Part shown: positions 1 to 64,000 of the stretch, in pieces
How positions within the stretch are numbered: position 1 is the first letter of the stretch
How the letters are laid out: each line of letters starts with the position of its first letter
NCBI GenBank assembly: GCA_016716705.1
Contig: JADJVF010000017.1
Coordinates: 53,808-117,807, forward strand
DNA length: 64,000 nucleotides
Direction of reading: 5' to 3'
Source of the DNA: Holophagales bacterium
GTDB lineage: Bacteria; Acidobacteriota; Thermoanaerobaculia; UBA5066
Program-made: the position numbers and the translations under genes
The notes under the pieces: model-generated
Database searches by the model: none
What the model saw: only the letters and a program-made list of their open reading frames with translations
What the model was told of the DNA's origin: nothing

Positions 1-654
1 GAAATCACGATGTCCGCCAAGGTCGGCGGCGGCGTCGTCGACTCGAACCCGCGCCTTCGAAGCGCGGTCCTCGCCGCCAAGAAGGCGTCGATGCCGTCGG
101 ACAACATCGACAAGGCGATCAAGCGGGGGACGGGCGAGCTCGAGGGAGTCACCTACGAGGAAATCACCTACGAGGGCTACGGGCCGGGAGGCGCCGCGAT
201 CCTCATCGAGGCGATGACCGACAACAAGAACCGGACGACCGCCGAGGTCCGCCACCTCCTCTCGAAGTACGGCGGGAACCTGGGAGCGACCGGATCGGTC
301 GCGTTCCAGTTCTCGAAGAAGGGCTACATCGCCGTCGAGAAGAGCGCCGCCTCCGAGGACGCGCTCATGGAAGCGGCGCTCGAGGCCGGCGCCGAGGACT
401 TTCAGGCCGAGGATTCCGACGTCTACGAGATCATCACCGACCTGGCCTCCTTCGAGACGGTGAAGGCGCAGCTCGAGGCGAAGAAGTTCGCGCTCCAGAC
501 CGCCGAGCTCCAGATGATCCCGTCGACGATGGTCGCCGTCGGCGAGAAGGCCCCGGCGCTCCTGAAGCTCCTCGACATGCTCGAGGACAACGACGACGTC
601 CAGAAGGTCTGGTCGAGCGGCGACATCGACGACCAGTACCTCGAGGACACCTGA
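1..654 (+). CDS. yebC: YebC/PmpR family transcriptional regulator, partial (N-terminus lies upstream of the window)
   Basis: ORF 10..654. Its translation matches the C-terminal two-thirds of YebC-family proteins and it is followed directly by ruvC, the classic yebC-ruvC synteny. Confidence 0.85.
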   Translation, partial: EITMSAKVGGGVVDSNPRLRSAVLAAKKASMPSDNIDKAIKRGTGELEGVTYEEITYEGYGPGGAAILIEAMTDNKNRTTAEVRHLLSKYGGNLGATGSVAFQFSKKGYIAVEKSAASEDALMEAALEAGAEDFQAEDSDVYEIITDLASFETVKAQLEAKKFALQTAELQMIPSTMVAVGEKAPALLKLLDMLEDNDDVQKVWSSGDIDDQYLEDT

Positions 655-667
655 GCCCCGCCCGGCA

Positions 668-1204
668 GTGAGGATCCTCGGCGTCGACCCGGGGAGCCGC
701 GCCGCCGGCTGGGCTCTCGTCTCCTTCGACGGACCGCCCCGGCTCGTCGCCGCCGGGGTCCTGCGTCCCGCCACGAACACGCCGTTCGCCGAGAGGCTCC
801 TCGCGCTCCACGACGGCCTCCTCTCCGTCGTGGAGCGCGAGCACCCCGACGAGGCGGCCGTGGAACGGGTCTTCTCGGGCGTCAATCCCCAGAGCCTCAT
901 CACGCTCGGCGAGGCACGGGGGGTCCTCCTCCTCGCCCTCGCTCGCGCAGCGCTCCCGATCCACGAGGTCACGCCCGCCGAGATCAAGAAGACGATCACC
1001 GGCACGGGCCAGGCCGAAAAGGAGCAGGTCCGCAGGATGGTCCTTTCGCTCCTCGGCTCTCCTTCGGGCTTCTCGCGCCTGGCGCTCGACGCTGCCGACG
1101 CAGCGGCGGCCGCCCTCACGCACGGGTTCCGGACGGCGGCCGGGAGGTGTGCCGCCCTGTCCTCGGCCGCGCCTTCTCCCGTCCGGCACCGCGTGGGCGG
1201 TTGA
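668..1204 (+). CDS. ruvC: Crossover junction endodeoxyribonuclease RuvC (Holliday junction resolvase)
   Basis: The translation starts MRILGVDPG, which carries the RNase H-fold catalytic Asp motif of RuvC. It lies 14 nt after yebC. Confidence 0.85.
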   Translation: MRILGVDPGSRAAGWALVSFDGPPRLVAAGVLRPATNTPFAERLLALHDGLLSVVEREHPDEAAVERVFSGVNPQSLITLGEARGVLLLALARAALPIHEVTPAEIKKTITGTGQAEKEQVRRMVLSLLGSPSGFSRLALDAADAAAAALTHGFRTAAGRCAALSSAAPSPVRHRVGG

Positions 1205-1253
1205 GCATCCGGGGGGCGGGTGCTATCGTCTCGCCTCGCGAGACTGCCCACAA

Positions 1254-2147
1254 ATGTCTTTCCAAGGCTCCCTCAAAGAACTCCCCCTCGCCGACATCGT
1301 GCAGCTCGTCGCTGTATCGGGGAAGACCGGGATGTTTGCCCTGAGCCGCGGCGCAGAACAGGGCGCCGTCTACATCCAGAACGGTCAGATCACGCACGCG
1401 AAAGTGAACGACATCGAGGGTGAGGACGCCATCTACGCCCTCGCGCTCTGGAATGAAGGCCAGTTCCAGTTCTCCGCCGGCATCGAGCCTGACGGCCGGA
1501 CGATCACCCGCTCGAACACGAACCTCCTCATGGAGGCGGCGCGGCGGAGCGACGAGTGGAAGATCCTCTCGAGGAAGATCCCCTCGACAGAATCCGTTCC
1601 CCAGCTCGTCTGCCGGGAAGGGCTCAGCGAGCCGGTGACCCTCACGCCGATGGAGTGGCTCGTCGTCACGGGAATCGACGGTTTCAAGTCCATCGAGGAG
1701 ATCGCCCGGGCGGCTCGTATTTCGGCCTTCGACGTCGCCAAGACGCTCTATGGCCTCATCACCGCAGACCTCGTGGGGATCCGATCGAAGGCCGACGCCC
1801 GGGCGGCGTCCGCTCCTGCGCCTCCGGCCGCAGCGCCCGCCCCGTCGCCCGCCGGTCCCGTGGTCACGACGCACAGCGGCGTCTTCAACGCGGTGACTCG
1901 TGGCGACGAGCGCCGGAGCCTCCAGATCCTCTGCACGAAGGTGAAGCAGGAGGCCGAGAGCGCCGCTCTCGCCCCGGGAGACCCCGCGATCGACCGGCTC
2001 TACCGCGCCGCCCTCGGCGAAGTCGACAAGGGACGCGGCCTCGACGTCGTGAGGGAGCTCATCCGAAGCCTCGAGCAGACGGTCGCCGCTCTCCGCGGAC
2101 GCGAGGCGAGCCTCGCCTTCCGCGAGAAGATGGCCCCCCTGCTCTGA
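1254..2147 (+). CDS. DUF4388 (PATAN/receiver-like) domain protein
   Basis: From the internal ATG at 1254, the N-terminus reads SLKELPLADIVQLV...GKTG, as in DUF4388 proteins. The ORF-track start at 1149 adds an implausible Pro/Arg-rich leader. Confidence 0.55.
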   Translation: MSFQGSLKELPLADIVQLVAVSGKTGMFALSRGAEQGAVYIQNGQITHAKVNDIEGEDAIYALALWNEGQFQFSAGIEPDGRTITRSNTNLLMEAARRSDEWKILSRKIPSTESVPQLVCREGLSEPVTLTPMEWLVVTGIDGFKSIEEIARAARISAFDVAKTLYGLITADLVGIRSKADARAASAPAPPAAAPAPSPAGPVVTTHSGVFNAVTRGDERRSLQILCTKVKQEAESAALAPGDPAIDRLYRAALGEVDKGRGLDVVRELIRSLEQTVAALRGREASLAFREKMAPLL

Positions 2148-2551
2148 AGTGTTGGTGGGAAACCCGAGGCCGGGTTTCCCACGCCCTTCCGCGCCCCGGA
2201 GATCGGCCAGGAATCCCTTCCCGCCGCGCCCTCTCCTGTCGTGGCGCTCGGCCGGGTTGCCGGACCCTTCCGCGCCCGCCGGGCGCGAATCAACGCCTGC
2301 GCTGCTTTTTCCTCTATCACGGAACCGCGGGAGTCGGCATTCCCGTTTCCAGACGCCTCGGGGGCTGGCGACAGGACGACGGCCCCCCCCCAGGTTCCTA
2401 ATGACGACCGGGATGGTCAATTGACTTTGCCGGGAAATCCCGTGCTGCTAGACTCTTGACAACTGATCCGAGCCCAGGACGCGGAGCCGCATCACCTTCC
2501 CCGGGTATGGGGGTGACTCGTCCGGTCCCCGGCTGGAAATAAGGAGACTCG

Positions 2552-3904
2552 ATGCGACGGATGCGGACCGGACTCCTCCTCGCGCTGGCCGTGGCACTTC
2601 TCGCGGCTTCTCCGCTGAGCGCTCAGGTGGCTCCCAGCCTCACCGGCGAGACCGGGCTCTTCGAAATCTACGACGCGCAGACGGTCCCACAGGGACGCTT
2701 CGCGTTCTCCCTCTTCTACAGCATGTACGACAGGACGGCGGCGCCCGTGCCCTATGCGGGCACGCTCGCCGACGACCCGCTGCGGTACAGCAGCGACAAG
2801 CTCGGGCTGACGCTCGCGTTCGGCCTCCTGCCGAACTGGGAGGCGTCTTTCTCCGCCGGCCAGCGGGCCTATGACGCCGATGGCCGCGCCTGGGCGGGGG
2901 TCATCGGCGGGCGGAACCAGTACGGCGCGGTCAATCACGACGAGTCCGACAAGTTGCGGATCGGGACGAAGGTCATCCTCAACCAGAAGGACCCGCTGAA
3001 GGTCGCGCTCTTCGGCGCGGTCTACATCCCGACCCAGTCGCGCAACGACGAGTACGCGCTCTCGACCTGGAGGACCGACTGGGAGTGGGGCTTCTCGGGG
3101 ACCTACGGGATCTTCACCGGGCAGTTCGCCTACCTCTGGACCGCCGATGCGACCACCGACTACGACTCGTACGACGTCTCCAACGAGATGCGCTGGTCCG
3201 CGGGCCTCGGCCTGCCGCTCATCCCGGACAGGCTGAAGGGAATCGTCGAGGTCCACCGGACGATGTACGACGGCGGGACGACGCAGCCGCCCGACTTCAC
3301 GGACGCCGTTCTCGGCGCGCGCCTCGCTCTCGGGGACTACTTCGTCGCCAGCGCGGGCGTTCGCGCGAACGTCGACCGCTGGGTGAAGTACGGCAGCTCC
3401 CCGAGCAACATCGGCGGCATCCTCCAGGTCTCTTTCGCGCCGCAGCCCAAGCAGGCCGAGGCCCCGAGGGTCGTCCCGTCGCCTCACGAACCGCCCCCGG
3501 CTGAGCCGGTGCCGGCTCCGGCCCCCGTCGTACAGCCCGCTCCGGCCCCGATCGTCGAGGCGCCTCCCGCTCCGAAGCCCGAGACCTCCACCACGGACGA
3601 GATTCTCTTCGACGCCGCCAAGAGCCGCCTGACGAACATCGCCAAGGCGATCCTCGACGGAGTGGCCCTCCGCCTGAAGAACAACCTCTCGGCGACCTGC
3701 ACGATCGTCGGCTTCACCGACCCGAAGGAGAAGGGCGACCACGCCGCCCTCGGCAAGGCGCGCGCCGACGCCGCGAAGGACTACCTCGTCAAGAGGCACG
3801 GCATCGACGCGTCCCGGATCCAGGTCGACGCCAGGGGCGACGCCGAGGCCGGGGACGACGCGACGCGGAACCGTCGCGCCGTCGTCACGGTCACCTTCCC
3901 GTAA
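2552..3904 (+). CDS. OmpA-family outer-membrane protein (N-terminal barrel-like domain, Pro-rich linker, C-terminal OmpA peptidoglycan-binding domain)
   Basis: A signal peptide (MRRMRTGLLLALAVALLAASPLSA) is followed by a PAPAP linker and a C-terminal domain with the OmpA-like fold signature (TCTIVGFTDPKEKGDHAALGKARADAAKDYL...NRRAVVTV). An AGGAG ribosome-binding site lies 7 nt upstream and a TTGACA -35-like hexamer is at about 2455. Confidence 0.75.
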   Translation: MRRMRTGLLLALAVALLAASPLSAQVAPSLTGETGLFEIYDAQTVPQGRFAFSLFYSMYDRTAAPVPYAGTLADDPLRYSSDKLGLTLAFGLLPNWEASFSAGQRAYDADGRAWAGVIGGRNQYGAVNHDESDKLRIGTKVILNQKDPLKVALFGAVYIPTQSRNDEYALSTWRTDWEWGFSGTYGIFTGQFAYLWTADATTDYDSYDVSNEMRWSAGLGLPLIPDRLKGIVEVHRTMYDGGTTQPPDFTDAVLGARLALGDYFVASAGVRANVDRWVKYGSSPSNIGGILQVSFAPQPKQAEAPRVVPSPHEPPPAEPVPAPAPVVQPAPAPIVEAPPAPKPETSTTDEILFDAAKSRLTNIAKAILDGVALRLKNNLSATCTIVGFTDPKEKGDHAALGKARADAAKDYLVKRHGIDASRIQVDARGDAEAGDDATRNRRAVVTVTFP

Positions 3905-3989
3905 CCCCTCCCTGATCCCGGGCTTTCCCGAGCGGCCGGCCTTTCGCCGGCCGTTCGCGTCTCTGCCCGTCGCGCTAAACTGCCCTCGC

Positions 3990-5144
3990 TTGGACAGCAG
4001 CGGCGCCTTCACGACCGGAACGAGCCCCGCACTCGGCGGGGCTTCGCATTCGCGTGCACTCGTCGTCCTCGCGACGGCCGCCGTCGTGGGACTCCTCTGG
4101 GCCGGCAAGGTCCTCTTCGTCACGCTCTTCTTCGCGGTCTTCCTCTCCTTCGCGCTCCACCCGTTCGTCGAGCTCCTCGAGAGGATCCGTGTGCCGCGGG
4201 CGCTCGCAGCCTTCGTCGTCCTCCTTCTCCTCTGCGCGCTCGTGACGTTCTTCATCGTCAACGCCCTCGACCAGGCGCAGGCCTTCTCCCGCGACTGGCC
4301 CGCGTACGAGAGAAAGATCCAGGGCCTCACCGCGCAGGCGCGAGGCCTCTTCTCCCGGATCGAGGAAGGGACCCGGCGTCTCCTGTCCGACGGGGAACGG
4401 GCCGGCGTGCGCGCCGTCCGTCTCGAAGAGGGGATGCTCGACTCCGTCGCCCGCGTCGTCCTCCAGGTGAGGACCGTCTTCTCGCTCGTCCTCTACACCG
4501 CGGCCATTCCGATCCTCGCCTTCTTCATGCTGAAGGACAGGGACAAGTACGCCGGTGCGCTCACGCGGATCCTCCGGCGCAAGGGGGGACGGGCCGCCTC
4601 CGACTTCGCCGTCAACGTCGCCCACGTCCTCTCGGGCTACGTCCTCGGCGAGCTCTTCGTCGTCCTCATCACCGCCTGCATCACGACGGCGGGGCTCCTG
4701 ATCCTCCAGGTCCCCTACAGCTACGTCCTCGGCCCCCTCGCGGGCCTCTGCGTCCTCCTTCCCTACGTCGGCGTGATCCTGTCGACGACACCCGCCCTCT
4801 TCGTGGCGTTCCTCGGGACCGACGAGCCGTTCCTCGCGCTGAAGGTCATCCTCTTCTACTCGGTCGTCCAGTTCCTGGAAGGGAACGTCCTGACGCCGTT
4901 CATCGTCGGGAGCCGGGTGAAGCTCCACCCTCTCGCCGTCCTCGTCGCGTTCCTCTTCTGGGGAATCCTCTGGGGCCTGCCCGGCGCGATCCTCGCCGTT
5001 CCCCTGACCGCCACGGTCAAGGTCGTCGGCGAGCGGTTCGAGAGGTTCGCCCCGTGGGCCGCTCTCCTGGGGGAGAGGACGCCCGACCCGGAGCCCGAGC
5101 CCGCCGAGGAGAAGAGGGAGCCGGACGAGAAGGCCGCCGGGTAG
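3990..5144 (+). CDS. AI-2E family transporter (PerM/UPF0118)
   Basis: The protein is polytopic and membrane-embedded, with the AI-2E-type C-terminal motif (LWGLPGAILAVPLTA). It uses a TTG start and is 384 aa long. Confidence 0.7.
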   Translation: MDSSGAFTTGTSPALGGASHSRALVVLATAAVVGLLWAGKVLFVTLFFAVFLSFALHPFVELLERIRVPRALAAFVVLLLLCALVTFFIVNALDQAQAFSRDWPAYERKIQGLTAQARGLFSRIEEGTRRLLSDGERAGVRAVRLEEGMLDSVARVVLQVRTVFSLVLYTAAIPILAFFMLKDRDKYAGALTRILRRKGGRAASDFAVNVAHVLSGYVLGELFVVLITACITTAGLLILQVPYSYVLGPLAGLCVLLPYVGVILSTTPALFVAFLGTDEPFLALKVILFYSVVQFLEGNVLTPFIVGSRVKLHPLAVLVAFLFWGILWGLPGAILAVPLTATVKVVGERFERFAPWAALLGERTPDPEPEPAEEKREPDEKAAG

Positions 5145-5148
5145 CGTC

Positions 5149-5817
5149 GTGTGCGGCCGGTATGTCCAGACGAGCCCCGCCGACGCGCTGGCGATCCGTT
5201 TCGGCGCCCGTCTTCCCGAGGGGTTTTCGTGGACACCGCGATGGAACGTCGCCCCCGGCACGCGCAGCGTGCTCGTCCGGGACGACGGCGACGGTCCCGT
5301 CCTCGCGTTTCTCACGTGGGGGCTGCGCCCCTCGTGGGCCAGGGACGAGTCGGGCGTACGGCCGATCAACGCCCGGGCCGAAGGCATCGGCGGCAAGCCG
5401 ATGTTCCGCGACGCGTTGAAACGCCGCCGGGCCGTCGTCCCGGCGGACGCCTTCTACGAGTGGAAGGTCGAAGCCTCCGGGAAGACTCCCTGGCTCTTCC
5501 GGCTCGCGGGGGGCAGGCCGTTCGGCTTCGCGGGACTCTGGGAGCGCTGCGAGATCCCGGGGGCCGAGCCGCTCGAGAGCTTCGCCATCGTCACCACGGT
5601 GGCAAACGAGGTCGTCCGGCCCGTCCACCCACGAATGCCGGTCCTTCTCGACGCGGAGGCCGAGGCGCTCTGGCGGCGGAACGGGCCGCTCTCCGCATCC
5701 GAGCTCGAGCGGTGTCTCGCGCCGATCGATGCCGGGACGATGGAAGCCTGGCCCGTCTCTACCTGGGTCAATGCCGCCTCTCACGACGGGCCCCGCTGCG
5801 TCGAGGCGGCGCGCTGA
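5149..5817 (+). CDS. SOS response-associated peptidase (SRAP/YedK, abasic-site processing protein)
   Basis: The translation begins MCGRY with the catalytic Cys at position 2. It also has the WNVAPG and FYEW motifs typical of the SRAP/HMCES family. Confidence 0.8.
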   Translation: MCGRYVQTSPADALAIRFGARLPEGFSWTPRWNVAPGTRSVLVRDDGDGPVLAFLTWGLRPSWARDESGVRPINARAEGIGGKPMFRDALKRRRAVVPADAFYEWKVEASGKTPWLFRLAGGRPFGFAGLWERCEIPGAEPLESFAIVTTVANEVVRPVHPRMPVLLDAEAEALWRRNGPLSASELERCLAPIDAGTMEAWPVSTWVNAASHDGPRCVEAAR

Positions 5818-5906
5818 CGGCGCCGCCGGCGTGATTCCGCCTCCCGCCGCTCCTCGCAGATCACGGTTCTTCCAATGAACCGGCCGGGCTCCTAGACTGC
5901 GCCGCG

Positions 5907-7130
5907 ATGCATCCTGCCTGCCGCGACGCGTTCAACGACTCCTTCACCGAAGAGCTCTACCGGAGGCAGTCGGCGGACCTCGCCCGGCGCGCCGGGGCGG
6001 AGGCGGGCTTCCGCCTCGCCGAGACGCCCGTCTTCCTGACGCACGAGCTGGAAGAGCGCCTCGTTTCGGCAGCGCACGGCATCCTCGCGCAGATCTCGCG
6101 ACCCGAGGCCCTCGCACGGCTCAGGCGTTTCGTCCCGCGCGAGTGGGATGCCCCCGGGATGGATGCCCTCCCGTCCCTCGCGCAGGTCGACCTGGCGATC
6201 GTCACCGGCCCGGACGGCTCCCTGGCGCCGAAGCTGATCGAGCTTCAGGGCTTCCCCTCGCTCTCGGCGTTCGAGGTGATGCAGGCCGACGCCTGGAACG
6301 AAGCGCTCGAAGGAATCCCGGGGCTTCCGGCCGCCGGGTTCAGCCCCTACTTCTCGGGCCTGACCCGCAGCGGCTTCGTGGACCTCTTCCGCCGGACCGT
6401 CGTCGGCGCGCACGACCCCGAGCACGTCGTCCTCCTCGACCTCCACCCCGAGACCCAGAAGACGTATGTCGACTTCACGGCCACGGAGAAGCTCCTCGGC
6501 GTCGAGCCCGTCTGCGCGACGAAAGTCGAGAAGGAGGGCCGAAGGCTCTTCCGCCGAAAAGGCGGCCGGTGCATCCCGATCGAACGGATCTACAACCGGG
6601 TCGTCTTCGACGAGCTGATCCGGTCGGGAGAGACTCTCCCGTTCGACTTCCGCGACGACCTCGACGTCACGTGGGCGCCGCACCCGAACTGGTTCTGGGC
6701 CTGGTCGAAGGCCGCCCTTCCCCTGCTCGACCACCCCGCCGCGCCGCGCGCACGGACGCTCTCGGAGGTCGACGTTCTCCCCGACGACCTCTCGTCGGGA
6801 TGGGTCCTCAAGCCCCTCTTCTCCTTCGCGGGCGGGGGAGTGAACATCGAACCGACCCCGGAGGACGTCGCGCGGATTCCCGAATCCGAACGGGACGTCT
6901 GGTGCCTTCAGGAGAAGATCTCGTACGCGCCGTGCCTTCGTGCCGTCGACGGCGGAGGCGTCAAGGTCGAGATCCGGATGATGTTCTTCCGTCCCGAAGG
7001 GGAATCGTCCTTCACGCTGGGCCTGAACCTCTGCCGCCTCTCCCGCGGCCGGATGCTCGGGGTCGACTTCAACAAGGACTTCACCTGGGTCGGCTCCTCC
7101 GTCGCGCTCCGGCCTCCGGCCGGTTCCTGA
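5907..7130 (+). CDS. Hypothetical protein (407 aa), possibly ATP-grasp-like
   Basis: This is a long ORF with codon-biased, non-repetitive sequence. I do not recognise a confident family. Confidence 0.4.
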   Translation: MHPACRDAFNDSFTEELYRRQSADLARRAGAEAGFRLAETPVFLTHELEERLVSAAHGILAQISRPEALARLRRFVPREWDAPGMDALPSLAQVDLAIVTGPDGSLAPKLIELQGFPSLSAFEVMQADAWNEALEGIPGLPAAGFSPYFSGLTRSGFVDLFRRTVVGAHDPEHVVLLDLHPETQKTYVDFTATEKLLGVEPVCATKVEKEGRRLFRRKGGRCIPIERIYNRVVFDELIRSGETLPFDFRDDLDVTWAPHPNWFWAWSKAALPLLDHPAAPRARTLSEVDVLPDDLSSGWVLKPLFSFAGGGVNIEPTPEDVARIPESERDVWCLQEKISYAPCLRAVDGGGVKVEIRMMFFRPEGESSFTLGLNLCRLSRGRMLGVDFNKDFTWVGSSVALRPPAGS

Positions 7131-7201
7131 GGAGGCGGGCAGAACCCGCTTGACAGCGGACGCCCCCGCGCGGATCGTCTCGGAAACCACGGGAGGGTCA
7201 A

Positions 7202-7762
7202 TTGCCGCAGAACCTGAAAGGCCTGAAGGTCCTGTTCCTCGTCGCCCCGAAGGGATTCCAGGACGATGAGCTCGCGAAACCGCGAAAGATCCTCGAGGCG
7301 GCGGGCGCCGAGGTCGTGGTCGCTTCGTCGGCCGGTGGCTCCGTCTCCGGTCAGAGCGGAGAGACCCTCGAAGCCCTCTCCATCGTCGAGGCACGCCCCA
7401 CCGACTTTGCCGGGGCCGTCGTCGTCGGAGGCGTCGGGGCCACCGACCTCTGGGAGAACGGCATCGCGCAGAAGTTCTTCCGGATGGCCGTGCACGACGG
7501 CAAGCCCATCGGCGCGCTGTCCCTCGGCGTCGGGCTCCTCGCGAAGGCGGGCCTCCTCGAGGGAAAGGCAGCGACGATCTGGGTGACGGCCGACGCCCTG
7601 CGAGCCCTGAAGGAGGGCGGCGTCCGCTACGAGAAGAAGCCCGTCGTCATCGCCGCGGGCATCGTGACGGCCGACGGCCCGGCTTCGGCCGAGAGCTTCG
7701 GCAACATCTTCGCCGAGCTCCTCGACGGGTCGCGGACACGCTCGGGGCGCGTCACGCGCTGA
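7202..7762 (+). CDS. DJ-1/PfpI (ThiJ) family protein
   Basis: The translation shows the class I glutamine amidotransferase-like fold pattern (LKVLFLVAPKGFQDDEL...AAGAEVVVAS...). The conserved Cys is apparently replaced by a Ser/Leu context, so it may be a non-catalytic member. Confidence 0.7.
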   Translation: MPQNLKGLKVLFLVAPKGFQDDELAKPRKILEAAGAEVVVASSAGGSVSGQSGETLEALSIVEARPTDFAGAVVVGGVGATDLWENGIAQKFFRMAVHDGKPIGALSLGVGLLAKAGLLEGKAATIWVTADALRALKEGGVRYEKKPVVIAAGIVTADGPASAESFGNIFAELLDGSRTRSGRVTR

Positions 7763-7777
7763 CGGCGCTTCTCCCCT

Positions 7778-8857
7778 TCAGATCCGCGCGATCGCGGCCC
7801 CCCAGTGGAGGCCCGCGCCGAGGGCCGTGAAGCCGACGAGCTTGCCCGGGCCGATCAGGCCCTTCTCCACCGCCTCGTCGTAGACGAGGGGAAGGGTCGC
7901 GGCTGTCGTGTTCCCGTACTTCTGGATGTTGTTGAAGACCTTCGCGTCGGGAAGGCCGAGGATCTTCTGCACCGACTCGTTGATCCTCAGGTTCGCCTGG
8001 TGCATGAGCAGAAGGTCGAGCCCCTCGAGCCGGTTGCCGGTCCTTGCGAGGACTTCGCGCACCGCCTCCGGCATCAGCTGGCTCGCGAGACGGAAGACCT
8101 GCCGCCCCTCGACGATCGGGATCGTCCCGAGGTTCTCGAACATCTCCGGCGTGAAGTAGGGGCGCGACTTGCAGCCGCCGCCGGGGACGTAGAGCTTGTC
8201 CCAGTGATTGCCGTCGGTCTTCATGACGAAGCCGAGGAAGCCCCGCCCGTCGCCCGACTCGTTCGCCTCGAGGACCATCGCGCCCGCGCCGTCGCCGAAG
8301 AGGACCGCGCGGTCGCGCATCCCGGTCGCCCGCGCGTACCAGTACGGGTCGCACGGGCCGTCGGTCCGGCCGAGCATGACGTCCCACACGGACTCCGGCC
8401 ACGGCATGAGGCCCGAATGAACCTCGGCACCGACGAGGAGGACCCGGTCGTACGTTCCCGAGCGGATGAATGCGTCGGCCGTCTGCAGGCCGGAGAGGAA
8501 TCCGGCGCACTGCATCCGGATGTCGAGAGCGTGGGTCGTCGACATCCCGAGCCGCGCCGCGAGGAGGCCGCCGCTTCCCGGAAAGTAGTGGTCCGGCGTC
8601 ATCGTCGCGAAGATGACGAGGTCGATGTCGGCGGGCGTCAGGGACGCCTTCTCCATGGCAGCGCGGGCCGCCTGCGCCCCGATCTCGGCCGGGCCGACTC
8701 CCGGCTCGACGAACCGGCGCTCCCGGATGCCCGTCCGCGGGACGATCCACTCGTCGGTGGTGTCCATGATCCTCGAGAGCATCTCGTTCGTGACGATCTG
8801 GGGCGGAAGGTAGCTGCCCGAGCTGCGGATGACGGTCGTTCTCTGTGTGGAGCTCAT
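7778..8857 (-). CDS. fabH: 3-oxoacyl-[ACP] synthase III (KAS III)
   Basis: The sequence is FabH throughout, including the N-terminus (VIRSSGSYLPPQIVTNE...), the active-site Cys region (QCAGFLSGL) and the C-terminal tail (GFTALGAGLHWGAA). Confidence 0.85.
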   Translation of the reverse strand: MSSTQRTTVIRSSGSYLPPQIVTNEMLSRIMDTTDEWIVPRTGIRERRFVEPGVGPAEIGAQAARAAMEKASLTPADIDLVIFATMTPDHYFPGSGGLLAARLGMSTTHALDIRMQCAGFLSGLQTADAFIRSGTYDRVLLVGAEVHSGLMPWPESVWDVMLGRTDGPCDPYWYARATGMRDRAVLFGDGAGAMVLEANESGDGRGFLGFVMKTDGNHWDKLYVPGGGCKSRPYFTPEMFENLGTIPIVEGRQVFRLASQLMPEAVREVLARTGNRLEGLDLLLMHQANLRINESVQKILGLPDAKVFNNIQKYGNTTAATLPLVYDEAVEKGLIGPGKLVGFTALGAGLHWGAAIARI

Positions 8858-9085
8858 GCGAGGGCGGGGAGTCTAGCCCGGCCGGTCCGGTGGCGCGAGG
8901 TCGGAGTCCCCGGAGTCCCCGGAGTCCCCGGGGCGGCTTCCCGCCCAGCCCGACCGCTACCCGGCATCGAGGTTCGGAGCGCGGAACGTCCTCTTCCGTG
9001 TCCGCCCGCACGGCGCCGGCCCGGCACGCAGGTTGAAGGGGGCGCCGTGCAGGCAGAGAATGACTGCCCTACGGAGGATCGATAG

Positions 9086-9991
9086 ATGAAGAAGAACCTC
9101 GCCGTGGCGCTCGGCCTCCTCGCGGCCCTCGCCTCGTCCGCCGTGGCGGCCGCAGCCAAGCCGCGCGTGGCCGTCATCGAGTTCAAGGACAAGACGTCTC
9201 GCTACTCCTGGTACCGCGCCGGAGAGGCCGCCCAGGACATGTTCGTGACGGAGCTCGTCAAGAGCGGGAAGTACCGCGTCATCGACCGCGAGCAGCTCGC
9301 CGCGATCATGCAGGAGAAGAACCTCTCCCTCTCCGGCGAAATCGACCCGAAGACGGCGGTCAAGGCGGGCAAGCTCCTCGGGGTCGAGTACCTCGTCACC
9401 GGGGCGCTCACCGAGCTCGGCGTCGCCGACCGCGGGGCCCGGGTCCCCGGAGTGTTCGGGATGCCGTCCGTGAGCGTCGGCTCACAGAAGATGGACGCCT
9501 CGATCGACGCCCGGATGATCAACACGACGACGGGCGAGATCGTCTGGGCCGACACCGCAAAGAAGGAGACCTCCGACGCGCAGGTCTACGTCGCTGGCAC
9601 CGGCGGCGGCGTCGATGACAAGAACAAGCTCGACCGCGTCCTCAGGCCCGTCGTCATCGAGCTCGCGGCATCGATGGCGAAGGCCTCGGCCCCGACCTCC
9701 GGCCTCGGCGGCGCGAGCGACGCCTCGGGCATCGCCGGCAAGGTCGCTAAGGTCGAAGGGGGCTCCGTCTTCCTGAACGTCGGCGCCGAGGCCGGCGTCA
9801 AGGAAGGCGACACGTTCGACGTCTACCGGGTCGGCAACGTCATCAAGGACCCCGACACCGGCGAGGTGCTCGGCTCCGACGAGACGAAGGTCGGCCGCGT
9901 CAAGATCACGAAGGTGATGGGCGCCCGTCTCTCGACGGCGTCGATCGTCAACGGCTCGGGCTTCAAGGCCGGAGACATGATCAAGAACTGA
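9086..9991 (+). CDS. CsgG/HfaB-family lipoprotein (curli production assembly/transport-like)
   Basis: A signal peptide is followed by the CsgG-like core (KPRVAVIEFKDKT...YRVIDREQL...LSGEIDPKTAVKAGKLLGVEYLVTG). A good GGAGG ribosome-binding site lies upstream. Confidence 0.65.
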   Translation: MKKNLAVALGLLAALASSAVAAAAKPRVAVIEFKDKTSRYSWYRAGEAAQDMFVTELVKSGKYRVIDREQLAAIMQEKNLSLSGEIDPKTAVKAGKLLGVEYLVTGALTELGVADRGARVPGVFGMPSVSVGSQKMDASIDARMINTTTGEIVWADTAKKETSDAQVYVAGTGGGVDDKNKLDRVLRPVVIELAASMAKASAPTSGLGGASDASGIAGKVAKVEGGSVFLNVGAEAGVKEGDTFDVYRVGNVIKDPDTGEVLGSDETKVGRVKITKVMGARLSTASIVNGSGFKAGDMIKN

Positions 9992-10055
9992 CGCGCCCCG
10001 AGCGGAGCGGGAGCGGGCGCGGCGGGTTCCCCGTCGCGCCCGTTTTCTTCTTCGT

Positions 10056-12212
10056 CTACCGCCGGTCGAGGAGCTGGCAGGCCTCCTCGATTCCGTCCGA
10101 GCAGCCCTCCCGAAGGAGCGCCGTGGCCTTCCGGCCATCCCGAAGCTCGACCGCCCGGAGGGCCCGCGCGAAGAGGACCGCCTTGTTCCGCGGGGCCCTT
10201 TCGGCGGCGGCATCGAGCTCTTCGTCGAGATCGCCGCGCACGTCGCCGAAGGCCAGGCCCAGGATCCAGTTCGCGTCCGGCCCGGGGTTCCGTCCCTTCC
10301 CGTGCATCACCTTCCTCACGAAGCGGAGGACCCGGCCGCCGGCGGCACCCGCCGTGTCGACCCGGAAGGCCTCGGCGAGCTGCTGCCACGCCGTGGCGTT
10401 GTCGCCGTTGAGGAAGGCGCTCCCCGCTCGAGTGTAGAGGTCGATGAAGAACGCCTCCGGCTCGTCGCTGGTGGCGGAGACTTCCCGCGCGACGCCTCCG
10501 GCCTCGGCGAGGGCCTCCCGGGTCAGCGTCCCCTTCGTTCGGGTCGTGTCGAGAGCAACGTAGGCCCGCTCGACGCGTGAGTCGAGGGCCCAGCTCCCTC
10601 CATCGACGAGGGCCTCGCGGCGCGGAAGGGCCAGCTCGCCCCCTTCCGGTTGCGCAGGCTCGCGCTCCGCCACGCCCGGCCTCCGGGGCCGGTCCTCTCC
10701 GCGGGACATCGTCGAGCCTCCGGTGCCCGTGGACGGCCGCCCCTCCGAAGGGGACGTGGTGGTCGTCGAGCCCGCTTCCGCAACCTGTCCCATCGAGGAC
10801 CCGGCGCTCGCGGGGGTCCCGGTGGGGTCCGGCGGGGTCGCCGGACCGGACCCGCCGGAGGCGAGCGCCGCCGGGCCCGCTTCCGTTCCTGTCTCCGCTC
10901 CTGCTTGCAAGCTCGACCCGGCGCCCGTCGCGGGCGTTTCCGTCGGCGCCGCCGCCGGTTCGACGTTCGCGAGCGTTGCCGCCGTCGCCGGAGGGGCTTC
11001 GCCTTCCTTTCCGGGCGCGAATCGTGTCCAGGCAAACCAGCCCCCGCCGCCGAGCACCGCGAGGACGACGATCGCCGCCACGGCGAAGAGGGCGGGGTTC
11101 GTCCCGCTCTTCCGCCGGGCAGCCGGCGGAGGGGGCGGAAGCGAAGCCGCGGCGGCCATCTTCGCCTCAGGCGTGGAGATGCCCGCGCCCGAGACGACGC
11201 TGGCGTTCGCCGTGACCACCGTCGGGAGGTTCTCGGCGGGGCCGGCTCCCTGGGTCTGGAGGAACGTCGGCGCGCCGTGGATCGTGGGCGATCCCGGAGG
11301 CGGCGGCGGGACCGCGCGCACCGGAGCCGAGATCGCGGCGGTCGTTCCGAGGGAGAGCCCGAAAACGGCGGCGAGCGCCGTCACGAGCTCCATGCAGCTG
11401 CCGTAGCGCTGGGCCGCGTTCTTCGAGAGCCCGCGAGAGAGGACGTCGTCGACGCCCGGCGGGAAGCCTCCGATGAACGAGGTCACCGGCTCGGGCGGAA
11501 CGCTGACGTGCTGGTGGAGGACCGCGAGCGGCGTGTCCGCCTTGAAGGGAACGCGCCCCGTCAGCATCTCGAAGGCGATGCAGGCGAGAGCGTACTGGTC
11601 GGCCCTCGCGTCGAGCGCCTTCCCCATGGCCTGCTCCGGCGCCATGTACGACGGAGTCCCCATCACGGTGCCCGTGGCGGTGAGTCCCGACACCGAGTCG
11701 GCGCTGCGCGCGAGGCCGAAGTCGGCGAGGAGGGGCCGGCCGGACGCGTCGAGGAGGACGTTCCCCGGCTTGACGTCGCGGTGAAGGATTCCCTTCGAAT
11801 GCGCGTGGTCGAGGGCGGCGGCAATCGCGGCGAGCCACGGCACCGCGTCGGCGGGTGGCACCGGGCCCCTGATCCTCTCCTTGAGCGAGCCCCCGGAGAC
11901 GAGGGGCATCACGAGGTACGAGACGTCCTTCCCTCCGAGGGGAGCAGTCCCGAAGTCGTAGACGGAGAGGATGTTCGGGTGCTCGAGCCCCGCCACGAGG
12001 CGAGCTTCCCGGAGGAAGCGCTCCGCAAAGGTCGGGTCGGCGGCGATCGGGTCGTGGATGACCTTGACGGCGACGGTGCGGTGGAGGGTCTGGTCCTCGG
12101 CCCGCCAGACTTCCGACATTCCGCCGGCGCCGGCGCGCTCGAGGAGGCGATATCGACCCAGGAGGGTTCCGGGGGTTACGGCCATGGCGTCCTCGTTTCT
12201 CTGCCTTAGCAT
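10056..12212 (-). CDS. Serine/threonine protein kinase (Hanks-type) with a transmembrane segment and a long Pro/Ala/Thr-rich C-terminal region
   Basis: The kinase subdomains are present (GAGGMSEVWRA, VAVK, HRDVKPGNVLLD, DFGLARS, APE). A predicted TM helix (ALFAVAAIVVLAVLGGGGWFA) follows, and the C-terminal roughly 270 aa are low-complexity. Confidence 0.85.
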   Translation of the reverse strand: MLRQRNEDAMAVTPGTLLGRYRLLERAGAGGMSEVWRAEDQTLHRTVAVKVIHDPIAADPTFAERFLREARLVAGLEHPNILSVYDFGTAPLGGKDVSYLVMPLVSGGSLKERIRGPVPPADAVPWLAAIAAALDHAHSKGILHRDVKPGNVLLDASGRPLLADFGLARSADSVSGLTATGTVMGTPSYMAPEQAMGKALDARADQYALACIAFEMLTGRVPFKADTPLAVLHQHVSVPPEPVTSFIGGFPPGVDDVLSRGLSKNAAQRYGSCMELVTALAAVFGLSLGTTAAISAPVRAVPPPPPGSPTIHGAPTFLQTQGAGPAENLPTVVTANASVVSGAGISTPEAKMAAAASLPPPPPAARRKSGTNPALFAVAAIVVLAVLGGGGWFAWTRFAPGKEGEAPPATAATLANVEPAAAPTETPATGAGSSLQAGAETGTEAGPAALASGGSGPATPPDPTGTPASAGSSMGQVAEAGSTTTTSPSEGRPSTGTGGSTMSRGEDRPRRPGVAEREPAQPEGGELALPRREALVDGGSWALDSRVERAYVALDTTRTKGTLTREALAEAGGVAREVSATSDEPEAFFIDLYTRAGSAFLNGDNATAWQQLAEAFRVDTAGAAGGRVLRFVRKVMHGKGRNPGPDANWILGLAFGDVRGDLDEELDAAAERAPRNKAVLFARALRAVELRDGRKATALLREGCSDGIEEACQLLDRR

Positions 12213-12229
12213 ACGACCTCGGGGCCCCC

Positions 12230-13060
12230 GTGAGTGAGAAGCGCGTCACGCACCGTCACGATCGCGCCGCCATCGGGAGGCGCTTCGTCTACGTCGTCCG
12301 CTCACGAAGGTCGGGCGGCCTCTCCGTCGGGATCAACCTCGATCCGCAGCAGACCTGCAATTTCGACTGCGTCTACTGCGAGGTGATCGACCGGCGAGCG
12401 ATCGCCCGCCACGTGGGACGCCCGCCGATCCTCGCCACCGAGGTCGTGACCGAGCTCTCGACGGTCCTGGCCTCCCTTCGCGGCGGCACCGAGACGCCGC
12501 GGGACATCGCCTTCGCCGGCGACGGCGAGCCGAGCACCTTCGCCGGATTCCTCCTGCTCGCGCGGGACGTGTTCGACACCCGGGATACCGCCGGGCTCTC
12601 CGGCGTCCCGGTGATCCTGATCACGAACGGCTCCGGGCTCGGCCGGACCGAGATGCGGGAGGCGCACGACCTTTTCGCCGCGCGCGGCGGCTTCTTCTGG
12701 ATCAAGCTCGACGCGGGGACGGAGCCGTTCTACCGCGCCGTCTGCCGCACGTCGGTTCCGTTCGGGCGCGTCGTGGCGAACCTCACCGACGCCGCGCGCC
12801 GGCACCCCGTCGTCGTCCAGTCGATGTTCTTCCGCTCGGACGCGTTCGGAGCTCCCTCAGCCGCGGAGGTCGAGGCCTGGACCGACCGGCTCGCCGGCGT
12901 CGTGCGGGACGGCGGCTCGCTCGCGGCGGTGCATGTCTACACGGTTGCGCGGGAGACGATGGAAACGGGCGTCCACCCGCTTTCGGCGAACGCCCTCGAG
13001 GCGATCGCCCGGGCCGCGCGCCAGGTCCTTCACGACGTTCCCGTCGAGATCTACCCCTGA
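12230..13060 (+). CDS. Radical SAM domain protein (small, 276 aa)
   Basis: The CNFDCVYC (CX3CX2C) cluster is present about 45 aa from a GTG start. It sits divergent from the kinase with less than 50 nt between the two starts. Confidence 0.6.
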   Translation: MSEKRVTHRHDRAAIGRRFVYVVRSRRSGGLSVGINLDPQQTCNFDCVYCEVIDRRAIARHVGRPPILATEVVTELSTVLASLRGGTETPRDIAFAGDGEPSTFAGFLLLARDVFDTRDTAGLSGVPVILITNGSGLGRTEMREAHDLFAARGGFFWIKLDAGTEPFYRAVCRTSVPFGRVVANLTDAARRHPVVVQSMFFRSDAFGAPSAAEVEAWTDRLAGVVRDGGSLAAVHVYTVARETMETGVHPLSANALEAIARAARQVLHDVPVEIYP

Positions 13061-13075
13061 CCCTCGGACCGTGCG

Positions 13076-15583
13076 CTAGAAGCCGTCGCCGAGGTCCGCC
13101 TCGGCGAGCGCACCGTAGAGGGAGATGGTCCCGGGGCCATGGCGGGCGGCGTCGTCCAGGGCCTCCTCGGCGCGCGACAGGAGGCTCGCCGTGTCGAACG
13201 CGTCCTCGGGATACGCGGCAAGCCCGATCGTCAGGGAGAATTTCAGGCCCGTCGCCTCGAGCCGCGGATCGAAGGCCGACATGAAGTTCTTCTGGATCGC
13301 CTCTGCGGCCCGATGCCCGGTCACCTTGTTCGCCTCGAAAATGAGGATCCAGAAGCGGTCGCCCTTGCCGCGCCCGACGATGTTCACGGATCGCGTCGCC
13401 CGGACGAGCTGCGCGGCGACCTTCGGCAGGAGCGAGTCGCCGTAGGGAATGCCGAAACGCTGGCCCGCTTCCGCGAGCCCGTCCACGCAGACGTGAGCCA
13501 CGGAAAGGGGCTGGCCGCTCCGCTCGGCGCGGCGGAGCTCCGACTCGAGACGCCTGAGGATCGCCCCCTGGTTGTGGAGGCCCGTCACGCCGTCGCGCTC
13601 GGTCTGCTGCTCGATGATCTTCATGAGCCGCGAGTTGTGGAGCGCGACCGCGGCCGCGTCCGCGAGGAGGGAGAGCCGCCCGCCGAGCTCCGAAGGCCAC
13701 GTGCTGCCCTGCGAGCGGAACGCGAAAGTCAGGACGCCGATCTGCTCGTCCTGGTAGAGGAGGGGCACCGCCGCGGCGCGCAGGTTGCCCGGACCGGCGC
13801 CGGCCGCCGCGGCCGGGTAGAGAGTGGCGATCTCCTTCTCGTCCACGAGGACGAGGGTCTTCTCGAGCCAGGCGCGGACGACGGGGTGGTCGACGCTCTC
13901 GGTCGGGATGGCGCGGAGCCCGTCGCTGCTCCCGTCGCCCCCCCAGTGCGCGAGGACCCGGAGCGATTTCGTCTGGGCGTCGGCGTCCCAGAACTGCGCG
14001 CCCGTTCCGGAAAGGAGCGCCACTGCCTGCTCGCAGAGGGTGTGCTTGATGCGCGGGCCGTCGAAGGTCGTGGTGAAGGAGCGCCCGACCTCCCGCAGCC
14101 GGTCGAGGAAGCGGTAGGAGTCGCGTTCGCGCTGCAGGAGCCGGGCCGACGTCACCGCGAGGGAGACCTCGACCGCGAGCGCCTGGAACGAGCGGAGCAG
14201 CGGCGGGCCGAAGGCCCACGGACGGCCGGCGCCGAGTCCGACGAGGGCGCCGACGATCTCCCCGCGGGACGCGAGCGGAACGGCGACGAGGCTGAGCGGC
14301 CGCGGAAGATCCTTCGCCGCCTCGGGCGCCGGTACGAGGTCGAGACTGCTTTCACCAGCGGCGACGTCGGGCAGGAGGGCGTACGACCCCTCCGCGGAGA
14401 GGCGCTCGAAGAGGGCGCGGGGGACTTCGTCCCGACTCCGGCCGTGCAGGGCACCCGCCTTCCAGAAGAACGCCGCTGGGCCCGGGAGCTGGTCGAGCGG
14501 GAGGAGCTGCGCGGCGCAGAGGTCGAGGTCGAAGTGGGAGCCGATCTCCTGGACGGTCCGCTCCAGAATCGCCTCGAGCTCCGTCAGGCCACCCAGGGCG
14601 GCGTGGACGCGGTTCACGAACGCGACCCGCTCGGCGCTGCGCCGCTCGGCCTCGACGAGGCGCGCCTTTTCGAGCGCCCCGGCGGCGAGGCGCGCGAGCT
14701 CCTGGACGAGCCGCATCTCCTGCGGCGTCAGGACGAAGGCACCCCGGCGCGACATCGTCAGGAAACCGAAGACCGTCTGTCCGTGCTCGAGGGGGATGGC
14801 GAGGCGACGACGGCGGCGGGGGCCCTTGCTGTCGTCGACGTCGGCGTCGTCGTCGTCGAAGGCGGGGCCGTGAGCCGCGAGCGACCGGACGAGAATGCCG
14901 TCGTCGTCGATCGACCGGCGCTGCCCGGGCACGAACCCGCCACCCGAACCCGGAGACGTCCCCTGCCCGAGGATGTGTTCGATCTCCTTCTGTTCCGGGT
15001 GGTACCGGTAGGCCTGCACCTGGTCGAACTCGAGCTGACGCTGGAGCGATGCCGCCGTCAGGCGGACGACCTCGTCCGCGTTCAGCGTGTGCAGGGCGCC
15101 GGAGGCGAGCTCGAAGAGGGCGACGGCTTCCTCCCGTCGCTTCACGAGTGTGGCGACGCTCCGCTCGCGTTCCAGGATCCTTCCGAAGATCTGGGCGAAG
15201 GAGCGGATTCCCTCGTCGACGTCGACCCCTTTCCCCGACGACAGGGGAAGCGAGACGCCGAAGGAGCCGCTGACGTGCTCGCCCACCCTGACCGGAGCGC
15301 AGACGAAGATGAGCCCCGACTCGACGACACGCTTCTCGCGCCCGTCCTCGAGGAGGGTCTCGAGGACGCGCGCGAGCTTCTGCTCGGCGGCCGTCGCGAC
15401 GATGGAGGCCCCTGCCCGGCTGATCGACGGAGCGCCGCCGGCAGGCTGGAGCGCGACGGCGACGGCGTCGAAGAACCGAAGGGCCGTGTCGAGAACGGTC
15501 CCGATCGACTCGTCGAGAAACCGCCCCTCGGAGAGGACGGACTCGAACGCCTTCAAGAGGGCGAGATCGCGATTGGTCGGCAC
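13076..15583 (-). CDS. Multi-GAF-domain signalling protein with a C-terminal GGDEF-like (probably degenerate) domain
   Basis: The 835-aa protein contains several GAF-like segments. The C-terminal domain follows the GGDEF layout, but the signature reads RGKGDRF instead of GG(D/E)EF. Confidence 0.65.
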   Translation of the reverse strand: MPTNRDLALLKAFESVLSEGRFLDESIGTVLDTALRFFDAVAVALQPAGGAPSISRAGASIVATAAEQKLARVLETLLEDGREKRVVESGLIFVCAPVRVGEHVSGSFGVSLPLSSGKGVDVDEGIRSFAQIFGRILERERSVATLVKRREEAVALFELASGALHTLNADEVVRLTAASLQRQLEFDQVQAYRYHPEQKEIEHILGQGTSPGSGGGFVPGQRRSIDDDGILVRSLAAHGPAFDDDDADVDDSKGPRRRRRLAIPLEHGQTVFGFLTMSRRGAFVLTPQEMRLVQELARLAAGALEKARLVEAERRSAERVAFVNRVHAALGGLTELEAILERTVQEIGSHFDLDLCAAQLLPLDQLPGPAAFFWKAGALHGRSRDEVPRALFERLSAEGSYALLPDVAAGESSLDLVPAPEAAKDLPRPLSLVAVPLASRGEIVGALVGLGAGRPWAFGPPLLRSFQALAVEVSLAVTSARLLQRERDSYRFLDRLREVGRSFTTTFDGPRIKHTLCEQAVALLSGTGAQFWDADAQTKSLRVLAHWGGDGSSDGLRAIPTESVDHPVVRAWLEKTLVLVDEKEIATLYPAAAAGAGPGNLRAAAVPLLYQDEQIGVLTFAFRSQGSTWPSELGGRLSLLADAAAVALHNSRLMKIIEQQTERDGVTGLHNQGAILRRLESELRRAERSGQPLSVAHVCVDGLAEAGQRFGIPYGDSLLPKVAAQLVRATRSVNIVGRGKGDRFWILIFEANKVTGHRAAEAIQKNFMSAFDPRLEATGLKFSLTIGLAAYPEDAFDTASLLSRAEEALDDAARHGPGTISLYGALAEADLGDGF

Positions 15584-15655
15584 GGCTGCGACGTTCTCCC
15601 GAGGTTGCTCGGGCTGGAATCATAGCCGGGATCTCCGCCCGGCGGCAGGTGGGCG

Positions 15656-16126
15656 CTAGGTCGTCCGTTCTTCCTCTGCGCGGTCCGCTCCGAGCAGGCC
15701 CTGGGCGACGAGGAGGAGCATTCCTGCGTCGCGGAGGATCACCATCCACATGTCGTGGAACCGCTCTTCCACGCTCTTGCCGGCATCGGCGACGTCGAAG
15801 CAGCCGCAGTCGATGGCGTTCCCCCGAAAGAGGTTGAAGGCGATGGCGACGATGAAGACGACGAGGAGTGCGCCGACGAGGGACGCCGCGGTCCTCCGCC
15901 AGATTCCGCAGATGAGCGCGACCCCCAGGAGCATCTCGGCCCACGGCATCGTCAGGGAGGCCGGGTTCACGAGCGGGCCCGGAAGGAGCCGGTAGTTGTA
16001 GACCATGTGGGCGAAGGAGGGCGGGTCGGCGATCTTCGGCAGGGCCGCCACGACGAAGAAGATGCCCAGCGCGATCTGGGTCCGCACCGTGAGCCAGGGA
16101 TGGGTCAGGGCCTCCCGGATCGTCAC
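15656..16126 (-). CDS. DoxX/MauE-family membrane protein
   Basis: The 156-aa protein has about four TM helices and the CGCF motif typical of DoxX/MauE-like proteins. It overlaps the upstream rhodanese gene by 4 nt. Confidence 0.5.
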   Translation of the reverse strand: MTIREALTHPWLTVRTQIALGIFFVVAALPKIADPPSFAHMVYNYRLLPGPLVNPASLTMPWAEMLLGVALICGIWRRTAASLVGALLVVFIVAIAFNLFRGNAIDCGCFDVADAGKSVEERFHDMWMVILRDAGMLLLVAQGLLGADRAEEERTT

Positions 16127-16878
16127 GCCGGGCCTCCGGTACGAACGGCGCCGCCACGCTTGACCCAGTCGGGAAAGCCGTCCCGGTAGACGAGGAGGTT
16201 CTCGAAGCCGGCCCCGAAGAGGGTCTGGGCGAGCATGTGCGAGTCCTCGCAGTCGCCGCCCGAGCAGTAGAGGACGACCGGAAGGGAGAGGTCACGCCCT
16301 TCGGCGACGAGGCCCTCGACCCGCTCCTTCACCACTTCCGCCTCCCAGACCGGAAACGAGCGGGCTTCGCTGACGTGCCCCTGAACGAAATCCCTCGAAC
16401 GACGGGCGTCGAGGAAGAGGACGCCGCGAGCGTGCAGCCACGCAGCCGCTTCGCCCGTGATCTCGACGAACGGCTGGCCGTGAGCCGGGAATCGGCCGAG
16501 CAGCTCGGCCGGGGGAACCGTCTGGCCCCGGGCCAGCGCCGCGCTCGAAGAACCGGCGGGCGCTCCCTCCCCCGGAACGGTCCGCCCGCTGGTCGAAGGT
16601 GTCGCCGGGGAAGCGGCCGGGGTCTCCGGCGAAGGGCTGACCCGTGAGGTCGCGGGTGAGGACGATTCGGTGACACCCGGCGCGACTGCGGGCGGCTCCG
16701 CCTCGAACGATGCGAGGGGACGCGCCTCCCGCCCGGCCGTGACCTTCGTCGCGTTCGGGTAGTCGCCGGGGAGAGGCAGCCGGCGCTCCTTGCCAGCGAG
16801 GGCGTTGGACACGAGCGCACACGCGACCGATAGCCCGACGAGGGTTCCGGCCTCGGCGAGGAAACGTCGGAGGTTCAT
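16123..16878 (-). CDS. Rhodanese-domain sulfurtransferase-like protein with N-terminal signal/TM region and a Ser/Pro-rich linker
   Basis: The C-terminal rhodanese domain contains the active-site loop LYCSGGDCEDSH. Confidence 0.65.
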   Translation of the reverse strand: MNLRRFLAEAGTLVGLSVACALVSNALAGKERRLPLPGDYPNATKVTAGREARPLASFEAEPPAVAPGVTESSSPATSRVSPSPETPAASPATPSTSGRTVPGEGAPAGSSSAALARGQTVPPAELLGRFPAHGQPFVEITGEAAAWLHARGVLFLDARRSRDFVQGHVSEARSFPVWEAEVVKERVEGLVAEGRDLSLPVVLYCSGGDCEDSHMLAQTLFGAGFENLLVYRDGFPDWVKRGGAVRTGGPA

Positions 16879-17043
16879 TCGGCTTCTCCGTTGGGGGCAG
16901 AGGGCCCGCGCCCGATTCTATGCAAGCCTCCCGCCCCGGCCGATCGCGCCGAAACGACGTGCCGCCCGCGCACGAGCCCCCCGATACCGTACCTCGTAGG
17001 GCTAGAATTCGCAGTCCAGTTCAGCGCGCGCCGAAGAAGGGGA

Positions 17044-18342
17044 ATGAGGATGAGCGAGAACACCCTGACGATCCGGGACAACCGCACCGGCAAGGAGTAC
17101 GTCGTTCCGATCGAGAACGACACGATCAAGGCGATGGACCTCCGGAAGATCAAGGTCAACCCGGAGGACTTCGGCATGATGACGTACGACCCCGCGTTCC
17201 TGAACACGGCGTCGTGCAAGTCGAAGATCACGTACATCGACGGCGACAAGGGGATCCTCGAGTACCGCGGCTACCCGATCGAGCAGCTTGCCGAGAAGTC
17301 GACCTTCCTCGAGGTGGCCTGGCTCCTCTGGAACGGCGAGCTTCCGACGGCGAAGGAGCTCTCCGAGTTCACGAACCACGTGACGATGCACACGTACCTC
17401 CACGAGAACATCAAGAAGTTCATGGAGGGCTTCCGGCACGACGCGCACCCGATGGGAATGCTCCAGTCGACGGTCGGCGCGCTCTCGACCTTCTACCCGT
17501 CCGCCAAGCTCGTGAACGACGAGCGCCAGCGCGCGCACCACACGATCCGCCTCATCGCGAAGATGCCGACGATGGCCGCGTTCGCCTACCGGCACACGAT
17601 CGGCTTCCCGTACGTCTATCCCGACAACGAGCTGTCGTACGTCGGAAACTTCCTCTCGATGCTCCGGAAGATGTCCGAGCCGAAGTACAAGGTGAACCCG
17701 ATCCTCGAGCGGGCGCTCGACGTCCTCTTCATCCTCCACGCGGACCACGAGCAGAACTGCTCGACGAACGCGATGCGGGCGATCAGCTCCGCGCAGACCG
17801 ACCCCTACTCGAGCCTCTCCGGAGCGATCTCGGCTCTCTACGGCCCGCTCCACGGGGGCGCGAACGAGGCGGTCCTCTCGATGCTCCGCGAGATCGGAGA
17901 CATCAAGAACGTTCCCGCGTTCGTCAAGGACGTCAAGGACGGGCACGGCGAGAAGAAGCTGATGGGCTTCGGCCACCGGGTCTACAAGAACTACGACCCG
18001 CGCGCCAAGGTCATCAAGGGGCTCGCGGACCAGGTCTTCGAGGTGACGGGCCGAAACGCCCTCCTCGACATCGCCGTCGAGCTCGAGCGGATCGCCCTGC
18101 AGGACGACTACTTCGTCAAGAGGAAGCTCTACCCGAACGTCGACTTCTACTCGGGCCTCATCTACGAGGCGATGGGCTTCCCGCCCGACTTCTTCACCGT
18201 CCTCTTCGCGATCGGACGGACCGCCGGCTGGCTCGCGCAGTGGCACGAGATGGTCAACGACACCGACCAGAAGATTGCCCGGCCGCGGCAGGTCTTCCTC
18301 GGACCGGCTCGGCGCGACTACGTTCCGGTCGGGAACCGCTGA
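17044..18342 (+). CDS. gltA: Citrate synthase
   Basis: The match to type II citrate synthases is clear (GILEYRGYPIEQL, GPLHGGANE, GFGHRVYK). The ATG at 17044 is preferred over the ORF-track start at 16891. Confidence 0.9.
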   Translation: MRMSENTLTIRDNRTGKEYVVPIENDTIKAMDLRKIKVNPEDFGMMTYDPAFLNTASCKSKITYIDGDKGILEYRGYPIEQLAEKSTFLEVAWLLWNGELPTAKELSEFTNHVTMHTYLHENIKKFMEGFRHDAHPMGMLQSTVGALSTFYPSAKLVNDERQRAHHTIRLIAKMPTMAAFAYRHTIGFPYVYPDNELSYVGNFLSMLRKMSEPKYKVNPILERALDVLFILHADHEQNCSTNAMRAISSAQTDPYSSLSGAISALYGPLHGGANEAVLSMLREIGDIKNVPAFVKDVKDGHGEKKLMGFGHRVYKNYDPRAKVIKGLADQVFEVTGRNALLDIAVELERIALQDDYFVKRKLYPNVDFYSGLIYEAMGFPPDFFTVLFAIGRTAGWLAQWHEMVNDTDQKIARPRQVFLGPARRDYVPVGNR

Positions 18343-18363
18343 CGGCGCACACGATCCGGGAAT

Positions 18364-18393
18364 GGGGGGAGGCGGAAACGCCTCCCCTTTTTC
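18364..18393 (+). terminator. Rho-independent terminator (GC hairpin GGGGGGAGGCG-GAAA-CGCCTCCCC followed by TTTTTC)
   Basis: This is a perfect 9-11 bp stem with a T-tract, 20 nt after the gltA stop. It is one of the few T-tracts in the window. Confidence 0.5.
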
Positions 18394-18424
18394 ATCCCGG
18401 GGGCTTCATCTGTTCCGGGCCGGA

Positions 18425-18877
18425 TCAGCCGCAGTCGTTGCAGACGCCGTCGAGCGTGAGCGCGAGGGTCCGGACGGTCCGGCCGTCGGGAAGGACGCCC
18501 CGCTCCGCGACACCGAAATCCTGCCACGCCACGTCCTCCACCCGCCCGCAGGCCCGGCAGACGAGGTGGTGGTGGGGGGCGACGTGGGCGTCGTAGCGGG
18601 TTGCGCCGTCCTTCACGCTCATCCCGACCACGAGCCCCGCGCGCGCCAGGGAATGGAGGACGTTGTAGACCGAGGCGCGGGAGAGAACCGGCCCGCCGGC
18701 GTTGACGGCCGTCTCGACGTCTTCGGCCGTCGGGTGCCGGCTCGTCGAGGCGAGATAGGAGAGCACCGCGACCCGCGGCTCCGTCACCCGGAGCCCGCGC
18801 GCGCGCAACAACCCTCTAAGAGTCTCGGAATCTGCCCTCACGAGATTTAGAATAGGTCCAGACGAGCGTAATCGCAA
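18425..18877 (-). CDS. fur: Fur-family transcriptional regulator (Fur/Zur/PerR)
   Basis: It has the DNA-binding helix region (GLRVTEPRVAVLSYLAS...HPTAEDV) and the metal-site residues (HHHLVCRACG...CNDCG). Confidence 0.75.
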   Translation of the reverse strand: MRLRSSGPILNLVRADSETLRGLLRARGLRVTEPRVAVLSYLASTSRHPTAEDVETAVNAGGPVLSRASVYNVLHSLARAGLVVGMSVKDGATRYDAHVAPHHHLVCRACGRVEDVAWQDFGVAERGVLPDGRTVRTLALTLDGVCNDCG

Positions 18878-18907
18878 CTGCCCGAGGGCCTCGAGGGAGA
18901 AGCTGAA

Positions 18908-19633
18908 TCAGGGCTTTGCTTTGTCGGCCGACGTGATGAAGGCCCGGCCGAACCTCGAGAGCCTCGGCCCCTGGGTGAACGCGGGATTCCAGCTCCACAT
19001 CACACCGACGGCCCGGCCCAGGAGGTCGATGACGGGGCGGGTGCCGAAGAAGCGCGCGTCGCGGCTCTCGTCCCGGTTGTCCCCCATCAGGAAGACCTCT
19101 CCCTCGGGGACCGTGATCGGACCGAAGTTCCGGAGCGCTGGCTTCTCGGGGAGGATCCGGATCGGGTGCGTCCGTCCGTCGAGCCCTTCCGTCCCGAGGA
19201 TCTCGATCTCACCGTCCTCGAGGGTCCGGGGGGGAAGGAACTCCACCTTCTGCGGCTTGCCGTTCACGAGGAGCGCCTCGTTCCGGAGCTCCACGACGTC
19301 GCCCGGCAGGCCGATGAGCCGCTTGACGAACGGAACGCTTCCGCCGTCGGGGTTCCTCACCACGACGACGTCGCCGCGCCGGGGCACACCGGTCTTCATG
19401 AGCCGGACCTTCGAGAATGGCAGGCGGATCTGGTAGGCCGACTTCCAGACGAAGACGCGGTCACCCTCGAGGATCGTCGGCTTCATGGAGCCGGTCGGGA
19501 CGACGTACCAGTCGGCGAGAACCGACCGGCCCGTCAGAATGACGGCAGCCATCAGGACGAGCTGTCGGATGTCCTTCAGGATCTGCTTGCGTTTCTCGGG
19601 CGAAATGGCCATCGGGCGCGAAGTGTCGCACAT
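18908..19633 (-). CDS. lepB: Signal peptidase I
   Basis: The catalytic Ser box (VPTGSMKPTI) and Lys box (KRLIGLPGD) are both present. It is probably co-transcribed with fur, which lies 30 nt downstream. Confidence 0.8.
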   Translation of the reverse strand: MCDTSRPMAISPEKRKQILKDIRQLVLMAAVILTGRSVLADWYVVPTGSMKPTILEGDRVFVWKSAYQIRLPFSKVRLMKTGVPRRGDVVVVRNPDGGSVPFVKRLIGLPGDVVELRNEALLVNGKPQKVEFLPPRTLEDGEIEILGTEGLDGRTHPIRILPEKPALRNFGPITVPEGEVFLMGDNRDESRDARFFGTRPVIDLLGRAVGVMWSWNPAFTQGPRLSRFGRAFITSADKAKP

Positions 19634-19668
19634 TCCGGGCCAGGCTCCTGCCGGGCTATCCTCCGGAC

Positions 19669-20067
19669 ATGACGACCGGCTACACGGACGACCACGCCGC
19701 CGCGGGAACGAAGGCGGCGCTCCCGGAGCTCGAAACGTGGCCGTCTCAGTACGGGGACGACTACGAAGTGGCGATCACGATCCCGGAGTTCACCTCGATC
19801 TGCCCGAAGACCGGCTTGCCCGACTTCGCGACGCTCGTGGTGACGTACGTTCCCGACGCCCACTGCGTGGAGCTGAAATCCTTCAAGGAGTACCTCCTCG
19901 CCTACAGGAATCTCGGGATCTTCAACGAGAACGTCGTGAACCGCGTCCTCGCCGACCTCGTGGCCGCGACGCGCCCGCGGCGGATGTCCGTGCGAGGCGT
20001 TTTCACGCCGCGCGGAGGGATCCAGACGACCGTCGAAGCGCGCTGGCCGAACGATTCCCGGACTTGA
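19669..20067 (+). CDS. queF: NADPH-dependent 7-cyano-7-deazaguanine (preQ0) reductase
   Basis: This is a type I QueF of 132 aa, with the catalytic Cys in EFTSICPKTGLPDFA and the conserved E(S/L)K(S/A)hK(L/Y)(Y/F/W) motif (ELKSFKEYL). Confidence 0.85.
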   Translation: MTTGYTDDHAAAGTKAALPELETWPSQYGDDYEVAITIPEFTSICPKTGLPDFATLVVTYVPDAHCVELKSFKEYLLAYRNLGIFNENVVNRVLADLVAATRPRRMSVRGVFTPRGGIQTTVEARWPNDSRT

Positions 20068-20278
20068 CAGGGCCGCACTCCGAGCCCAGATTTGTCAGTG
20101 GATCCGGGAGCTCTTTCCCACGAGAAGCGGTTCTTTCCGGGGCGATCCCAGATCGACCCCGCGAAGGGAAGACGGGCCGCGGACGCGGCTCAACCGGACG
20201 GGGGTGATCGCGAGTTCGGAGGACCCGTCGCCCCCAGGTAATGTCCCGGCCGGCGTGATCAACCGGCCGGGATTCTCG

Positions 20279-21289
20279 TTATTGCCGGGAGTTCGCCTTC
20301 AGCGGGGTGTTTTTCCCGCCACAGGGGTCGGCTTCGCTGGAGCCGGTGCGAGCTCGGCAGGGGGGCGCAAAGGTCCCATCCGGTCGGAGCCGGCGGTAGA
20401 GCGCGAGAACGTTCGCGTTGTCGACCGAACCGGGGCAGTAGGCTCCCAGGTCCTTCAGCGAGAGCTCCGCCGCCACCCGCGCTTCCGGCGAGGCTTTCGC
20501 CTTCTGCTCGGACAGGAAGCTGCGGACGCGCTCGAGATAGGCGCCCGTACGCTGCAGCTCCTCCCGGACCGCCTGGATCGGATCTCCGCGCGTCGCGATC
20601 AGGCCCACGGGTCCGAGCTCCTCGATCCGGTCGAGCATGCGCTTCCAGCCCGCCGGGTCCGAGGCACCTCCCGCGAGGTTGGGACAGCGGCCCGAGGTCA
20701 CGAGATCCCCGACGAACGCGATTCCGCTGTTGCTGCTGACGGCGACGAGATCGTAGGCCGAGTGCGCGCCTCCCGGTGCAGCGATCATCTCGAGGCGTCC
20801 GCCCCCCGCGTTCACGACGAGCCTGTCCACGACGCCGACGACGGTGGGGCGCTTCTCGCCCGGCATCACGCGGAGCACGCTCCTGGAGAGCGGATCGACC
20901 GCCCGGGCGTGGACGAAGATCGTCGCGTCCGTCGGAAGAAACGCCTCGATCCCGCCGTTGGAGTCGATGTCCGTCTGCGTCATCACGATCCAGCGAACGG
21001 GCTTGCCCTTCGTCTTCTCCTTGATCTGCGCCTTGAGGTTCTCGGCATCCTGTTTCGTCCAGCCCGTGTCGACGACGAGCACGCCGTCGCCCATGTCGAT
21101 GAACGCGCAGTTCGTATAGCCGAATCGGCCGTACCAGGTGAAGGCGTTGAGCTGCGCCACCTCGAATGCGGGAACACCTTTCGGAAGGGGAGGCGGGGCC
21201 GAGACCGCAGCCGGCGCCTGCGAGGAGGCGACGTTCGCGAGAACGGTGGCGGAAAGCAGGGCGGCGGAAAAGACGGTGCGGATGGTCAT
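20279..21289 (-). CDS. Secreted MBL-fold metallo-hydrolase
   Basis: A signal peptide is followed by a metallo-beta-lactamase-fold core. The ATG at 21289 overlaps the upstream gene's stop by 4 nt. Confidence 0.65.
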   Translation of the reverse strand: MTIRTVFSAALLSATVLANVASSQAPAAVSAPPPLPKGVPAFEVAQLNAFTWYGRFGYTNCAFIDMGDGVLVVDTGWTKQDAENLKAQIKEKTKGKPVRWIVMTQTDIDSNGGIEAFLPTDATIFVHARAVDPLSRSVLRVMPGEKRPTVVGVVDRLVVNAGGGRLEMIAAPGGAHSAYDLVAVSSNSGIAFVGDLVTSGRCPNLAGGASDPAGWKRMLDRIEELGPVGLIATRGDPIQAVREELQRTGAYLERVRSFLSEQKAKASPEARVAAELSLKDLGAYCPGSVDNANVLALYRRLRPDGTFAPPCRARTGSSEADPCGGKNTPLKANSRQ

Positions 21290-22026
21290 GCGGGCTCCGG
21301 TTTCTGGTCGTGACGGTCGTTGCGAGCCGCGCGCCGGCGCGCTGCGGCGAGGAAATCGACGAAGAGGGCCTTCTGGTCCGGCCTGTCGACGAGGTTCTCC
21401 GGGTGCCACTGCACCGCGGCGAGGTAAGGCCCGCCTTCGCGGGCGAACGCCTCCACGAGGTCGTCGGGGGAGGCGGCGAGCGCGACGAGGCCCGGCGCGA
21501 GGTCCTTCACCGCCTGGTGGTGCCGGGAGTTGACGAAGGCCCCGTCCGTCGCCGCGAGAGCGGCCGCCAGCGGAAGCGCACGGGGCGCGCTCGAGGAGAC
21601 CCGGACCTCGTGCGCGGGATGCGCCCGGTCGTGCCCTTCCCTGCTCGGGAAGGAGTGCTCGACGCCGCGCGGACGCTGCGCGGGGAGGTCCTGCCAGAGG
21701 GTCCCGCCGAGCGCGACGTTGACGACCTGCAGCCCGCGGCAGATGCCGAAGACGGGCGCTTCGAGGCGATCCGCCCGCCGGAGCAGCTCGAAATCCAGCT
21801 CGTCCCGCCCCGTGTCGACGTGGACCGAACCGTTGACCGGCGCTTCGCCGTAGCGAGACGGGTCGACGTCGGCGCCGCCCGACAGGAGAAGCCCGTCGAA
21901 CTCCTCGGGAAGAGCGTCTCCCGGCTGGACGATCTCCAGCTCCCCCGGGAGGGTCCCGGCGGCGATGAGGGCGTCCCGATAGCCGGCGTGCGGCTGTGCA
22001 GGGTCGATGGCGAGGATGATCTTCAT
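21286..22026 (-). CDS. Class I glutamine amidotransferase-like protein (gamma-glutamyl-GABA hydrolase / peptidase C26 family)
   Basis: It has the catalytic Cys region (GICRGLQVVNVALGGTL), the His (HHQAV) and a C-terminal WHPE motif. It starts MKIILAID. Confidence 0.7.
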   Translation of the reverse strand: MKIILAIDPAQPHAGYRDALIAAGTLPGELEIVQPGDALPEEFDGLLLSGGADVDPSRYGEAPVNGSVHVDTGRDELDFELLRRADRLEAPVFGICRGLQVVNVALGGTLWQDLPAQRPRGVEHSFPSREGHDRAHPAHEVRVSSSAPRALPLAAALAATDGAFVNSRHHQAVKDLAPGLVALAASPDDLVEAFAREGGPYLAAVQWHPENLVDRPDQKALFVDFLAAARRRAARNDRHDQKPEPA

Positions 22027-22105
22027 GCTTCGAGAGGGGCCGTTCCGGCGGGCTTCGCCGGCGGCCGCCGAGTCTAGCAAGAGGCGTTCCAGGGGCCGGT
22101 CCGCA

Positions 22106-23068
22106 TCAGATCGGCGGCTCCCAGAAGCGGGAAAACATGTACCACTGCTCGCCGTTCTCCCGAACCGTCCGCTCCAGGATCGCGACGAACTCCGTCATCG
22201 CGGACTTCTCGGCCTCCTCGCGCCGGCCGCGCGAGGCCGCCTCGACCCGGATCGGCGCCTCGACGACCGTCCGGTAGGTCCCGTCCTTCTCCCTGAGGAC
22301 GAAGACCGGCAGGAGCGGAACGCCGGCCGCGGCGGCGATCCGGAACGGGCCGACGGGAAACGAGACGCTCCGGCCGAGGAACGGCAGCGTTCGCCCGGTC
22401 CCGGAGTAGTCGCGGTCACCCTGGATCGCGACGAAATACCCTTCCTCGAGGCTCCGGAGGATCCTTATCGCCGAGAAATCCGACTTCATCTGCAGCGACC
22501 GGATGCCGAGCCGGTCGCGTGCCGCCTTCCGGTCCCGCTCGACGACGGGCGAAGGATCGGAGAGGTAGACGACCGCCACCTTCAGGCCGATTTCCCCGAG
22601 AAAGAAGCCGCCGATCTCGAAGTTCCCGACGTGCGCCGTCAGGAGGATCGCTCCCCGTCCGGCGTCACGTGCCGTCACGAGGTGCTCGGTCCCTATGCGC
22701 CTCGGGACCACCGCGTCGAGGTCCGTCGGCGGCCGCTCGGAGAAGCGGAGGAGGTCGATCCAGGAACGCGAGTGGTGCCCGATCATCGCGAGCGCCGACT
22801 CCTCCACCTCGCGCCGCCACGACGGAAGCCCCAGCAGGGCGGCGTGGTTCTCGAGAATCGCCTCGCGCACCGGCTCGCGCGCCCAGATCGCCCGTTCCGC
22901 CGTCGCGGCCGCGAGGCGCGCCACCCACTCCGGCGGAAAGCGGAGGACGAGCCAGCGGAAGAACGGGAACCAGAGGCCGAACGTGGCGTGCGTCACGCGC
23001 GACACGATCGGCGGGGCGGCAGGGCGGCGGTCCGGCGCGTGCGGGTGGGTTGCGAGTGGGCGCGACAT
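22106..23068 (-). CDS. Lysophospholipid/lipid A biosynthesis acyltransferase (LpxL/HtrB family)
   Basis: The LPLAT fold is present, with the HX4D-type block (LLTAHVGNFE) and a downstream PVG region. Confidence 0.65.
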   Translation of the reverse strand: MSRPLATHPHAPDRRPAAPPIVSRVTHATFGLWFPFFRWLVLRFPPEWVARLAAATAERAIWAREPVREAILENHAALLGLPSWRREVEESALAMIGHHSRSWIDLLRFSERPPTDLDAVVPRRIGTEHLVTARDAGRGAILLTAHVGNFEIGGFFLGEIGLKVAVVYLSDPSPVVERDRKAARDRLGIRSLQMKSDFSAIRILRSLEEGYFVAIQGDRDYSGTGRTLPFLGRSVSFPVGPFRIAAAAGVPLLPVFVLREKDGTYRTVVEAPIRVEAASRGRREEAEKSAMTEFVAILERTVRENGEQWYMFSRFWEPPI

Positions 23069-23094
23069 GGAGGGGAGGCCCCGCGGCACGGGGG

Positions 23095-23731
<637 letters not shown>

Positions 23732-23740
<9 letters not shown>

Positions 23741-23797
23741 GTCAAGGGCGCCCTCGGCCCGCTCGGCATCCTGAACCCGGGGAAGATCTTCCCCTGA
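23732..23797 (+). pseudogene. C-terminal remnant (21 codons) of an FAD-linked oxidase (GlcD/D-lactate dehydrogenase-like) gene whose body is replaced by the G/C tract
   Basis: The translation MKAVKGALGPLGILNPGKIFP* matches the conserved C-terminal end (…DP.NILNPGKI…) of FAD-binding oxidases such as GlcD. Confidence 0.5.
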
Positions 23798-23825
23798 AGA
23801 GAGCTCGGCTAGACTCGTCGTTCCA

Positions 23826-25286
23826 ATGCCTTCCCAAGAGTTCGAGACGGTCATCGGGCTGGAAGTCCACGCGCAGCTGAAGACGCGGACGAAGGCGTTC
23901 TGCGCGTGCCCCGTCGTCTTCGGCGCGAGCGCCAACACCGCCGTCTGCCCCGTCTGCCTCGGCTACCCGGGCGCCCTCCCCGTCCTCAACCGCGAGATGG
24001 TGAGCCTGGCCCTGCGCCTCGCGTTCGCGACCCGCTGCGAGGTCCACGAGACATCGGTGTTCGCCCGGAAGAACTACTTCTACCCCGACCTTCCGAAGGG
24101 CTACCAGATCTCGCAGTACGACCGGCCGCTCGCCACGGGCGGCGTCGTCGAGGTCCGCGGCGAGGACGGCGCGCCCCGCGCGATCCGTCTCAACCGGATC
24201 CACCTCGAGGAGGACGCCGGCAAGTCGATGCACGAGGTTCCCTGGGACGACGTCCCGACGGGCGTCTCCCTCGTCGACCTGAACCGCGCCGGCACCCCGC
24301 TCGCCGAGATCGTCACGGAGCCCGATCTCCGCTCGCCGGAGGAGGCCTACGACTTCCTCGTCCGGCTCCGCCGGCTCGTCCGCTGGGTCGGCGCCTCCGA
24401 CGGCAACATGGAGGAAGGGTCCCTGCGCTGCGACGCGAACGTCTCGCTGCGCCCCGCCGGGGCCGACACGCTCGGGACGAAGGTCGAGATCAAGAACCTC
24501 AACTCCATCGCCCACGTGAAGAAGGCGCTCGAGCACGAGATCGCCCGCCAGGCGGAGGCGCTCCGCCGGGGGGGCGAGGTCGTCCAGGAGACGCGCCTCT
24601 TCGACCCGGGAAGCGGCGCGACGCGCCCGATGCGGTCGAAGGAGGAGGCGATGGACTATCGCTACTTCCCCGACCCCGACCTCGGCCCTCTCGTCGTCGA
24701 CGCGCGCTGGAGCGCAGAGGTTGCCGCCGCGCTTCCCGAGCTGCCGGAGCCGCGCGCGGCGCGCTTCGCCTCCGCGCTCGGCCTTCCCCCGTCCGACGCC
24801 GCGACCCTCTGCGCGACGCGTCCCCTCGCCGACGCCTTCGAGGTGGCCGTCGCCCTCCACCCGTCGAATGCGAAGGGGATCGCGAACTGGTTCCTCGGCG
24901 ACCTCCTCGCCCGGATGACCGACGCCGACCGGCAGGAGGGGCGTCTTCCCGTCGCGCCGGCCGCCGTCGCGCGCCTCGTGGCGCGGATCGACGACGGGAC
25001 GATCTCCGGGAAGATCGCCAAGGAGCTCTTCCCTCTCCTCTGCGAGGACGGCGCCGACGTCGATGCGCTGATCCGCGAGAAGGGGCTCGTCCAGGTGACG
25101 GACGAGTCGCCGATCCGCGCCGCCGTCGACGCGGTGATCGCCGCGAACCCGGTGCAGGCCGCGGCCTATCGGGGAGGGAAGCCGGCCGCGTTCGGCTGGT
25201 TCGTCGGCCAGGTCATGAAGGCGACCGGCGGGAAGGCGAGCCCCGCGCTCGTGAACCGCCTCCTCCGGGAGATCCTCGACGCGTGA
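23826..25286 (+). CDS. gatB: Asp-tRNA(Asn)/Glu-tRNA(Gln) amidotransferase subunit B
   Basis: The N-terminus (FETVIGLEVHAQL) and the zinc-site cysteines (CPVCLGYPG) are both GatB. Confidence 0.9.
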   Translation: MPSQEFETVIGLEVHAQLKTRTKAFCACPVVFGASANTAVCPVCLGYPGALPVLNREMVSLALRLAFATRCEVHETSVFARKNYFYPDLPKGYQISQYDRPLATGGVVEVRGEDGAPRAIRLNRIHLEEDAGKSMHEVPWDDVPTGVSLVDLNRAGTPLAEIVTEPDLRSPEEAYDFLVRLRRLVRWVGASDGNMEEGSLRCDANVSLRPAGADTLGTKVEIKNLNSIAHVKKALEHEIARQAEALRRGGEVVQETRLFDPGSGATRPMRSKEEAMDYRYFPDPDLGPLVVDARWSAEVAAALPELPEPRAARFASALGLPPSDAATLCATRPLADAFEVAVALHPSNAKGIANWFLGDLLARMTDADRQEGRLPVAPAAVARLVARIDDGTISGKIAKELFPLLCEDGADVDALIREKGLVQVTDESPIRAAVDAVIAANPVQAAAYRGGKPAAFGWFVGQVMKATGGKASPALVNRLLREILDA

Positions 25287-26020
25287 TCGAGTTCTACCGC
25301 GTCTCGAAGGAGTACCACGGACGGCGCGTCCTGAAGAACCTCTCCTTCAAGGTCGCACAGGGCGAGTTCGTCTTCCTCACGGGCCCCTCCGGCGCGGGGA
25401 AGACGACCGTCCTCAAGCTCCTCTACCGCGCCGAGGGCCCGGGCGAGGGACAGATCCTCGTCAACGGGAGGAACGTCGGTGCGATGACCCCCGGGCGCGT
25501 CCCCGAGCTGCGGCGGACCATGGGCATCGTCTTCCAGGACTACAAGCTCCTTCCCTCGAGGACCGTCTTCGAGAACGTCTCTTTCGTCCTGAAGTTCCTC
25601 GGCGTCCCTCTCGCAGAGCGCCGCCGGCGCGCCTACCAGGTGCTCCGCCTCGTCGAGCTCCACCACCGCGTCAACGCCCTGCCCGAGGAGCTCTCCGGGG
25701 GCGAGCAGCAGCGGGTGGCCCTCGCGCGCGCCCTCGTCAACGAGCCCGAGCTCCTCGTCGCCGACGAACCGACCGGGAACCTGGACCACCGCCTCGCCCA
25801 GGAGGTGATGCGGCTCTTCTCGCAGATCAACGTCCGCGGGACGACCGTCCTCGTCGCCACCCACGACGTGAACCTCATCCGGGAAACGGGCCGCCGGTGC
25901 CTCACGCTCGACCGCGGCGGCGTCCTCGAGGGGCTCGTCGAGGCCGCGCTTCCGCCCCAGGCGGCGTGGCGGCGCGACGGAGGAGTCCGTCTCCCGCCCC
26001 GCGAGGGGGAGGAGCATTGA
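25283..26020 (+). CDS. ftsE: Cell-division ATP-binding protein FtsE
   Basis: Walker A (GPSGAGKTT), the ABC signature (LSGGEQQRVALARAL) and Walker B (LVADEPTGNLD) are present. A GTG start overlaps the gatB stop. Confidence 0.85.
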   Translation: MIEFYRVSKEYHGRRVLKNLSFKVAQGEFVFLTGPSGAGKTTVLKLLYRAEGPGEGQILVNGRNVGAMTPGRVPELRRTMGIVFQDYKLLPSRTVFENVSFVLKFLGVPLAERRRRAYQVLRLVELHHRVNALPEELSGGEQQRVALARALVNEPELLVADEPTGNLDHRLAQEVMRLFSQINVRGTTVLVATHDVNLIRETGRRCLTLDRGGVLEGLVEAALPPQAAWRRDGGVRLPPREGEEH

Positions 26021-26916
26021 GGCGCGGAGCCGCTTTCGCCTCGCTTCTCGACGAGGCCTTTTCCGGCCTCTGGCGGGCGCGGCGCGTGACGGTCGTCTCC
26101 ATTCTCCAGATCTCCTTCTCCCTCTTCCTCGTCGGCCTCTTCCTCCTCGCGGCGGAGAACCTCGGCGGGGTCGTCGACACGCTCCGCGAGGAGACCGCCG
26201 TCACCCTCTTCCTCCGCTCCGGCGCCGACGAGGCGTCGAAGGCGACCGTCGAGCGCACGGCGCTCGAGTCGAAGCTCGTCGCCGCCGTCCGGCGCGTGTC
26301 GGCCGAGGAGGCGCGGGGCCGCTTCGCCCGGTCGTTCGGCAGCCTCACCGGCGCGGCGGGGACCCTCTCCGGGAACCCCTTCCCGGCCTCCATCGAGCTG
26401 GATCTCCTCCCGGGTGCGATCTCCTCGGCGGCGCTGCGCCCTTTCCTCGCGAACCTGGCGGCCAGCCCGGCGGTCGAGGAGGTCCAGTTCGACGTCGACT
26501 GGATCCGCCGCCTGCGCGGCGTCGTCCGCCTCGTCGCCGCGGCGGGCCTGGCCACCGGAGTCTTCCTCGCCCTCGGCGCGGCCTTCACGATCGCGAACGT
26601 CGTGAGGCTCACGATCCTCCTCCACCGCGACGAGATCGACATCCTCCGCCTCGTCGGCGCGCCGGAGGTCCTGATCCGCGGCCCGTTTCTCCTCGGGGGC
26701 GTCCTCCAGGGGCTCTTCGGGGGGATCGTGGCGCTCGGACTCCTCGCCCTCGCGTTCCGGGGGCTCCTCTTCTTCGTCTCCTCGACGGAGAACGTCCTCC
26801 TCGGGGTCTTCGTCGTGCGGTTTCTCTCCCCGGCGATCTGCGGAGTTCTCGTCCTCGGCGGAGTCCTCGCCGGCCTCCTCGGCGGCACGGTCGCGTCCCG
26901 CCGCGGCCACGTCTGA
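26017..26916 (+). CDS. ftsX: Cell-division permease FtsX
   Basis: It has four TM helices and the FtsX topology. A TTG start overlaps the ftsE stop (TTGA). Confidence 0.75.
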   Translation: MRRGAAFASLLDEAFSGLWRARRVTVVSILQISFSLFLVGLFLLAAENLGGVVDTLREETAVTLFLRSGADEASKATVERTALESKLVAAVRRVSAEEARGRFARSFGSLTGAAGTLSGNPFPASIELDLLPGAISSAALRPFLANLAASPAVEEVQFDVDWIRRLRGVVRLVAAAGLATGVFLALGAAFTIANVVRLTILLHRDEIDILRLVGAPEVLIRGPFLLGGVLQGLFGGIVALGLLALAFRGLLFFVSSTENVLLGVFVVRFLSPAICGVLVLGGVLAGLLGGTVASRRGHV

Positions 26917-26949
26917 GGGAAGGCGCCGGGGGCCGGCGGTGGGCCCGAT

Positions 26950-27759
26950 TCAAATCGGTTTCGCGCGTTTCAGCCGGGAGAAGACCGCCGCGCCGATCCG
27001 CGGCGGGAGAGTCCTCGGGACGAAGCGCCCCGTGAAGATCCAGGCGGAGTCGAAGAGGTTCGGGACGACGATCGCCTTGCCGCGCTCGAGGCCGCGCAGG
27101 CCCGCCTCGGCCACCGTCTCCGCCGAGAGGGAGGGGAAGGGGTTCTTCGCTCCCGGCGCCAGCCCCGCGACGCGGTGGAAGTCGGTCCTCGTCGTCCCGG
27201 GGCAGAGCGCCGTCACGACGACGCCCCGGCCGCTCAGCTCCTCGTGGAGCGCCTGCGAATACGAGAGGACGAACGCCTTCGTCGCGGCGTAGACCGCCAT
27301 GTACGGCACCGGGAGGAAGGCCGCGGTCGAGGCGACGTTCAGGACGTAGCCGCCGCCCCGCGCGCGCATCGGCGCGAGGAGCCGGTGGGTCAGTTCGACG
27401 AGCGTCCCGACGTTCAGCTTCAGCATCCGGAGCTTGCGGTCGAGCTCCTGCTCCTCGTCCGGGCCGTAGAAGCCGAAGCCGGCGTTGTTGACGAGGAGGC
27501 CGACCGGTTTCCCGGCGCCTTCCGTCGCGGCGAAGAGCCGCTCCGCGGACCCCTCGGAAGCGAGGTCGAGGACGATCGCCTCCACGGCGACGCCCGAGAG
27601 GGAGCGCAGCTCGGCCGCGAGCGCGACGAGCTTCTCTTCCGAGCGCGCGACGAGGAGCTGCGGCACCTTCCTCCGGGCGAGCCCCCGGGCGATCGCCTCG
27701 CCGATCCCGGCCGAGGCGCCGGTGACGAGGGCGAAGGAGCCCGCGGGGAGGGCGATCAC
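26950..27759 (-). CDS. SDR-family oxidoreductase
   Basis: It has a TGASAGIG Rossmann motif and an NNAG motif. A GTG start overlaps the upstream gene's stop (GTGA). Confidence 0.7.
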   Translation of the reverse strand: MIALPAGSFALVTGASAGIGEAIARGLARRKVPQLLVARSEEKLVALAAELRSLSGVAVEAIVLDLASEGSAERLFAATEGAGKPVGLLVNNAGFGFYGPDEEQELDRKLRMLKLNVGTLVELTHRLLAPMRARGGGYVLNVASTAAFLPVPYMAVYAATKAFVLSYSQALHEELSGRGVVVTALCPGTTRTDFHRVAGLAPGAKNPFPSLSAETVAEAGLRGLERGKAIVVPNLFDSAWIFTGRFVPRTLPPRIGAAVFSRLKRAKPI

Positions 27760-28550
27760 CCGATCAGGTCCTCGGTCCCGTCGACGCCGAGCACGTTCCC
27801 CGTCAGCCAGACCGTCTCCGGACGCGCCACGGCGACGATGACGTTCGCCACGTCCTGCGGCGTCGTGAGACGGCCCGCGGGGTGGACGGCGAGGACCCGC
27901 TCGATCATCTGGACGTTGCCCGGGATCTTCCGGAGGGCGGGCGTGTCGGTGACCCCGGCGCGGATCGCGTTCACGGCGATTCCCTTCGGGACGAGCTCCA
28001 CCGCGAGCTGGCGGCAGTGGCTCTCGAGGGCGGACTTCGCGGCCGAGACGGCACCGTAGGACTGCCAGATCCGGTGCCCGCCGGCCGACGTCATCGCGAA
28101 AACGTGGGCGCCCCTGCCGAGGAGACCGGCGGCGACGAGGTCCTGCGTCCAGTAGACGAGCGAGTGGGCCATGACGTCGAGCGTCATGTCCATCTGCGCC
28201 TGCGTCATCCGCTCCTTCTCGTCGCCCAGGAACGGCTTGAGCGTCCCGAAGGCGAGGGAGTGGAGGACGACGTCGACGCTCTCCCCGGAGGCGGCGATCG
28301 CGTCCTTCATCCCCGCGACGACCTCCGCCCGCTTCTGGGCGTCGGCGGCGTTCACGTTCCAGAAGATCGCCCGGCCGCCCGCGGCCTCGATCTCCCCGGC
28401 GATCCGCTCCGCGTTCGGAAGCGTGGCGCGGCGGTCGAGGTGGACGCCGAAGACGTTTCGGCCGGCCTTGGCGAGGGCGACCGAAGCCGCTTCGCCGAAT
28501 CCGGAGGACGCGCCGAGGACGAGGGCCCAGTTCCGCTTCGGGTGAGACAT
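27756..28550 (-). CDS. SDR-family enoyl-[ACP] reductase-like protein (FabL-like)
   Basis: The translation starts MSHPKRNWALVLGASSGFGEA. Its overall pattern resembles FabL-type enoyl-ACP reductases (…SYGAVSAAKSALES…VNAIRAGVTDTPAL…). Confidence 0.6.
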   Translation of the reverse strand: MSHPKRNWALVLGASSGFGEAASVALAKAGRNVFGVHLDRRATLPNAERIAGEIEAAGGRAIFWNVNAADAQKRAEVVAGMKDAIAASGESVDVVLHSLAFGTLKPFLGDEKERMTQAQMDMTLDVMAHSLVYWTQDLVAAGLLGRGAHVFAMTSAGGHRIWQSYGAVSAAKSALESHCRQLAVELVPKGIAVNAIRAGVTDTPALRKIPGNVQMIERVLAVHPAGRLTTPQDVANVIVAVARPETVWLTGNVLGVDGTEDLIG

Positions 28551-28602
28551 GGCGCGGATTATCGGCACCCGACTCTCCCCTGTATAGTCGTCCCCGAGGG
28601 CG

Positions 28603-29361
28603 GTGCCCATGCGCTTCGAGGCCGTTCGCAGGCTCCTCGAGAGACTCCAGCAGAGCGGAAAGAAGACCCTCGAGCTCGAGGAGACTTCCGGCAACTTCAC
28701 CGACAGCGAGATGGCGTTCGGACGGCTCGTCCTCCCCCTGCTCGAGGACATGGACGCCATGAAGAAGCTCCTCGAGGACCTCTCCCGGCGCGCGCGCGCG
28801 ATGCAGTTCGTCCTCGACCGTCTTCCCGTGGCCGCTCTCGTCCTCGACGCCGAGGGGAGCCTGCTCGCGATGAACACGGTCGCCAAGAAGCACTTCGGTG
28901 GCCCCGCAATCACCTCGGCCGTCCTCCGGGCGGCCCGGCGCGCCCTCCACGGGGACGAGGAATCGGCCTCGACCGTCGACGACCCGCGCCGCAACGGGGG
29001 CACCCTGCGGCTCGTGGCGGCCGACGTCGCGGAGGAGTCGACGGGAGGAGCGACCGGCAAGCCCTCCGTCGTCTTCGTCGTCTCGAACGACTCTCCCCCG
29101 CCCGTCGACGAAGCGGACCTCGTCGCCCGGTTCGAGCTCACGAGGGCGGAGGCGTCCGTCGTCGCGCTCGTCGCGCACGGCCTGTCGAACAAGGAGGCCG
29201 GCGAGCGGATGGGGAGCTCCGTCGAGACGGTCCGGTCGCAGCTCGCGAGCGCGTTCCGGAAGACAGGCGCCCGCAACCGGGCCGGCCTCGCCGCCCTCGC
29301 CTACGGCGCCCGCTTCGGGCAGGGACCGATCTCGGGCGCCTTCCCGCCCCTCGAGGAGTGA
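28603..29361 (+). CDS. LuxR-family (GerE-type HTH) transcriptional regulator
   Basis: A C-terminal LuxR-type HTH is present (LTRAEASVVALVAHGLSNKEAGERMGSSVETVRSQL). Confidence 0.65.
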   Translation: MPMRFEAVRRLLERLQQSGKKTLELEETSGNFTDSEMAFGRLVLPLLEDMDAMKKLLEDLSRRARAMQFVLDRLPVAALVLDAEGSLLAMNTVAKKHFGGPAITSAVLRAARRALHGDEESASTVDDPRRNGGTLRLVAADVAEESTGGATGKPSVVFVVSNDSPPPVDEADLVARFELTRAEASVVALVAHGLSNKEAGERMGSSVETVRSQLASAFRKTGARNRAGLAALAYGARFGQGPISGAFPPLEE

Positions 29362-30278
29362 ACACCGCTTCGCTCCGCGCCCTCCTCTCGGAGCGGCCGT
29401 TCCTTCTCGACGCCGCGCTCGGGACCGAGCTGTCCCGCCGCGGCGCCCCCGCCTCTCCTCCCCTCTGGAGCGCGCGCGCCGTCCTCGAACGGCCGGACCT
29501 CGTTCTCGCCGTCCATCGCGAGAACGCCGCCGCCGGGGCCGACATCCTCACCGCGGACACCTTCCGGACGCAGCCGAAGCTCCTCGGCGGCGCCGCGCGG
29601 GAGGCCACGAGACGCGCCGTCGCCCTCGCGCGGGAAGCGGCCTCCGCCCGCCCCGGCCTCCTCGTGGCCGGCTCCGTCGCTCCGGTCGAAGACTGCTGGC
29701 GCCCCGACCTCGTCCCGGCCGATGCCGAGCTCGCCCTTCTCCACGCGCTCCACGCCGAGGCGCTCGCCGAGGCCGGCGTCGACCTCCTGCTCCTCGAGAC
29801 GTTCGGGACGGCACGCGAGTGGCTCGCGGCGGCCCGCGCGGCCACGGCCACCGGCCTCGCGGTCGTCGCCTGCGCCACGACACGAGAGGACGGCGCGCTC
29901 CTCTCGGGCGAGCCCCTCGGAGACGCCGCCCGGCCTCTCCTGGACCTCCCCTCGCCTCCCGTCGTCCTCGGCGTCAACTGCGTCCCCGCCCGGCGGCTCG
30001 GCGCGAGCCTCGCCCTCCTCGCCTCCGCCGTGCCCGGACTCCCCCTCGCCGCGTACGGGAACACGGGGCTCGCCCTCGACGAGGCCCGCGGCGAATTCAC
30101 CGAGCCGATCGCGCCGCTCGACTACGCCGGGCTCGCTCTCTCCTGGCTCGCGCTCGGCGCCCGCGTCGTGGGCGGCTGCTGCGGGACCCGGGCACAGCAC
30201 GTCGCCGCCCTGGTGGCGAGCCTGGTGCCGCGGAACCTCGCACCCCGGCCGGACGGTCCAGCCCCCTACGGGAAGTAG
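29358..30278 (+). CDS. Homocysteine S-methyltransferase domain protein
   Basis: The pterin/Hcy-binding (S-methyltransferase) domain is present, with the C-terminal zinc-ligand motif GGCCGT. A GTG start overlaps the luxR-family stop. Confidence 0.7.
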   Translation: MNTASLRALLSERPFLLDAALGTELSRRGAPASPPLWSARAVLERPDLVLAVHRENAAAGADILTADTFRTQPKLLGGAAREATRRAVALAREAASARPGLLVAGSVAPVEDCWRPDLVPADAELALLHALHAEALAEAGVDLLLLETFGTAREWLAAARAATATGLAVVACATTREDGALLSGEPLGDAARPLLDLPSPPVVLGVNCVPARRLGASLALLASAVPGLPLAAYGNTGLALDEARGEFTEPIAPLDYAGLALSWLALGARVVGGCCGTRAQHVAALVASLVPRNLAPRPDGPAPYGK

Positions 30279-32179
30279 CCGCGGATCGTCTTCGCCTTCA
30301 GGCCCGGCTTCCCGACCCGGACCTCGACGAGCCGGAACTCGTCTTCCTTCTTCTTCGACTCGTTGAGGTAGCTCAGGAAGTACTGGGAGCGGACCTCGGT
30401 CTCGATCTTCCGGTAGATGCCGGGCAGCTCCTTCGCCCCGCCGATGAAGAACGCCTCGCCGCCCGTGTCCTCGGCGAGCTCCTTCAGTCGCGACTTCAGC
30501 CCCATGTCGAACATCCCGAGGTCGAGACCGATGAAGTAGATCGGGACCCCCGCGGTCCGCGCGTAGCGCTTCAGCGTCGGCCAGTCGGTCGAGGAGTGGT
30601 TGTCCTTGCCGTCGGTCAGGACGACGAGCGCCTTCTTTCCCGCGAGCGCGCGGAACTGGTAGAGGCCGAGGACGATGGAGTCGTGGAAGGCCGTCGCGCC
30701 CCCGGCGCGCGTCTCGCCGATCGCCCGGATCAGGTCCGCCCGGCGCGACGTCATCGCGGCGAGGAGCGTCGGCCGCTCGCGGAACTCGATGACGAACCCC
30801 TTGTCCTTCTCGCCGATCAGGTTCGAGACGAACTCCGTCGCCGCCTGCTTCACGAGTGGCATCGACTTGTCCATGGAGCCGGAGCCGTCGATCACGAGGC
30901 CGAGGGCCATCGGGAGCGACTCGGCGAACTCGAAGGCCGAGAGCTCCTGCGGAACGCCGTCTTCCAGGACCGTGAAGTCCCCCTTCGAGAGTCCCTTCGC
31001 AAAACGTCCCGCCTCGTCGAAGACGGAGACGTTCAATTCGACGAGGTTCACGTCCACGCTGGCCACGAGCCGGTTGTCCCCTCGCAGCATCCGGAAGTCG
31101 GAGTACTCCTTCCCGTCGAGGTCGAACGCCGAGGCGCGCATCAGCGTCGCCTTCGCGATCTCGGCCGCCGGCACCGTCGTCCGGTAGGGGGGCGACGTCC
31201 ACTCCGCGACCTTGCGGTCGTCGAGGTAGAGCTCGACCTTCTTCGCCGCCGCCCCGGCGATCGACTGGACCGAGACCTTCACCTCGGCGTCGGTTCTCCC
31301 CTTTGCCTTCGGAAGGTCGAGGACCCGCACGGCGAGCTTCGCTTCCTTCTCGTTCAGCGCCCAGGCGTCGGCGTCGACGAAGTTGCCGAGCTTGTCGAAG
31401 CCGAGGGCGCGGAGCGTCTGCTTCCTCGGGATCGTCCCGAGGTCGATCTCGACGGTGTAGGGCGGACGGTTGCGGGCGAGGATCAGCTTCTCGCCGAGGT
31501 GGAACTCGACCCGCGTGATCGGCGCCTTCGCCTCGCACTCGATCCGGAGGAGCCCCACCGGGACCTCGCGCGTGGGGGGCAGGAAACGCAGGAGATCCGC
31601 GGCTCCGGCGGGGGCCCCTTCGCGATTGGCCTCCTCGAGGAGGATTGCCGAGGCCGTGACCGTCCCGGCGTCCTCCGACCGGAATTCGGAGGTCATCTTC
31701 GGCACCGTCAGCGTCACCGCCCTGAGCGCCACCGCCTTCCCGGTGGCGGCCTCGAGCCGCAGGCTCAGCGCGACCTCGCCGGGAGGGAGCGACCGGAGGA
31801 ACGAGGCGGTCAGCGGCTTTCCGGGGTCCGCGTCGCTGAGATCGACGTCGACCGGCTCGCGGAACGTGTCGACGACCTCGCCCGAGGCGCTCTTCGCCTC
31901 TCCCGCCACGAAGAAGGGATAGACGCGCGGGGCGAGCTTCGCCTTCTCGCGCAGGTCGGACCGGGAGAAGGACAGGGTGAAGCGGACCACCGTCTTCCCG
32001 GCGCTCGCCCCGAGGAACTGCTCGCGCAGCTCGAGCGGGATCGAGACGCCGAGCGCCTCGCCTGAAGTCTGCTGAACGGACTGGCCGCTGGCCGAAACCG
32101 CCAGGACGGCGGCGAGGACGACGAAGAGCGAGGAGACGACACGTCGCACGGAGAAGACCTCCCGTTGAGTGTTACGCAA
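30266..32179 (-). CDS. Secreted von Willebrand factor type A (VWA) domain protein
   Basis: A signal peptide is followed by a C-terminal VWA domain with the MIDAS motif (DGSGSM…T…D). Confidence 0.7.
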   Translation of the reverse strand: MRNTQREVFSVRRVVSSLFVVLAAVLAVSASGQSVQQTSGEALGVSIPLELREQFLGASAGKTVVRFTLSFSRSDLREKAKLAPRVYPFFVAGEAKSASGEVVDTFREPVDVDLSDADPGKPLTASFLRSLPPGEVALSLRLEAATGKAVALRAVTLTVPKMTSEFRSEDAGTVTASAILLEEANREGAPAGAADLLRFLPPTREVPVGLLRIECEAKAPITRVEFHLGEKLILARNRPPYTVEIDLGTIPRKQTLRALGFDKLGNFVDADAWALNEKEAKLAVRVLDLPKAKGRTDAEVKVSVQSIAGAAAKKVELYLDDRKVAEWTSPPYRTTVPAAEIAKATLMRASAFDLDGKEYSDFRMLRGDNRLVASVDVNLVELNVSVFDEAGRFAKGLSKGDFTVLEDGVPQELSAFEFAESLPMALGLVIDGSGSMDKSMPLVKQAATEFVSNLIGEKDKGFVIEFRERPTLLAAMTSRRADLIRAIGETRAGGATAFHDSIVLGLYQFRALAGKKALVVLTDGKDNHSSTDWPTLKRYARTAGVPIYFIGLDLGMFDMGLKSRLKELAEDTGGEAFFIGGAKELPGIYRKIETEVRSQYFLSYLNESKKKEDEFRLVEVRVGKPGLKAKTIRGYFP

Positions 32180-33236
32180 GAACCGGGCACCCGGGTGGGA
32201 CGTCGGGGACCTCCGGAGGGGACACCCGGCCTTCCCGTTCGTCGATCCGGAGCGTAAAGAACGACTCCACGGCCTCCAGGAAGGCCTCGGGGCTCGGGAG
32301 CGACTGGATCCGGCGACGCAGCTCCGTCCCCCTCGGGACGCCGTGCGTGTACCAGCCGGTGAACGTCTTCAGCTTCCCCATCATCCGCTTCGGGATGTCC
32401 TCTTCCGCCTCCCGGATCAGCCGGAAGTGCTGAAGGATGACGTCGCGCCTCTCCTCGAGGGTCGCCACGCGGTACGGCCGCCCGGCGAGGAGGTCGGCCG
32501 CCTGCCGGAAGATCCAGGGGTTCTTCATCGTGGCGCGACCGATCATCACCGCGTCGCATCCCGTCTCCCGGAGCATTCTCGGGACGTCCTCGGGCGTCTC
32601 CACGTCCCCGTTTCCGACGACCGGGATCCTCACCGCCTCCTTCAGCCGGGCGATCCGGCTCCAGTCGGCCCGCCCCGTGTACATCTGCTTCGCCGTCCGC
32701 GGATGGAGGGCGACGGCGGCGACGCCTTCACCCTCGCAGATCCTCCCGAGCTCGACGAAGTTGAGCGTCTCTTCCGTGATCCCGGCCCGGAACTTCACGG
32801 TGAGCGGCGTCGTCGGCAGCGCCTTGCGGCACGCCTCGATGATCCCCTTCGCGCGCCCGAGATCCCGCATCAGCCCCGCGCCGGCGCACCCCTTCAGGAT
32901 CTTGTTCGCCGGGCAGCCCATGTTGATGTCGCAGACGTCGACCCCTTCCTCCTCGACCCTTCGCGCCGCCTCGGCCATTCGCGTGGCGTCGGCGCCGTAG
33001 ATCTGGATCGAAAGGGGACGTTCCTCGGGCTCCCACCGGAGGAGCCGCTCGGTCCGGCGGTTGCCGCGGGTCAATCCCTCGGAGGAGACGAACTCCATCG
33101 TGACGAGGCCGACGCCCCCCATCCGCCGGAGGAGCAGACGGTACGTCCCGTCCGTGATCCCCGCCATCGGCGCGAGGACGAGCGGCGGGTCGACGACGCA
33201 GCTGCGCGTCCCTGGGCTCTCGTAGAGAAGCGGCAT
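32172..33236 (-). CDS. dusB: tRNA-dihydrouridine synthase B
   Basis: It has a TIM-barrel Dus signature (LAPMAGITD, catalytic Cys in NMGCPA, HPR). Confidence 0.85.
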   Translation of the reverse strand: MPLLYESPGTRSCVVDPPLVLAPMAGITDGTYRLLLRRMGGVGLVTMEFVSSEGLTRGNRRTERLLRWEPEERPLSIQIYGADATRMAEAARRVEEEGVDVCDINMGCPANKILKGCAGAGLMRDLGRAKGIIEACRKALPTTPLTVKFRAGITEETLNFVELGRICEGEGVAAVALHPRTAKQMYTGRADWSRIARLKEAVRIPVVGNGDVETPEDVPRMLRETGCDAVMIGRATMKNPWIFRQAADLLAGRPYRVATLEERRDVILQHFRLIREAEEDIPKRMMGKLKTFTGWYTHGVPRGTELRRRIQSLPSPEAFLEAVESFFTLRIDEREGRVSPPEVPDVPPGCPVLA

Positions 33237-33286
33237 CGGAGGACGGGTGCAGGGCGAGGAGCCCCGCACCCGAAACCCAGATTACG

Positions 33287-34132
33287 TCAGCCGGCCGGAG
33301 GAGCCGGGGCCGCCGGCGCCGCGGGAGCGGCGGGAGCGGCGGGAGCGTCCACCTCGAAGTACCCCTGCGCGAGGGCGAAGGGGGCCTCGATCCGCTTCTC
33401 GCCGCGGTAGAGAGCGACGATGTAGCTGTGCTTGCCGACAGGGAGGTTCTCCCAGATGACGGGCGCCCAGACCGTCAAGGTCTGCTGTGGATCCTGGTTC
33501 AGGCGGTAGACGATCTGGCACGCCTCCGGGTCGGTCGCCGGGCCCACCTTGCAGCCCGTGACGTAGACGTCGAAGAGGATCTTCGCCACGTCGGCGCCCT
33601 TGAATTTGCCGCGAGGCGCCCCCACGGTGACGGCCGGCTGGGCGATATCGAAGCCCGGCTTGCCGTTCTTCTCGCCGACGTGGAACGTCACCGCCGCGAA
33701 GGCGCCGGGCTCACGGATCGACTCCTGCCACGGCCGCTGGACGAAGGCGAGGAGCGTGTGAGTTCCCTTCGGCAGGGCCGGGAAGACCCACGGCTTGTCG
33801 GTCTGGAACCAGTCCGGCAAAACCCGACCGTCGAGGACGAGCTGGACGTGCTGGCCCCTCCCGGTCGCCTCGTCCTTGAAGGTCTCGAAGTTCTCGACCG
33901 TGACCTTCACCTCGACGCGCGCCCCCTTCGGCGCGGGCTGGCCTTCGACCGCCGCGGGCAACGGGATGACCTCGTCGGCCGTGGGCGAGACGATCTTCAC
34001 CGTCACGGGCCCCTTCGGTCCCCGCCCGTCCGGGTAGCCGGGAATCGGCGACTTCGGGTCGACCGGGGTCTGGGCCGCGAGCGGCATCGTGGCGAGGAGG
34101 GCGGAGGCGAACAGCGCGGCGAAGGGCTTCAT
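33287..34132 (-). CDS. Secreted hypothetical protein with a C-terminal (PAA)n tail
   Basis: A signal peptide is present (MKPFAALFASALLATMPLAAQ). The C-terminus reads PAAPAAPAAPAAPAPPAG. Confidence 0.5.
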   Translation of the reverse strand: MKPFAALFASALLATMPLAAQTPVDPKSPIPGYPDGRGPKGPVTVKIVSPTADEVIPLPAAVEGQPAPKGARVEVKVTVENFETFKDEATGRGQHVQLVLDGRVLPDWFQTDKPWVFPALPKGTHTLLAFVQRPWQESIREPGAFAAVTFHVGEKNGKPGFDIAQPAVTVGAPRGKFKGADVAKILFDVYVTGCKVGPATDPEACQIVYRLNQDPQQTLTVWAPVIWENLPVGKHSYIVALYRGEKRIEAPFALAQGYFEVDAPAAPAAPAAPAAPAPPAG

Positions 34133-34235
34133 CTGCTGGCTCCTTGGAGGGCGATCCTTCGTTTCGAGTCGACCCGGATGGCCGGGGAATGTAGCAGAGG
34201 AACCGTTCGCGGCGTGAGCCCGAATCCCGCGCGCG

Positions 34236-34889
34236 CTAACGCGCCGGGGTGGCCTCGCGCTGAAACCCTTCCGGCACCCGGAAGTACCCCGGGTCGATTC
34301 CGGCCCGGACGAGCGTCAGCTCCACGTACGTCTTCGCTTCCGTGCCGTCCGCCTTCGGCACGGCGCGCTCCTTGCGGACGACGATGCCGTCGAGGGCCGG
34401 CGTCATCCAGTAGGTGGTCGACGGGGAGTTGAACGCGTCGGGGCGGTCGGGGAAGCGCCAGATGTTGCAGGCGTTCCCGGCGAAGACCGCGTCCGATTCG
34501 CGGTAGTACTCCTTGATCCCCCGCCGGTTCGCCTCGGCGGCGTGGTTGAAGTCGGCCCCGAGCGGGAAGTCGTCGAGATGCGCCAGGAGCGCCTCGGGCG
34601 TTCCGGCGCGATAGCTCTTCGTGGCCGGGTTCACCTCGAAGACCTCCCCCCCCGCCGTCTCGCGGACGAAGTAGGGCGCGTCTTCGGCGTCGGACGTCGA
34701 CCGGCGGACCGCCTCGCCGCGGACCGCGAGCTGGAACCTCGCGAGCTCGGTGTCGCCACCGCGGACGGTGATGATCCCCGCGTACCCGTCCGTCCTCGGC
34801 CGCGGGGGTGGCCCCATCAGCTTTGCGCAGGCGGCCGTCAGGACCGGCGCCGCCACGAGCAGGAGGACGAGCGGGATCCGCGTTCTCAC
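34236..34889 (-). CDS. Hypothetical lipoprotein
   Basis: A lipobox-like signal is present (LLLVAAPVLTAAC). The gene is overlapped by 4 nt by the upstream repeat-protein gene. Confidence 0.5.
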   Translation of the reverse strand: MRTRIPLVLLLVAAPVLTAACAKLMGPPPRPRTDGYAGIITVRGGDTELARFQLAVRGEAVRRSTSDAEDAPYFVRETAGGEVFEVNPATKSYRAGTPEALLAHLDDFPLGADFNHAAEANRRGIKEYYRESDAVFAGNACNIWRFPDRPDAFNSPSTTYWMTPALDGIVVRKERAVPKADGTEAKTYVELTLVRAGIDPGYFRVPEGFQREATPAR

Positions 34890-36728
34890 GGCGCCCCCGT
34901 GATCGTCAGGCTGAGGAAGTGCTGCATGACGCCGAGCGCGCGAAGCGTCACCCAGCGCGACAGGTCCCCTTCTCTCTCGAGAGGGACGGGAAGGGTCACG
35001 CCGACCGGCCGCTCCAGCTTCCAGCGGGCACGGTGGTCGGCGCGGGCCACGAGGCGACCCAGGGCGGCATCGACCTCGGGCGAGCGAAACGCGCCCGCGG
35101 CGGCGAGGGCGCGAAGGAGCTCGAGGAGGTCCGACGTATCGCCGACACCGATCCCGGTCCGGGCCTGATCGTCCGTCATCGCTGAAAGCTCGACGTTCTT
35201 CGCGCGTTCGATGCAGAAAGTAATCGCGTTCTGGACGGCTGCCGACCGCTTCTCTTCCGCGACGGACGTCAGGACGAGGAGGTCCCCCGCCACGCTCTCG
35301 GACACGTGGTCCGAGGTGACGCGGCGGCGCGCGAGGTGGTCCGCCGCGCTGAGGAGCCGCGGGTCGTCGCCGTAACCCAGGAGGAAGAGCGCCCGGCAGG
35401 CGGAGACGAAACCGCTGCCGACGGCAGGGCTTTCACCCCGCTCGATGTCGACGATCACCCGCTCCCACCTCGCGAGGAGAAGGTCGGCGGCGCGCTGGAG
35501 CTCCGTCACGTCGGCATCGCACCCCATCTCGAGGAGGAGGAGGACGAACGACGTTCCGGGGTCGACGGCGGAGGAGGAGACGGACGGTCCGCCCGCCGGA
35601 AGCATTCCGCGCAGCTGCGGGAGGGCGTCCTTCAGGAACGGATCGCGCACCAGCACCTGCCGGGCCTTCCGCCGCTCGATGTCCTTCGCCGGACGATGGA
35701 GGAGATCGCGCAGGGCGACGTAGCGCGCCGCCGGACACTCCCGGGAGAGGAGCCAGTCGAGGGTCGAAAGCGGCACCGGAAACGCACCGGTCGGGAGAGT
35801 CCGCATGGGTCGCGGGGTCAGCTCGCGGCGCACCGTCGCGGGCATCGCGTCGGCGACGACGGCCGTCCGCGGCGAGGCGGGCGGCCCCTCGCGCCGAACG
35901 GTCCTCGCTCCCTCGCGTACGGGCCGCGGCGGCCCCGCCGGGCGAGCGCCAGGCCGGTCGTCCGGACGGTACGGCGGGCGATCCGGGCGCGGCCCCGCAG
36001 GCCTGTCGTCGCGGCGGAACGGCGGACGATCCGGACGCGGCCCCGCAGGCCTGTCGTCCCGACGGAACGGCGGACGATCCGGACGCGGCCCCGCAGGCCT
36101 GTCGTCGCGACGGAACGGCGGACGATCCGGACGCGGCCCGGCAGGCCTGTCGTCGCGGCGGAACGGCGGGCGATCCGGACGCGGCCCGGCAGGCCTGTCG
36201 TCCCGACGGAACGGCGGACGATCCGGACGCGGCCCCGCAGGCCTGTCGTCGCGGCGGAACGGCGGGCGATCCGGACGCGGCCCGGCAGGCCTGTCGTCGC
36301 GGCGGAACGGCGGACGATCCGGACGCGGCCCGGCAGGCCTGTCGTCCCGGCGGAACGGCGGACGATCCGGACGCGGCCCGGCAGGACCGGTCGTCCCGGC
36401 GGAACGGCGGACGATCCGGGCGCGGCCCGGCAGGCCGATCGTCGCGGCGGAACGGCGGGCGATCCGGACGCGGCCCGGCAGGCCGGTCGTCGCGGCGGAA
36501 CGGCGGGCGATCCGGACGCGGCCCCGCAGGCCTGTCGTCGCGGCGGAACGGCGGACGATCCGGGCGCGGCCCGGCAGGCCGGTCGTAGTGGCCACCAGGC
36601 GCGCCGCCCTCGGCGCGCGGTGCAGGACGGTCGTCGGGCCGGAACGGAGGACGGGCGCCGGGCCGTGCCGGCGGGCGTCCGGTGGGCCGCCTGGGCGGCC
36701 CGGAGCGTGAGCCCCCTCGCGGTTTCAT
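34886..36728 (-). CDS. Tandem-repeat protein with about 13 copies of a 16-aa unit (RPAGPRPDRPPFRRDD) and a roughly 300-aa C-terminal domain of unknown function; the reading frame is broken by a 1-nt indel inside the repeat array
   Basis: Two overlapping minus-strand ORFs (36728..35433 and 36595..34886) both read the same 16-aa repeat, but on opposite sides of a 49-nt repeat unit near 36370-36420. Confidence 0.5.
35985..36600. repeat. Direct tandem array of about 13 copies of a 48-bp unit (consensus GCCTGTCGTCGCGGCGGAACGGCGGACGATCCGGACGCGGCCCCGCAG); one unit is 49 nt
   Basis: This is read directly from the sequence. The units are near-identical with a few substitutions. Confidence 0.85.
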
Positions 36729-36754
36729 CGTGCGCGAGGATAATCCCTCGCGGG

Positions 36755-37537
36755 ATGAACGTCTTCCGAAGCGATCCGCCCCTCGTCGTCGCCCGCCGCG
36801 GCTCGACCCGCGACGCCGTGGAGAACACGATCGAAGCCTTCGACCAGGCCGAGGCCGACGGCGCCGACGCGCTCCACCTCGACGTCCGCCTCACCGCCGA
36901 CGGCGAGGTCGTCGTTTCCGCCGAGGCGGAAGTCGTTCTCGGGAACAGGCGCCTTCCCATCTCGTCTCTCTACCTTTCCGATCTCCTCGGCGTCACGGTC
37001 ACGAAGGGCGAGAGGAGCGGCGCGGTGCCGCTGCTGCGCGACGTCCTGACGCGCTACGGCCACGACGGCCGCTTCCTCGTGGAGCTCAAGCCCGGCCCCG
37101 CGCCCCGACCCGGCCTCCTCGAGTTCCGTGTCGCCGCCCTCCTGACGCAGTTCAACGCCCTCGAGAGGAGCGTCGTCGCGAGCTCCGCGCCGGAGCCGCT
37201 GAGGCGGATCCGCGAAGCGCAGCCCGCCCTCGAGACCGCCTTCTGCTACGACGGCACCGTCTACCGCCCCGAGGGACGCCTCTGGCCGAACCTGCCCAGC
37301 GGCTGCCGCGGCATCGCTCCCGCCGTCGCCCTCGCCTCCGAACGCCTCTTCGCCGAGGCGAAGGCCGAGGGGGTCGCCGTCCACGTCTCGACGGTGAACG
37401 ACCCCGCGGAGGCGGTCCGATTCGCCCGCCTCGGCGCCGCCTCCCTCGTCACCGACGACGTCCCGGCCGTGGTGGCCGCGCTGCGCGCGGCCGGCCTCGC
37501 GCGCCCGAACGCGCTCGCACCCGCGTCCGCCGAGTAG
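36755..37537 (+). CDS. Glycerophosphodiester phosphodiesterase (GDPD family)
   Basis: The translation MNVFRSDPPLVVARRGS…ENTIEAF…GADALHLDVRLTADGEVVV matches the GDPD catalytic core. Confidence 0.75.
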   Translation: MNVFRSDPPLVVARRGSTRDAVENTIEAFDQAEADGADALHLDVRLTADGEVVVSAEAEVVLGNRRLPISSLYLSDLLGVTVTKGERSGAVPLLRDVLTRYGHDGRFLVELKPGPAPRPGLLEFRVAALLTQFNALERSVVASSAPEPLRRIREAQPALETAFCYDGTVYRPEGRLWPNLPSGCRGIAPAVALASERLFAEAKAEGVAVHVSTVNDPAEAVRFARLGAASLVTDDVPAVVAALRAAGLARPNALAPASAE

Positions 37538-37612
37538 ACGGGGAACCCCGGCCCTTCGGGCCGGCGGCCAGTCCCCCTCGAACCCTCCGCCCCGGCGGAT
37601 GTCAGTGCCTTT

Positions 37613-38989
37613 TCAGCCCGCGGCGCGCTCCTCGAGGTCGATCTCCCCGTCCACCTCGAGGGCGAAGCGGCCGCGCATCACCGGGACGAGCCGCACGTCG
37701 GGACACTTCAGCTCCAGGCGCTTCCGGAGGAGGATGAGCCGCGTCTCCAGGTTGTCCTTCACCGCCGGCAGCCCCAGCGAGGCGTCGAGCCTCAGCTCGC
37801 GGTTCGTGAACTCCCGCCGCCCCTCGTCCCTGCGGGCCCGGAGGAGCTTCCAGAGGATCTTCCCGGGAACGTTGCGAATCAGGTACTCGCCGTCCACGAA
37901 GACGCAGTCGTCGGACGGGTAGTACAGGAACGTCCGCCGCGGCTTCCTGGCGTGCGAAGCGCCGGGCGCTTTCGACTCCGGCTCCGCCTCATCCTCGGAC
38001 GGCTCGGAAAGCCGGTCGATTCCGATCGCGATCTGGTTCGCCAGGACGAGGAGGAACTCCTCGTGCCACTCCTCGAAGGCGAGCGGGTCGCGGCTTTCGA
38101 GAGCGAGGACCCCGATGAGCCGGTCCTCCACGAGAAGCGGCAGCGCGAGCTGGCTCTCCGCGTCGGGAAGGCCGGGAAGCGGGATCTCGCGGCGAAGCTC
38201 CGCGCCTCCCCCCGCCGCCTCGATCGTCCCGCGCACCGCGCGCGAGTAGCGCAGGAGCGACTCCATTCCCGAAAGGCGAAGCGGCGTTCCCGTCGCCGCC
38301 ACGGTCCCGATGAGCCCCTGCGCGACGGAGACCTCGGCGCCGACGCCGCTCCCGCCGTATCCGTGGCTCGAGATCGTCACGAGCGTCCGGCTCTTCTCGT
38401 CGAGGAGGAGGAGCATCGAGTGGCGAAAGCCGAGGACCTCGTCGAGCGCGCCGAGGACGTCGTAGAGGAGCGACTCGAGGTCGACCGCCCGGTTGATGCG
38501 GCAGGAGACGAGGGAGAGAGCGCGGATCTCGGTCATCGGCCCGTCGACGGCGGCCTTCTCGCAGCAGTCCTCCGGCGCCGCGGGCTCGAGGAACCCCGAG
38601 ACGGGCCGGATCCACTCCACCTCGCAGACGTCGGCCGACAGGAGCCTGAAGATCCCCTTCATCCCCGTGTGCGAGGCGATCGCCTCGATCCGCAGCGCCA
38701 TCTCCACGAAGAGCGGAGTGTCCGTCTCCGACCTCACGTAGCGGAGGCCGAGCTTCCACTCCTCGAACGTGACCGGGTCGACGACCGTCGCCGTCGCCCG
38801 CGGGTTCGCCTCGAGGTTCCGGCTCGTCTTGTTGAAGAACTGCCTCGAGATGGCGACGTGCCGGTCGTCGACCTGGCGGATCTGGCTCAGGTAGGTGACG
38901 TTCGGCGTCCCGTCGAGGGCACACGTGGCGAGCGAGCCGGGGATGATTCCCTGGAAGCAGCGCGACAGGGAGGGGAGCTTTTCGATCAC
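37613..38989 (-). CDS. GAF-domain protein with N-terminal pyridoxamine-5'-phosphate-oxidase-like (split-barrel) domain
   Basis: A central GAF domain is present. A GTG start overlaps the stop of the upstream PPOX-like gene (GTGA). Confidence 0.6.
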   Translation of the reverse strand: MIEKLPSLSRCFQGIIPGSLATCALDGTPNVTYLSQIRQVDDRHVAISRQFFNKTSRNLEANPRATATVVDPVTFEEWKLGLRYVRSETDTPLFVEMALRIEAIASHTGMKGIFRLLSADVCEVEWIRPVSGFLEPAAPEDCCEKAAVDGPMTEIRALSLVSCRINRAVDLESLLYDVLGALDEVLGFRHSMLLLLDEKSRTLVTISSHGYGGSGVGAEVSVAQGLIGTVAATGTPLRLSGMESLLRYSRAVRGTIEAAGGGAELRREIPLPGLPDAESQLALPLLVEDRLIGVLALESRDPLAFEEWHEEFLLVLANQIAIGIDRLSEPSEDEAEPESKAPGASHARKPRRTFLYYPSDDCVFVDGEYLIRNVPGKILWKLLRARRDEGRREFTNRELRLDASLGLPAVKDNLETRLILLRKRLELKCPDVRLVPVMRGRFALEVDGEIDLEERAAG

Positions 38990-39462
38990 GACACGCTCCC
39001 GCCCACGATCGGCGCGCCCGCGCGGGGTCCGGGCGTCTGCTCGTAGGCTTCGGCGACGACGAACGTCACCGCGTGGCAGGGCCACCTCGTCCGGCGCCTC
39101 ACGGCGGCGGACGGGAGGCCGATCACCTCCACCTCCGCGTCGAACGCCGCCGCGAGCCTCTCCACCTCGGCCCGCTCCTCTTCTCGCGCAGGACCGATCG
39201 TCTCGACCCGCCCCTTCAGCTGAATGGTCCGGTGAGTGAGCGGCTGCGAGAGGACGACCGCGATCGCCCCGTTCTCGCGCAGGTTCGCGAGGCTCGTCTC
39301 CGACGTCGCGACCGGCAGGTAGACCGTCAGGCGGCGGCCGTCCGCCGAGGCCCGAGCGGCGGCGGCCATCAGCTCGTCGGGAACGAGCGCCGCGTCGCGC
39401 GTGGCCACGTGCACCGCGACCAGCCCCTCCAGCAGGGCCGCCAGATTCTCCGGAACCTCCAC
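38986..39462 (-). CDS. Pyridoxamine 5'-phosphate oxidase-family (FMN-binding split barrel) protein
   Basis: The 158-aa protein has a PPOX-class split-barrel pattern. Confidence 0.55.
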   Translation of the reverse strand: MEVPENLAALLEGLVAVHVATRDAALVPDELMAAAARASADGRRLTVYLPVATSETSLANLRENGAIAVVLSQPLTHRTIQLKGRVETIGPAREEERAEVERLAAAFDAEVEVIGLPSAAVRRRTRWPCHAVTFVVAEAYEQTPGPRAGAPIVGGSVS

Positions 39463-39582
39463 GGTGGGCGGAGGGTACCGCAGCCCCCGTCGATTAGTGA
39501 ATTCTTAGGGAGCGTTAGTCAGTTCTTAGGTGGCCGGCCCCGCAGCGGCGCCACAGATTCCTCGGCACAAAGGAGTTCGATC

Positions 39583-40185
39583 ATGGCCGCCACCTTCCAC
39601 ACTGCCGACACCGTCCGCCGCATCGCCCTCGCCGCCGCCGCGGCGACCCTCGTCGCCTCGACCGTCGCCCTCGCCGGCGAAACGCCGAAGAAGCCCCTCA
39701 CCTTCGGCGCCTCGCCCGAGCTCGCGCGCGGGAAGTACCTCGTCTCCGTCATGGGCTGCGACGACTGCCACACGCCGATGAAGATGGGCGCCCGCGGCCC
39801 CGAGCCCGACATGGCGCTCCGCCTCTCGGGCCACCCGCAGGCGCTCAAGGTCCAGGGCGCACCGCCCGTCGACGGGAAGAGCTGGGTCTGGGCCGGCAAC
39901 GCGACGAACACCGCCTTCGCCGGACCCTGGGGCGTCAGCTACGCCGCGAACCTCACCTCCGACGCCACCGGCATCGGTTCCTGGACCGAGGCCAACTTCG
40001 TCCGCGCGATCAAGGACGGGAAGCACCTCGGCGTCGGCCGGCCGATCAACCCTCCGATGCCCTGGCCCGCCTACCGCAATGCGACCGAGGACGACCTGAA
40101 GGCGGTCTATGCGTACCTGAAGACCGTCCCGCCCGTGAAAAACGTCGCTCCGGAGTACCAGCCGCCGCAGATGGCGAAGAAGTGA
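39583..40185 (+). CDS. Secreted c-type cytochrome
   Basis: A signal peptide is followed by a single CDDCH (CXXCH) haem-binding motif. An AAAGGAG ribosome-binding site is present. Confidence 0.7.
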   Translation: MAATFHTADTVRRIALAAAAATLVASTVALAGETPKKPLTFGASPELARGKYLVSVMGCDDCHTPMKMGARGPEPDMALRLSGHPQALKVQGAPPVDGKSWVWAGNATNTAFAGPWGVSYAANLTSDATGIGSWTEANFVRAIKDGKHLGVGRPINPPMPWPAYRNATEDDLKAVYAYLKTVPPVKNVAPEYQPPQMAKK

Positions 40186-40360
40186 CCCGCGCGGTACCCG
40201 GGATCACGGGGCCCGGCGCTGCGGCAACGCCGCGCCGGGCCGTTCCGTCTCGACGAGCCCGGCCCGCTCTGCCAAGATCCCGCGCCAAACGCGCGGACGC
40301 CCCGGCGAGGGGCGGGAGAGGCCGACGGGATGTGCGGGCGGGATCGAACTCCGGAAGAAG

Positions 40361-40435
40361 TGGTCGGGGCGGGCGGATTTGAACCGCCGACCTGTTGCTC
40401 CCAAAGCAACTGCGCTACCCCTGCGCTACGCCCCG
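40361..40435 (-). tRNA. tRNA-Pro (anticodon TGG)
   Basis: The cloverleaf was derived by hand. The acceptor stem CGGGGCG/CGCCCCG pairs perfectly, the anticodon loop is TTTGGGA, the T-arm is GGCGGTTCAAATCCGCC, and the 3' end has an encoded CCA. Confidence 0.85.
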
Positions 40436-40517
40436 GCGCGCTGGATTCTCGGCCGGCGGCCTGGGGATGTCCACTCGCGGCCGCCGTCACGGCGACCGCC
40501 GGTCCCGGAGCCCCGCG

Positions 40518-41273
40518 ATGAGCCGGACGCTCCTCCTCCTCCACGGCCTCGGCGGCTCGACGGAAGACTGGGCCGCGGTCGCGGCGGCCCTGCCGAAGAG
40601 CCTGTCCCCCCTGGCCCTCGACTTCCCCGGCTTCGGCAAGGCCGTCCGCCCGCACGACAGCTACGACCCCGCGTCGCTCGCGCGCTGGGTCCTCGGCGAG
40701 CTGGACGACCGCGACGTGGAGACGGCGGTCGTCGCGGGGCACTCCCTCGGGGGCCGGGTCGCGGGAGAGCTCGCGCTGCTGGCGCCGAAGCGGGTCCTGG
40801 CCCTCGCGCTCGTCTCCCCGCTCGGCTCGGCTCCCTACGGCTTCACCGACACGCTCAAGTGGAAGGCGATGTCGCGCGCCGCGCTCGTCAGCTCGGCGCC
40901 GGACACGTCCATGAGAAACGCGCTCGGGTACGGCTTCGCCGTCGACGGCGCGGGAAAGAAGGGGTTCGTCGCGCGAGGGATGGCGGCCCGGACCGGACCC
41001 CGCGCGCCCGCCGCGCTCCGGGCGCTCGAACGCTCGGTCGACGGGCTCCTCTCCGCCCCGCCTCTCTCGAAACGGCTCGCGGGAACGAAGGTACCTCTCC
41101 TCCTCGTGACGGGGGCGGAGGACCCGCTCGCGCCGCCGAAGGACGTCGAGGCGATCCGCTCGGCGCGTCCCGACGCCGCGTACGTCAAGCTGGCCGGCAT
41201 CGGCCACTACGCCCCGATCGAGGCGCCGAAGGACGTGGCGAAGCTCCTGTCGGAGCTGTCGAAGAAGGCCTGA
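40518..41273 (+). CDS. Alpha/beta-hydrolase fold protein
   Basis: It has an HGLGGS oxyanion region and a GHSLGG nucleophile elbow. The ORF-track start at 40395 would overlap the tRNA, so the internal ATG at 40518 is preferred. Confidence 0.7.
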   Translation: MSRTLLLLHGLGGSTEDWAAVAAALPKSLSPLALDFPGFGKAVRPHDSYDPASLARWVLGELDDRDVETAVVAGHSLGGRVAGELALLAPKRVLALALVSPLGSAPYGFTDTLKWKAMSRAALVSSAPDTSMRNALGYGFAVDGAGKKGFVARGMAARTGPRAPAALRALERSVDGLLSAPPLSKRLAGTKVPLLLVTGAEDPLAPPKDVEAIRSARPDAAYVKLAGIGHYAPIEAPKDVAKLLSELSKKA

Positions 41274-41280
41274 AGGCCGC

Positions 41281-42048
41281 TCAGGCGGGCGGCAGCCAGT
41301 CGTCCGGGATGCGCCCTGCCAGCGCCTTCCTCTGAGCGCGGAAGAGGCGGCGGCACCCTCGCCTGGCCACGGTGAGCATCTCGCGGAGGCGCTTGTCGTC
41401 GAACGGCTCGCGCTCGGCCGTCCCCTGCACCTCGACGTAGCGTCCGGTCGAGGTGCCGACGACGTTCAGGTCGACGTGGGCGGTGGAGTCCTCGGTGTAG
41501 TCGAGGTCGAGCGCGACGACGCCCTCGGGACGGTCGGGATCCGGAAGCACGCCGACCGAGATCGCCGCGACCGCCTCGCGGAACGGGCGCTTCTTCAGCC
41601 CGCCCTTCTTCCGGAGCGTCTCGAGGGCGAGGGCGAGGGCGACCCAGGCTCCCGTCACCGAGGCGCAGCGCGTGCCGGCGTCGGCGACGAGGACGTCGCA
41701 GTCGAGCGTCACCGTCCACTCCGGGAAGGTGCGCCGGTCGGCCACGCCGCGCAGGGCGCGCCCGATGAGCCGCTGGATCTCGAGGCTGCGGCCCGTCTGC
41801 TTTCCCTTCGCGGCCTCCCGGGGCGACCGCTCGAGCGTGGCGCGCGGGAGCATCCCGTACTCGGCGGTGATCCACCCTTCGCCCGTGTCGCGCAGGAAGG
41901 GAGGCGTCTTCTGCTCGAGCGTCGCGACGACGAGGACCTTCGTCTTTCCCTGGACGATGAGGCACGAGCCCTCGGCGTGCGGAACGACGTCGCACTCGAG
42001 GGAAACGGGGCGGAGCTGGAGGGGGGAGCGACCGTCGGGGCGAGCCAT
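41281..42048 (-). CDS. rph: Ribonuclease PH
   Basis: The sequence is RNase PH throughout (RPDGRSPLQLRPVSLE…, TAEYGMLPRAT, GRSLEIQRLIGRALR). Confidence 0.85.
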   Translation of the reverse strand: MARPDGRSPLQLRPVSLECDVVPHAEGSCLIVQGKTKVLVVATLEQKTPPFLRDTGEGWITAEYGMLPRATLERSPREAAKGKQTGRSLEIQRLIGRALRGVADRRTFPEWTVTLDCDVLVADAGTRCASVTGAWVALALALETLRKKGGLKKRPFREAVAAISVGVLPDPDRPEGVVALDLDYTEDSTAHVDLNVVGTSTGRYVEVQGTAEREPFDDKRLREMLTVARRGCRRLFRAQRKALAGRIPDDWLPPA

Positions 42049-42059
42049 GGCGGCGGAGC

Positions 42060-42881
42060 TTACGGCAGGTCGACGAGCTCGAGGGCCGCCGCCTCCCGGC
42101 CGAGGAACCGCCCGGCCACGCGGCGGAGGCGCTCGGAGGCGTCGGTGACGAGGAGGTGGGTCTCTCCGGCCCCGCCTTCGCGCCGCGCGTTCGTGCCGAG
42201 GAGCGTCTCGACCTCGACCGCCGTGGAGGCCGCCGAGTCGACGAGGAGCGTCCCTTCGGGGAGCGCGGCGGCGATCGTCGCGGAGAGGAGCGGGTAGTGC
42301 GTGCAGCCGAGGACGACGACGCGGGCCCTCGCCTCGACGACGGGCGCCAGGTAGAGGCGGGCGGCGGCGCGCGCGACCTCGTTCTCCGTCCAGCCTTCCT
42401 CGGCGAGCGGGACGAAGAGCGGGCAGGCGACGTTCATCACCGTGCGGAACGGGTCGAGCGATCGGATCGCGCGGCCGTAGGCGTCGGAAGCGACCGTCGC
42501 CTCCGTCGCGAGGACGGCGATCGGCGCCTCGGCGCCGGGACCGGTGAGGCCCCGCGCCCGGCGGAGGGCCGCCCGCGCGCCCGGCCCGACGACGCCGACG
42601 ACGGGGACGTCGCCGGCCTCCTCGACGATGGCGTCGAGAGCGAGGGCCGAGGCGGTGTTGCACGCCACGACGAGCGCCTTGACGCCCCGCGAGAGGAGGA
42701 GCGAGACGGCGCGGCGGGCATAGCGGCGAACGGTCTCCACCGACTTCGTGCCGTAGGGGAGGCGCGCGGTGTCTCCGAGGTAGAGGAGGTTCTCCGAGGG
42801 GAGGCGGCGGGCGACGGCGTCGAGGACGGTCAGTCCGCCGACCCCGGAGTCGAAGAGGCCGATGGGGCGGTCGTCGGTCAT
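42060..42881 (-). CDS. murI: Glutamate racemase
   Basis: It shows the MurI N-terminus (IGLFDSGVGGLTVL), VVACNTAS and GCTHYP motifs. It continues in frame from the upstream GerMN-domain region with no stop codon. Confidence 0.8.
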   Translation of the reverse strand: MTDDRPIGLFDSGVGGLTVLDAVARRLPSENLLYLGDTARLPYGTKSVETVRRYARRAVSLLLSRGVKALVVACNTASALALDAIVEEAGDVPVVGVVGPGARAALRRARGLTGPGAEAPIAVLATEATVASDAYGRAIRSLDPFRTVMNVACPLFVPLAEEGWTENEVARAAARLYLAPVVEARARVVVLGCTHYPLLSATIAAALPEGTLLVDSAASTAVEVETLLGTNARREGGAGETHLLVTDASERLRRVAGRFLGREAAALELVDLP

Positions 42882-43790
42882 GTGCGGTAGGAGTCTCTCG
42901 CGGGACGCGGAGGTGGGGCGTGCCGCGGGGCGGGGCACGGCGATGGGGGGGAGCCGGGGGGACGACGGAACGGGAGACGCCGCCGAAGGCGGGGCCACCG
43001 GCGGCGCTGCGGACCCGGCGGCCGAAGGCGAAGTCGGGGCCGGCCCGGAGGTCACTTCCGGTTCCGGCATCGGCGCGACGAGAGGCGCCTCGTCGGCCGC
43101 GCGGGAAAGGTCGGGAAGGAGCGGGTGGGTCAGGTCGACGTGTCCGGCCAGCGTCTCCACCGGCTCGCCGCCGACGAGGAGGATGACCCGGGAGACGGCG
43201 TGGACGTTCTTCGTGACGGTGAGAACGAGCGACTGAGTGGCGCCGACCTCCTCCGAAGAGCCGGTCTCCCAGCGTTTCGGCAATTCGGCGATCGCGACCG
43301 GCGGCGGGATCGTCGGCGTGGGCTCCGGTTTCTTCGCGCCCTTCTTCCCTGCCGCCTCGACGGGCGAAGGCTCGGGCGTCGGCATCGGTGTCGGCGGGGC
43401 GGGTGGGGCGAGGTCGAGGACGGCGATCCCGTCGGCGAGGCGGAAGGCGGCACGCAGCGTCCAGCCGTCGGGGAAGGGCTTCAGGAGGGCCGGGTGGCGC
43501 GGCCCCTCGAGGACCGCCGCGGCGAGGCTCCGGAGGAAGGCGACGTCGTCGACCGCCGCCGGGACTTCCCGCGCTTCCGGGTGGAAGAGGCCGTCCTCTG
43601 CGGACTCGAACCAGATCGAGACGAGCCGGGCCGGGATCGGCGTCGGGGGCGGCGGGATGGTCCGGGTCGGCGTCGGCCGCGCGGCCACCTGCCTCTTCTG
43701 CCTCGCCTCGTGGACGCGCCTCCCGACGAGAAGCCCCAGCAGGAGGAGGATCAGGAGCGCGAGGAGCGCGAGGGCGAAGCGGCGCGGCAT
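42882..43790 (-). CDS. GerMN (spore-germination GerM-like) domain region with N-terminal TM helix, fused in frame to murI
   Basis: An N-terminal TM segment and Pro-rich linkers are present. The domain resembles GerM N-terminal repeats. It forms a single ORF (43847..42060) together with murI. Confidence 0.5.
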
Positions 43791-43800
43791 CGGGAGGGCG

Positions 43801-45363
43801 TCAGCGCGGGCCGCTCGGCGGCGGTGCGGCCGGAACCGGTGCCGCACCGCTGGCCGCGGCCCGGAAGAAGTTGTCGAGCGACCCGGCGAGCGTCTCGGCC
43901 ACGGCCTTCCGGAACTCCTCGGAGGCCAACTTCTGCTCCTCCTCGGGGTTCGAGATGAAGGCGACCTCGACGAGGACGGCCGGCGCGTTGACGCCGATCA
44001 GGACGCGGAAGGGGGCCTGCTTGACGCCGCGCGTCGTGATGCCGAGGAGGCGGTTGAAGTCGCCCTGGATGATCTCGGCGAGCCGGCTGGATGCGGAGAG
44101 GTGCTGGTTCTGGGCGAGGTCCCAGAGGATCAGGTCGAGGTCCCTGAGGGCCGCGTTCGTCTCGGCAGAGGGCGTCACCGTCGGTTCGGCCCGATTCTCG
44201 GACTCGGCGAGAGCGGCGGCAGAGCGGTCGGAAGCGTCGAGGGAGAGGTAATAGACCTCCGTCCCGTGTGCCGAGGCGGCGCGCGAGGCGTTCAGGTGGA
44301 GCGACAGGAAGACGTCGGCCTTCGCCGCGTTGGAGATCGCCGTCCGGTCCTGCAGGCCGACGGAGGCGTCGCTGTCGCGCGTCGTCACGACGCGGTAGCC
44401 GCGGGCCGTGAGGACCTCCCGCACCGTCCGCGCCAGGGAGAGGACGACGTCCTTCTCGAGGAGGCCGCCGGGCCCCTTCGCGCCCTCCTCCGTCCCGCCA
44501 TGTCCCGGGTCGATGACGACGACGCGCGGCTCCGGGCGCGGGGTCGGGGAGGGGACGGCGAGGGCGCCCGGAGCCTCCCTGGCGGCCGGTGAGGGCGCGA
44601 ACGAGACAGGCGGCGGCGGTGCGCCGCGGGTCACGTCGACGACGAGCCGCGGCGGGCTGGCGAGAGGGTAGACGTTCGTCGAGAGGTTCTTCCCCTTCAG
44701 GACGATCGCCAGCTCCGTCGGGCGCAGGAAGAGGCGCGCGACGCGGGGGTCGTCGACCGCCATCTCCGGCACGGGCGATACGAGCTTGACGCCGGAGAAC
44801 CGCAGGACGACCTGCTCGTCCCCCTTCTCGACCCGGAACGGCGGCGACTGGGTGAAGCGGAAGACGACCTTCGTCGTCCCCTCGAAGGCGGAGACCGTCG
44901 CCTCCACGCCGATCTCGGGCGTCTCCACGCGCCGCGCGGCGAGGGTGCGTGCGCCCCGGTCCCACGTGAACGTCACCCCGAACAGGGGCGAGAGGACGCG
45001 CGTGAAGAAGTCGGCGTCGGCGAAGGCCGAGGAGCCTTCGCCGCGGACGGGCGAGGCGAGCTGGACGAGCCGGGTGTCGACGACGGCGATCGCCGTCTCC
45101 GTCCCGAAGACCGCCGTGTGCGGGCCGATCTTCAGCTCGTAGGAGCCCGTGGCCGCCTCGTACGAGAGCGTCCCGCCGAGCACCGTCGCGATGTCGCCGA
45201 CGGAGACGAAGGTCTTTCCGTCCGCGTCCGTCGCCCGGACGACGAGCGAGGAACCCGTCGGGGAGACGAACGTCGCCGGCGGCGCGGGGGCGGCGAGACC
45301 GGGCCACGCGACGGCCAGGGCTGCCACGAAGGCGAGGCGCGGGAAGAGGGCGGGCCGGATCAC
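43801..45363 (-). CDS. N-acetylmuramoyl-L-alanine amidase (AmiC-like, with N-terminal AMIN-like domains)
   Basis: A signal peptide is followed by a C-terminal Amidase_3 catalytic domain (VVIDPGHGG…, LSLHLNA, …E… Zn ligands). Confidence 0.75.
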   Translation of the reverse strand: MIRPALFPRLAFVAALAVAWPGLAAPAPPATFVSPTGSSLVVRATDADGKTFVSVGDIATVLGGTLSYEAATGSYELKIGPHTAVFGTETAIAVVDTRLVQLASPVRGEGSSAFADADFFTRVLSPLFGVTFTWDRGARTLAARRVETPEIGVEATVSAFEGTTKVVFRFTQSPPFRVEKGDEQVVLRFSGVKLVSPVPEMAVDDPRVARLFLRPTELAIVLKGKNLSTNVYPLASPPRLVVDVTRGAPPPPVSFAPSPAAREAPGALAVPSPTPRPEPRVVVIDPGHGGTEEGAKGPGGLLEKDVVLSLARTVREVLTARGYRVVTTRDSDASVGLQDRTAISNAAKADVFLSLHLNASRAASAHGTEVYYLSLDASDRSAAALAESENRAEPTVTPSAETNAALRDLDLILWDLAQNQHLSASSRLAEIIQGDFNRLLGITTRGVKQAPFRVLIGVNAPAVLVEVAFISNPEEEQKLASEEFRKAVAETLAGSLDNFFRAAASGAAPVPAAPPPSGPR

Positions 45364-45374
45364 TCGCCGGGATT

Positions 45375-45935
45375 ATGAACGCGAGGAGCCCGCCAGGAGT
45401 CCCGCCCGCCGAAAACCACGGCCCGGCGCCGGCCCCTCGCCTAGACTTCTCGTGGCATCGGGAGGACGTCATGCTCGACACGATTCCTCGACGGACCACC
45501 ACGCCGTGTGCGGCCAGCGTACGGTTGCAGGGAGGCCCCCGCCTCGACGTGACCTTCTGGCTTCTGCCCGACCCGCAGAGAGAGCGGGGAGTCATGCCGC
45601 TGAGCCTGCTCCTCGAGGAGGATCGCAAGTTCTTCCCCGTGGGCCTCTCCGACGCCTCGAGCGGACTCCTCTCGCGGGACGCTCTCGTCACGGTGGAGAT
45701 CGACGCCGACGGGCCTGGCGCCGAGCCGGCCCCGGCGGAGGGGATGTCCCTCGACCTCGTGACGCTCCATCTCGTCTCCGGGGAGGAGGTCTCCGGGATC
45801 CTCAGGTCCACGGCGCTCGCGGGCTATGCCCGGATGTCGGACGTCTTCAACTCCTTCGGCCGTTTCGTCCCGATCGGCCTCGGTACGCGGCTCGTGTTCG
45901 TCGCGACGGGCCATATCGCGCGCGTGTCGTTCTGA
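45375..45935 (+). CDS. Hypothetical protein (possibly begins at the internal ATG 45471)
   Basis: This is a 186-aa ORF immediately upstream of pilT. I recognise no confident family. Confidence 0.35.
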   Translation: MNARSPPGVPPAENHGPAPAPRLDFSWHREDVMLDTIPRRTTTPCAASVRLQGGPRLDVTFWLLPDPQRERGVMPLSLLLEEDRKFFPVGLSDASSGLLSRDALVTVEIDADGPGAEPAPAEGMSLDLVTLHLVSGEEVSGILRSTALAGYARMSDVFNSFGRFVPIGLGTRLVFVATGHIARVSF

Positions 45936-45948
45936 AGGAGGGCGAACG

Positions 45949-47667
45949 GTGGCTTCTCGCATCGACCTCCTCGTGGCCAACCTCCTCCAGACCGAAGGCG
46001 AGGCGCTCTACATCATTCCCGGCGAGAGGCTCTTCATGACGCGCGGCACGAGCCGCGTCTTCGTCGGGCGCGAGCCGGTCAGCGTCGAGTCCTTCCGCGC
46101 CGTCGTCGCCGAGGTGGCTCCGGGCCAGGCACCCGACGAGCTCGCCCGGACCCGCTTCCGGATCCCGATGAAGCTCGGTCCCGGAAGGGAATCCGTCGAG
46201 ATTCGCTTCGGTCTCCTCGGCGGGAACGCGGGCCTGATGATCTGCCGTCCGGCGCGGATGACCCCGAGTCCCGAGCCGGGGCCGGCTCCGGCGAAAGAGC
46301 TCGAGCTCGAGCCGGCGCCCGTCTCGCTGCAGGGCCCCGCCACGGCGTTCCTTCAGGCGCCCTCTCCCCTCCCCGCCCAGGTCCCGCCGCACCTTCAGAT
46401 CCCCGCCTCGACGCGGGTCCCCGGCGTCGCGCCGGCGCCGATCCCGGCGGAGGAGATCCCCTATCCCGCGGCCGCTCCGGCTTCGGTGGAGCCGTCGCGC
46501 CTTTCGGTCCTGAGCGAACGGCCGCTCGACGTGATCCTCCTGCGGATGCTCGAGCTCTCGGCATCGGACGTCCACCTCTCCTCCGGAACTCGTCCCCTGT
46601 TCCGCATTCACGGCGAGATGGCCGAGCAGGCCGACCAGCCCGTCCTCAACTCGGAGGAGGTCGAGAGGCTCCTCGCTCCCATCTTTCCCGAGAGGAACCG
46701 GACGGAGTTCCTGGAGCGGCACGACACCGACTTCGCCTACGAGATCGCCGGGGCGGCGCGTTTCCGGGTCAACGTCTTCCGGGACCGGCACGGCGTCGGG
46801 GCCGTCTTCCGCCAGATCCCGATCGAGATCCTCACGGCGCAGCAGCTGGGTCTGCCCGCCTCGGTCGTGAGGCTCGGGGACCTCACGAAAGGGCTCGTCC
46901 TCGTGACCGGCCCGACCGGCTCCGGCAAGTCGACCACGCTCGCCGCCCTCGTCAACTACGTCAACGAGACGCGGACCGACCACATCATCACCATCGAGGA
47001 CCCGGTCGAGTTCGTCCACCGCAACAAGAAGTGCCTCGTGAACCAGCGCGAGGTCGGGAGCCACACCTCCTCGTTCAAGGATGCCCTCCGCGCCGCGCTC
47101 CGCGAGGACCCCGACATCGTCATGGTCGGCGAGATGCGCGACCTCGAGACGGTCGCGATCGCCATCGAGACGGCCGAGACCGGCCACCTCGTCTTCGGGA
47201 CCCTTCACACGACGACCGCGACCTCCACCATCGACCGGATCGTCGACCAGTTCCCGGCCGACCGGCAGCAGCAGATCCGGACGATGCTGGCCGACTCCCT
47301 CAAGGGGGTCGTCGCACAGACGCTCTGCAAGAAGATCGGCGGCGGGCGAGTCGCCGCTCTCGAGGTCCTCCTCACGAACAACGCCGTCGCGAACCTCATC
47401 CGCGACGGGAAGACCTTCCAGCTCCCGTCGGTCCTCCAGACGTCGAAGGCCCAGGGGATGGTCCTCCTCAACGACTCGCTCCTCGACCTCGTGAAGAAGG
47501 GCCTCGTCGAGCCCCGCGAGGCCTACCTCAAGGCCGTCGACAAGGCCGGCCTCCTCGGCTCCTTCCGGAGCAACAACATCGCCCTCCCGACCGAGGTTGC
47601 GACGCCCGAAACCGGCGTGGCTTCGGGGACCGGCGTGCCGGCCGCGGGACGTCCGCCGGGGGGCTGA
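45949..47667 (+). CDS. pilT: Type IV pilus retraction ATPase PilT-like, with a roughly 210-aa N-terminal extension
   Basis: The C-terminal roughly 350 aa are a canonical PilT (Walker A GPTGSGKSTT, Asp box, Walker B, His box, AIRNLIRE-like ANLIRDGK). The N-terminal domain and Pro-rich linker have no PilT counterpart. Confidence 0.8.
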   Translation: MASRIDLLVANLLQTEGEALYIIPGERLFMTRGTSRVFVGREPVSVESFRAVVAEVAPGQAPDELARTRFRIPMKLGPGRESVEIRFGLLGGNAGLMICRPARMTPSPEPGPAPAKELELEPAPVSLQGPATAFLQAPSPLPAQVPPHLQIPASTRVPGVAPAPIPAEEIPYPAAAPASVEPSRLSVLSERPLDVILLRMLELSASDVHLSSGTRPLFRIHGEMAEQADQPVLNSEEVERLLAPIFPERNRTEFLERHDTDFAYEIAGAARFRVNVFRDRHGVGAVFRQIPIEILTAQQLGLPASVVRLGDLTKGLVLVTGPTGSGKSTTLAALVNYVNETRTDHIITIEDPVEFVHRNKKCLVNQREVGSHTSSFKDALRAALREDPDIVMVGEMRDLETVAIAIETAETGHLVFGTLHTTTATSTIDRIVDQFPADRQQQIRTMLADSLKGVVAQTLCKKIGGGRVAALEVLLTNNAVANLIRDGKTFQLPSVLQTSKAQGMVLLNDSLLDLVKKGLVEPREAYLKAVDKAGLLGSFRSNNIALPTEVATPETGVASGTGVPAAGRPPGG

Positions 47668-47679
47668 AGTCCTGACGCT

Positions 47680-48471
47680 TCAGGGAAACACCCGGGTCAG
47701 AACTCCCGTCGCCACCAGCGACGAGAACTGCTGCTCGAGCGACAGCGCGAAGGCAGGGTCCCGAACCAGCGCACCCGCCTCGATATTCCGCACGTGGGCC
47801 GCCTCCGTGAAGTTTGCCGAGGTGACGAGGGCGGTCTGGCTGTCGACGACGATGCACTTGGCGTGGATGACGCCGCGCGCGTCTCCCTTCTTCGCGAGGG
47901 CGCGACGGTCGTAGTAGAGCTCGGGCTCGCGTTTCGCCGGCCAGTTCTTCTTCAGGAACTCCCGGAAGTGGTCGCGGGCCACCGCGTCGGGGTCGAAGTC
48001 CGTACCGGGAGGCGGCGGGACGTTCAGGAAGAGGAGCACCCGGAGATCCCCGATCTCCTCCATCCGCGCCGCGAGCGGCTCGAACACCTCTTTCCCGAGG
48101 TAGACCGTGTAGCTCGAGATCAGGACCGTCCGGATGGCGGTCGAGAAGAGCTCCCGCACGACGACGGACGTGTCCCGGCTCTGGCTTCCGGGCGTCTCCG
48201 GCCCGGTCCAGACGAGCTCGACCCTGTCCGCGGCCGCCTCTTTCTGCTTTCTCTCCGCGGAGGCCGCGAAGAGGACTTCCGCGATGTGCTCGGGCGGCAC
48301 CCCCACGCCTTCCAGTCGACTCAGCTCGGCAACCAGCCCCGACAGATCGACTTTCGGGACGTATCTCGCCAGACCGCCGACGGAGTAGGGGCCGGAGAGC
48401 CTCCCGTCGGCGAGCGCCCGGGCGATCGTCTCGAGCGCCGCCCGCGAAGCTCCGCCGAGGGAACCGCTCAC
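47680..48471 (-). CDS. Phospholipase D-like (HKD) nuclease, DISARM DrmC-like
   Basis: A single HKD motif is present (HAKCIVVDSQTALVTSANFT). It is the last gene of the helicase-DUF1998-PLD operon and its start overlaps the DUF1998 gene's stop by 4 nt. Confidence 0.7.
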   Translation of the reverse strand: MSGSLGGASRAALETIARALADGRLSGPYSVGGLARYVPKVDLSGLVAELSRLEGVGVPPEHIAEVLFAASAERKQKEAAADRVELVWTGPETPGSQSRDTSVVVRELFSTAIRTVLISSYTVYLGKEVFEPLAARMEEIGDLRVLLFLNVPPPPGTDFDPDAVARDHFREFLKKNWPAKREPELYYDRRALAKKGDARGVIHAKCIVVDSQTALVTSANFTEAAHVRNIEAGALVRDPAFALSLEQQFSSLVATGVLTRVFP

Positions 48472-50270
48472 AGGTCCTCCTCGCCGAAGAACTCCGGTCC
48501 CGGGCCGAGGACCGTCGGGACGACGAGAGCGCGATCGAGGAAGTCGTTCCTGTTTTCGCAGCTCGGCTCCGAGATCAGGAGGCAGCCGTGGCAGGCCGAC
48601 CCCGAGAGGAAGCGCTCCTCCTGGCTGCTGTTCGGCCGGTGCATCGCGCAGACCGGATCGTTCGAGCAGAGGCGGGCCATCTCCAGCGCGCGGCGCAGGT
48701 GGAGGTCGAGGCGGCGACCGACGTCGATCAGGCCTCCCAGCGTCCCCTCAGCGTCGGGGCTCGACGTGTAGAGAAGGATCCCGTGCGCGTCGTCGCCCGC
48801 GTAGATCCGCTCTCTTATCGAGCTCGTCGCGTAGCCGCAGTCGAGCGATACCGCCGTCAGCAGGAGATGCGACAGCGAGTGGAGGAGGATGTAGGGGAGC
48901 CCCGGGAACTCCGCGTTCGGCTTCTTGTGGACCGTCTTCCAGGCCTCGAACCCTCCCGCCAGCTCCTTCTCCCGGACCTGGACCTCGGGCCGCTTCCGCC
49001 AAGCGGAGACCCGCGAGGGGTCGAGGGTCAGGAAGATGCCCTCGCCCCGGTTCTCGACAGCCGGAACCCACTTCACCTCGGACGCGAGCGGGGCCGACCG
49101 CACGTCGAGAGAGAGCTCCCCGTCGATGTCGGCGGCCTGCGCCTCGAACCTCGTGAAGCCCACCTGCGCCGACACCTCGCGCAGCCGGTCCACGAGGACG
49201 ACCCGGTCGATCGCCCGGAGCGGTCCCGTCTCTCTCCTGATGGGGATGCGCCGGGCCAGGAAGTCGGCGCCTCCGTGGAATTCCTCGCCGAGCTTCTCCT
49301 TCACCGACAGGAGCGTGGCCAGCTCCAGCTCCTTGATCTTCTGGTTCGGGAGAGGTCCTCCCGTCCGGCGTCTCTCGATCTCCGCGAAGACCTCGTCGTC
49401 CGACAGGCCGTCGAGGGCGGCTTTCACGGATGGACGTTTCCGCTCCTTGGCGAGATCCTCGCGGCTCTCCACAAGCGACAGGAAGTCTTCCCAGAGCTTC
49501 GCCACGGCGTCGCGCACGAGCGACCCACGGTCCGGGAGAGAAATGACGCTGAGGACCTGCGAGAAGTAGGCGTCGCTGGCCGAGCGGATGAGCAGGCGGC
49601 TGAGCTGCAGCTTTCCGCCTTCTCCGCCGCACTTCTCTCCTGCGTACTTCCCCAGCCAGGGCCGCTTGCCGAGGCATGCCCCGAGGTTCTCCGCACCGCG
49701 CCTCGTGGCCTGCGCCATCGACCGCTCCTGGCCGCAGTCGCATCCGACGATGACGTCCGCGAGGTCTCCGGAGGAGCCCCGCTCTTCCATCCAGATCTGC
49801 CGGGCGCAGTCGCCACGGTACTGGTGAATGAAGCCGTGCCAGTCGATGTCGGACAGGTGACCCAGGACGCAGGCCTGAACGAACCGGACCGGGATCGCCG
49901 GGACCTTCTTCCCGTCCACCTCGTATCGGCCCTTCGTGAGGCTCTCGAGGTGAACGAGCGGCCGCCTCTTCCTCTTGACCTGCACCACGAACCACTCCGG
50001 AAACTGGAACGCCGGCACGCCTGTCGGGGTCTTTCTCTCGTCGTCGTCGGCGATCGGCGGCCCCTTCAGCGGCACCGGCTTCGCGCGATTCAGCACCGCC
50101 GCGACCTTCGCCGAGAGCCTCTCCTCGACGATCGCCGGCATCTCCGCCTGGGGAAACCAGTAGTCGAGCCCGCTGACGACGACCGAGTGGTTCGGCAGGT
50201 CGACCATCGAGCCGGGGCCGTAGGTCCGGATGAGCTGGCTCCGGCGGATCTCCCCCTGGTGCTTCTTCAC
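48468..50270 (-). CDS. DUF1998-domain protein, DISARM DrmB-like
   Basis: From the GTG start, the N-terminus reads KKHQGEIRRSQLIRTYGPGSMVDLPNHS. A C-terminal Cys cluster (CAMH…CHGCLLISEPSC) is typical of DUF1998. The start overlaps the helicase stop (GTGA). Confidence 0.7.
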   Translation of the reverse strand: MKKHQGEIRRSQLIRTYGPGSMVDLPNHSVVVSGLDYWFPQAEMPAIVEERLSAKVAAVLNRAKPVPLKGPPIADDDERKTPTGVPAFQFPEWFVVQVKRKRRPLVHLESLTKGRYEVDGKKVPAIPVRFVQACVLGHLSDIDWHGFIHQYRGDCARQIWMEERGSSGDLADVIVGCDCGQERSMAQATRRGAENLGACLGKRPWLGKYAGEKCGGEGGKLQLSRLLIRSASDAYFSQVLSVISLPDRGSLVRDAVAKLWEDFLSLVESREDLAKERKRPSVKAALDGLSDDEVFAEIERRRTGGPLPNQKIKELELATLLSVKEKLGEEFHGGADFLARRIPIRRETGPLRAIDRVVLVDRLREVSAQVGFTRFEAQAADIDGELSLDVRSAPLASEVKWVPAVENRGEGIFLTLDPSRVSAWRKRPEVQVREKELAGGFEAWKTVHKKPNAEFPGLPYILLHSLSHLLLTAVSLDCGYATSSIRERIYAGDDAHGILLYTSSPDAEGTLGGLIDVGRRLDLHLRRALEMARLCSNDPVCAMHRPNSSQEERFLSGSACHGCLLISEPSCENRNDFLDRALVVPTVLGPGPEFFGEEDL

Positions 50271-53200
50271 GCCTCGGCCTCCTCGATCTCGGGAACGTCC
50301 CGGTTGTCGAGGCGCCTCAGGACCAGGCCGACGCTCGGCTCGACGTCTCTCATCGCGCGCTGGGCCCGGAACTTCCTCATCTCGGGGTAGAGATCGAGCT
50401 CGGGGTCGAGCGGGTCGCGCAGCAGCGGGAAGGCGTTCGCCGGGTTGCCGCGCTCCCATTTCTGGTAGACCACCTTCACGTTCTTCTCCCGCTTCTCGCG
50501 CGCGAAGACCGCCCAGCTGTCGAGGAGGTCGTCCACGAGGCTCCGAACCCGCTTGCGGAGGGCCTCGAGATCCTCGTCGCTCTTCGAAGGGTCGTGCCCC
50601 GAGGCCCTCTGCGACATCGCCTCCGCCACGAACCCCGCGTCCTTGCGGCACCTCTCCATGGCGGCGGCCCCGCCCGGAGGCTGCAGCTCCCGTATGCCGT
50701 GCCGCGCGAGCGCGACGCAGACGGCCGCGGCCGCCCGGTCGAGCGCCCGCGCCGAGAAGGGCGTCACGCTCGTCGCCTCCACGGCACGGTAGAAGGTCGC
50801 GTGGTACGCCTCGAACCGCTCGTAGTGCGACCGGTCCCGCGGACGGTGGACGTTCTGGAGCGTTACGACGAGGCCGGGCCGGTTGTCGTCGCGGCCGACG
50901 CGGCTCGTCGCCTGGATGTACTCCGACGTCGTCTTCGGCTGCCCGAGGACGACCATCAGCCCGAGCCGCGGGATGTCGAGGCCGACGGAGATCATGTTCG
51001 TCGCCAGCGCCACGTCGACGTGGTCCTTGTGGTCGTGGGAGAAGGCGAGGCGCTCCCTTGCGCGGGAGACCTTCGACGTCGATTCGCGCGACGTCAGCTC
51101 GACCACTTCCTGCTGGATCTGACGGTCGCGGAAAGGGCCGGCGATCTCTCCCATCCGTCGCCGCTCGCTGCGCTGCGCGGCTCTCGCCGCGACCTCGTCC
51201 TCGACGATCCGTCTCGTGCCGCCCAGCTCCCTGAGGCTCGTGAAGTAGCCGAGAAGGCTCATGTAGGGGTCCGCCGGGTTCTTCTCCCCGAGCGCCGTCC
51301 CGCCCGCCTCGTCATACATTCGCTGCGAGGCCCCGAGCAGCGCGAGATAGGCGCGCAGCAGCAGGACCTTCAGGCTCCGTCCCTGCGCGGAAAGCCCGAC
51401 GTACGTCCGCGGCTCCTTCTCGGAGACGGGCACCGTCCGCGCGAAGAAGGAGTCCCGCCGATCGGGACCAGGGGGAGGAAACACCGCAACCGACGAACGA
51501 CCGAACAGCGCCTTCACCTGCGCCTCGGCCCGCCGGATCGTCGCCGTCGACGCTACGATCTTCGGCCGGATCGCCTTGCCGTCGACGAACCGCGTCGCCA
51601 GCGTGTCGATCGCGATCTCGTACAGCCCCGCGATCGTCCCGAGCGGCCCGGAGATCAGGTGCAGCTCGTCCTGGATGATCAGGTCCGGCGGCAGGAGCTC
51701 CTTCTCCGCCTTCCCGAACAGCCCTCCCACCTCGCCGACCCACGGAAGGCTCGCGAACTTGTCCACCGTGGCGATCAGGAACGCGGGGAGCCTCTGGTAG
51801 ATCGGCTCGTCCACCGTCAGGATCGGCAGCGGACGCCTGCCGGTGAAGTCGCAGTCGCGGTTCATGCAGACGACCCTCAGGTCGGTCGGGCGGTCCGCGT
51901 TGGGCAGAAGCGAGAACGACGGCGGCAGGAACGGCTCGCCACACCAGGGGCAGCTCTCCAGCGGAATCGGCGGCGGATAGCGCTTGCTGTCCTTCTTGTA
52001 GCGAAGCGTCTTCGACCTCGCCGTGTTCTCGTCGCCGTCGGCCTTCGAGCCCATCCGGTTCGGCGTGGCCGCCCGGCCCACCCAGAGCCCGACCTCGAAC
52101 GGCCATTCCCCCATTTCGGCGGGATTCGTCTCTCTCTCGAGCTCCAGGGCACAGACGAGCGCCGCCACGCGCCCAAGCTGGTCGAGCGTCAGGAGCCGGA
52201 GCGTGTATCTCATCAGGACCGAGACCCCGGCCGACGAAAGGCCCGGGTTCCGGAGGCGCCGAAGGACCATCGTGAAGGCCGCGAGCCCCAGGTAGGCCTC
52301 GGTCTTTCCTCCGCCCGTCGGGAAGAAGAGAAGGTCCACCGCGTTGCGATCTGCGGACTTCGGGTCCACCACGCTTCTCAGGTTCATCAGGAGGAACGCG
52401 AGCTGGAACGGGTACCACGCCGGAGCGCGCGTGGCCTCGGGCCGCACCTTCAGCAGCATCGCCTGGCGGCGCCGGGCCGCCCGGGCCATCGCCCGGTTCG
52501 CCACCTGGAACGCCTGAGAACCTGCGGGTCGGAAAGAAGGCCGATCCCCGTCGCGATCCGGCCGCAGGCGAGCTCGGCGTCGCGCAGAAGGAACTGCGCG
52601 GTCTCGGCGCGCCGCCCCTCGAAGACCTCGCTGCGCTGCCTTCCTATCCACTCTGCGTAGCGAAGCGGAAAGGGAGCCAGCGCCGACTTCAGCTCGTCCG
52701 GCCCCTTCATCGCAGCCAGGGCTTCCATCCCGAGCTCGACGCCCGGCATCAGGGTCGGCTCCACCTTCTCCACGGCCGCACGCGGCACCCATTCCGTGGA
52801 GACCTCCCGGCACTCGCCGTCGCTCCCGAAGACCGTCCGGGCCGAGACGCCGTGCCCCACGACGAACTCGACGACGTCCCGGTACTGGAGGTCGGCGACG
52901 CGCTCGTCCCAGTCTTCCGCTTCGAGCCCCGTCGCATTCGGCCTCGGCACGAAAGGCTGCTTCCCCCGCACGGTGAGACGAACCTGGAAGGCCATCGCCT
53001 CGTCCTTCCGTTCGTCGGGCGCGGGCTTGCGATAGTTCACGACGAAGACCGAGATGCTTCGCGTTCCGGCCGGAAGCCCCAGCCTCTCCATCCCATCCGC
53101 CGGCCGAGCGGTGACGATCAGCTTCAGCCCGCCGGAGTCCGGAAGGTCGAGAGGAAGCGGCTTCGAGCCGTTGCCCGTGACGGCCACCCGGAGAACCGAC

Positions 53201-53622
53201 CGCTTCGGTTCCCTCTTCCACGTGTCGCCGGCCCGTTTCGTCGCGCCCTCGCCCTCGCCCTCCGCCGCCGGCAGGCTGTAGTCCCCCCAGGTCACCTCCG
53301 CCTCGAGCTCCTGCAGCCCCGCCGACGTCAGGACGCTGAGGCCGATGGACGAAGGAAGGAACGCCTTCCTCGCAGAGGCCCGGTCGGGCGCATCGGAGTC
53401 GTCCGCCCCCACCTCGTCACCGGCAGCGAAAAGCTCCTCGTTGCTCGTCTGGTCGCACTTCTGCTCGTCCGACGCCTCGAACGGCACGAGGAACCCGCCG
53501 ATGTACCAACGGGATGGCTCGTCGGGCAGCTCTTCGCGCTCGTGCACGCTCCCCGGCTCCGGACCGGTGAGGTCGAGCCGCAGGGCCCGAATCAGCTCGT
53601 CCCGGACTTCGGCGGATTTCAT
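50267..53622 (-). CDS. DExH-box helicase, DISARM DrmA-like; reading frame interrupted by a 1-nt frameshift near 52505-52530
   Basis: The N-terminal part is ORF 53622..52450 (MKSAEVRDELIRALRLDLTGP…). The helicase part lies in a different frame, ORF …52516..50267, with motif I FFPTGGGKTEAYLG and motif II IIQDELHLISGP. The two frames abut at the rev-comp sequence …PQVL|QAFQVANRAM. Confidence 0.65.
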
Positions 53623-54035
53623 CGTGGTCCTCTCCAGCTCAGGGGAGCTCCACTTTGCGGGACTTGTCGACGTGATCGCCGGACAGCGCGCCTTCCGGAC
53701 TCATGATACCCACGCTCGAGAGGCACTCTCGCCGGCCAGGTCGGGGCGACCCCGAAGCGGTATCGCGGCGCATGGCACTCCTGACCTGGGACTGAGCCCA
53801 CATCGCGAACGCCGAGCTCTTCCCGCAAGTGGCCCGCCTCGTCGAGCGACGCGGCCTTGGCCCTCAGAACCTCGGCCAGGGTGCAATCATCGGCAAAGGG
53901 GTAGTTGGGAAGTCGACCCGGCGTCTCCAGGGCATCCTGCCCGCGCTTCGCAAACTCGAGGAACTTCTGTGGTCCCTCTCGGCACCCTGGACGTTCTCGA
54001 GGTTCCTGACGAAGAAGCGCTCGTCCCTCCTGCGC

Positions 54036-54380
54036 CTACTCCTGCCTGACGACGTCGACCGAGATCTCAACCGCCGGAATCGTTCCTCTGTTCTCGAGCC
54101 AGTGCGTGGTGTTCCTGTCCTCGGGCCAGCCCACTCCCGGCCCGTAGTCCGTGGAGGCTCCATCCCGATGGTCGGTGATCGTTCCTTGCAGGACGTAGAC
54201 GGTGCCTGGTCTGCCCTTGTGGTCGTGAATCGGGCCGAAGACGCCTCCGGGCTCGATGGTCACCATGCGCATTCGAAGCTGGCGCCCTGCCATGCCCTCG
54301 ATCTCGGGGCCGAGATCGACCGTTGCAAGCAGCTTCACCGTGACGCCCTTCGTCTCAGGTGCCACCTGTTCGTTGCTCAT
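54036..54380 (-). CDS. Cupin-domain protein
   Basis: The 114-aa protein has a cupin beta-barrel motif (…HDHKGRPGTVYVLQGTITDHRDG…). Confidence 0.55.
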   Translation of the reverse strand: MSNEQVAPETKGVTVKLLATVDLGPEIEGMAGRQLRMRMVTIEPGGVFGPIHDHKGRPGTVYVLQGTITDHRDGASTDYGPGVGWPEDRNTTHWLENRGTIPAVEISVDVVRQE

Positions 54381-54478
54381 CGTGCACTCCCCTCTCTGCG
54401 ACTTCGCGAACGGCGATGCCTGGCGCCCCTTGTCGGTCAGCCCGGCCGGCAGCCACGCCGAAGCCTCCTCCTGCCGGC

Positions 54479-54865
54479 CTACTGGCCCGCCGGGGGCTCC
54501 CAGAGCTCGACCTTGTTCCCTTCAGGATCGAGGACCCACCCGAAGCGACCGAACTCCGACTCGTCGACCTTCTCGAGGACGTTGCAGCCTTCCTCGCGGA
54601 GGACGGCGATGAGGCCGCGAAGGTCGGCCACCCGGTAATTGACCATGAATCGCGACGTGCTCGGGGCAAAGTCCTCGCTCCCCATGCCCGTGACGTTCCA
54701 GATCGTCTGGCCCGGCATGGGGCTGCCGTCGGCGTCGGAGAACGGAATCACGGCGCCGCCCCACTCCAGGACGTCCACCCCGAGATGCTCCTTGTACCAG
54801 GCGCGCAGCGCGGCGGGATCCTGAGCCTTGAAGAAGATGCCCCCGATGCCGATGACTCGCCTCAT
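54479..54865 (-). CDS. VOC-family (glyoxalase/bleomycin-resistance-like) protein
   Basis: The 128-aa protein shows a VOC fold pattern (IGIGGIFFKAQDPAALRAWY…GNKVELWEP). Confidence 0.6.
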   Translation of the reverse strand: MRRVIGIGGIFFKAQDPAALRAWYKEHLGVDVLEWGGAVIPFSDADGSPMPGQTIWNVTGMGSEDFAPSTSRFMVNYRVADLRGLIAVLREEGCNVLEKVDESEFGRFGWVLDPEGNKVELWEPPAGQ

Positions 54866-55052
54866 GTGAACCTCCTCAGCGATGCAGACGCCGGATATTG
54901 CACGGTCACTCCCGTGCCGGCGTGGCGCTCATGTGGACCAGGCCCGACCCATGGCCCTCCGGGTCGAGAAAGCTGTGCGTGTACATGAAGCCGAAATCCT
55001 CCGGCTCGTCGCAGGTCGAGCCGCCGAGCGAGACCGGCGTCGGCGAGCACGC

Positions 55053-55940
55053 TCACTTCTTCAGCACGAGGTACTGCACGAAGACGCCGTCCTGCGCGAT
55101 GATGTCGTCCTCGAGCCGCTCGTTGACCTTATCCTTCGGGCGCGTCCCGTCGGCCGAAAACACGATCTGCAGGCTCGTCGGCTCGAACTTCCGGTCCGCG
55201 CCGGCGCACGCGATACGGTAGTGCTGGCCGTCCGCCGAAGCGGCGTAGCCGTAGGGCGTTCCCCACGGGTCCTTCGCCGGCATCGCCTCGAGGTGCTTCG
55301 GCACGAGGAAGCGCCCCAGCGAGGCGAAGTCGCCCGGCGGGTAGCTGGAGTCCGCCTTCTCGCGCGCATAGCTCTCGACCGCCTCGGTAAGCGCTCGGAT
55401 GTCGGTCATCGCCTTCTTCCAGGGCCTCCGCTTCTCCCCCTGGCGGTCCGACGCCCGGGAGGCCGCCTCCTCGAGCAGCGGACCGAGACTCTTCGCACTC
55501 GCCTCGGCCGACTCGCGCACGATCGCGGGCAGCACCTTGATCGACTTTCGCCCCGTCGGAGTCCTATAGAACGCGACGAGGTCGGCGAGCTCGCGCTCCG
55601 TGTAGTACTTCGCGTAGATCCGGATCGCCGGCTCCGCGAGCGCCGCCGAGACGTCGATGCGGGCGAGCTCCTCGTGCAGGAAGGCGTAGAGCTCCTTCCT
55701 CTCCTCGAGGTCTCTTGGTACGTCGCCTCGCGCCTCGGCCTTCGCGATGAACTGCTTCTCGCTCTGGTCGAGGATCGAGCTCATGACCTCCTGCATCGTG
55801 CCCTCTCCGGCCGTCAGGCCGAGCAGCTCCACGATCAGCTCGCGCTGACGCTTGCTCGGCTCCGGATCCGCGGCGCCAAGCGGCAGCGCGGCGGCAACAA
55901 CGACGACGACGACAACGGCGGCAAGGAAGGTTCGGCGCAT
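55053..55940 (-). CDS. Secreted DUF2059-domain protein
   Basis: A signal peptide is followed by a DUF2059-like N-terminal region (ELIVELLGLTAGEGTMQEVMSSILDQ…). Confidence 0.45.
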   Translation of the reverse strand: MRRTFLAAVVVVVVVAAALPLGAADPEPSKRQRELIVELLGLTAGEGTMQEVMSSILDQSEKQFIAKAEARGDVPRDLEERKELYAFLHEELARIDVSAALAEPAIRIYAKYYTERELADLVAFYRTPTGRKSIKVLPAIVRESAEASAKSLGPLLEEAASRASDRQGEKRRPWKKAMTDIRALTEAVESYAREKADSSYPPGDFASLGRFLVPKHLEAMPAKDPWGTPYGYAASADGQHYRIACAGADRKFEPTSLQIVFSADGTRPKDKVNERLEDDIIAQDGVFVQYLVLKK

Positions 55941-56048
55941 GTCGATCCTCGCTCTTCGGGCTCGTTCGGTTTTGCGGCGATGCTACTACGCAGAAGGGCA
56001 TGTCCCGGACGCCGCGGCAGGGCGAGAATCAGATGGTCAAATGGCGCA

Positions 56049-56906
56049 TCAGGAGAGCCGCCGGTACAGCTCGGCGTTCTTCTCGATGACGTGACGTGCC
56101 GCTGACAGGAACGCCTCGTCTCGGCCCTCGATGACCGCCCTCGAAGAGCAGGCGCCGGCGATGGCCCGGGCGAGGCCCGAGGGGTTCTCCCACGCCATCG
56201 AGTGGCCGGCGTCGGGGACGACGGCCACGCCGACGCCGCCCGCGGGGAGCGACTCGGCGTCCGGGTCTGGCAGGGAGCGCGCGCCAAAGAGGACGGTGCG
56301 CGGGACGTCGAGCGCGAGCAGCTGCCGTCGCCACGAAGGCGACGCCCCCTCGACGAGCGAGACCGCCCCGCGGTGCGCCGCGAACGGAGCCGTCGCCGCC
56401 ATCGAGCCCGCCCAGATGTCGTTCCCGGAGCGCGCCGCCTCGCGGATCGTCTCCGCGTGCCCGTTCGCGACGTATCGGGCTTCGGGCTGCGCGGCGATGC
56501 TCCTGCTGAAGACCCCGCCTCCCGGGTCGAGATTGGGCTCGGAAAGCACCAGGTGCTCGACGCGCCCCGGCAGCATCGTCGCAGCGACAATCGCCACGGC
56601 GCCGCCCATGCTGTGACCGTAGAGGTCACACGTCGCGACGCCGAGCGCGTCGATCAGGGCGACGAGGACCCTCGCGTGAGCGGAGACCGAGTAGTCGAAG
56701 CCCTCCGGTCTGTCGCTGAACCCGGAACCGAGGAGGTCGACGAGGATCGCCCTCCGCGACGCGAGGGACGGGTCCCGAGCGACCGCCGGGTAGTCGCACG
56801 ACGACGCGCACCCCAGTCCGTGGACGAAGACGAGAGGCGTGCCGACCCCCGCGAGGTCGTGGAACCGGATCGTAGCTTCCGGGGACTCGAGGACGAGAGA
56901 CTTCAT
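56049..56906 (-). CDS. Alpha/beta-hydrolase fold protein
   Basis: It has an HGLG oxyanion motif, a GHSMGG nucleophile elbow and a C-terminal GHS/His region. Confidence 0.7.
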   Translation of the reverse strand: MKSLVLESPEATIRFHDLAGVGTPLVFVHGLGCASSCDYPAVARDPSLASRRAILVDLLGSGFSDRPEGFDYSVSAHARVLVALIDALGVATCDLYGHSMGGAVAIVAATMLPGRVEHLVLSEPNLDPGGGVFSRSIAAQPEARYVANGHAETIREAARSGNDIWAGSMAATAPFAAHRGAVSLVEGASPSWRRQLLALDVPRTVLFGARSLPDPDAESLPAGGVGVAVVPDAGHSMAWENPSGLARAIAGACSSRAVIEGRDEAFLSAARHVIEKNAELYRRLS

Positions 56907-56972
56907 GAGACTCCTGCGTTGGTGACGCGGCTCGAATCATCGAACCAGGTGATCCCGCGGACCATGCCGGGG

Positions 56973-57479
56973 TCAGGCACCCGCTTCGCGGTGGAAATGG
57001 TCTTCCCACGAGAGCACGTCGCCTTCGGGAAGGTCGGAGAGGCCCAGGCGGCGGAGCATGAGCAGGAGCTGTGCTCGGTGGTGCATGCTGTGTGTAATCA
57101 CATGAACGATTGCACCGCCGAACGAAAAGCGGGCGCCGTCAGGATCGGGGGAATCGGTGAACGTGTCGTCCAGGCGGCCGGCCCGAAGCAGAGCGCGCGA
57201 GGTCACCGCCAGGTCGTGGGAGGCGGCTGTGAGCCGCGAGAGAAGCAGCGGGACCGTATGTGTGTCTTGCGAGGGAGGGTGTGGGCGCACGGGCCGTTCG
57301 GCAATGAGGTCGGTCCAGTACTCCATGTTCTTGACGATGTGACTGAAGGTGGCGCGAACGGTGCCGAGGCCAACGCCGAGCGGGCGATCGAGCTCCTCGT
57401 CTGACAGCGTCGCGCAACAGCGCAGGACGGCCTCGGTGGTCCACGCGTCGTGTCCAAGAAGACGATCGAGTATGTCCAT
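56973..57479 (-). CDS. DinB/DinB_2-family (four-helix-bundle metal-binding) protein
   Basis: The 168-aa protein has a DinB-like His-containing helix pattern (…HIVKNMEYWTDLI…HSMHHRAQL…). Confidence 0.55.
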   Translation of the reverse strand: MDILDRLLGHDAWTTEAVLRCCATLSDEELDRPLGVGLGTVRATFSHIVKNMEYWTDLIAERPVRPHPPSQDTHTVPLLLSRLTAASHDLAVTSRALLRAGRLDDTFTDSPDPDGARFSFGGAIVHVITHSMHHRAQLLLMLRRLGLSDLPEGDVLSWEDHFHREAGA

Positions 57480-57677
57480 GCACGGATTCTCTCCCGGGTG
57501 CCCATCCTTCCGGCGTCAATGAGAAATGCCCGTCACTGAGCCGGAAGGACGCAACAAGCTCCGGGAGCATGAGAAAGTCGGCGACTGCGTTGGCGACACA
57601 GGTCGATGCCGGCGCCGATGACGCCTCGAAGCTTTGAACCTTGGAGCTCTCCCGGCGTATCAGTGTCAGGAGAGCCC

Positions 57678-58172
57678 ATGAAGCTACTGAGAACGCTCCA
57701 GGGAACCATGTTGCTGCTGGGGATGATCTGCGTTGAGGCCGACTGCCAGGAAGCTCCGAGACAGGGAGAAGCGACGACGAAAGAAGAGGCCCCAGCTCTA
57801 CTGGACGAAATCCGTCGACAGGATGCGGCGATGTTCGATGCCTTCAACCGGCACGACCTCGATGCCGTGATGGCGACGTTCTCGGAGAAGCTCGAGTTCT
57901 ACCATGACACTGGGGGCTTGCAGTCGTACAGCGACGTCAGGAAAGGCTTCAAGACCATCTTCGCCAGGAACGACGGCATTCGTCGGGAGCTTGTAAAGGG
58001 AAGCCTGGACGTCTATCCCATCAAGGGCTATGGGGCTATTGAACTTGGCGCTCATCGCTTCTGCCATGTCGAGCAGGGGCGAGAGGACTGTGGGACATTC
58101 CGGTTCCTTCACGTATGGCAGAAGGACGGTCAGACGTGGAAGGTCACTCGGGTTGTCAGCTACGGCCATTAG
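57678..58172 (+). CDS. NTF2-like/SnoaL-like (DUF4440) secreted protein
   Basis: A signal peptide begins at the internal ATG 57678. The core looks like DUF4440/NTF2 (DAAMFDAFNRHDLDAVMATFSEKLEFYHDTGG). Local GC is noticeably lower than in the rest of the window. Confidence 0.55.
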   Translation: MKLLRTLQGTMLLLGMICVEADCQEAPRQGEATTKEEAPALLDEIRRQDAAMFDAFNRHDLDAVMATFSEKLEFYHDTGGLQSYSDVRKGFKTIFARNDGIRRELVKGSLDVYPIKGYGAIELGAHRFCHVEQGREDCGTFRFLHVWQKDGQTWKVTRVVSYGH

Positions 58173-58398
58173 AGCGTCGTGAGACTCGACGCAGCCGCCC
58201 CTCTACCCTACCGGGTCAGGCGTTCCACAGCTCCTTGTGCTCGGCCTCGGTGAGCTCCTCGAGGAGCTTCAGGGCTTCGGAGAGGAGGTCTTCTCTCGTC
58301 ACGATTTGCATCTTCCTGCTCGCGTCCACACCATGCAGAAGAAGCCCGCCGAGAAGGCCTGCGATGTTTCCTTTATCAGGCAAGAAGTCGCGATGACG

Positions 58399-60129
58399 CT
58401 AGGCCGGCGAGACTCCGATGCGACGCACGAGATCGATGAAGCGCGCGTCCGGGCGGAGGGGCTCGAGGCCGGGAGCCCCGGGGAGCCAGAACAGGTAGCC
58501 GTCGCGCATCTGGTAGGCCTTCTCCAGCCAGTCGAACGCGACGTCGATCTCGCCGAGCCCCGCGTGGACGACCGCCATCGCGGTCGGCGGGCACTGGCCT
58601 CGCGTGCGGAGCTCCTCGAGCTCGCGGAGCAGGAGCCTGGCTTCGTCCGTCCGGCCGAGCCGGCCATAGACGTGCGCCAGGTAGGAGAGGGACAGGGCTT
58701 CGCGCGAATGGCTCAGAGCCTTCTCGAGGGCGGCAACCGCGTCATCGGCGTGGCCCCGGTGCCACGCCGACCACCCGAGCACGAAATAGGGCTGAAGCGA
58801 ATCCGGGAACAGCTCGATCGTCCTCCTGGCCTGCGCCTCCGCCCGCGCGTGCTGGCCCAGGTGGAGGAACATCCATGCGGCGTACTGGTTCGGCAGGAGA
58901 GCCGCGGGATTGAGCTTCAGCGCGTACTGGACCTCCCTGGTCGCCTCCGGCTTGTCGCCGGTGAAGCACAGCAGCGTCGAATGGAACGAGTGCGCGTCCG
59001 GGTCGCTGGGGCTCAGCTCGATCGCGCGCCGAGCTTCCCGGAGGGCCGCGCCCAGGTCCCAGTCGAGAAGGAGGTCCATCCAGGCGAGGACCAGGTGGGC
59101 CGTGCCGAGACCGTCGTCGACGGCCACGGCCTGAAGCGCCAGGTGCTTCGCGCCGGGGTAGACCTCGCCGGCCGGAGCATGTCCCCAGTAACCCAGCATG
59201 AACAGGCAGGCGGCGTGCAGGGCGAGGCCCGGCGCGAAGTCGGGCGCCCTCAGGTTGATCTCCCGGAAGTGCCGGAGCGCGTTCCCGATTCCCTCCGCGG
59301 TCATCTTGTCGAACTCGGCGCGGGCCTTCAGGTAGGCCTCCGCTATCTCCGGCGCCACCGTCTTCACCGCGGCCTGCGGTGGCAGCGCCGGCCCGGCAGG
59401 TCGCAGCGCCGCGGCGATGGACCCGGCAATCGCCCGCGCCGCCTCGCATTGCGTCGCGAGCACGGCGGACAGGTCGCAGTCGTAGCTGTGCGCCCACGCG
59501 TGGCGCTCGGGATCCATCAGGACCAGCTGCGCCGACACGCGAACGCGACGCCCCTCCACCAGCGCGGCTCCCTCGACGACGCCGTTCACTCGGAGGTCGC
59601 GGGCGATCTCGTCCAGCTTCAGGCTGCTCCCTTTCAGGTGGAGCACGGACTGGCGTGAGATCACCCGCACCGCCGGGATGCGGGCCAGCTCCGTGATGAG
59701 CGCGTCGGTGAGCCCGTCGGCGAAGTAGTCCTTCTCGGGATCGCGGTTCAGGTTGGAGAACGGGAGCACCGCCACCGCGGGCTCTTCGAACGACCGCTCG
59801 TGCCGGACCGGCGCGATGAAGCGGTAGCCACGGCGGGGAAGCGTCTCGACGTAGCGGGGGGACCGGGCGTCGTCGCCGAGAACGGAGCGGATGCGATGGA
59901 CACAGTAGTCCACCCCGGTGTCGTATTCCACGAACGTCGAGTCGTCCCACAGGAGACGACGAATCTCGTCGCGGGAGACAAGTCGGCCGGCCTGCCCCAC
60001 CAGAAAGCACAGCACGCGCGAGGGCTGCGGTCGGAGCTTCCGCACCCTGCCCGCCTTGCGCAACGTTCCGCTTTCCAGGTCGAGCTCGAACGCGCCGAAG
60101 GTGACCCGACCCAACGCGGCCGGCATCAT
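58399..60129 (-). CDS. CadC/OmpR-type winged-helix transcriptional regulator with TolB-like and TPR C-terminal region
   Basis: It has an N-terminal trans_reg_C domain (FGAFELDLESGTLRKAGRVRKLRPQPSRVLCFLV…RDEI…LW), a TolB-N-like segment and TPR-like repeats. Confidence 0.65.
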   Translation of the reverse strand: MMPAALGRVTFGAFELDLESGTLRKAGRVRKLRPQPSRVLCFLVGQAGRLVSRDEIRRLLWDDSTFVEYDTGVDYCVHRIRSVLGDDARSPRYVETLPRRGYRFIAPVRHERSFEEPAVAVLPFSNLNRDPEKDYFADGLTDALITELARIPAVRVISRQSVLHLKGSSLKLDEIARDLRVNGVVEGAALVEGRRVRVSAQLVLMDPERHAWAHSYDCDLSAVLATQCEAARAIAGSIAAALRPAGPALPPQAAVKTVAPEIAEAYLKARAEFDKMTAEGIGNALRHFREINLRAPDFAPGLALHAACLFMLGYWGHAPAGEVYPGAKHLALQAVAVDDGLGTAHLVLAWMDLLLDWDLGAALREARRAIELSPSDPDAHSFHSTLLCFTGDKPEATREVQYALKLNPAALLPNQYAAWMFLHLGQHARAEAQARRTIELFPDSLQPYFVLGWSAWHRGHADDAVAALEKALSHSREALSLSYLAHVYGRLGRTDEARLLLRELEELRTRGQCPPTAMAVVHAGLGEIDVAFDWLEKAYQMRDGYLFWLPGAPGLEPLRPDARFIDLVRRIGVSPA

Positions 60130-60309
60130 GCCGGCATTCTAGCCCGGGCCCGGCAACCTCAGTCCATTCAAAGAGTTGGGCGTACAGGACGAATCCAGCC
60201 AGCATCCAGCCGCCGTCGATGGCCGGCGGGCCCGTGACCACCCACGTTGTGAAGGATGACGGAAGACCGCGTCGGGGCCTTCCAGACGACACACCGAAAG
60301 GAGACGGTC

Positions 60310-60807
60310 ATGAAGCGTTCGTTGTCCATGAGCATCCTGGGAGGCCTGTTGCTGCTCGCGCCGCTTGCCCGGGCCCAGGAATGCCGCTCGTTCGACCCCT
60401 GGACCCTGGCGGGTACCTACACGTTCACCGCCACCGCGTGGCAGGACCTGTCGGAGATCAACCCGGCGCTGCCCAAGGGATACGCCCCCGTCACGATCAT
60501 CGGCGCGTTCGCCGTCAACTTCTCCGGCGCCCTGAACGGCTGGGCGCTCGTCAACGCCGGCGGACTTCAGATGTCCGCGCAGTTCGTCAACTCGAGCTTC
60601 GGCGAGCCCAGGACCGACTGCAGCTTTCCCGTCACCCTCTCGATGAAGATCAACGAGTTCGGCGACGTCGTCACCGGGCCGTACTCCTACGTGGGAGTCG
60701 TCACGAGCAAGGCGCCCGTCTGGGAGATCGCGTTCATGATGCTCGGCACCGGGCCGGGCTCGCACGTGGAGATGGATCACGCGAGGCGGATCTCGATGCA
60801 GCACTAG
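60310..60807 (+). CDS. Secreted hypothetical protein
   Basis: A signal peptide is present (MKRSLSMSILGGLLLLAPLARAQE). I recognise no family. It lies in the lower-GC region. Confidence 0.45.
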   Translation: MKRSLSMSILGGLLLLAPLARAQECRSFDPWTLAGTYTFTATAWQDLSEINPALPKGYAPVTIIGAFAVNFSGALNGWALVNAGGLQMSAQFVNSSFGEPRTDCSFPVTLSMKINEFGDVVTGPYSYVGVVTSKAPVWEIAFMMLGTGPGSHVEMDHARRISMQH

Positions 60808-60895
60808 CGAACGGCTCGCGGCCCTCGAGGAAGTCGGCTCCCTCGGACCTGCGCATGCTTGACACCGACCGCCAAACGCGGTCATATGACAGCTG

Positions 60896-61225
60896 ATGGC
60901 GGTCACGTCACCTTTCGGCTCGCAGAGCCGCACCCGTCTCCTGATCGCCTTGGAGCTTCTCGGGCAGACGTACCCCCGAGAGCTGGCGCGCCTCCTGGGC
61001 TCTTCGCTGTCGGCGACGCAGAAAGGCCTCGAGAGCCTGGAGCGCGACGGCCTCGTCGCCGGCCGACTGGTCGGGCGAACCCGAGTGGTCCAGCTGAACC
61101 CCGCGTACTTCGCCCTGAAGGAGGTCCGGGCGCTGCTCGGCAGGCTCGTCGAAGCCCATCGCGAGCTGGAGTCGAGGATCGCCGCACTTCGGCGCAGGCC
61201 CCGGAAGATCGGAAAGCGCCTTTGA
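60896..61225 (+). CDS. Small winged-helix transcriptional regulator (putative antitoxin)
   Basis: The 109-aa protein has an HTH pattern (RTRLLIALELLGQTYPRELARLLGSSLSATQKGLESLERDGLV). Its stop overlaps the start of the downstream nucleotidyltransferase-like gene. Confidence 0.5.
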   Translation: MAVTSPFGSQSRTRLLIALELLGQTYPRELARLLGSSLSATQKGLESLERDGLVAGRLVGRTRVVQLNPAYFALKEVRALLGRLVEAHRELESRIAALRRRPRKIGKRL

Positions 61226-61797
61226 GGATTACCGAGCTGTCCACCCTCGCGCAGGTCGCCGCAGTCCTGGCTGGCGCACTCCGCGGAGCCGGGATCAGGG
61301 CCGTGCTGACCGGAGGAGCGTGCGCGACGATCTACTCGGCAGGCGGGTACCAGTCCGAAGACCTCGATCTGATTCTCCAGTCCTCACCGACGCAACGATC
61401 GCTCGACGAAGCAATGGCCAAAGCGGGGTTCGCGCGGAACGGCGAGTATTACGAGCACCCGCGGACCTCGTTCTTCGTCGAGTTTCCCCGGGGGCCGCTG
61501 GCGATAGGAACCGACACCGCGATCACGCCGGTCGAGATGCCCGTTGAGGGCGTCCCGGTCCTGCTCCTCTCGGCTACCGACTCCTGCCGCGATCGGCTCG
61601 CGGCGTTCTACCACTGGAGAGACCGCCAGGCCCTTGGGGCAGCCGTCGCGATCGCCACGAATCACGCCCTCGATCTCGAGAATATCCGCGCCTGGAGCCG
61701 GCGAGAGGGGGCGTCTGAGGGGCTCGAGGAGTTCGTGCGCGCTCTGGAAGCCGCGAAGGGCGCCTCGCGTCGCTCCGGGCCGCGTGGTCCTCGCTGA
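61222..61797 (+). CDS. Nucleotidyltransferase-fold protein (AbiEii/MNT-like putative toxin)
   Basis: A TTG start overlaps the upstream stop (TTGA). It carries the minimal NTase motif hG[GS]x9-13DhD (LTGGACATIYSAGGYQSEDLDLIL). Confidence 0.45.
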   Translation: MRITELSTLAQVAAVLAGALRGAGIRAVLTGGACATIYSAGGYQSEDLDLILQSSPTQRSLDEAMAKAGFARNGEYYEHPRTSFFVEFPRGPLAIGTDTAITPVEMPVEGVPVLLLSATDSCRDRLAAFYHWRDRQALGAAVAIATNHALDLENIRAWSRREGASEGLEEFVRALEAAKGASRRSGPRGPR

Positions 61798-62045
61798 ATT
61801 CGCCGAGACGACTGGAGCTACCTGAGGACGCTCTGATCGACCCGCCGGCAGTCATCTCCCACGGCATGGAGAATCTCCGCTGCCTGGCCCTCCTCCAGAG
61901 TCCCGAAGAGCGGAGCCTAGTCCGAAGCCTGGGCGTCTCCTCCTCCGTCTCCGTTTCTCGCCGCCTCACGAATCCCAGTCGCGTCCCGACCGGCCTGCCG
62001 CGGGGTGCGACGAGGTCCGCCACGCCGTCGCTCCGGCACCTGACC

Positions 62046-64000
62046 CTACGGCCGGATGCCCCTCACCTTGGAGGTGTCGGGCTCGGAGAAGTAGAGGATT
62101 CCCCGACCGTCGAACGCCAGGGCTCGAGGCTTTCCCAGCCTCGAGACGGAGCCGAGCGGGCCGTCCGGTGAAGGAGGGCCGCCGCCAAGCTCGCGCCCGG
62201 CGATGACCCGCAGCCGTCCGTCACTGAAGGTGAGGCGCCAGATCCTGTTGTCGCCCGTGGCGTAGTGAAGATTCCCGAGCGGGTCGAAGGCCAGGCCCGT
62301 CACGTTGCCGATGGCTTCCCGAATCGCCTGTCCCTCACCCGACGCGAAGCCGAGGCCGTTTCCGGCGATCGTCGAGATCTTCCCAGACCGATCGACCTTC
62401 CGGATCCGGGAGTTGCCCCCATCGACGAAGGTCAGCGCGCCGCTGCCGTCGACCGCGGGCCAGGCGGGTCTCGAGAGGTCGGCGAGGAGCGCCGGTGCGC
62501 CATCGCCCGCGAACCCCTCGTGTCCCGTCCCCGCGAAGGCCTCCACGCGCCCGTCCGGCGAGATTCGCCAGACGCGGCTTTCCGCTGCCACGAAGACCGC
62601 ACCAGAGCGGTCGACCGCTATTCCGCCGATTCCGGCAAAGCCGTCGGGGAAGCTCTCCCCGTTGACGTTCTTCCGATCCGCGGCGAGGGCGACGACGGCT
62701 CCGTCCCTCTCTTCGATCCGGAAGACGGGCCCATCGCTCTGCGCGAAGTAGACGTTGCCGGCCGAATCCGCGGCCAGGAAGCGCGGCTCGACAATCTCGA
62801 AGAGCAGGCCATGCATCCGCCCTGGCGGGGGCGGGGTACGAAGGGGCCGGCCGCGGGTTTTTCGGCTTCCCGGCAGGGCGAAGAGCCCTCCGCCCGCGAT
62901 CGTCGAGATCCGGCCTGTCCGGGCCGAGACGCTCCGGATCCGGTTGTTGGCGCGGTCCGCGATCAGGACGTCGCCGTTCGGAGCGACGGCAACGCCTTCG
63001 GGCCCGGCCAGCTCTGCATCCCTCCCCGGCGCCCCATCCCCGCAACAGTGGAGGACTCCGCTCCCGGCGAGGATCTGGGGCTCTCCGGAGCCTCTCACCA
63101 CCTTCAACACCTGGCCAACGCCGTGGGCCGGGTTCGAAGCAGCGAACATCGCTCCCTCCCGGTCGAAGGCCAGACCAAGGATCCGGTAGGTGCCCGGTGT
63201 CGACCCGAGGAGCGTCCTGATCCGCCGGGACCGGTCGAGGAAGCGGACCGTACCCAGATCCTCGCCGAACGCGAGCTCGTCCGCCGAGCGAAACGCCAGC
63301 GGGCCGGGGTAGTAGAGGGGTGACGCCGCCGAGAAGCTCCCGATTCCGGGCAAAACGGTGCGGTTCAGGACCTCCCCGTTCCCCGCGACGGCAGTCGCCC
63401 GTCCGGACTCGACCAGGAAGATCTGGCTGTGCCGGGTGTCCGAGTAGTAGAGCTTTCCCGCGGGGCTGATCGCAAGGTCGTGGATGTGCTTGAACGCGTC
63501 GTTCTCCCTGTCAGAGACGACCCGGCCCCTGGCGAAGACGAGCTCGAGCCGGCCCGTCGCGGGATCGACGTACAGGATCTGGGCGCGGGCCGAGTCGCCG
63601 AAGTAGACGCCGCCCCGCGCGTCGACCGCGAGGCCTGTGACGCCGCCGAGCGGAATCTCCGTCGCCGTGCGGCCCACCTGCACCGATCCGCTGAGCCACA
63701 CGGCCTCCCCGTTTCCGGCGATGGGCCGCCTCCGGCCCGTGGCCAGCTCCAGCTCTTCCACCCGGTAGGCCGAGGTGAAGAGGAGGCGTCCCGGCGCCCC
63801 CATCTCGAGATACCTTGGGGAGTCTCCCTTTTCCAGCCGCAGCAACGTCGTGATGACGCCCGTCCGGCGATCGATCCGGCGGAGGCTGCCGTGACCGAAG
63901 TCGGTGAGGTAGACGTCTCCCGACGCGTCGACGACGAGATCCCCAACCATGCCGAGGTCCGCGCTCGCCGCCGGGCCGCCGTCCCCCACGCCGCCCCCCG
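62046..64000 (-). CDS. NHL-repeat (six-bladed beta-propeller) protein, partial (N-terminus beyond window end)
   Basis: It contains many NHL-type repeats (…DVYLTD…; GVYFGDS…ILYVD; LIADRANNRIRSV; LHYATGDNRIWRL). The ORF is open to the window edge. Confidence 0.65.
   Translation of the reverse strand, partial: GGGVGDGGPAASADLGMVGDLVVDASGDVYLTDFGHGSLRRIDRRTGVITTLLRLEKGDSPRYLEMGAPGRLLFTSAYRVEELELATGRRRPIAGNGEAVWLSGSVQVGRTATEIPLGGVTGLAVDARGGVYFGDSARAQILYVDPATGRLELVFARGRVVSDRENDAFKHIHDLAISPAGKLYYSDTRHSQIFLVESGRATAVAGNGEVLNRTVLPGIGSFSAASPLYYPGPLAFRSADELAFGEDLGTVRFLDRSRRIRTLLGSTPGTYRILGLAFDREGAMFAASNPAHGVGQVLKVVRGSGEPQILAGSGVLHCCGDGAPGRDAELAGPEGVAVAPNGDVLIADRANNRIRSVSARTGRISTIAGGGLFALPGSRKTRGRPLRTPPPPGRMHGLLFEIVEPRFLAADSAGNVYFAQSDGPVFRIEERDGAVVALAADRKNVNGESFPDGFAGIGGIAVDRSGAVFVAAESRVWRISPDGRVEAFAGTGHEGFAGDGAPALLADLSRPAWPAVDGSGALTFVDGGNSRIRKVDRSGKISTIAGNGLGFASGEGQAIREAIGNVTGLAFDPLGNLHYATGDNRIWRLTFSDGRLRVIAGRELGGGPPSPDGPLGSVSRLGKPRALAFDGRGILYFSEPDTSKVRGIRP

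Follow-up and report, generated by a model that had tools for sequence, protein, structure and literature searches.

A repeat-encoding 48-nt tandem array probably forms one gene with a toroid-like helical domain in an Acidobacteriota chromosome

Introduction

The tandem array described here invites comparison with the aaTRs of Borg elements. In the parts of Schoelmerich et al. 2023 (PMC9879509) drawn on here, Borg-element ORFs carry aaTRs, which are A-enriched and belong mostly to extracellular or membrane proteins. The aaTRs described there and the array in our 64-kb window (the whole stretch of DNA that was analyzed) both consist of nearly perfect nucleotide repeats arranged head to tail within ORFs. 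Under selection, both encode perfect amino-acid repeats, of a kind that is commonly intrinsically disordered, and the repeats of homologs use the same amino acids. In contrast to the Borg aaTRs of that account, the window array resides on a bacterial (Acidobacteriota) chromosome, is GC-rich and encodes part of a presumably cytoplasmic protein. Moreover, the window repeat is orthologous and clade-conserved, whereas the Borg aaTRs are described as having arisen recently and independently.

Arg-rich disordered extensions are a second relevant group. The sections of PMC10412687 and PMC13462270 considered here describe the C-terminal domain of RNase E in BR-bodies and an Arg-rich clade of RhlB. Like these extensions, the window tail is a long, charged, Arg-rich segment on a folded domain, occurring in some lineages only. 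However, it lies at the N-terminus with a strict periodicity and a proline content of 30%, its capacity for binding or phase separation is putative, and the window protein is without a helicase or nuclease domain. The only link to RNA found for the window protein was the neighboring gene for a tRNA-dihydrouridine synthase (Dus), which is probably just adjacent. Mixed positive and negative charge in combination with aromatic residues is a composition associated with multivalent polyanion binding and condensate formation.

Contingency genes contain intragenic simple-sequence repeats with unit lengths of 1-7 nt not divisible by three, such that a change in copy number toggles the reading frame. 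The window gene resembles them in having repeat DNA in the 5' coding region with a frame break within. In contrast to contingency genes, its unit is 48 nt long, and its frame is broken by a single inserted base absent from the orthologs.

With regard to the folded domain, the predicted structure is most similar in the PDB to alpha/alpha-toroid proteins (squalene-hopene cyclase 3sqc, the transcobalamin alpha-domain and complement C3d/TED). Squalene-hopene cyclase is a two-domain enzyme of ~630 aa, whereas the window protein has a single domain of ~320 aa that is without DxDD or QW motifs and falls below the curated family thresholds. Proteins named NifH share the domain family with the window protein but are without the repeat tail.

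Results

A 48-nt array with one surplus base

Tandem Repeats Finder identified an array with a period of 48 nt, 13.2 copies, 93% matches, 0% indels and a score of 1060, the only high-scoring one among the coding arrays in the window (Table 1). This agrees with the ~13 head-to-tail copies described in the initial annotation. The repeats had also been called perfect, which holds for the peptide but not for the DNA: the 12 core units differ from one another at 8 of the 48 columns, while encoding an identical 16-residue peptide. The first (HYDR...) and last (...PPYR) units deviate. When the array was cut in register, 11 spacings measured 48 nt and a single one 49 nt, in accordance with the 49-nt copy placed earlier near 36370-36420. 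The surplus base is a T (A on the plus strand) and is missing from the equivalent position in every other unit, the context being GACGACCGG-T-CCTGCC versus GACGACCGGCCTGCC in the adjacent unit. It sits in CGG-T-CCT, outside any homopolymer. Note that long-read errors usually fall in homopolymers, so that this position counts against reading the T as an error.

The ORF starting at ATG 36728 stays in the RDDRPAGPRPDRPPFR frame for ~4.3 units before continuing out of frame until 35433, for a total of 431 aa. The second ORF (569 aa) starts out of frame at 36595, joins the last 9 units and proceeds into the C-terminal domain. Thus, both the loss of frame partway through the array and the takeover of the remaining copies by the second ORF were as initially proposed. 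Removal of the T generated a single ORF of 613 aa, consisting of a conserved leader, 13 RDDRPAGPRPDRPPFR units and the C-terminal domain. Pro accounts for about 30% of the 294-aa tail, Arg for about 28% and Asp/Glu for about 16%; each unit contributes one Phe, and the net charge is ~+37. The tail is almost without aliphatic residues, with a maximum hydropathy of <0 over the first 280 sliding-window positions of the protein. This composition suggests that the tail is disordered and is consistent with the disordered spacer or binding platform considered at the outset.

Table 1. Positions of the target gene, its parts and neighboring elements in the window
Feature	Position	Strand	Basis or remarks
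Whole reconstructed gene	34886..36728	-	Single 613-aa ORF minus T 36386; as given, overlapping ORFs 36728..35433 and 36595..34886
Start codon and conserved N-terminal leader MKPRGGSRSGPPRRPTGRPPARPGARPPFRPDDRPAPRAEGG...	36579..36728	-	Ortholog comparison
48-nt array, 13.2 copies, 13 RDDRPAGPRPDRPPFR units, 12 of them peptide-identical	35950..36586	-	Repeat finding, translation
Inserted T, shifts frame	36386..36386	-	Missing in other units; 12 orthologs without frame break
Arg/Pro-rich linker from array to folded domain (...PGARPAGPPRPVREGARTVRREGPPASPRTAVVADA)	35846..35949	-	Translation, ortholog comparison
Conserved C-terminal domain, 319 aa, internal ATG start (MPATVRREL...), predicted all-helical	34889..35845	-	Alignment, model
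Downstream gene, putative 217-aa lipoprotein, predicted LolA/LolB/RseB/LprG-type fold	34236..34889	-	GTG start overlaps target stop (GTGA); model, synteny
Second downstream gene, 281-aa protein, N-terminal signal-peptide-like sequence	33287..34132	-	Co-conserved with target and lipoprotein genes
26-nt gap between divergent target and GDPD start codons; core GATTATCCTCGC family-invariant	36729..36754	.	Ortholog comparison

The repeat tail is conserved in a clade of orthologs

An uninterrupted ORF with the same leader, DRPPFR-type repeats and the same domain was found in 12 orthologous loci from Holophagales/Thermoanaerobaculia assemblies (L001, L003, L004, L008, L010-L013, L051-L053 and L056). 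A single protein of ~610 aa had been predicted for the case that the indel is an error, and these loci carry such an ORF. The ortholog tails were 278-358 aa long, with a near-constant composition, a net charge of +35 to +41 and 11-18 RxPF motifs per tail; length, composition and charge were constant across 13 genomes. In all long-form orthologs the first 34 coding nucleotides were identical at the DNA level, and the domain began with an internal ATG in every one whose sequence there was seen. Across species the arrays comprised 12, 13 or ~16 units. L003 and L004, which derive from two separate metagenomes, contain identical 12-unit arrays, and L056 has a comparable array built from the same 16-residue unit; an assembly duplication of the array was rejected on these grounds.

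The comparison showed that the tail arose by expansion of the short Arg/Pro-rich N-terminus common to all family members, including members with an N-terminus of only 10-37 aa, and that one Holophagales/Thermoanaerobaculia clade kept the expansion as a tail of 278-358 aa. The tail DNA was re-homogenized in whole 48-nt or double ~96-102-nt units, the repeat being degenerate in some species and re-homogenized in others. Amid this process, selection keeps the tail peptide, motif count and charge nearly constant. In a protein search with the repeat tail, 0 of 8,000 candidates passed; low-complexity matches were presumably removed by composition filtering.

The array is coding and the extra T is probably not ancestral

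Seven of the 8 variable columns were synonymous in the frame of the tail (P = 6.5e-4). The same 16-residue unit occurred in the window, L003, L056 and L049, with consensus DNA units that differ. The array can be classed as an aaTR, its unit being divisible by three and in frame once the T is removed, and natively in frame in the 12 orthologs. These sequence comparisons support the array being coding in this frame, with a repeat peptide conserved by selection and nucleotide differences that are mostly synonymous. A CRISPR-like or non-coding repeat was rejected, given the synonymous substitutions and the absence of a stop between array and domain in the 12 orthologs. It might be argued that the true gene consists of the 319-aa domain only, with the array representing either non-coding tandem repeats or a small gene of its own. 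Indeed, all close homologs in protein databases are 304-345 aa in length and start at or just before MPATV, and at the 3 loci inspected the gene calls for the upstream 0.9-1.1 kb were absent or consisted of wrong-frame or antisense ORFs. We nevertheless consider this exceedingly unlikely. The stretch from array to domain is free of stop codons in 12 orthologs despite the variation in tail length (278-358 aa), and the substitutions are synonymous in the tail frame both within and between species. An antisense 'shadow' frame scored 6/8 versus 7/8 synonymous columns and runs against the operon. In addition, a mere 26 nt separate the leader ATG from the divergent GDPD start, and the short-form proteins start at the position of this ATG, so that a separate promoter and 5' region could not be accommodated.

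In-array frameshifts were restricted to the window, L002 and L006. The contigs of L002 and L006 carry contig_/tig names, typical of long-read assemblers; array-spanning contigs with short-read-style names (NODE_, k141_) were intact. A second stray T was detected in the window, ~35 nt before the expected stop of a GerM-like gene and ~35 nt upstream of the murI ATG at 42881, resulting in loss of the stop and fusion to murI, as judged against the single comparator L001, itself a long-read MAG. This fusion surfaced only through the comparison with L001. A GC3 frame map combined with Pfam analysis of 19 abutting ORFs revealed no other split genes, the domains being complete and separate, and a 5.1-kb comparison with the short-read contig L005 showed only one in-frame gap of 18 nt. 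An exact-pattern scan of metagenome contigs for the frameshift site, with or without the T, returned 0 matches, and hence no same-strain sequence was found. Given the 12 unbroken orthologs, the restriction of frameshifts to the window and two likely long-read contigs, and the second T, we infer that the T at 36386 is not ancestral, being most likely a consensus error in the assembly or otherwise a very recent mutation. Of the two origins proposed initially, sequencing or assembly error is thus favored, while slippage is at odds with the 48-nt unit and with a T that is not in a homopolymer.

That the strain truly carries the frameshift, owing to a recent mutation that inactivates or remodels the gene, appears unlikely to us, although this reading carries some weight. 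In that case the 431-aa product would consist of the leader and four units followed by a repeat of the SCRAASGSSAVPP type read out of frame, and the toroid domain, if made, would begin at an internal start, GTG 36595 or the conserved ATG 35845. Such a mutation would accord with the presence of the T in the sequence as given, its position outside a homopolymer and the otherwise clean window, with complete domains in all abutting ORF pairs tested and no frame-breaking gaps relative to L005. The ATG at the domain start is likewise retained in the long-form orthologs seen there, and the relatives with a very short N-terminus show that the domain can work without the repeat tail. However, the orthologs are intact (12/12) outside the two probable long-read contigs, and the units on either side of the T keep the same peptide with only synonymous differences, so that any inactivation must be extremely recent. 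The second T lies within 16 kb of the first and disrupts the conserved end of another gene; an error process accounts for this better than two independent pseudogenes would. Furthermore, L001 and L006 have near-identical arrays in two MAGs, with a 1-nt G deletion frameshifting only L006, so that array frameshifts differ between the two assemblies. If the break were a functional switch, it would work through programmed +1 ribosomal frameshifting or as a phase-variable (contingency) locus toggling long and short forms; this would agree with the repeats being in the 5' part of the coding region, as in many contingency genes, and with frameshifts in three assemblies. Copy gain or loss cannot shift the frame, however, because 48 nt is a multiple of three, and the site (CGG-T-CCT) has neither a homopolymer nor a slippery heptamer. 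The shifts also differ in place and kind (T insertion in the window, G deletion in L006, several shifts in L002), and the 12 intact orthologs have a single continuous frame with no shared frameshift site. Both forms of a switch were therefore rejected, leaving it with only a very slight chance of being correct.

The C-terminal domain is predicted to be all-helical

The C-terminal part had been described as a domain of unknown function, in line with the absence of any Pfam, NCBIfam or PDB sequence match for the window protein. Structure modeling of this part, as had been suggested, yielded an all-helical AF2 model of the 319-aa domain (pLDDT 91.5, pTM 0.90), the top PDB structure matches being squalene-hopene cyclase (3sqc), transcobalamin, the C3d/TED domain and GH76, all of them alpha/alpha toroids. 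The match was weak (Foldseek E 0.015, TM 0.40-0.44, probability 0.99-1.0), and the predicted fold thus weakly resembles an alpha/alpha toroid. The window protein had no match to the squalene cyclase models PF13243, PF13249 and TIGR01787, to which distant relatives scored 16-25 bits, below the cut-offs of 26 bits (Pfam) and at least 322 bits (TIGR models). A regex search of the domain retrieved neither DxDD nor QW motifs, and the invariant columns of the family alignment contained no conserved Cys/His metal site. No signal peptide, membrane segment or hydrophobic segment (maximum KD19 1.28) was detected in the ~613-aa product, which is therefore presumably cytoplasmic.

The domain family is widespread, with 1,329 cluster representatives. 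NCBI records named 'nitrogen fixation protein NifH' (e.g. WP_323394154.1, Sphaerochaeta associata) are distant members, and P0152, the representative of the NifH-named cluster, matched the family profile with E 2.5e-29. The Fer4_NifH P-loop domain is absent from the window protein and from P0152, neither of which has any Pfam domain. A true NifH was rejected on this basis; judging from these searches, the name is a misnomer for the distant relatives.

Gene neighborhood

The gene order of divergent GDPD, target gene, LolA-fold lipoprotein, secreted protein and Dus was conserved in ~60 loci. Together with an overlap of 4 nt between the target stop and the lipoprotein start, this supports the earlier proposal that the gene heads an operon with two secreted or lipoprotein genes. 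The lipoprotein gave an AF2 model with a pLDDT of 86.4, and its top PDB matches in Foldseek were LolA, LolB, EPDR1, RseB and LprG (E 9e-8 to 1e-4, probability 1.0). The predicted structure has the unclosed beta-barrel of the LolA-type fold; at the sequence level there was no Pfam or NCBIfam match. Upstream, the target start codon has a fixed position beside the invariant intergenic core in long and short forms alike. This core is located inside the palindrome CGCGAGG-gattat-CCTCGCG, and the gap probably represents a shared promoter or operator. A promoter and terminator scan of 33000..37300 found nothing, and is uninformative at 72% GC.

Discussion

We consider it likely that the locus is best explained as a whole by one gene of ~613 aa encoding a repeat tail and a helical domain, with a non-ancestral T. 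More tentatively, the tail would act as a flexible, multivalent, polycationic tether with regularly spaced Arg/Phe contact points, holding the toroid-like domain on a polyanionic surface, such as the anionic inner-membrane face or nucleic acid/polyphosphate. Its partners would be the divergent glycerophosphodiesterase along with the LolA-fold lipoprotein and the secreted protein from the co-transcribed genes, and these proteins may jointly handle an envelope lipid or other hydrophobic ligand. The tether and lipid-handling model is put forward with low confidence, on the basis of composition, fold resemblance and gene neighborhood.

A more far-reaching possibility, which we regard as distinctly doubtful, is that the tail is a selected module rather than the outcome of neutral repeat growth. 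As a multivalent polycationic tether or condensate-forming region, with length, motif and charge held constant, it would recruit the toroid protein to membrane or polyanion. The toroid protein, the LolA-fold lipoprotein, the secreted protein and the glycerophosphodiesterase would in that case constitute a Thermoanaerobaculia-specific envelope-lipid module. In a bolder variant, the conserved internal ATG may give rise to both long and short isoforms.

The main value of these findings is for annotation. Database entries of close relatives (304-345 aa) contain the C-domain only, and at the 3 related loci inspected the tail of 280-360 aa was uncalled, in the wrong frame or antisense, suggesting that the real products in the clade are probably ~600-680 aa. 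As seen with L001 and L006, two assemblies of nearly the same sequence can differ in the frameshifts that a tandem array produces, which calls for caution in counting pseudogenes in metagenome-assembled genomes. None of this will surprise a specialist, and long-standing questions are unaffected. The locus does provide a clean bacterial case of a coding tandem repeat with purifying selection on the peptide and repeated homogenization of the DNA, attached to a widespread domain family of which some members are misnamed 'NifH'.

A 48-nt tandem array with one surplus base

Tandem Repeats Finder reported one array in the target gene (period 48, 13.2 copies, 93% matches, score 1060), in agreement with the initial annotation, which had described a head-to-tail array of 48-nt units. 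The window contains no other high-scoring coding array. When the minus strand was cut in register, all spacings were 48 nt with a single exception of 49 nt, confirming the one longer unit claimed earlier; the surplus T stands in the context GACGACCGG-T-CCTGCC, compared with GACGACCGGCCTGCC in the adjacent unit. The split reading frame was also correctly recognized: the ORF from the ATG at 36728 reads the RDDRPAGPRPDRPPFR frame for ~4 units before falling out of frame, and a second ORF regains it for the final nine units and continues into a ~320-aa non-repetitive domain. The repeats had been called perfect, which holds for the peptide (identical in twelve units) but not for the DNA (the 12 core units differ from one another at 8 of their 48 columns).

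Features of the window and public gene calls at orthologous loci
Feature	Position	Strand	Remarks
Target gene	34886..36728	-	613-aa product with the T removed: 50-aa leader, 13 repeat units, 35-aa linker, 319-aa domain
Tandem array	35950..36586	-	
Surplus T	36386		49-nt unit
ORF from ATG 36728	36728..35433	-	leaves the repeat frame
ORF regaining the frame	36595..34886	-	
First 34 coding nt	36695..36728	-	identical across all long-form orthologs
Gap to divergent start	36729..36754		26 nt
Second lone T	~42915	-	
murI	42060..42881	-	
G-rich tract	23146..23728		
ORF flanking the tract	22106..23089	-	
gatB flanking the tract	23814..25286	+	
Three abutting ORFs	48468..53655	-	MrfA Zn-binding (MZB/DUF1998) domain protein; helicase C-terminal domain protein; 385-aa protein without family match
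Public call, locus L001	5060..6028		wrong-frame 322-aa ORF over repeat region
Public call, locus L002	4956..5987		antisense 343-aa ORF over repeat region
Public call, locus L003	5093..6000		none over repeat region

Orthologous loci

A word-indexed search with the C-terminal domain returned 313 homologs, nearly all of 300-350 aa and from Holophagales and Thermoanaerobaculia (Acidobacteriota) assemblies, and ~60 loci were fetched for comparison. In the close clade, with C-terminal domains 72-98% identical to that of the window, the interval from the domain to the divergent glycerophosphodiesterase gene (GDPD) always measures ~0.9-1.1 kb. The frame across this interval is uninterrupted in L001, L003, L004, L008, L010, L011, L012, L013, L051, L052, L053 and L056, and all 12 loci share the order of conserved leader (MKPRGGSRSGPPRRP[T/F]GRPPARPGARPPFR...), DRPPFR-type repeats and domain. 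Frame breaks within the array occur in three sequences only, namely the window, L002 (several shifts) and L006. The contig names of L002 ('contig_35328') and L006 ('tig00000899') appear typical of long-read assemblers. The arrays of the two MAGs L001 and L006 are near-identical: over 1.1 kb they are set apart by a single SNP and the loss of one nucleotide (GG to G), and this loss frameshifts L006 only, not L001. We infer that the frame break in the window is not ancestral.

Despite the near-identical arrays, C-terminal domain identity to the window is 78% for L001 and 90% for L006, and the lipoprotein gene of L001 was called at only 132 aa, which suggests further indel errors in L001.

Comparison of the repeats across related genomes, proposed with the initial annotation, revealed that array form differs among species: L003 has 12 near-perfect 48-nt units, L001 a 102-nt double unit in 7.9 copies, and L008, L010, L012 and L051-L053 degenerate repeats. 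L003 and L004 derive from separate metagenomes and their arrays are identical; thus, a long array is real biology and no product of assembly duplication.

Coding status and origin of the frame break

Read in the RDDRPAGPRPDRPPFR frame, 7 of the 8 variable columns leave the peptide unchanged, compared with 6 of 8 in the antisense 'shadow' frame and 1 of 8 in each of the other four frames. Because only 27% of all substitutions that the consensus unit could undergo would be synonymous, the probability of at least 7 of 8 is 6.5e-4. Between the window, L003, L056 and L049, the consensus unit changes at several nucleotides, and in each of them it still encodes RRDDRPAGPRPDRPPF. Judged by these substitutions, the array is coding in the RDDRPAGPRPDRPPFR frame; a non-coding array is very improbable. 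At the level of sequence, the repeat tail is shown to be translated and under selection, and to evolve by gain, loss and homogenization of whole units.

A search for split genes among 19 abutting same-strand ORFs (GC3 frame map and Pfam) found only complete, separate domains, and a 5.1-kb alignment of the window with the short-read contig L005 (91.7% identity) contained one gap, of 18 nt and in frame. Beside these observations, a frameshift that is real in the strain has to be considered, and we regard it as unlikely. Comparison with L001 revealed a second lone T (CCACC-T-CCGCG). It sits ~35 nt short of the point at which a GerM/Germane-domain gene should end, and likewise ~35 nt ahead of the murI start codon. 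With this T, the gene lacks its stop and is fused in frame to murI. Upon its removal, the protein terminates in ...PRPARDSYRT* and the gene overlaps murI by ATGA; the L001 counterpart terminates in ...PRPAKDTYRT* with the same overlap. The second T is probably another indel error, and two frame-breaking single-T insertions within ~16 kb are more readily explained by a consensus-error process than by two separate pseudogenes. An exact-pattern scan of metagenome contigs for the frameshift site, with or without the T, found no same-strain contigs. Programmed frameshifting or phase variation we consider scarcely credible. The apparent frameshift is probably not a biological feature.

Gene model, tail and start site

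The target locus is one gene. Its corrected model is the practical yield of the analysis, and frameshifts in tandem arrays of assembled genomes call for caution. Public gene calls are inconsistent over the repeat region, and the close homologs in the protein collection are truncated entries, all comprising only the C-terminal domain (304-345 aa). The product lacks both a signal peptide and a membrane segment: over 19-residue stretches its hydropathy peaks at 1.28, and it remains below 0 along the whole tail.

Across 13 genomes the bulk properties of the tail are near-constant: 278-358 aa, 11-18 RxPF motifs, 25-30% Pro, 26-29% Arg, 15-18% Asp+Glu and a net charge of +35 to +41. The start position is shared by more remote members of the family (domain 42-57% identical), whose Arg/Pro-rich N-terminus measures only 10-37 aa. 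Thus, the tail arose within one clade by expansion of a short basic N-terminus that was already present.

The start codon lies close to that of the divergent GDPD. The intergenic core GATTATCCTCGC, inside the palindrome CGCGAGG-gattat-CCTCGCG, does not vary in any locus examined, whether long-form or short-form, and an extra CCGCGAGGG copy lies just within the target coding sequence. As far as sequence conservation can tell, the start codon is well anchored; the arrangement suggests that both genes use one bidirectional promoter or operator, with very short or absent 5' leaders.

Gene neighborhood and the C-terminal domain

The target gene ends in a GTGA that also contains the GTG start codon of its downstream neighbor, and the order GDPD (divergent), target, 217-aa lipoprotein, 281-aa secreted protein and tRNA-dihydrouridine synthase (Dus) is kept across ~60 loci, supporting the operon with two secreted or lipoprotein genes proposed initially. 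In the deepest comparisons, the target, lipoprotein and secreted-protein genes diverge much faster than Dus (38-52% vs 78-80% identity). The 217-aa protein had no family match; its model (pLDDT 86.4) matches LolA, LolB, EPDR1, RseB and LprG at E ~1e-7; this predicted fold is the half-barrel known for binding lipids or acyl chains.

The C-terminal domain had been described as of unknown function, and indeed matched nothing in Pfam, NCBIfam or PDB sequences. The suggested AlphaFold check gave a confident all-helical model (AlphaFold2, 75 homologs; pLDDT 91.5, pTM 0.90). Searched against the PDB with Foldseek, the model comes nearest to alpha/alpha toroids, among them squalene-hopene cyclase, transcobalamin, complement C3d/TED and GH76, with weak scores (E 0.015, TM 0.40-0.44). 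An exhaustive profile search (E <= 1e-3) extended the family to 1,329 cluster representatives; most of the best 150 are ~300-360 aa, and a few members carry a fused GNAT or DUF3795 domain. Given the weak toroid matches, the sub-threshold matches of some distant members to squalene cyclase models and the absence of DxDD and QW motifs from the window's domain, we describe the modeled domain as toroid-like and do not assign it as a terpene cyclase. One cluster of distant relatives (P0152, e.g. WP_323394154.1; 340-aa proteins) bears the NCBI name 'nitrogen fixation protein NifH'. Its representative has no Pfam domain, hence no NifH P-loop domain, and the name appears to be a propagated misannotation.

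Possible role of the tail

The tail may be a disordered, polycationic, proline-stiffened region in which an Arg/Phe-rich contact motif, one per 16 residues, would allow multivalent binding to a polyanionic surface. It could thereby position the toroid-like domain to act on an envelope lipid or another hydrophobic ligand, together with the glycerophosphodiesterase, the LolA-fold lipoprotein and the secreted protein. The closest described phenomenon is that of Borg ORFs, in which amino-acid tandem repeats create disordered regions (PMC9879509). A looser functional analogue is provided by the disordered, Arg-rich segments that extend RNase E and RhlB in bacteria. The target array is a further example of an already described repeat type, within an uncharacterized family.

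Other features of the window

Elsewhere, a ~580-nt tract is ~73% G on the plus strand (GC 0.79, GC skew +0.22), with long poly-proline ORFs on its minus strand; it could be a poly-G sequencing artifact or a real low-complexity region. The arrangement of three abutting minus-strand ORFs is reminiscent of DISARM/Mrf-type helicase systems.

What the first reader, a model, noticed from the sequence alone, without database searches (positions are those of the whole stretch)
47680..53622. Compact helicase-DUF1998-PLD (DrmA-DrmB-DrmC-like) defence operon with no methyltransferase in reach
Three minus-strand genes are translationally coupled by 4-nt GTGA overlaps at 50267-50270 and 48468-48471. They encode a DExH helicase (motif I FFPTGGGKTEAYLG, motif II DELH), a DUF1998 protein with a C-terminal Cys cluster, and a single-HKD phospholipase-D nuclease (HAKCIVVDSQTALVTSANFT). 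This triad is the defining core of DISARM (Ofir et al. 2018). Known DISARM classes also carry an adenine or cytosine methyltransferase plus drmD or drmE. Here the operon is flanked by pilT (convergent, 12 nt away) and by an AT-richer 400-bp non-coding stretch followed by cupin and VOC genes, so no methyltransferase lies within about 6 kb on either side. It is therefore either a methylase-less DISARM-like variant, a DISARM whose methylase is encoded elsewhere, or a decaying locus. Its GC content matches the host, which argues against recent acquisition.
Basis: partly seen in the sequence, partly recalled or inferred. Interest (0 to 1): 0.8.

Follow-up and report, generated by a model that had tools for sequence, protein, structure and literature searches.

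The report
Methylase-less DISARM core operon (drmABC)
This is a real three-gene DISARM anti-phage core (helicase DrmA, zinc-finger partner DrmB, nuclease DrmC) from a lineage of Acidobacteria that keeps these genes under selection without the usual methyltransferase and second helicase. In this particular copy the helicase gene carries a one-base frameshift.

Summary
The described features are real. Window 47680-53622 (minus strand) encodes class-1-type DISARM DrmA, DrmB and DrmC. The GTGA stop/start overlaps, catalytic motifs and host-like composition are all as reported.

One thing was missed. drmA is not one ORF: a 1-nt deletion at about 52516/52517, absent from two close relatives, splits it.

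No DNA methyltransferase, DrmD or DrmE was found anywhere in the 64-kb window.

Related loci show this is not an isolated remnant:
- The window belongs to a DrmB clade with 99-100/100 bootstrap support (Holophagales, Thermoanaerobaculia and allies; down to 59-64% identity).
- Every member examined carries drmABC alone, in at least seven different neighbourhoods, mostly with intact genes.
- dN/dS is 0.07-0.10 against the closest intact relative.
- Outside the clade, 41 of 49 loci with enough flank have the canonical drmD-drmMI-drmABC layout.

Best reading: a stand-alone, methylation-independent DrmABC cassette, a natural counterpart of published Serratia constructs lacking the methylases. The window copy is either freshly inactivated or mis-assembled. 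A methylase encoded elsewhere in the genome cannot be excluded.

It is a new variant of a known system, of moderate interest.

The parts
50267..53622 (-). drmA, a DISARM SF2 (DExH) helicase of the short 'DrmAS' type. It is interrupted. With one base restored it encodes 1118 aa with motif I GGGKT (aa 437), motif II DELH (652), motif III TAT (693) and motif VI QATSRVGR (904).
   Evidence: ORFs and translation. PADLOC DrmA 3e-269 and NCBIfam DISARM_DrmAS at 199 + 929 bits in two pieces against a cut-off of 950. PDB 7S9V_A DrmA at 7e-168. Motifs.
52514..52519 (-). Site of the 1-nt deletion that shifts the drmA frame after about codon 366.
   Evidence: Three-way DNA alignment: the window has CTC-AGG, L001 has CTCCAGG and L002 has TTCAAGG. 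It is the window's only frame-shifting difference from L001 in the cassette; the other two gaps between them are 6 and 3 nt.
52450..53622 (-). N-terminal drmA fragment as it reads now: 366 native residues, then 24 out-of-frame codons and a TGA at 52452-52450. In-frame ATGs for the helicase core lie at 52489-52487 and 52459-52457. The second is part of ATGCTGCTGA, which overlaps that stop.
   Evidence: by direct reading of the sequence. Re-initiation at these ATGs is inference only.
48468..50270 (-). drmB, the OB-CON-DUF1998 (MZB) zinc-binding partner of DrmA. 600 aa from a GTG start, with C-terminal CxxxxxC...CxxC cysteines at aa 535-563.
   Evidence: Pfam MZB 2.3e-10. PADLOC DrmB 9e-76. NCBIfam DrmB_fam 560 bits. 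PDB 7S9V_B at 1e-91. The N-terminal 21 residues are conserved in homologues, which supports the GTG start. Cysteines.
47680..48471 (-). drmC, a single-HKD phospholipase-D-family nuclease of 263 aa, with the motif HAKCIVVDSQTALVTSAN at aa 203.
   Evidence: Pfam PLDc_2 3.4e-13. PADLOC DrmC 1e-84. NCBIfam DISARM_DrmC_I 176 bits. The motif is conserved across the clade.
50267..50270 (-). GTGA overlap of the drmA stop and the drmB start.
48468..48471 (-). GTGA overlap of the drmB stop and the drmC start.
53623..54035 (.). 413-bp spacer upstream of drmA, presumed to hold the promoter. Only its last 36 bp (53623-53658) are shared with the relative L001.
   Evidence: No sigma-70-like promoter, terminator or Rfam match. 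No Pfam hit in its translated frames. Cassette homology boundary.
47676..53658 (-). The roughly 6-kb cassette shared at 92.8% nucleotide identity with L001 (GCA_016714815.1), where it sits in an unrelated neighbourhood. This defines the unit that is conserved.
   Evidence: blastn boundaries. L001 gene map.

Best explanation
The locus is a stand-alone DISARM core cassette, drmA-drmB-drmC. It derives from class 1 DISARM and belongs to an acidobacterial lineage that has lost, and does not need nearby, the methyltransferase DrmMI and the SNF2 helicase DrmD.

Likely mechanism, inferred from the Serratia class 1 system:
- DrmA and DrmB form a 1:1 helicase complex that is kept off the host chromosome by an acidic, unstructured 'trigger loop'. 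Here the candidate segment is about aa 48-80, upstream of and running into the first residues that align to Serratia DrmA 218-439.
- The complex loads only on single-stranded or 5'-overhang DNA ends of entering or replicating foreign DNA.
- ATP-driven translocation then blocks replication.
- The translationally coupled PLD nuclease DrmC is the candidate degrading enzyme.
- Self/non-self discrimination would therefore rest on DNA structure, not on an epigenetic mark.

Shown here: gene identities, intact motifs, absence of drmMI and drmD from the window and from clade relatives, monophyly of that clade, and purifying selection.

Inferred: the defence function, the trigger-loop mechanism and the role of DrmC.

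The window's own copy has a 1-nt deletion in drmA. That is either an assembly error or a very recent inactivating mutation.
For: 1. Identity. PADLOC, NCBIfam and Pfam hits support all three genes. DrmA (7e-168) and DrmB (1e-91) match the solved Serratia DrmAB, 7S9V.

2. No partner genes.
- No DNA methyltransferase domain occurs in any sizeable ORF of the 64-kb window.
- No PADLOC defence hit occurs in the ten nearest genes, apart from weak wHTH and P-loop matches.
- HMMs built from 24 DrmMI and 9 DrmD sequences of related loci find nothing in the six-frame translation of the window, L001, L002, L083, L086 or L087.

3. Clade pattern.
- In a DrmB tree the window groups with L001-L004, L083, L086, L093, L087 and L089, with 99-100/100 bootstrap support.
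- All six distinct members with at least 6.5 kb upstream lack drmMI and drmD. Three more with shorter flanks show none.
- The neighbourhoods differ: PilT/VOC; GGDEF/PDC-S01; ApbE; NHL; McrBC+MazE-PIN; DnaE; YidB.

4. Contrast outside the clade.
- 41 of 49 loci with at least 5.5 kb upstream carry DrmMI (PADLOC E = 0), often with DrmD.
- The nearest outgroups L090 and L091 (57-58% identity) also have DrmMI.
- An annotated example is Trichormus variabilis plasmid C: drmD ... MTase ... drmA-drmB-drmC.

5. Selection.
- dN/dS between the window and L001 is 0.10, 0.10 and 0.07 for drmA, drmB and drmC at dS of about 0.23-0.30.
- It is 0.06 for the part of drmA after the frameshift.
- DrmA is intact (1116-1161 aa) in L001, L083, L086, L087, L089 and L093.
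- Helicase, cysteine and HKD motifs are conserved in the five clade members examined, and there are no clade-specific indels.

6. The cassette moves as a unit. Homology with L001 runs only from 36 nt upstream of drmA to 4 nt past drmC.

7. Literature.
- The trigger loop and 5'-overhang activation are described in PMC9142583.
Against: - Only one 64-kb window of the genome could be read, and about 6.5 kb upstream plus about 9 kb downstream in most relatives. A methyltransferase or DrmD elsewhere in these genomes cannot be excluded.
- In some canonical loci drmMI ends about 6 kb upstream of drmA, so the roughly 6.5-kb upstream view in relatives is marginal.
- In Serratia, loss of drmD plus drmMI nearly abolished protection against phage Nami. 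A bare DrmABC may therefore be a weak or narrow defence.
- drmA is frameshifted here, and is split by several indels in the syntenic L002.
- Most neighbourhoods are housekeeping genes rather than defence islands.
- No functional data exist for any member of the clade.
Confidence: 0.6

Rival explanations
1. It is an ordinary class 1 DISARM that is physically split. drmABC sits here, and the methyltransferase (and DrmD) are encoded at another locus and still mark host DNA.
For: - The rest of the genome is not available.
- Outside the clade, 8 of 49 loci also show no DrmMI within about 6.5 kb, and in several canonical loci up to about 6 kb of other genes separate drmMI from drmA.
- Methylation lowers DrmAB ATPase activity in Serratia (PMC9142583), so a methylase would be useful.
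Against: - Every clade member examined lacks drmMI and drmD nearby, in at least seven neighbourhoods.
- The unit shared between the window and L001 is exactly the three genes.
- There are 10.4 kb upstream and 47.7 kb downstream in the window with no MTase.
- Systems whose parts depend on each other are normally kept linked.
Confidence: 0.17
2. The locus is a decaying remnant of a DISARM system: the methylase and DrmD are already lost, and drmA is now a pseudogene with no function.
For: - The window has a 1-nt frameshift in drmA.
- drmA is also broken in the syntenic L002.
- The locus is embedded in housekeeping genes with fully host-like composition.
Against: - dN/dS is 0.06-0.10, including downstream of the frameshift.
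- There is no second lesion in 6 kb, and all catalytic motifs are intact.
- Orthologues are intact in L001, L083, L086, L087, L089 and L093.
- Contigs from the same sequencing project as L002 (ERZ250395xx) split many genes (L090, L097), and L002 splits neighbours that are whole in the window. This points to long-read indel errors rather than decay.
- At the level of the clade, decay is rejected. For this one copy, a very recent inactivation remains possible.
Confidence: 0.15
3. The cassette has a housekeeping DNA-repair role, like the related YprA-family helicase-nuclease pair MrfAB, rather than a role in defence.
For: - DrmAB belongs to the YprA family, which also contains repair helicases (10.1101/2025.09.15.676423).
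- Most neighbourhoods in the clade are housekeeping genes, composition is host-like, and no methylase is present.
Against: - The proteins nest inside the class 1 DISARM family, whose other members carry drmD and drmMI.
- The same cassette sits in different places in closely related genomes, which is typical of defence cargo.
- Two members lie next to McrBC plus a toxin-antitoxin pair, or next to a PADLOC candidate defence gene.
- The split DrmA/DrmB layout plus a PLD nuclease is the DISARM signature, not the MrfA-MrfB one.
Confidence: 0.06

Closest known systems
Class 1 DISARM (drmD-drmMI-drmA-drmB-drmC; Ofir et al. 2018; the Serratia sp. SCBI system of Aparicio-Maldonado et al. 2021 and Bravo et al. 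2022)
   Same: - It has the same three core genes in the same order, with the same translational coupling.
- DrmA, DrmB and DrmC match class-1-type models (NCBIfam DISARM_DrmAS, DrmB_fam, DISARM_DrmC_I).
- DrmA and DrmB match the solved Serratia DrmAB.
- Relatives at 45-58% DrmB identity have the full five-gene layout.
   Different: - There is no drmMI and no drmD in the window or next to any clade member.
- DrmA is the short form. It is about 200 aa shorter than Serratia DrmA, and the alignment starts at Serratia residue 218. The N-terminal EVE-like domain reported for long class 1 DrmA therefore appears to be absent (10.1101/2025.09.15.676423).
- This copy has a frameshift in drmA.
Engineered Serratia DISARM lacking the methylases (DrmABC-only constructs)
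   Same: The gene content is the same as in the window. Those constructs were reported as not autoimmune and as protective against phage M13 (10.1101/2021.12.28.474362).
   Different: Those are laboratory deletions of a five- to six-gene system, and they lost most activity against phage Nami. Here the reduced set is a natural lineage kept under purifying selection.
Class 2 DISARM (drmE-drmA-drmB-drmC-drmMII; Bacillus paralicheniformis)
   Same: It shares the helicase, DUF1998 and PLD core triplet.
   Different: - No C5 cytosine methyltransferase (PF00145) was found in any ORF scanned against Pfam.
- No DrmE match was found among the ten nearest genes scanned against PADLOC.
- The proteins match class-1-type models, not class 2 models.
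ARMADA, Dpd and Druantia (other YprA-family defence systems) and MrfAB repair
   Same: All use a YprA-family SF2 helicase with a DUF1998/MZB module.
   Different: - In those systems the helicase and DUF1998 are usually fused, and the partners differ: BrxHII/PglX-like proteins, Dpd modification genes, or the MrfB exonuclease.
- Here only weak local DpdJ/DpdF hits appear over the helicase core.

Membership tests
DISARM (any class) | DrmA: SF2 helicase with Helicase_C (pfam00271), matching DrmA models | tested here: met
   - Pfam Helicase_C 7.8e-8 and PADLOC DrmA 3e-269.
- NCBIfam DISARM_DrmAS scores 199 + 929 bits in the two pieces against a cut-off of 950 for the whole protein.
- PDB DrmA 7e-168.
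- The gene is interrupted by a 1-nt deletion.
DISARM (any class) | DrmB: separate DUF1998/MZB protein encoded directly after DrmA | tested here: met
   Pfam PF09369 2.3e-10. NCBIfam DrmB_fam 560 bits against a cut-off of 240. PDB DrmB 1e-91. GTGA overlap with drmA.
DISARM (any class) | DrmC: PLD-family (HKD) nuclease | tested here: met
   Pfam PLDc_2 3.4e-13. NCBIfam DISARM_DrmC_I 176 bits against a cut-off of 133. The HxKxxxxD...TSxN motif is intact.
DISARM class 1 | DrmMI: N6-adenine (MmeI/Eco57I-like) methyltransferase in the operon | tested here: not met
   - No MTase domain occurs in the window ORFs.
- A DrmMI HMM built from 24 relatives finds nothing in six frames of the window or of clade loci.
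- The motif scan flags only one ORF (41110-42294, +). It lies antisense to the RNase PH gene and is judged spurious.
DISARM class 1 | DrmD: SNF2-like helicase in the operon | tested here: not met
   A DrmD HMM built from 9 relatives finds nothing in the window or in clade loci. The flanking genes give no PADLOC DrmD hit.
DISARM class 2 | DrmMII (C5 cytosine methyltransferase, pfam00145) and DrmE | tested here: not met
   - No PF00145 hit occurs in any window ORF scanned.
- No C5 motif pair (PCQ.FS plus ENV) was found.
- The ten nearest genes give no PADLOC DrmE or DrmMII hit.
- The small ORFs left out of the Pfam scans were not checked.
DISARM (any class) | Methylation of host DNA at a system-specific motif, and protection against phages | not testable with these tools
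   This needs a methylome (SMRT or ONT) and plaque assays.
MrfAB / YprA repair module | Helicase fused to OB-CON-DUF1998, paired with an MrfB-type 3'-5' exonuclease | tested here: not met
   The helicase and DUF1998 are separate genes and the nuclease is a PLD. Family features as described in 10.1101/2025.09.15.676423.
ARMADA | YprA helicase with fused nuclease, plus a BrxHII-like helicase and a PglX-like methyltransferase | tested here: not met
   No BrxHII- or PglX-like gene is in the window. The best models are DrmA, DrmB and DrmC.

The most novel reading that the evidence does not exclude
The acidobacterial DrmABC-only clade is a self-sufficient innate immune system. It tells foreign from host DNA purely by DNA-end or single-strand structure, with no epigenetic self-mark and no SNF2 partner. 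That would be a natural demonstration that the methyltransferase of DISARM is an add-on rather than the basis of self-recognition.
Probability: 0.45. Interest if true: 0.55.

Novelty: new variant of a known kind. Interest (0 to 1): 0.4.

Why it matters
DISARM is named and usually defined by its link to restriction-modification. How it spares host DNA is still debated.

A lineage that has kept only DrmA, DrmB and DrmC through divergence down to about 60% protein identity, in many genomic settings and under purifying selection, is natural evidence that the core can be maintained without a linked methylase or DrmD. This fits the structure-based (trigger loop, 5' overhang) model and the laboratory result that methylase-free class 1 DISARM is not autoimmune.

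It also matters for annotation. Rule-based defence finders that require a methyltransferase would probably miss or down-rank these loci.

The intact relatives, for example in GCA_016714815.1, offer a minimal 6-kb system to test experimentally.

Tried and rejected
- **Exact look-up of the source contig.** Look-ups of the window's DrmB, and of its 100%-identical database entry P0001, found nothing on record. The rest of the source contig (126 kb) could not be read.
- **Mobile-element signatures.** The repeat search around the cassette gave only chance-level direct and inverted repeats. There is no tRNA at the borders; the only tRNA, tRNA-Pro, is 7 kb away.
- **The 413-bp spacer.** It has no Rfam match, no sigma-70-type promoter and no terminator, and its longest translated frames have no Pfam hit, despite one P-loop-like string.
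- **A conserved partner gene in the clade.** All-against-all comparison of flanks found no family shared by all contexts. A VOC gene sits upstream of drmA only in the window, L002 and L086. An McrC remnant occurs in L086 and L087. Unknown neighbours have no PADLOC hits.
- **Modified-base sensing through an N-terminal EVE-like domain of DrmA.** Not supported. This DrmA is the short form and its alignment to Serratia DrmA starts at residue 218.
- **Clade-specific changes in DrmA that might compensate for the lost methylase.** There are no indels, and only three clade-specific substitutions at otherwise conserved columns (G42, P319, L1029). These are uninformative.
- **A natural split of DrmA at the frameshift position.** Many short N-terminal DrmA fragments exist in the protein database. 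The one inspected (L097) lies on a contig with many broken genes, so these fragments look like assembly artefacts.
- **Phage carriage.** There is no DrmB match in the phage collection. Plasmid matches are at most 52% identical, and the one inspected is a canonical DISARM.
- **Ofir et al. 2018 (PMC5739279).** The paper is not held in the library. What it says about class definitions is taken from papers that cite it.


Full report
**What is in the window**

The window is about 70% G+C. Its DrmB is 100% identical to a protein annotated from a Holophagales (Acidobacteriota) MAG.

On the minus strand, 47680-53622 holds three tightly packed genes.
- drmB (50270..48468, GTG start, 600 aa) overlaps the upstream gene by the 4-nt sequence GTGA.
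- drmC (48471..47680, GTG start, 263 aa) overlaps drmB in the same way.

Profile searches identify the three proteins without ambiguity.
- Pfam: Helicase_C, MZB/DUF1998 and PLDc_2.
- PADLOC: DrmA 3e-269, DrmB 9e-76 and DrmC 1e-84.
- NCBIfam: DISARM_DrmAS, DrmB_fam and DISARM_DrmC_I.
- DrmA and DrmB match the cryo-EM structure of Serratia DrmAB (7S9V) at 7e-168 and 1e-91.

- A convergent PilT-like ATPase ends 12 nt from the drmC stop.
- Upstream lie a 413-bp spacer, then a Cupin_2 gene and a VOC gene.
- Codon-position G+C of the drm genes (GC3 0.87-0.91) matches that of their neighbours.

drmA is not one ORF. 53622..50267 is 3356 nt, and the translation switches frame near 52517.

Aligning the cassette with two close relatives shows one missing base in the window: CTC-AGG against CTCCAGG in L001 and TTCAAGG in L002. 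With that base restored, DrmA is 1118 aa and 95.7% identical to the intact L001 protein.

Nothing else in the 6 kb is damaged. Between the window and L001, dN/dS for the part of drmA after the frameshift is 0.06. So the lesion is either an assembly error or very young.
- L002, which is syntenic with the window, has several indels in drmA and splits neighbouring genes that are whole in the window.
- Other contigs from the same project as L002 (L090, L097) also have many split genes.
- Indel artefacts are therefore common in this kind of data. I could not determine how the window's own assembly was made.
- In-frame ATGs for the helicase core lie at 52489 and 52459. The latter is within ATGCTGCTGA, which overlaps the premature stop. 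A two-piece product is conceivable but untested.

**Is a methyltransferase in reach?**

No.
- Pfam scans of essentially all sizeable ORFs of the 64-kb window gave housekeeping families and no DNA methyltransferase, SNF2 helicase or other restriction-modification component.
- PADLOC gave nothing relevant for the ten nearest genes.
- I built HMMs from 24 DrmMI and 9 DrmD sequences found next to related drmABC loci. I searched every stop-to-stop segment of at least 40 aa in all six frames. There were no hits in the window, so no remnants either.
- A motif scan for N6/N4 and C5 methyltransferase signatures flagged only an ORF antisense to RNase PH.
- A few small ORFs (about 105-220 aa) were not scanned against Pfam.

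**What relatives show**

A scan of one genome per species returned 80 DrmB loci. Clustering their flanking ORFs revealed two recurrent partners upstream of drmA.
- One is DrmMI (PADLOC E = 0; Pfam Eco57I/MmeI methyltransferase).
- The other is DrmD (PADLOC 1.5e-242).

Outside the window's clade, 41 of 49 loci with at least 5.5 kb upstream have DrmMI. The gene ends 0-6 kb from drmA, sometimes with other defence genes inserted between them: GmrSD, Gabija, AbiE-like genes. An annotated example is Trichormus variabilis plasmid C.

The window's own clade is different.
- L001 (93% nucleotide identity) carries intact drmABC in a completely different neighbourhood. Homology with the window starts 36 nt before drmA and stops 4 nt after drmC.
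- L083-85, L086, L087-88, L093-96 and L089 (DrmB 83% down to 59% identical) each carry drmABC alone, with DrmA intact, in further different neighbourhoods.
- None has a DrmMI or DrmD hit. L001, L002, L083, L086 and L087 were searched with the HMMs. The later loci were checked only against the Pfam annotation of their called genes.
- Their unknown neighbours have no PADLOC hits, apart from a PDC-S01 candidate next to L001.
- In DrmB trees the group is monophyletic: 100/100 bootstraps for the core, 100/100 with L087 and 99/100 with L089.
- The nearest outgroups (L090 and L091, 57-58%) have DrmMI again.
- Six of six adequately flanked clade loci lack DrmMI, against 8 of 49 outside. The hypergeometric probability is about 1e-4 by my arithmetic, but this ignores shared ancestry. 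The sensible reading is one ancestral loss followed by retention.

**Selection and integrity**

dN/dS between the window and L001 is 0.10, 0.10 and 0.07 for drmA, drmB and drmC. It stays below 0.45 for drmA and drmB at all depths, with dS saturating.

Helicase motifs I, II, III and VI, the DrmB cysteine cluster and the DrmC HKD motif are conserved in the five clade members examined.

Compared with methylase-linked relatives, the clade's DrmA has no specific insertions or deletions, apart from four extra residues at the extreme C-terminus, and only three diagnostic substitutions.

**How it most likely works**

The following rests on the Serratia class 1 system, not on tests done here.
- DrmA and DrmB form a complex that is autoinhibited by an unstructured trigger loop.
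- DNA with a 5' single-stranded overhang dislodges the loop.
- ATPase activity is needed for defence.
- DrmC is dispensable in Serratia and does not co-purify with DrmAB (PMC9142583).
- Class 1 DISARM without its methylases is not autoimmune, and DrmABC alone protects against M13. Loss of drmD plus drmMI nearly abolishes protection against phage Nami (10.1101/2021.12.28.474362).

The window's DrmA aligns to Serratia DrmA from residue 218 onward. Just before and across the start of that aligned region it has an acidic, low-complexity segment (about aa 48-80), which is the natural trigger-loop candidate (inference).

My best explanation is therefore a stand-alone, structure-sensing DrmAB helicase with a coupled PLD nuclease, working without an epigenetic self-mark (confidence 0.6).

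Rivals:
- methylase and DrmD encoded elsewhere (0.17);
- a decaying remnant, which is possible for this copy but rejected for the clade (0.15);
- a repair role (0.06).

**Comparison with the known and novelty**

The three core features of DISARM are met. The two features that define class 1 (DrmMI, DrmD) and those of class 2 (DrmMII, DrmE) were tested and not met. So this should not be filed as a complete DISARM of either class. It works like, and descends from, class 1.

In the papers I could search, I found no description of a conserved methylase-less DrmABC lineage. The 2025 YprA-family survey only mentions 'many uncharacterized DISARM-like ... classes'.

Because the laboratory version of this reduced system has already been reported as viable, I rate it a new variant of a known kind, with interest 0.4.

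Noticed in passing
window 60844-61234 (ORF 60890-61225, +): A small winged-helix (MarR/Csa3-like) gene of about 110 aa is 92% identical in DNA to L087 5373-5764. There it lies 0.8 kb upstream of drmA, although the DrmABC proteins of the two loci are only about 65% identical. A degraded 120-bp copy lies just downstream of drmC in L001 (12941-13060). This single-gene element is far more conserved than its surroundings and turns up near three methylase-less drmABC loci.
   Followed up: partly
window 54479-54865 (VOC) and 54036-54380 (cupin); L002 6157-6543; L086 6148-6534: A VOC/Glyoxalase_6 gene (79% aa identity) sits 78-113 bp upstream of drmA in L002 and L086. In the window, a cupin gene plus the 413-bp spacer lie between VOC and drmA. 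VOC-drmA adjacency is kept in three contexts whose other flanks differ, but it is absent from L001, L083, L087 and L093.
   Followed up: partly
window 61226-62045: A stretch of about 820 bp between the wHTH gene and the NHL-repeat gene shows no convincing coding frame by codon-position G+C.
   Followed up: no
window 56900-58400: A lower-G+C patch (0.60-0.62, against 0.70 for the window) holds a DinB-family gene (56973-57479, -) and a DUF4440/SnoaL-like gene (57606-58172, +). A DUF4440 gene also lies just downstream of drmC in L093-L096.
   Followed up: no
L086 5610-6062 and L087 286-3683: L087 has a complete McrB-McrC pair, a small nucleotidyltransferase and a MazE-PIN pair directly upstream of drmA. 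L086 keeps an McrC fragment (83% aa identity to L087 McrC) at the corresponding place. This suggests an older McrBC-drmABC neighbourhood in part of the clade.
   Followed up: partly
L002, L090, L097 (ENA ERZ250395xx contigs); L003: These long contigs split many genes into pieces (DrmA, DrmB, DrmD, DrmMI, an amidase, a racemase). The pattern is typical of uncorrected long-read indels. It also explains the many short 'DrmA N-terminal' proteins in the protein database.
   Followed up: partly
protein P0125 (JGI, 2.8-kb contig): A 517-aa predicted protein joins a DrmA N-terminal region (47% identical to the window's) to a PhnB-like glyoxalase-superfamily C-terminus. It is probably a truncated drmA run into a neighbouring gene.
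   Followed up: no
L074 4458-6560; L091 730-6612; L046 2256-4304 and similar loci: In canonical class 1 relatives, other defence genes are often inserted between drmMI and drmA. These include GmrSD type IV nucleases, a Gabija-like OLD/UvrD pair plus AbiEi-like genes, and an unknown protein of about 680 aa with weak LmuB similarity that recurs in five loci.
   Followed up: partly
window 45826-47667 (+): The PilT-like T2SSE ATPase ORF is 613 aa from its first ATG, with the ATPase domain only at aa 253-525. The N-terminal half is proline- and alanine-rich with no Pfam hit. The true start was not determined.
   Followed up: no
window 40361-40435 (-): tRNA-Pro (TGG) is the only RNA gene detected in the window. 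It is 7 kb from drmC and is not at a cassette border.
   Followed up: yes

Follow-up and report, generated by a model that had tools for sequence, protein, structure and literature searches.

A one-base frameshift in drmA of a predicted methylase-less DISARM-type operon from a Holophagales bacterium

On the minus strand of a 64-kb stretch of DNA from a Holophagales bacterium (hereafter the window), a helicase resembling the DrmA protein of DISARM phage-defence systems is divided over two open reading frames, which raises the question of whether this gene is naturally split, inactivated by mutation or misread in the assembly. An initial annotation had proposed a frameshift due either to sequencing error or to genuine inactivation, and these are indeed the two explanations that remain live after our analysis. 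The reading frames and their translations are as it described them. ORF1 (53622..52450, 390 aa) encodes authentic DrmA from aa 1 to 369, up to ...GIGLLSDPQVL, and then runs into 21 Arg/Gly-rich nonsense codons (roughly 20 had been counted), while ORF2 (53221..50267, 984 aa) opens with exactly 235 nonsense codons (roughly 235) before entering QAFQVANRAMARAARR, which corresponds to aa 370-1118. The features of the interrupted gene are as follows.

52517..53622, minus strand: 5' part of drmA, with start ATG at 53622-53620, codons 1-368 and the CT of Leu369
52516, minus strand: lesion site, with one C in place of the CC of relatives, at which frame 0 passes to frame -1
50267..52516, minus strand: 3' part of drmA, with codons 370-1118 and the stop TGA at 50269-50267
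52450..52515, minus strand: out-of-frame tail of ORF1, RRSRWRTGRWPGRPGAARRCC, 21 codons ending at a premature stop TGA (52452-52450)
52517..53221, minus strand: spurious extension of ORF2 by 235 codons upstream of the helicase, Arg/Gly/Ala nonsense that codon-position GC (GC3) assigns to the ORF1 frame

Three-frame translation and inspection of the raw sequence showed that the junction reads ...CCG CAG GTT CT|C AGG..., with the sensible frames meeting at base 52516, inside the interval from 52505 to 52530 where they had been expected to meet. A homology-free Viterbi segmentation based on GC3 switched frame on the same strand at 52515/52516, and over the ORF1 tail the codon-position GC signal tracked the other frame. 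The upstream extension of ORF2 is open because of its G+C content of about 70%, and is non-coding in that frame. In the DNA alignment with the closest relative, locus L001, a single 1-nt gap separates GTTCT-CAGG of the window from GTTCTCCAGG, the window allele GTTCTCAGG carrying one C and the relative allele two. Addition of one C produced a DrmA of 1118 aa (about 1,120 had been predicted from a single-base indel) that is collinear with all homologues compared, namely the top 120 protein hits and 85 genomic loci. Alignment of this repaired protein to DrmA homologues, the check that had been suggested, read ...DPQVL-QAFQVANR... across the junction with no residue missing. The lesion is thus a CC dinucleotide cut to C, with no run longer than 3 nt nearby; the GC-rich tract that the initial annotation had blamed for a possible error finds no specific support, as the site shows neither a homopolymer nor an unusual GC tract.

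The identity of the interrupted gene was established with PADLOC profiles, which matched both halves and bore out the proposal of a frameshift in a DrmA helicase. The 5' part matches PDLC02571 over positions 2-245 and PDLC02575 over positions 6-81 (ORF1 aa 293-367), and the latter match crosses the junction and goes on into ORF2 at 892 bits. From its translation, the 5' part encodes the N-terminal "chassis" half, including an acidic trigger-loop-like stretch at about aa 45-85. The 3' part encodes a helical linker, the two RecA domains (RecA1, with the Walker A motif FPTGGGKTEAY, and RecA2, matching Helicase_C) and a C-terminal arm. Helicase motifs such as FPTGGGKTEAY and DELH lie in ORF2 after the junction. 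This part is 98% identical at the amino acid level to locus L002 and matches Pfam Helicase_C (PF00271); the drmA component of DISARM is present, in a gene frameshifted at 52516.

For structural comparison, the repaired protein was aligned to DrmA of Serratia sp. SCBI (PDB 7S9V/7S9W; Bravo et al. 2022, PMC9142583), the helicase of a Class 1 DISARM. The match to chain A of 7S9V (E=7e-168) runs from the trigger-loop region, starting at 7S9V residue 217, to the C-terminus, and both proteins share the order of N-terminal chassis, RecA1, RecA2 and C-terminal arm, although the window protein is about 200 aa shorter at its N-terminus (1118 vs 1325 aa). In Serratia DrmA, residues 176-232 form an autoinhibitory trigger loop and residues 600-1150 the tandem RecA motor, and the N-terminal half also contacts DrmB (PMC9142583). 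The break between Leu369 and Gln370 corresponds to L526|A527 in that alignment, about 70 residues before RecA1, and leaves the chassis with its trigger loop on one side and the entire motor on the other.

As in DISARM, drmA is followed by drmB and drmC, and the remaining elements of the operon are listed below.

48468..50270, minus strand: drmB (DUF1998/MZB protein), intact, with a GTG start at 50270-50268 and a GTGA overlap with the drmA stop
47680..48471, minus strand: drmC (PLD-family nuclease), intact, with a GTG start at 48471-48469 and a GTGA overlap with the drmB stop
53628..53635, minus strand: Shine-Dalgarno-like GGAGAGGA, 5 nt before the drmA ATG, conserved in L001
53700..53711, minus strand: conserved upstream motif GGGTATCATGAG, containing a -10-like TATCAT, identical in the window and L001

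Membership in DISARM was judged by the definition of Ofir et al. 2018, as summarised in bioRxiv 10.1101/2021.12.28.474362. The drmB component lies directly downstream of drmA (PADLOC DrmB, 253 bits; Pfam PF09369, 41 bits), with a full-length, one-frame tblastn match to relatives, and the drmC component is also present (PADLOC DrmC, 281.6 bits; Pfam PLDc_2, PF13091, 50 bits), with 97% amino acid identity to L001. GAGGAGG stands upstream of the drmB GTG start, and Shine-Dalgarno sequences of this type accompany both the drmA/drmB and the drmB/drmC overlaps. A consensus promoter scan found nothing in the region upstream of the operon; around GGGTATCATGAG the intergenic DNA diverges, with indels, between the window and L001, and this motif is a possible promoter element of the operon.

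DISARM methylases are of two types, the N6-adenine methylase DrmMI of Class 1 and the C5-cytosine methylase DrmMII of Class 2 (bioRxiv 10.1101/2021.12.28.474362). Neither was found in the window, as tblastn gave no match to Class 1 DrmMI in the 64 kb, and Pfam and PADLOC detected no DNA methyltransferase domain in the roughly 50 ORFs scanned. Likewise, no tblastn match to drmD and no SNF2 domain were detected in the 64-kb window. The locus therefore differs from Class 1 DISARM both in the 1-nt deletion that cuts drmA and in having no drmD or drmMI within 64 kb. The only methyltransferase encoded in the window is a homocysteine S-methyltransferase. From its gene content, we predict that the operon is a methylase-less DISARM-type phage-defence system, drmA-drmB-drmC.

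The initial annotation had read the missing methylase as a companion of the frameshift in an autoimmunity-driven decay. The absence itself stands, but the decay is not supported. All informative close relatives with an intact drmA (L001, L005, L082 and L083; 62-96% identity) carry drmABC only, without drmD or drmMI, whereas most remoter homologues (55-63% identity) lie in full Class 1 operons of the order drmD-drmMI-drmA-drmB-drmC. Since these intact relatives are constrained and have no methylases, a missing methylase signals neither decay nor autoimmunity. In Serratia, moreover, deleting the methylases from Class 1 DISARM, to which the window DrmA is related, did not provoke autoimmunity, and DrmABC by itself gave protection from phage M13 (bioRxiv 10.1101/2021.12.28.474362). 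DrmAB also tells self from non-self by the structure of the DNA, in that a 5' overhang pushes the trigger loop aside, and not by methylation only (PMC9142583). A methylase-less drmABC is thus a stable, normal trait of this Holophagales/Acidobacteriota clade, maintained under purifying selection.

Comparison with relatives made clear that the frame break is private to the window. Each of the best 120 of about 8000 protein hits was one continuous protein, 1114-1173 aa long, that covered 98-100% of the repaired query. The top match among these 120 (P0001, 96% amino acid identity) is a helicase from the MAG of Holophagales bacterium OdNE_18-Q3-R46-58_BATAC.193 (GCA_016714815.1, contig JADKBZ010000001.1), encoded at locus L001. 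Over 6 kb, the drmABC genes of the window and L001 are 92.7% identical in nucleotides and differ by only three coding indels, one of +6 nt and one of +3 nt, both in frame, and the 1-nt gap at 52516/52517. When the repaired protein was used in tblastn against 85 fetched loci, none besides the window had a frame break in drmA, and the window was the only sequence with its DrmA match divided over two frames. Six relatives (L001 and five more) read in frame without interruption across the lesion site, where their codons (CTC CAG, TTT CGG, TTC CGG, TTC AAG) show ordinary variation. The lesion is an ordinary one-base frameshift in a known defence helicase, and not a new gene arrangement.

The P0001 locus resembles that of the window in consisting of the same three genes without a methylase and in sharing their overlaps and the upstream motif, and differs from it in its intact drmA (CTC CAG at the site). 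The operon flanks are also different, with AbiEii, AAA_11/12 helicase and GGDEF genes at the P0001 locus and a DUF2059 gene, a hydrolase and a T2SSE-type ATPase in the window. Recent horizontal transfer of the drmABC cassette, considered in view of these flanks, is not needed to account for the data, as the 92.7% identity was put within that of the syntenic housekeeping DNA (83-92%). GatB is 90% identical in amino acids between both genomes, about 20 kb of the window (14-35 kb) are syntenic with the same contig, and in each genome drmABC occupies the same broad region of the chromosome. A database search with GatB gave a best identity of 92%, exact-sequence look-ups found neither ORF1 nor DrmC of the window on record, and two scans of metagenomes for DNA patterns across the lesion (both alleles, or the window allele alone) gave 0 hits each.

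To date the lesion, substitutions were polarised with the outgroups L003, L005 and L004. For drmA (50 synonymous and 27 non-synonymous substitutions), dN/dS was 0.19 on the window branch and 0.11-0.18 on the sister branch, and for its helicase part only (26 and 8) it was about 0.11 on the window branch. The sub-ranges of drmA were split at aa 376/377, with the true boundary at 369/370, which leaves the result unaffected. For drmB (32 synonymous and 12-13 non-synonymous) the values were 0.13 and 0.13-0.16 on the window and sister branches, respectively, and for drmC (13-19 and 3-4) they were 0.08 and 0.07-0.08. The signs of a decaying pseudogene, relaxed selection or added lesions, were thus not seen in drmA, where neither stop codons nor further frameshifts were found. 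The low dN/dS of the window branch and the lack of other lesions imply that the frameshift arose in the last small fraction of that branch, or is not real.

The rest of the window was examined for further frame breaks. GC3 segmentation of the 64 kb revealed no further same-strand frame switch away from a stop codon or gene boundary, and drmA was the sole broken gene detected among about 55. Candidate frameshifts that GC3 suggested at 566-2147, 20.3-22.2 kb, 25.3-26.9 kb, 34.9-37.5 kb and 60.8-62.2 kb turned out to be normal adjacent genes. Pfam domains were complete in the GC3-ambiguous genes, e.g. RuvC 1-148/148 followed by a DUF4388 protein. Some 35 genes of the window gave full-length, single-frame Pfam domain matches, and the housekeeping orthologues common to the window and the sister MAG aligned in one frame from residue 1 in 18 of 18 cases. 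The one-frame orthologues and complete domains point to low indel noise in the assembly.

On balance, we lean towards a real one-base deletion in drmA, CC to C at 52516, of very recent evolutionary origin, and thus towards a genuine loss of function, possibly a population variant. The isolation of the lesion in an otherwise clean 64 kb, and its position in a dispensable defence gene, count in favour of this interpretation, as does the site, a 2-nt run instead of the long homopolymer that is typical of long-read indel errors. The gene also resembles ordinary young, strain-specific pseudogenes in that one indel disables a gene of dispensable accessory or defence function, relatives have intact orthologues and secondary lesions are so far lacking.

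An error of assembly or consensus is somewhat less probable but a serious contender. According to it, drmA of the organism is intact (1118 aa) and one C of CTC-CAG was dropped in base-calling, polishing or consensus. The repaired gene is under strong purifying selection without any other defect, and its neighbours drmB and drmC are unbroken. An artefact in a functional gene would give exactly this picture, with no secondary lesions and a dN/dS as low as that of the sister. The sequence of the nearest relative belongs to a long-read MAG (contig name tig00000899), a type of data that leaves occasional single-base deletions, and if the window assembly is similar, it could plausibly retain about one indel per 64 kb. 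In addition, the lost C sits in the sister within CCAGG, an instance of CCWGG, which is a common 5mC site and a known cause of nanopore miscalls. However, about 200 other CCWGG sites are intact in the window, one of them only 8 nt away, and the motif is over-represented instead of depleted (201 observed vs 148 expected), which argues against a systematic, motif-linked loss of C. Against an error there also stand the lack of a homopolymer at the site and of any other frameshift in about 55 genes over 64 kb, including the 18 orthologues checked by homology, and the chance of about 5% with which a random error would hit drmA by its length alone. If the error were nonetheless the true explanation, the operon would be a normal, functional methylase-less drmABC system.

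Far less probable is a functional split or recoding, in which a programmed -1 ribosomal frameshift joins the frames, or two separately made parts assemble into a working two-piece DrmA. A nascent fission of this YprA-family defence helicase, with a chassis and trigger-loop polypeptide (aa 1-369) and a helicase core re-initiated at Val374 or Met379 rejoining with DrmB, is similarly improbable. Its speculative restart codons are located as follows.

52487..52504, minus strand: in-frame GTG at 52504-52502 (Val374) and ATG at 52489-52487 (Met379)

These codons lie 4 and 9 codons past the break, with AGGTG 12-13 nt upstream of the ATG. The break falls in the helical linker between the N-terminal half and RecA1, outside the RecA domains, and YprA-family helicases are divided into separate genes elsewhere, as in DrmA/DrmB (bioRxiv 10.1101/2025.09.15.676423). 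Yet the ORF1 stop is downstream of both candidate restarts, whose bases simply form part of the coding sequence in intact relatives too, and neither a new start nor a new ribosome-binding site has evolved; naturally shorter DrmA profiles in PADLOC begin elsewhere, at about aa 288 and aa 525. Programmed frameshifts and natural splits are normally conserved, but the two-frame layout occurs in 0 of 85 loci and 0 of the 120 top-ranking proteins. A natural division into two genes at the lesion site, which the initial annotation had named as a finding that would overturn its frameshift, is refuted, as no relative among the 85 loci is divided there. Programmed -1 frameshifting was likewise rejected, since CAG GTT CTC AGG contains no slippery X XXY YYZ heptamer and the relatives are all single-frame. 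Phase-variable ON/OFF switching by slipped-strand mispairing, the least probable of all, was rejected as well: defence and restriction-modification genes are sometimes phase-variable and the change is one base in run length, but the run is of 2 nt (CC) in relatives and 1 here, no homopolymer or simple-sequence repeat lies at or near the site, and relatives vary there by ordinary codons with no conserved tract.

If the deletion is genuine, as we favour, translation from the ATG at 53622 would yield a 390-aa product with 369 authentic N-terminal and 21 nonsense residues, ending at 52450. The ATPase/helicase core would not be made, or at best inefficiently from internal starts, and ribosomes would leave untranslated the 2.2 kb of mRNA that follow the premature stop. 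Expression of drmB and drmC would probably be lowered too, by lost coupling and polarity, because both are GTGA-coupled in series to drmA and follow this untranslated stretch. As DISARM cannot do without the RecA modules and ATP hydrolysis, the N-terminal half being a structural chassis (PMC9142583), the defence system would be off in the window genome or in a population variant of it.

In practice, annotation should treat the locus as a single frameshifted drmA, either a pseudogene or a suspected sequencing error, instead of two genes, and should record the DISARM-like system of the window assembly as probably non-functional. Beyond annotation the lesion carries little weight, and the more useful lesson is a caution against reading the absence of a methylase as decay in this Holophagales/Acidobacteriota clade.

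Neither drmD nor drmMI, which encode the SNF2-like helicase and N6-adenine methylase of the full Class 1 DISARM operon, lies beside drmABC, within the available flanks, in the clade closest to the window DrmA (62-96% identity), and drmA is intact in the methylase-less drmABC relatives of this clade. The clade consists of Holophagales/Acidobacteriota MAGs; besides the window locus (47680-53622), the comparison covered that of the sister genome GCA_016714815.1 (L001), L005, L082 and L083, and also L012, L013, L039 and L056. Most homologues at 55-63% identity to the window DrmA have the full Class 1 operon. The drmABC cassette adjoins other defence or toxin genes in three relatives (AbiEii, PIN/MazE, McrBC, SIR2-like); ordinary chromosomal genes surround that of the window.

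The C missing from the window drmA is part of a CCAGG (CCWGG) motif in the sister genome (window 52511-52522). Across the whole window this motif is commoner than expected (201 sites versus 148 +/- 12 from shuffles), which argues against motif-linked base loss; the excess could be an effect of codon usage.

In a Myxococcales MAG (L041, 8500-12200), the drmA homologue lacks roughly its first 277 codons, with two unrelated opposite-strand ORFs upstream (8723-9283 and 9293-9832), and looks like a 5'-truncated remnant, a further case in which drmA has decayed, though along another path. On a contig of a Holophagales MAG (L004), the segment for DrmA aa 152-347 is inverted on the opposite strand (178-762), a short way upstream of the remaining gene (900-3434, aa 294-1118). 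Either the contig end carries an inversion or a duplication, or the assembly is chimeric there.

Window 14125-34808 is syntenic with L086, a segment at 502-524 kb of the 786-kb sister contig JADKBZ010000001.1, which also bears the sister drmABC. These 20 kb (83-92% nucleotide identity) hold housekeeping genes: citrate synthase, Fur, signal peptidase, GatB, FtsEX-like, two SDRs, a VWA protein and Dus. Between ftsX and the two SDR genes, the sister carries a PAD_porph (agmatine deiminase-like) gene that the window lacks; conversely, the homocysteine S-methyltransferase gene of the window (about 29359-30278) is missing from the sister.

The operon is bordered downstream by a convergent gene:
45826-47667, plus strand, T2SSE/PilB-type secretion ATPase gene, convergent with drmC

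The two stop codons are only about 12 nt apart. Because its PADLOC mad3/mad8 matches are weak and confined to the P-loop, this ATPase is probably unrelated to defence.

Upstream of drmA, conservation between window 53640-53760 and L001 (about 9800-10000) is only patchy, with these elements shared:
drmA upstream region, patch GAGCGTGGGTATCATGAG, containing a -10-like TATCAT
drmA upstream region, conserved RBS region

A 50-nt insertion separates the two in the sister. These patches may serve the drmABC operon as its promoter or operator.

Within the operon, adjacent genes overlap:
50267-50270, minus strand, drmA/drmB GTGA overlap (stop TGA within start GTG)
48468-48471, minus strand, drmB/drmC GTGA overlap (stop TGA within start GTG)

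Together with the GAGGAGG-type Shine-Dalgarno sequence 5' of each, these overlaps imply that drmA, drmB and drmC would be translationally coupled.
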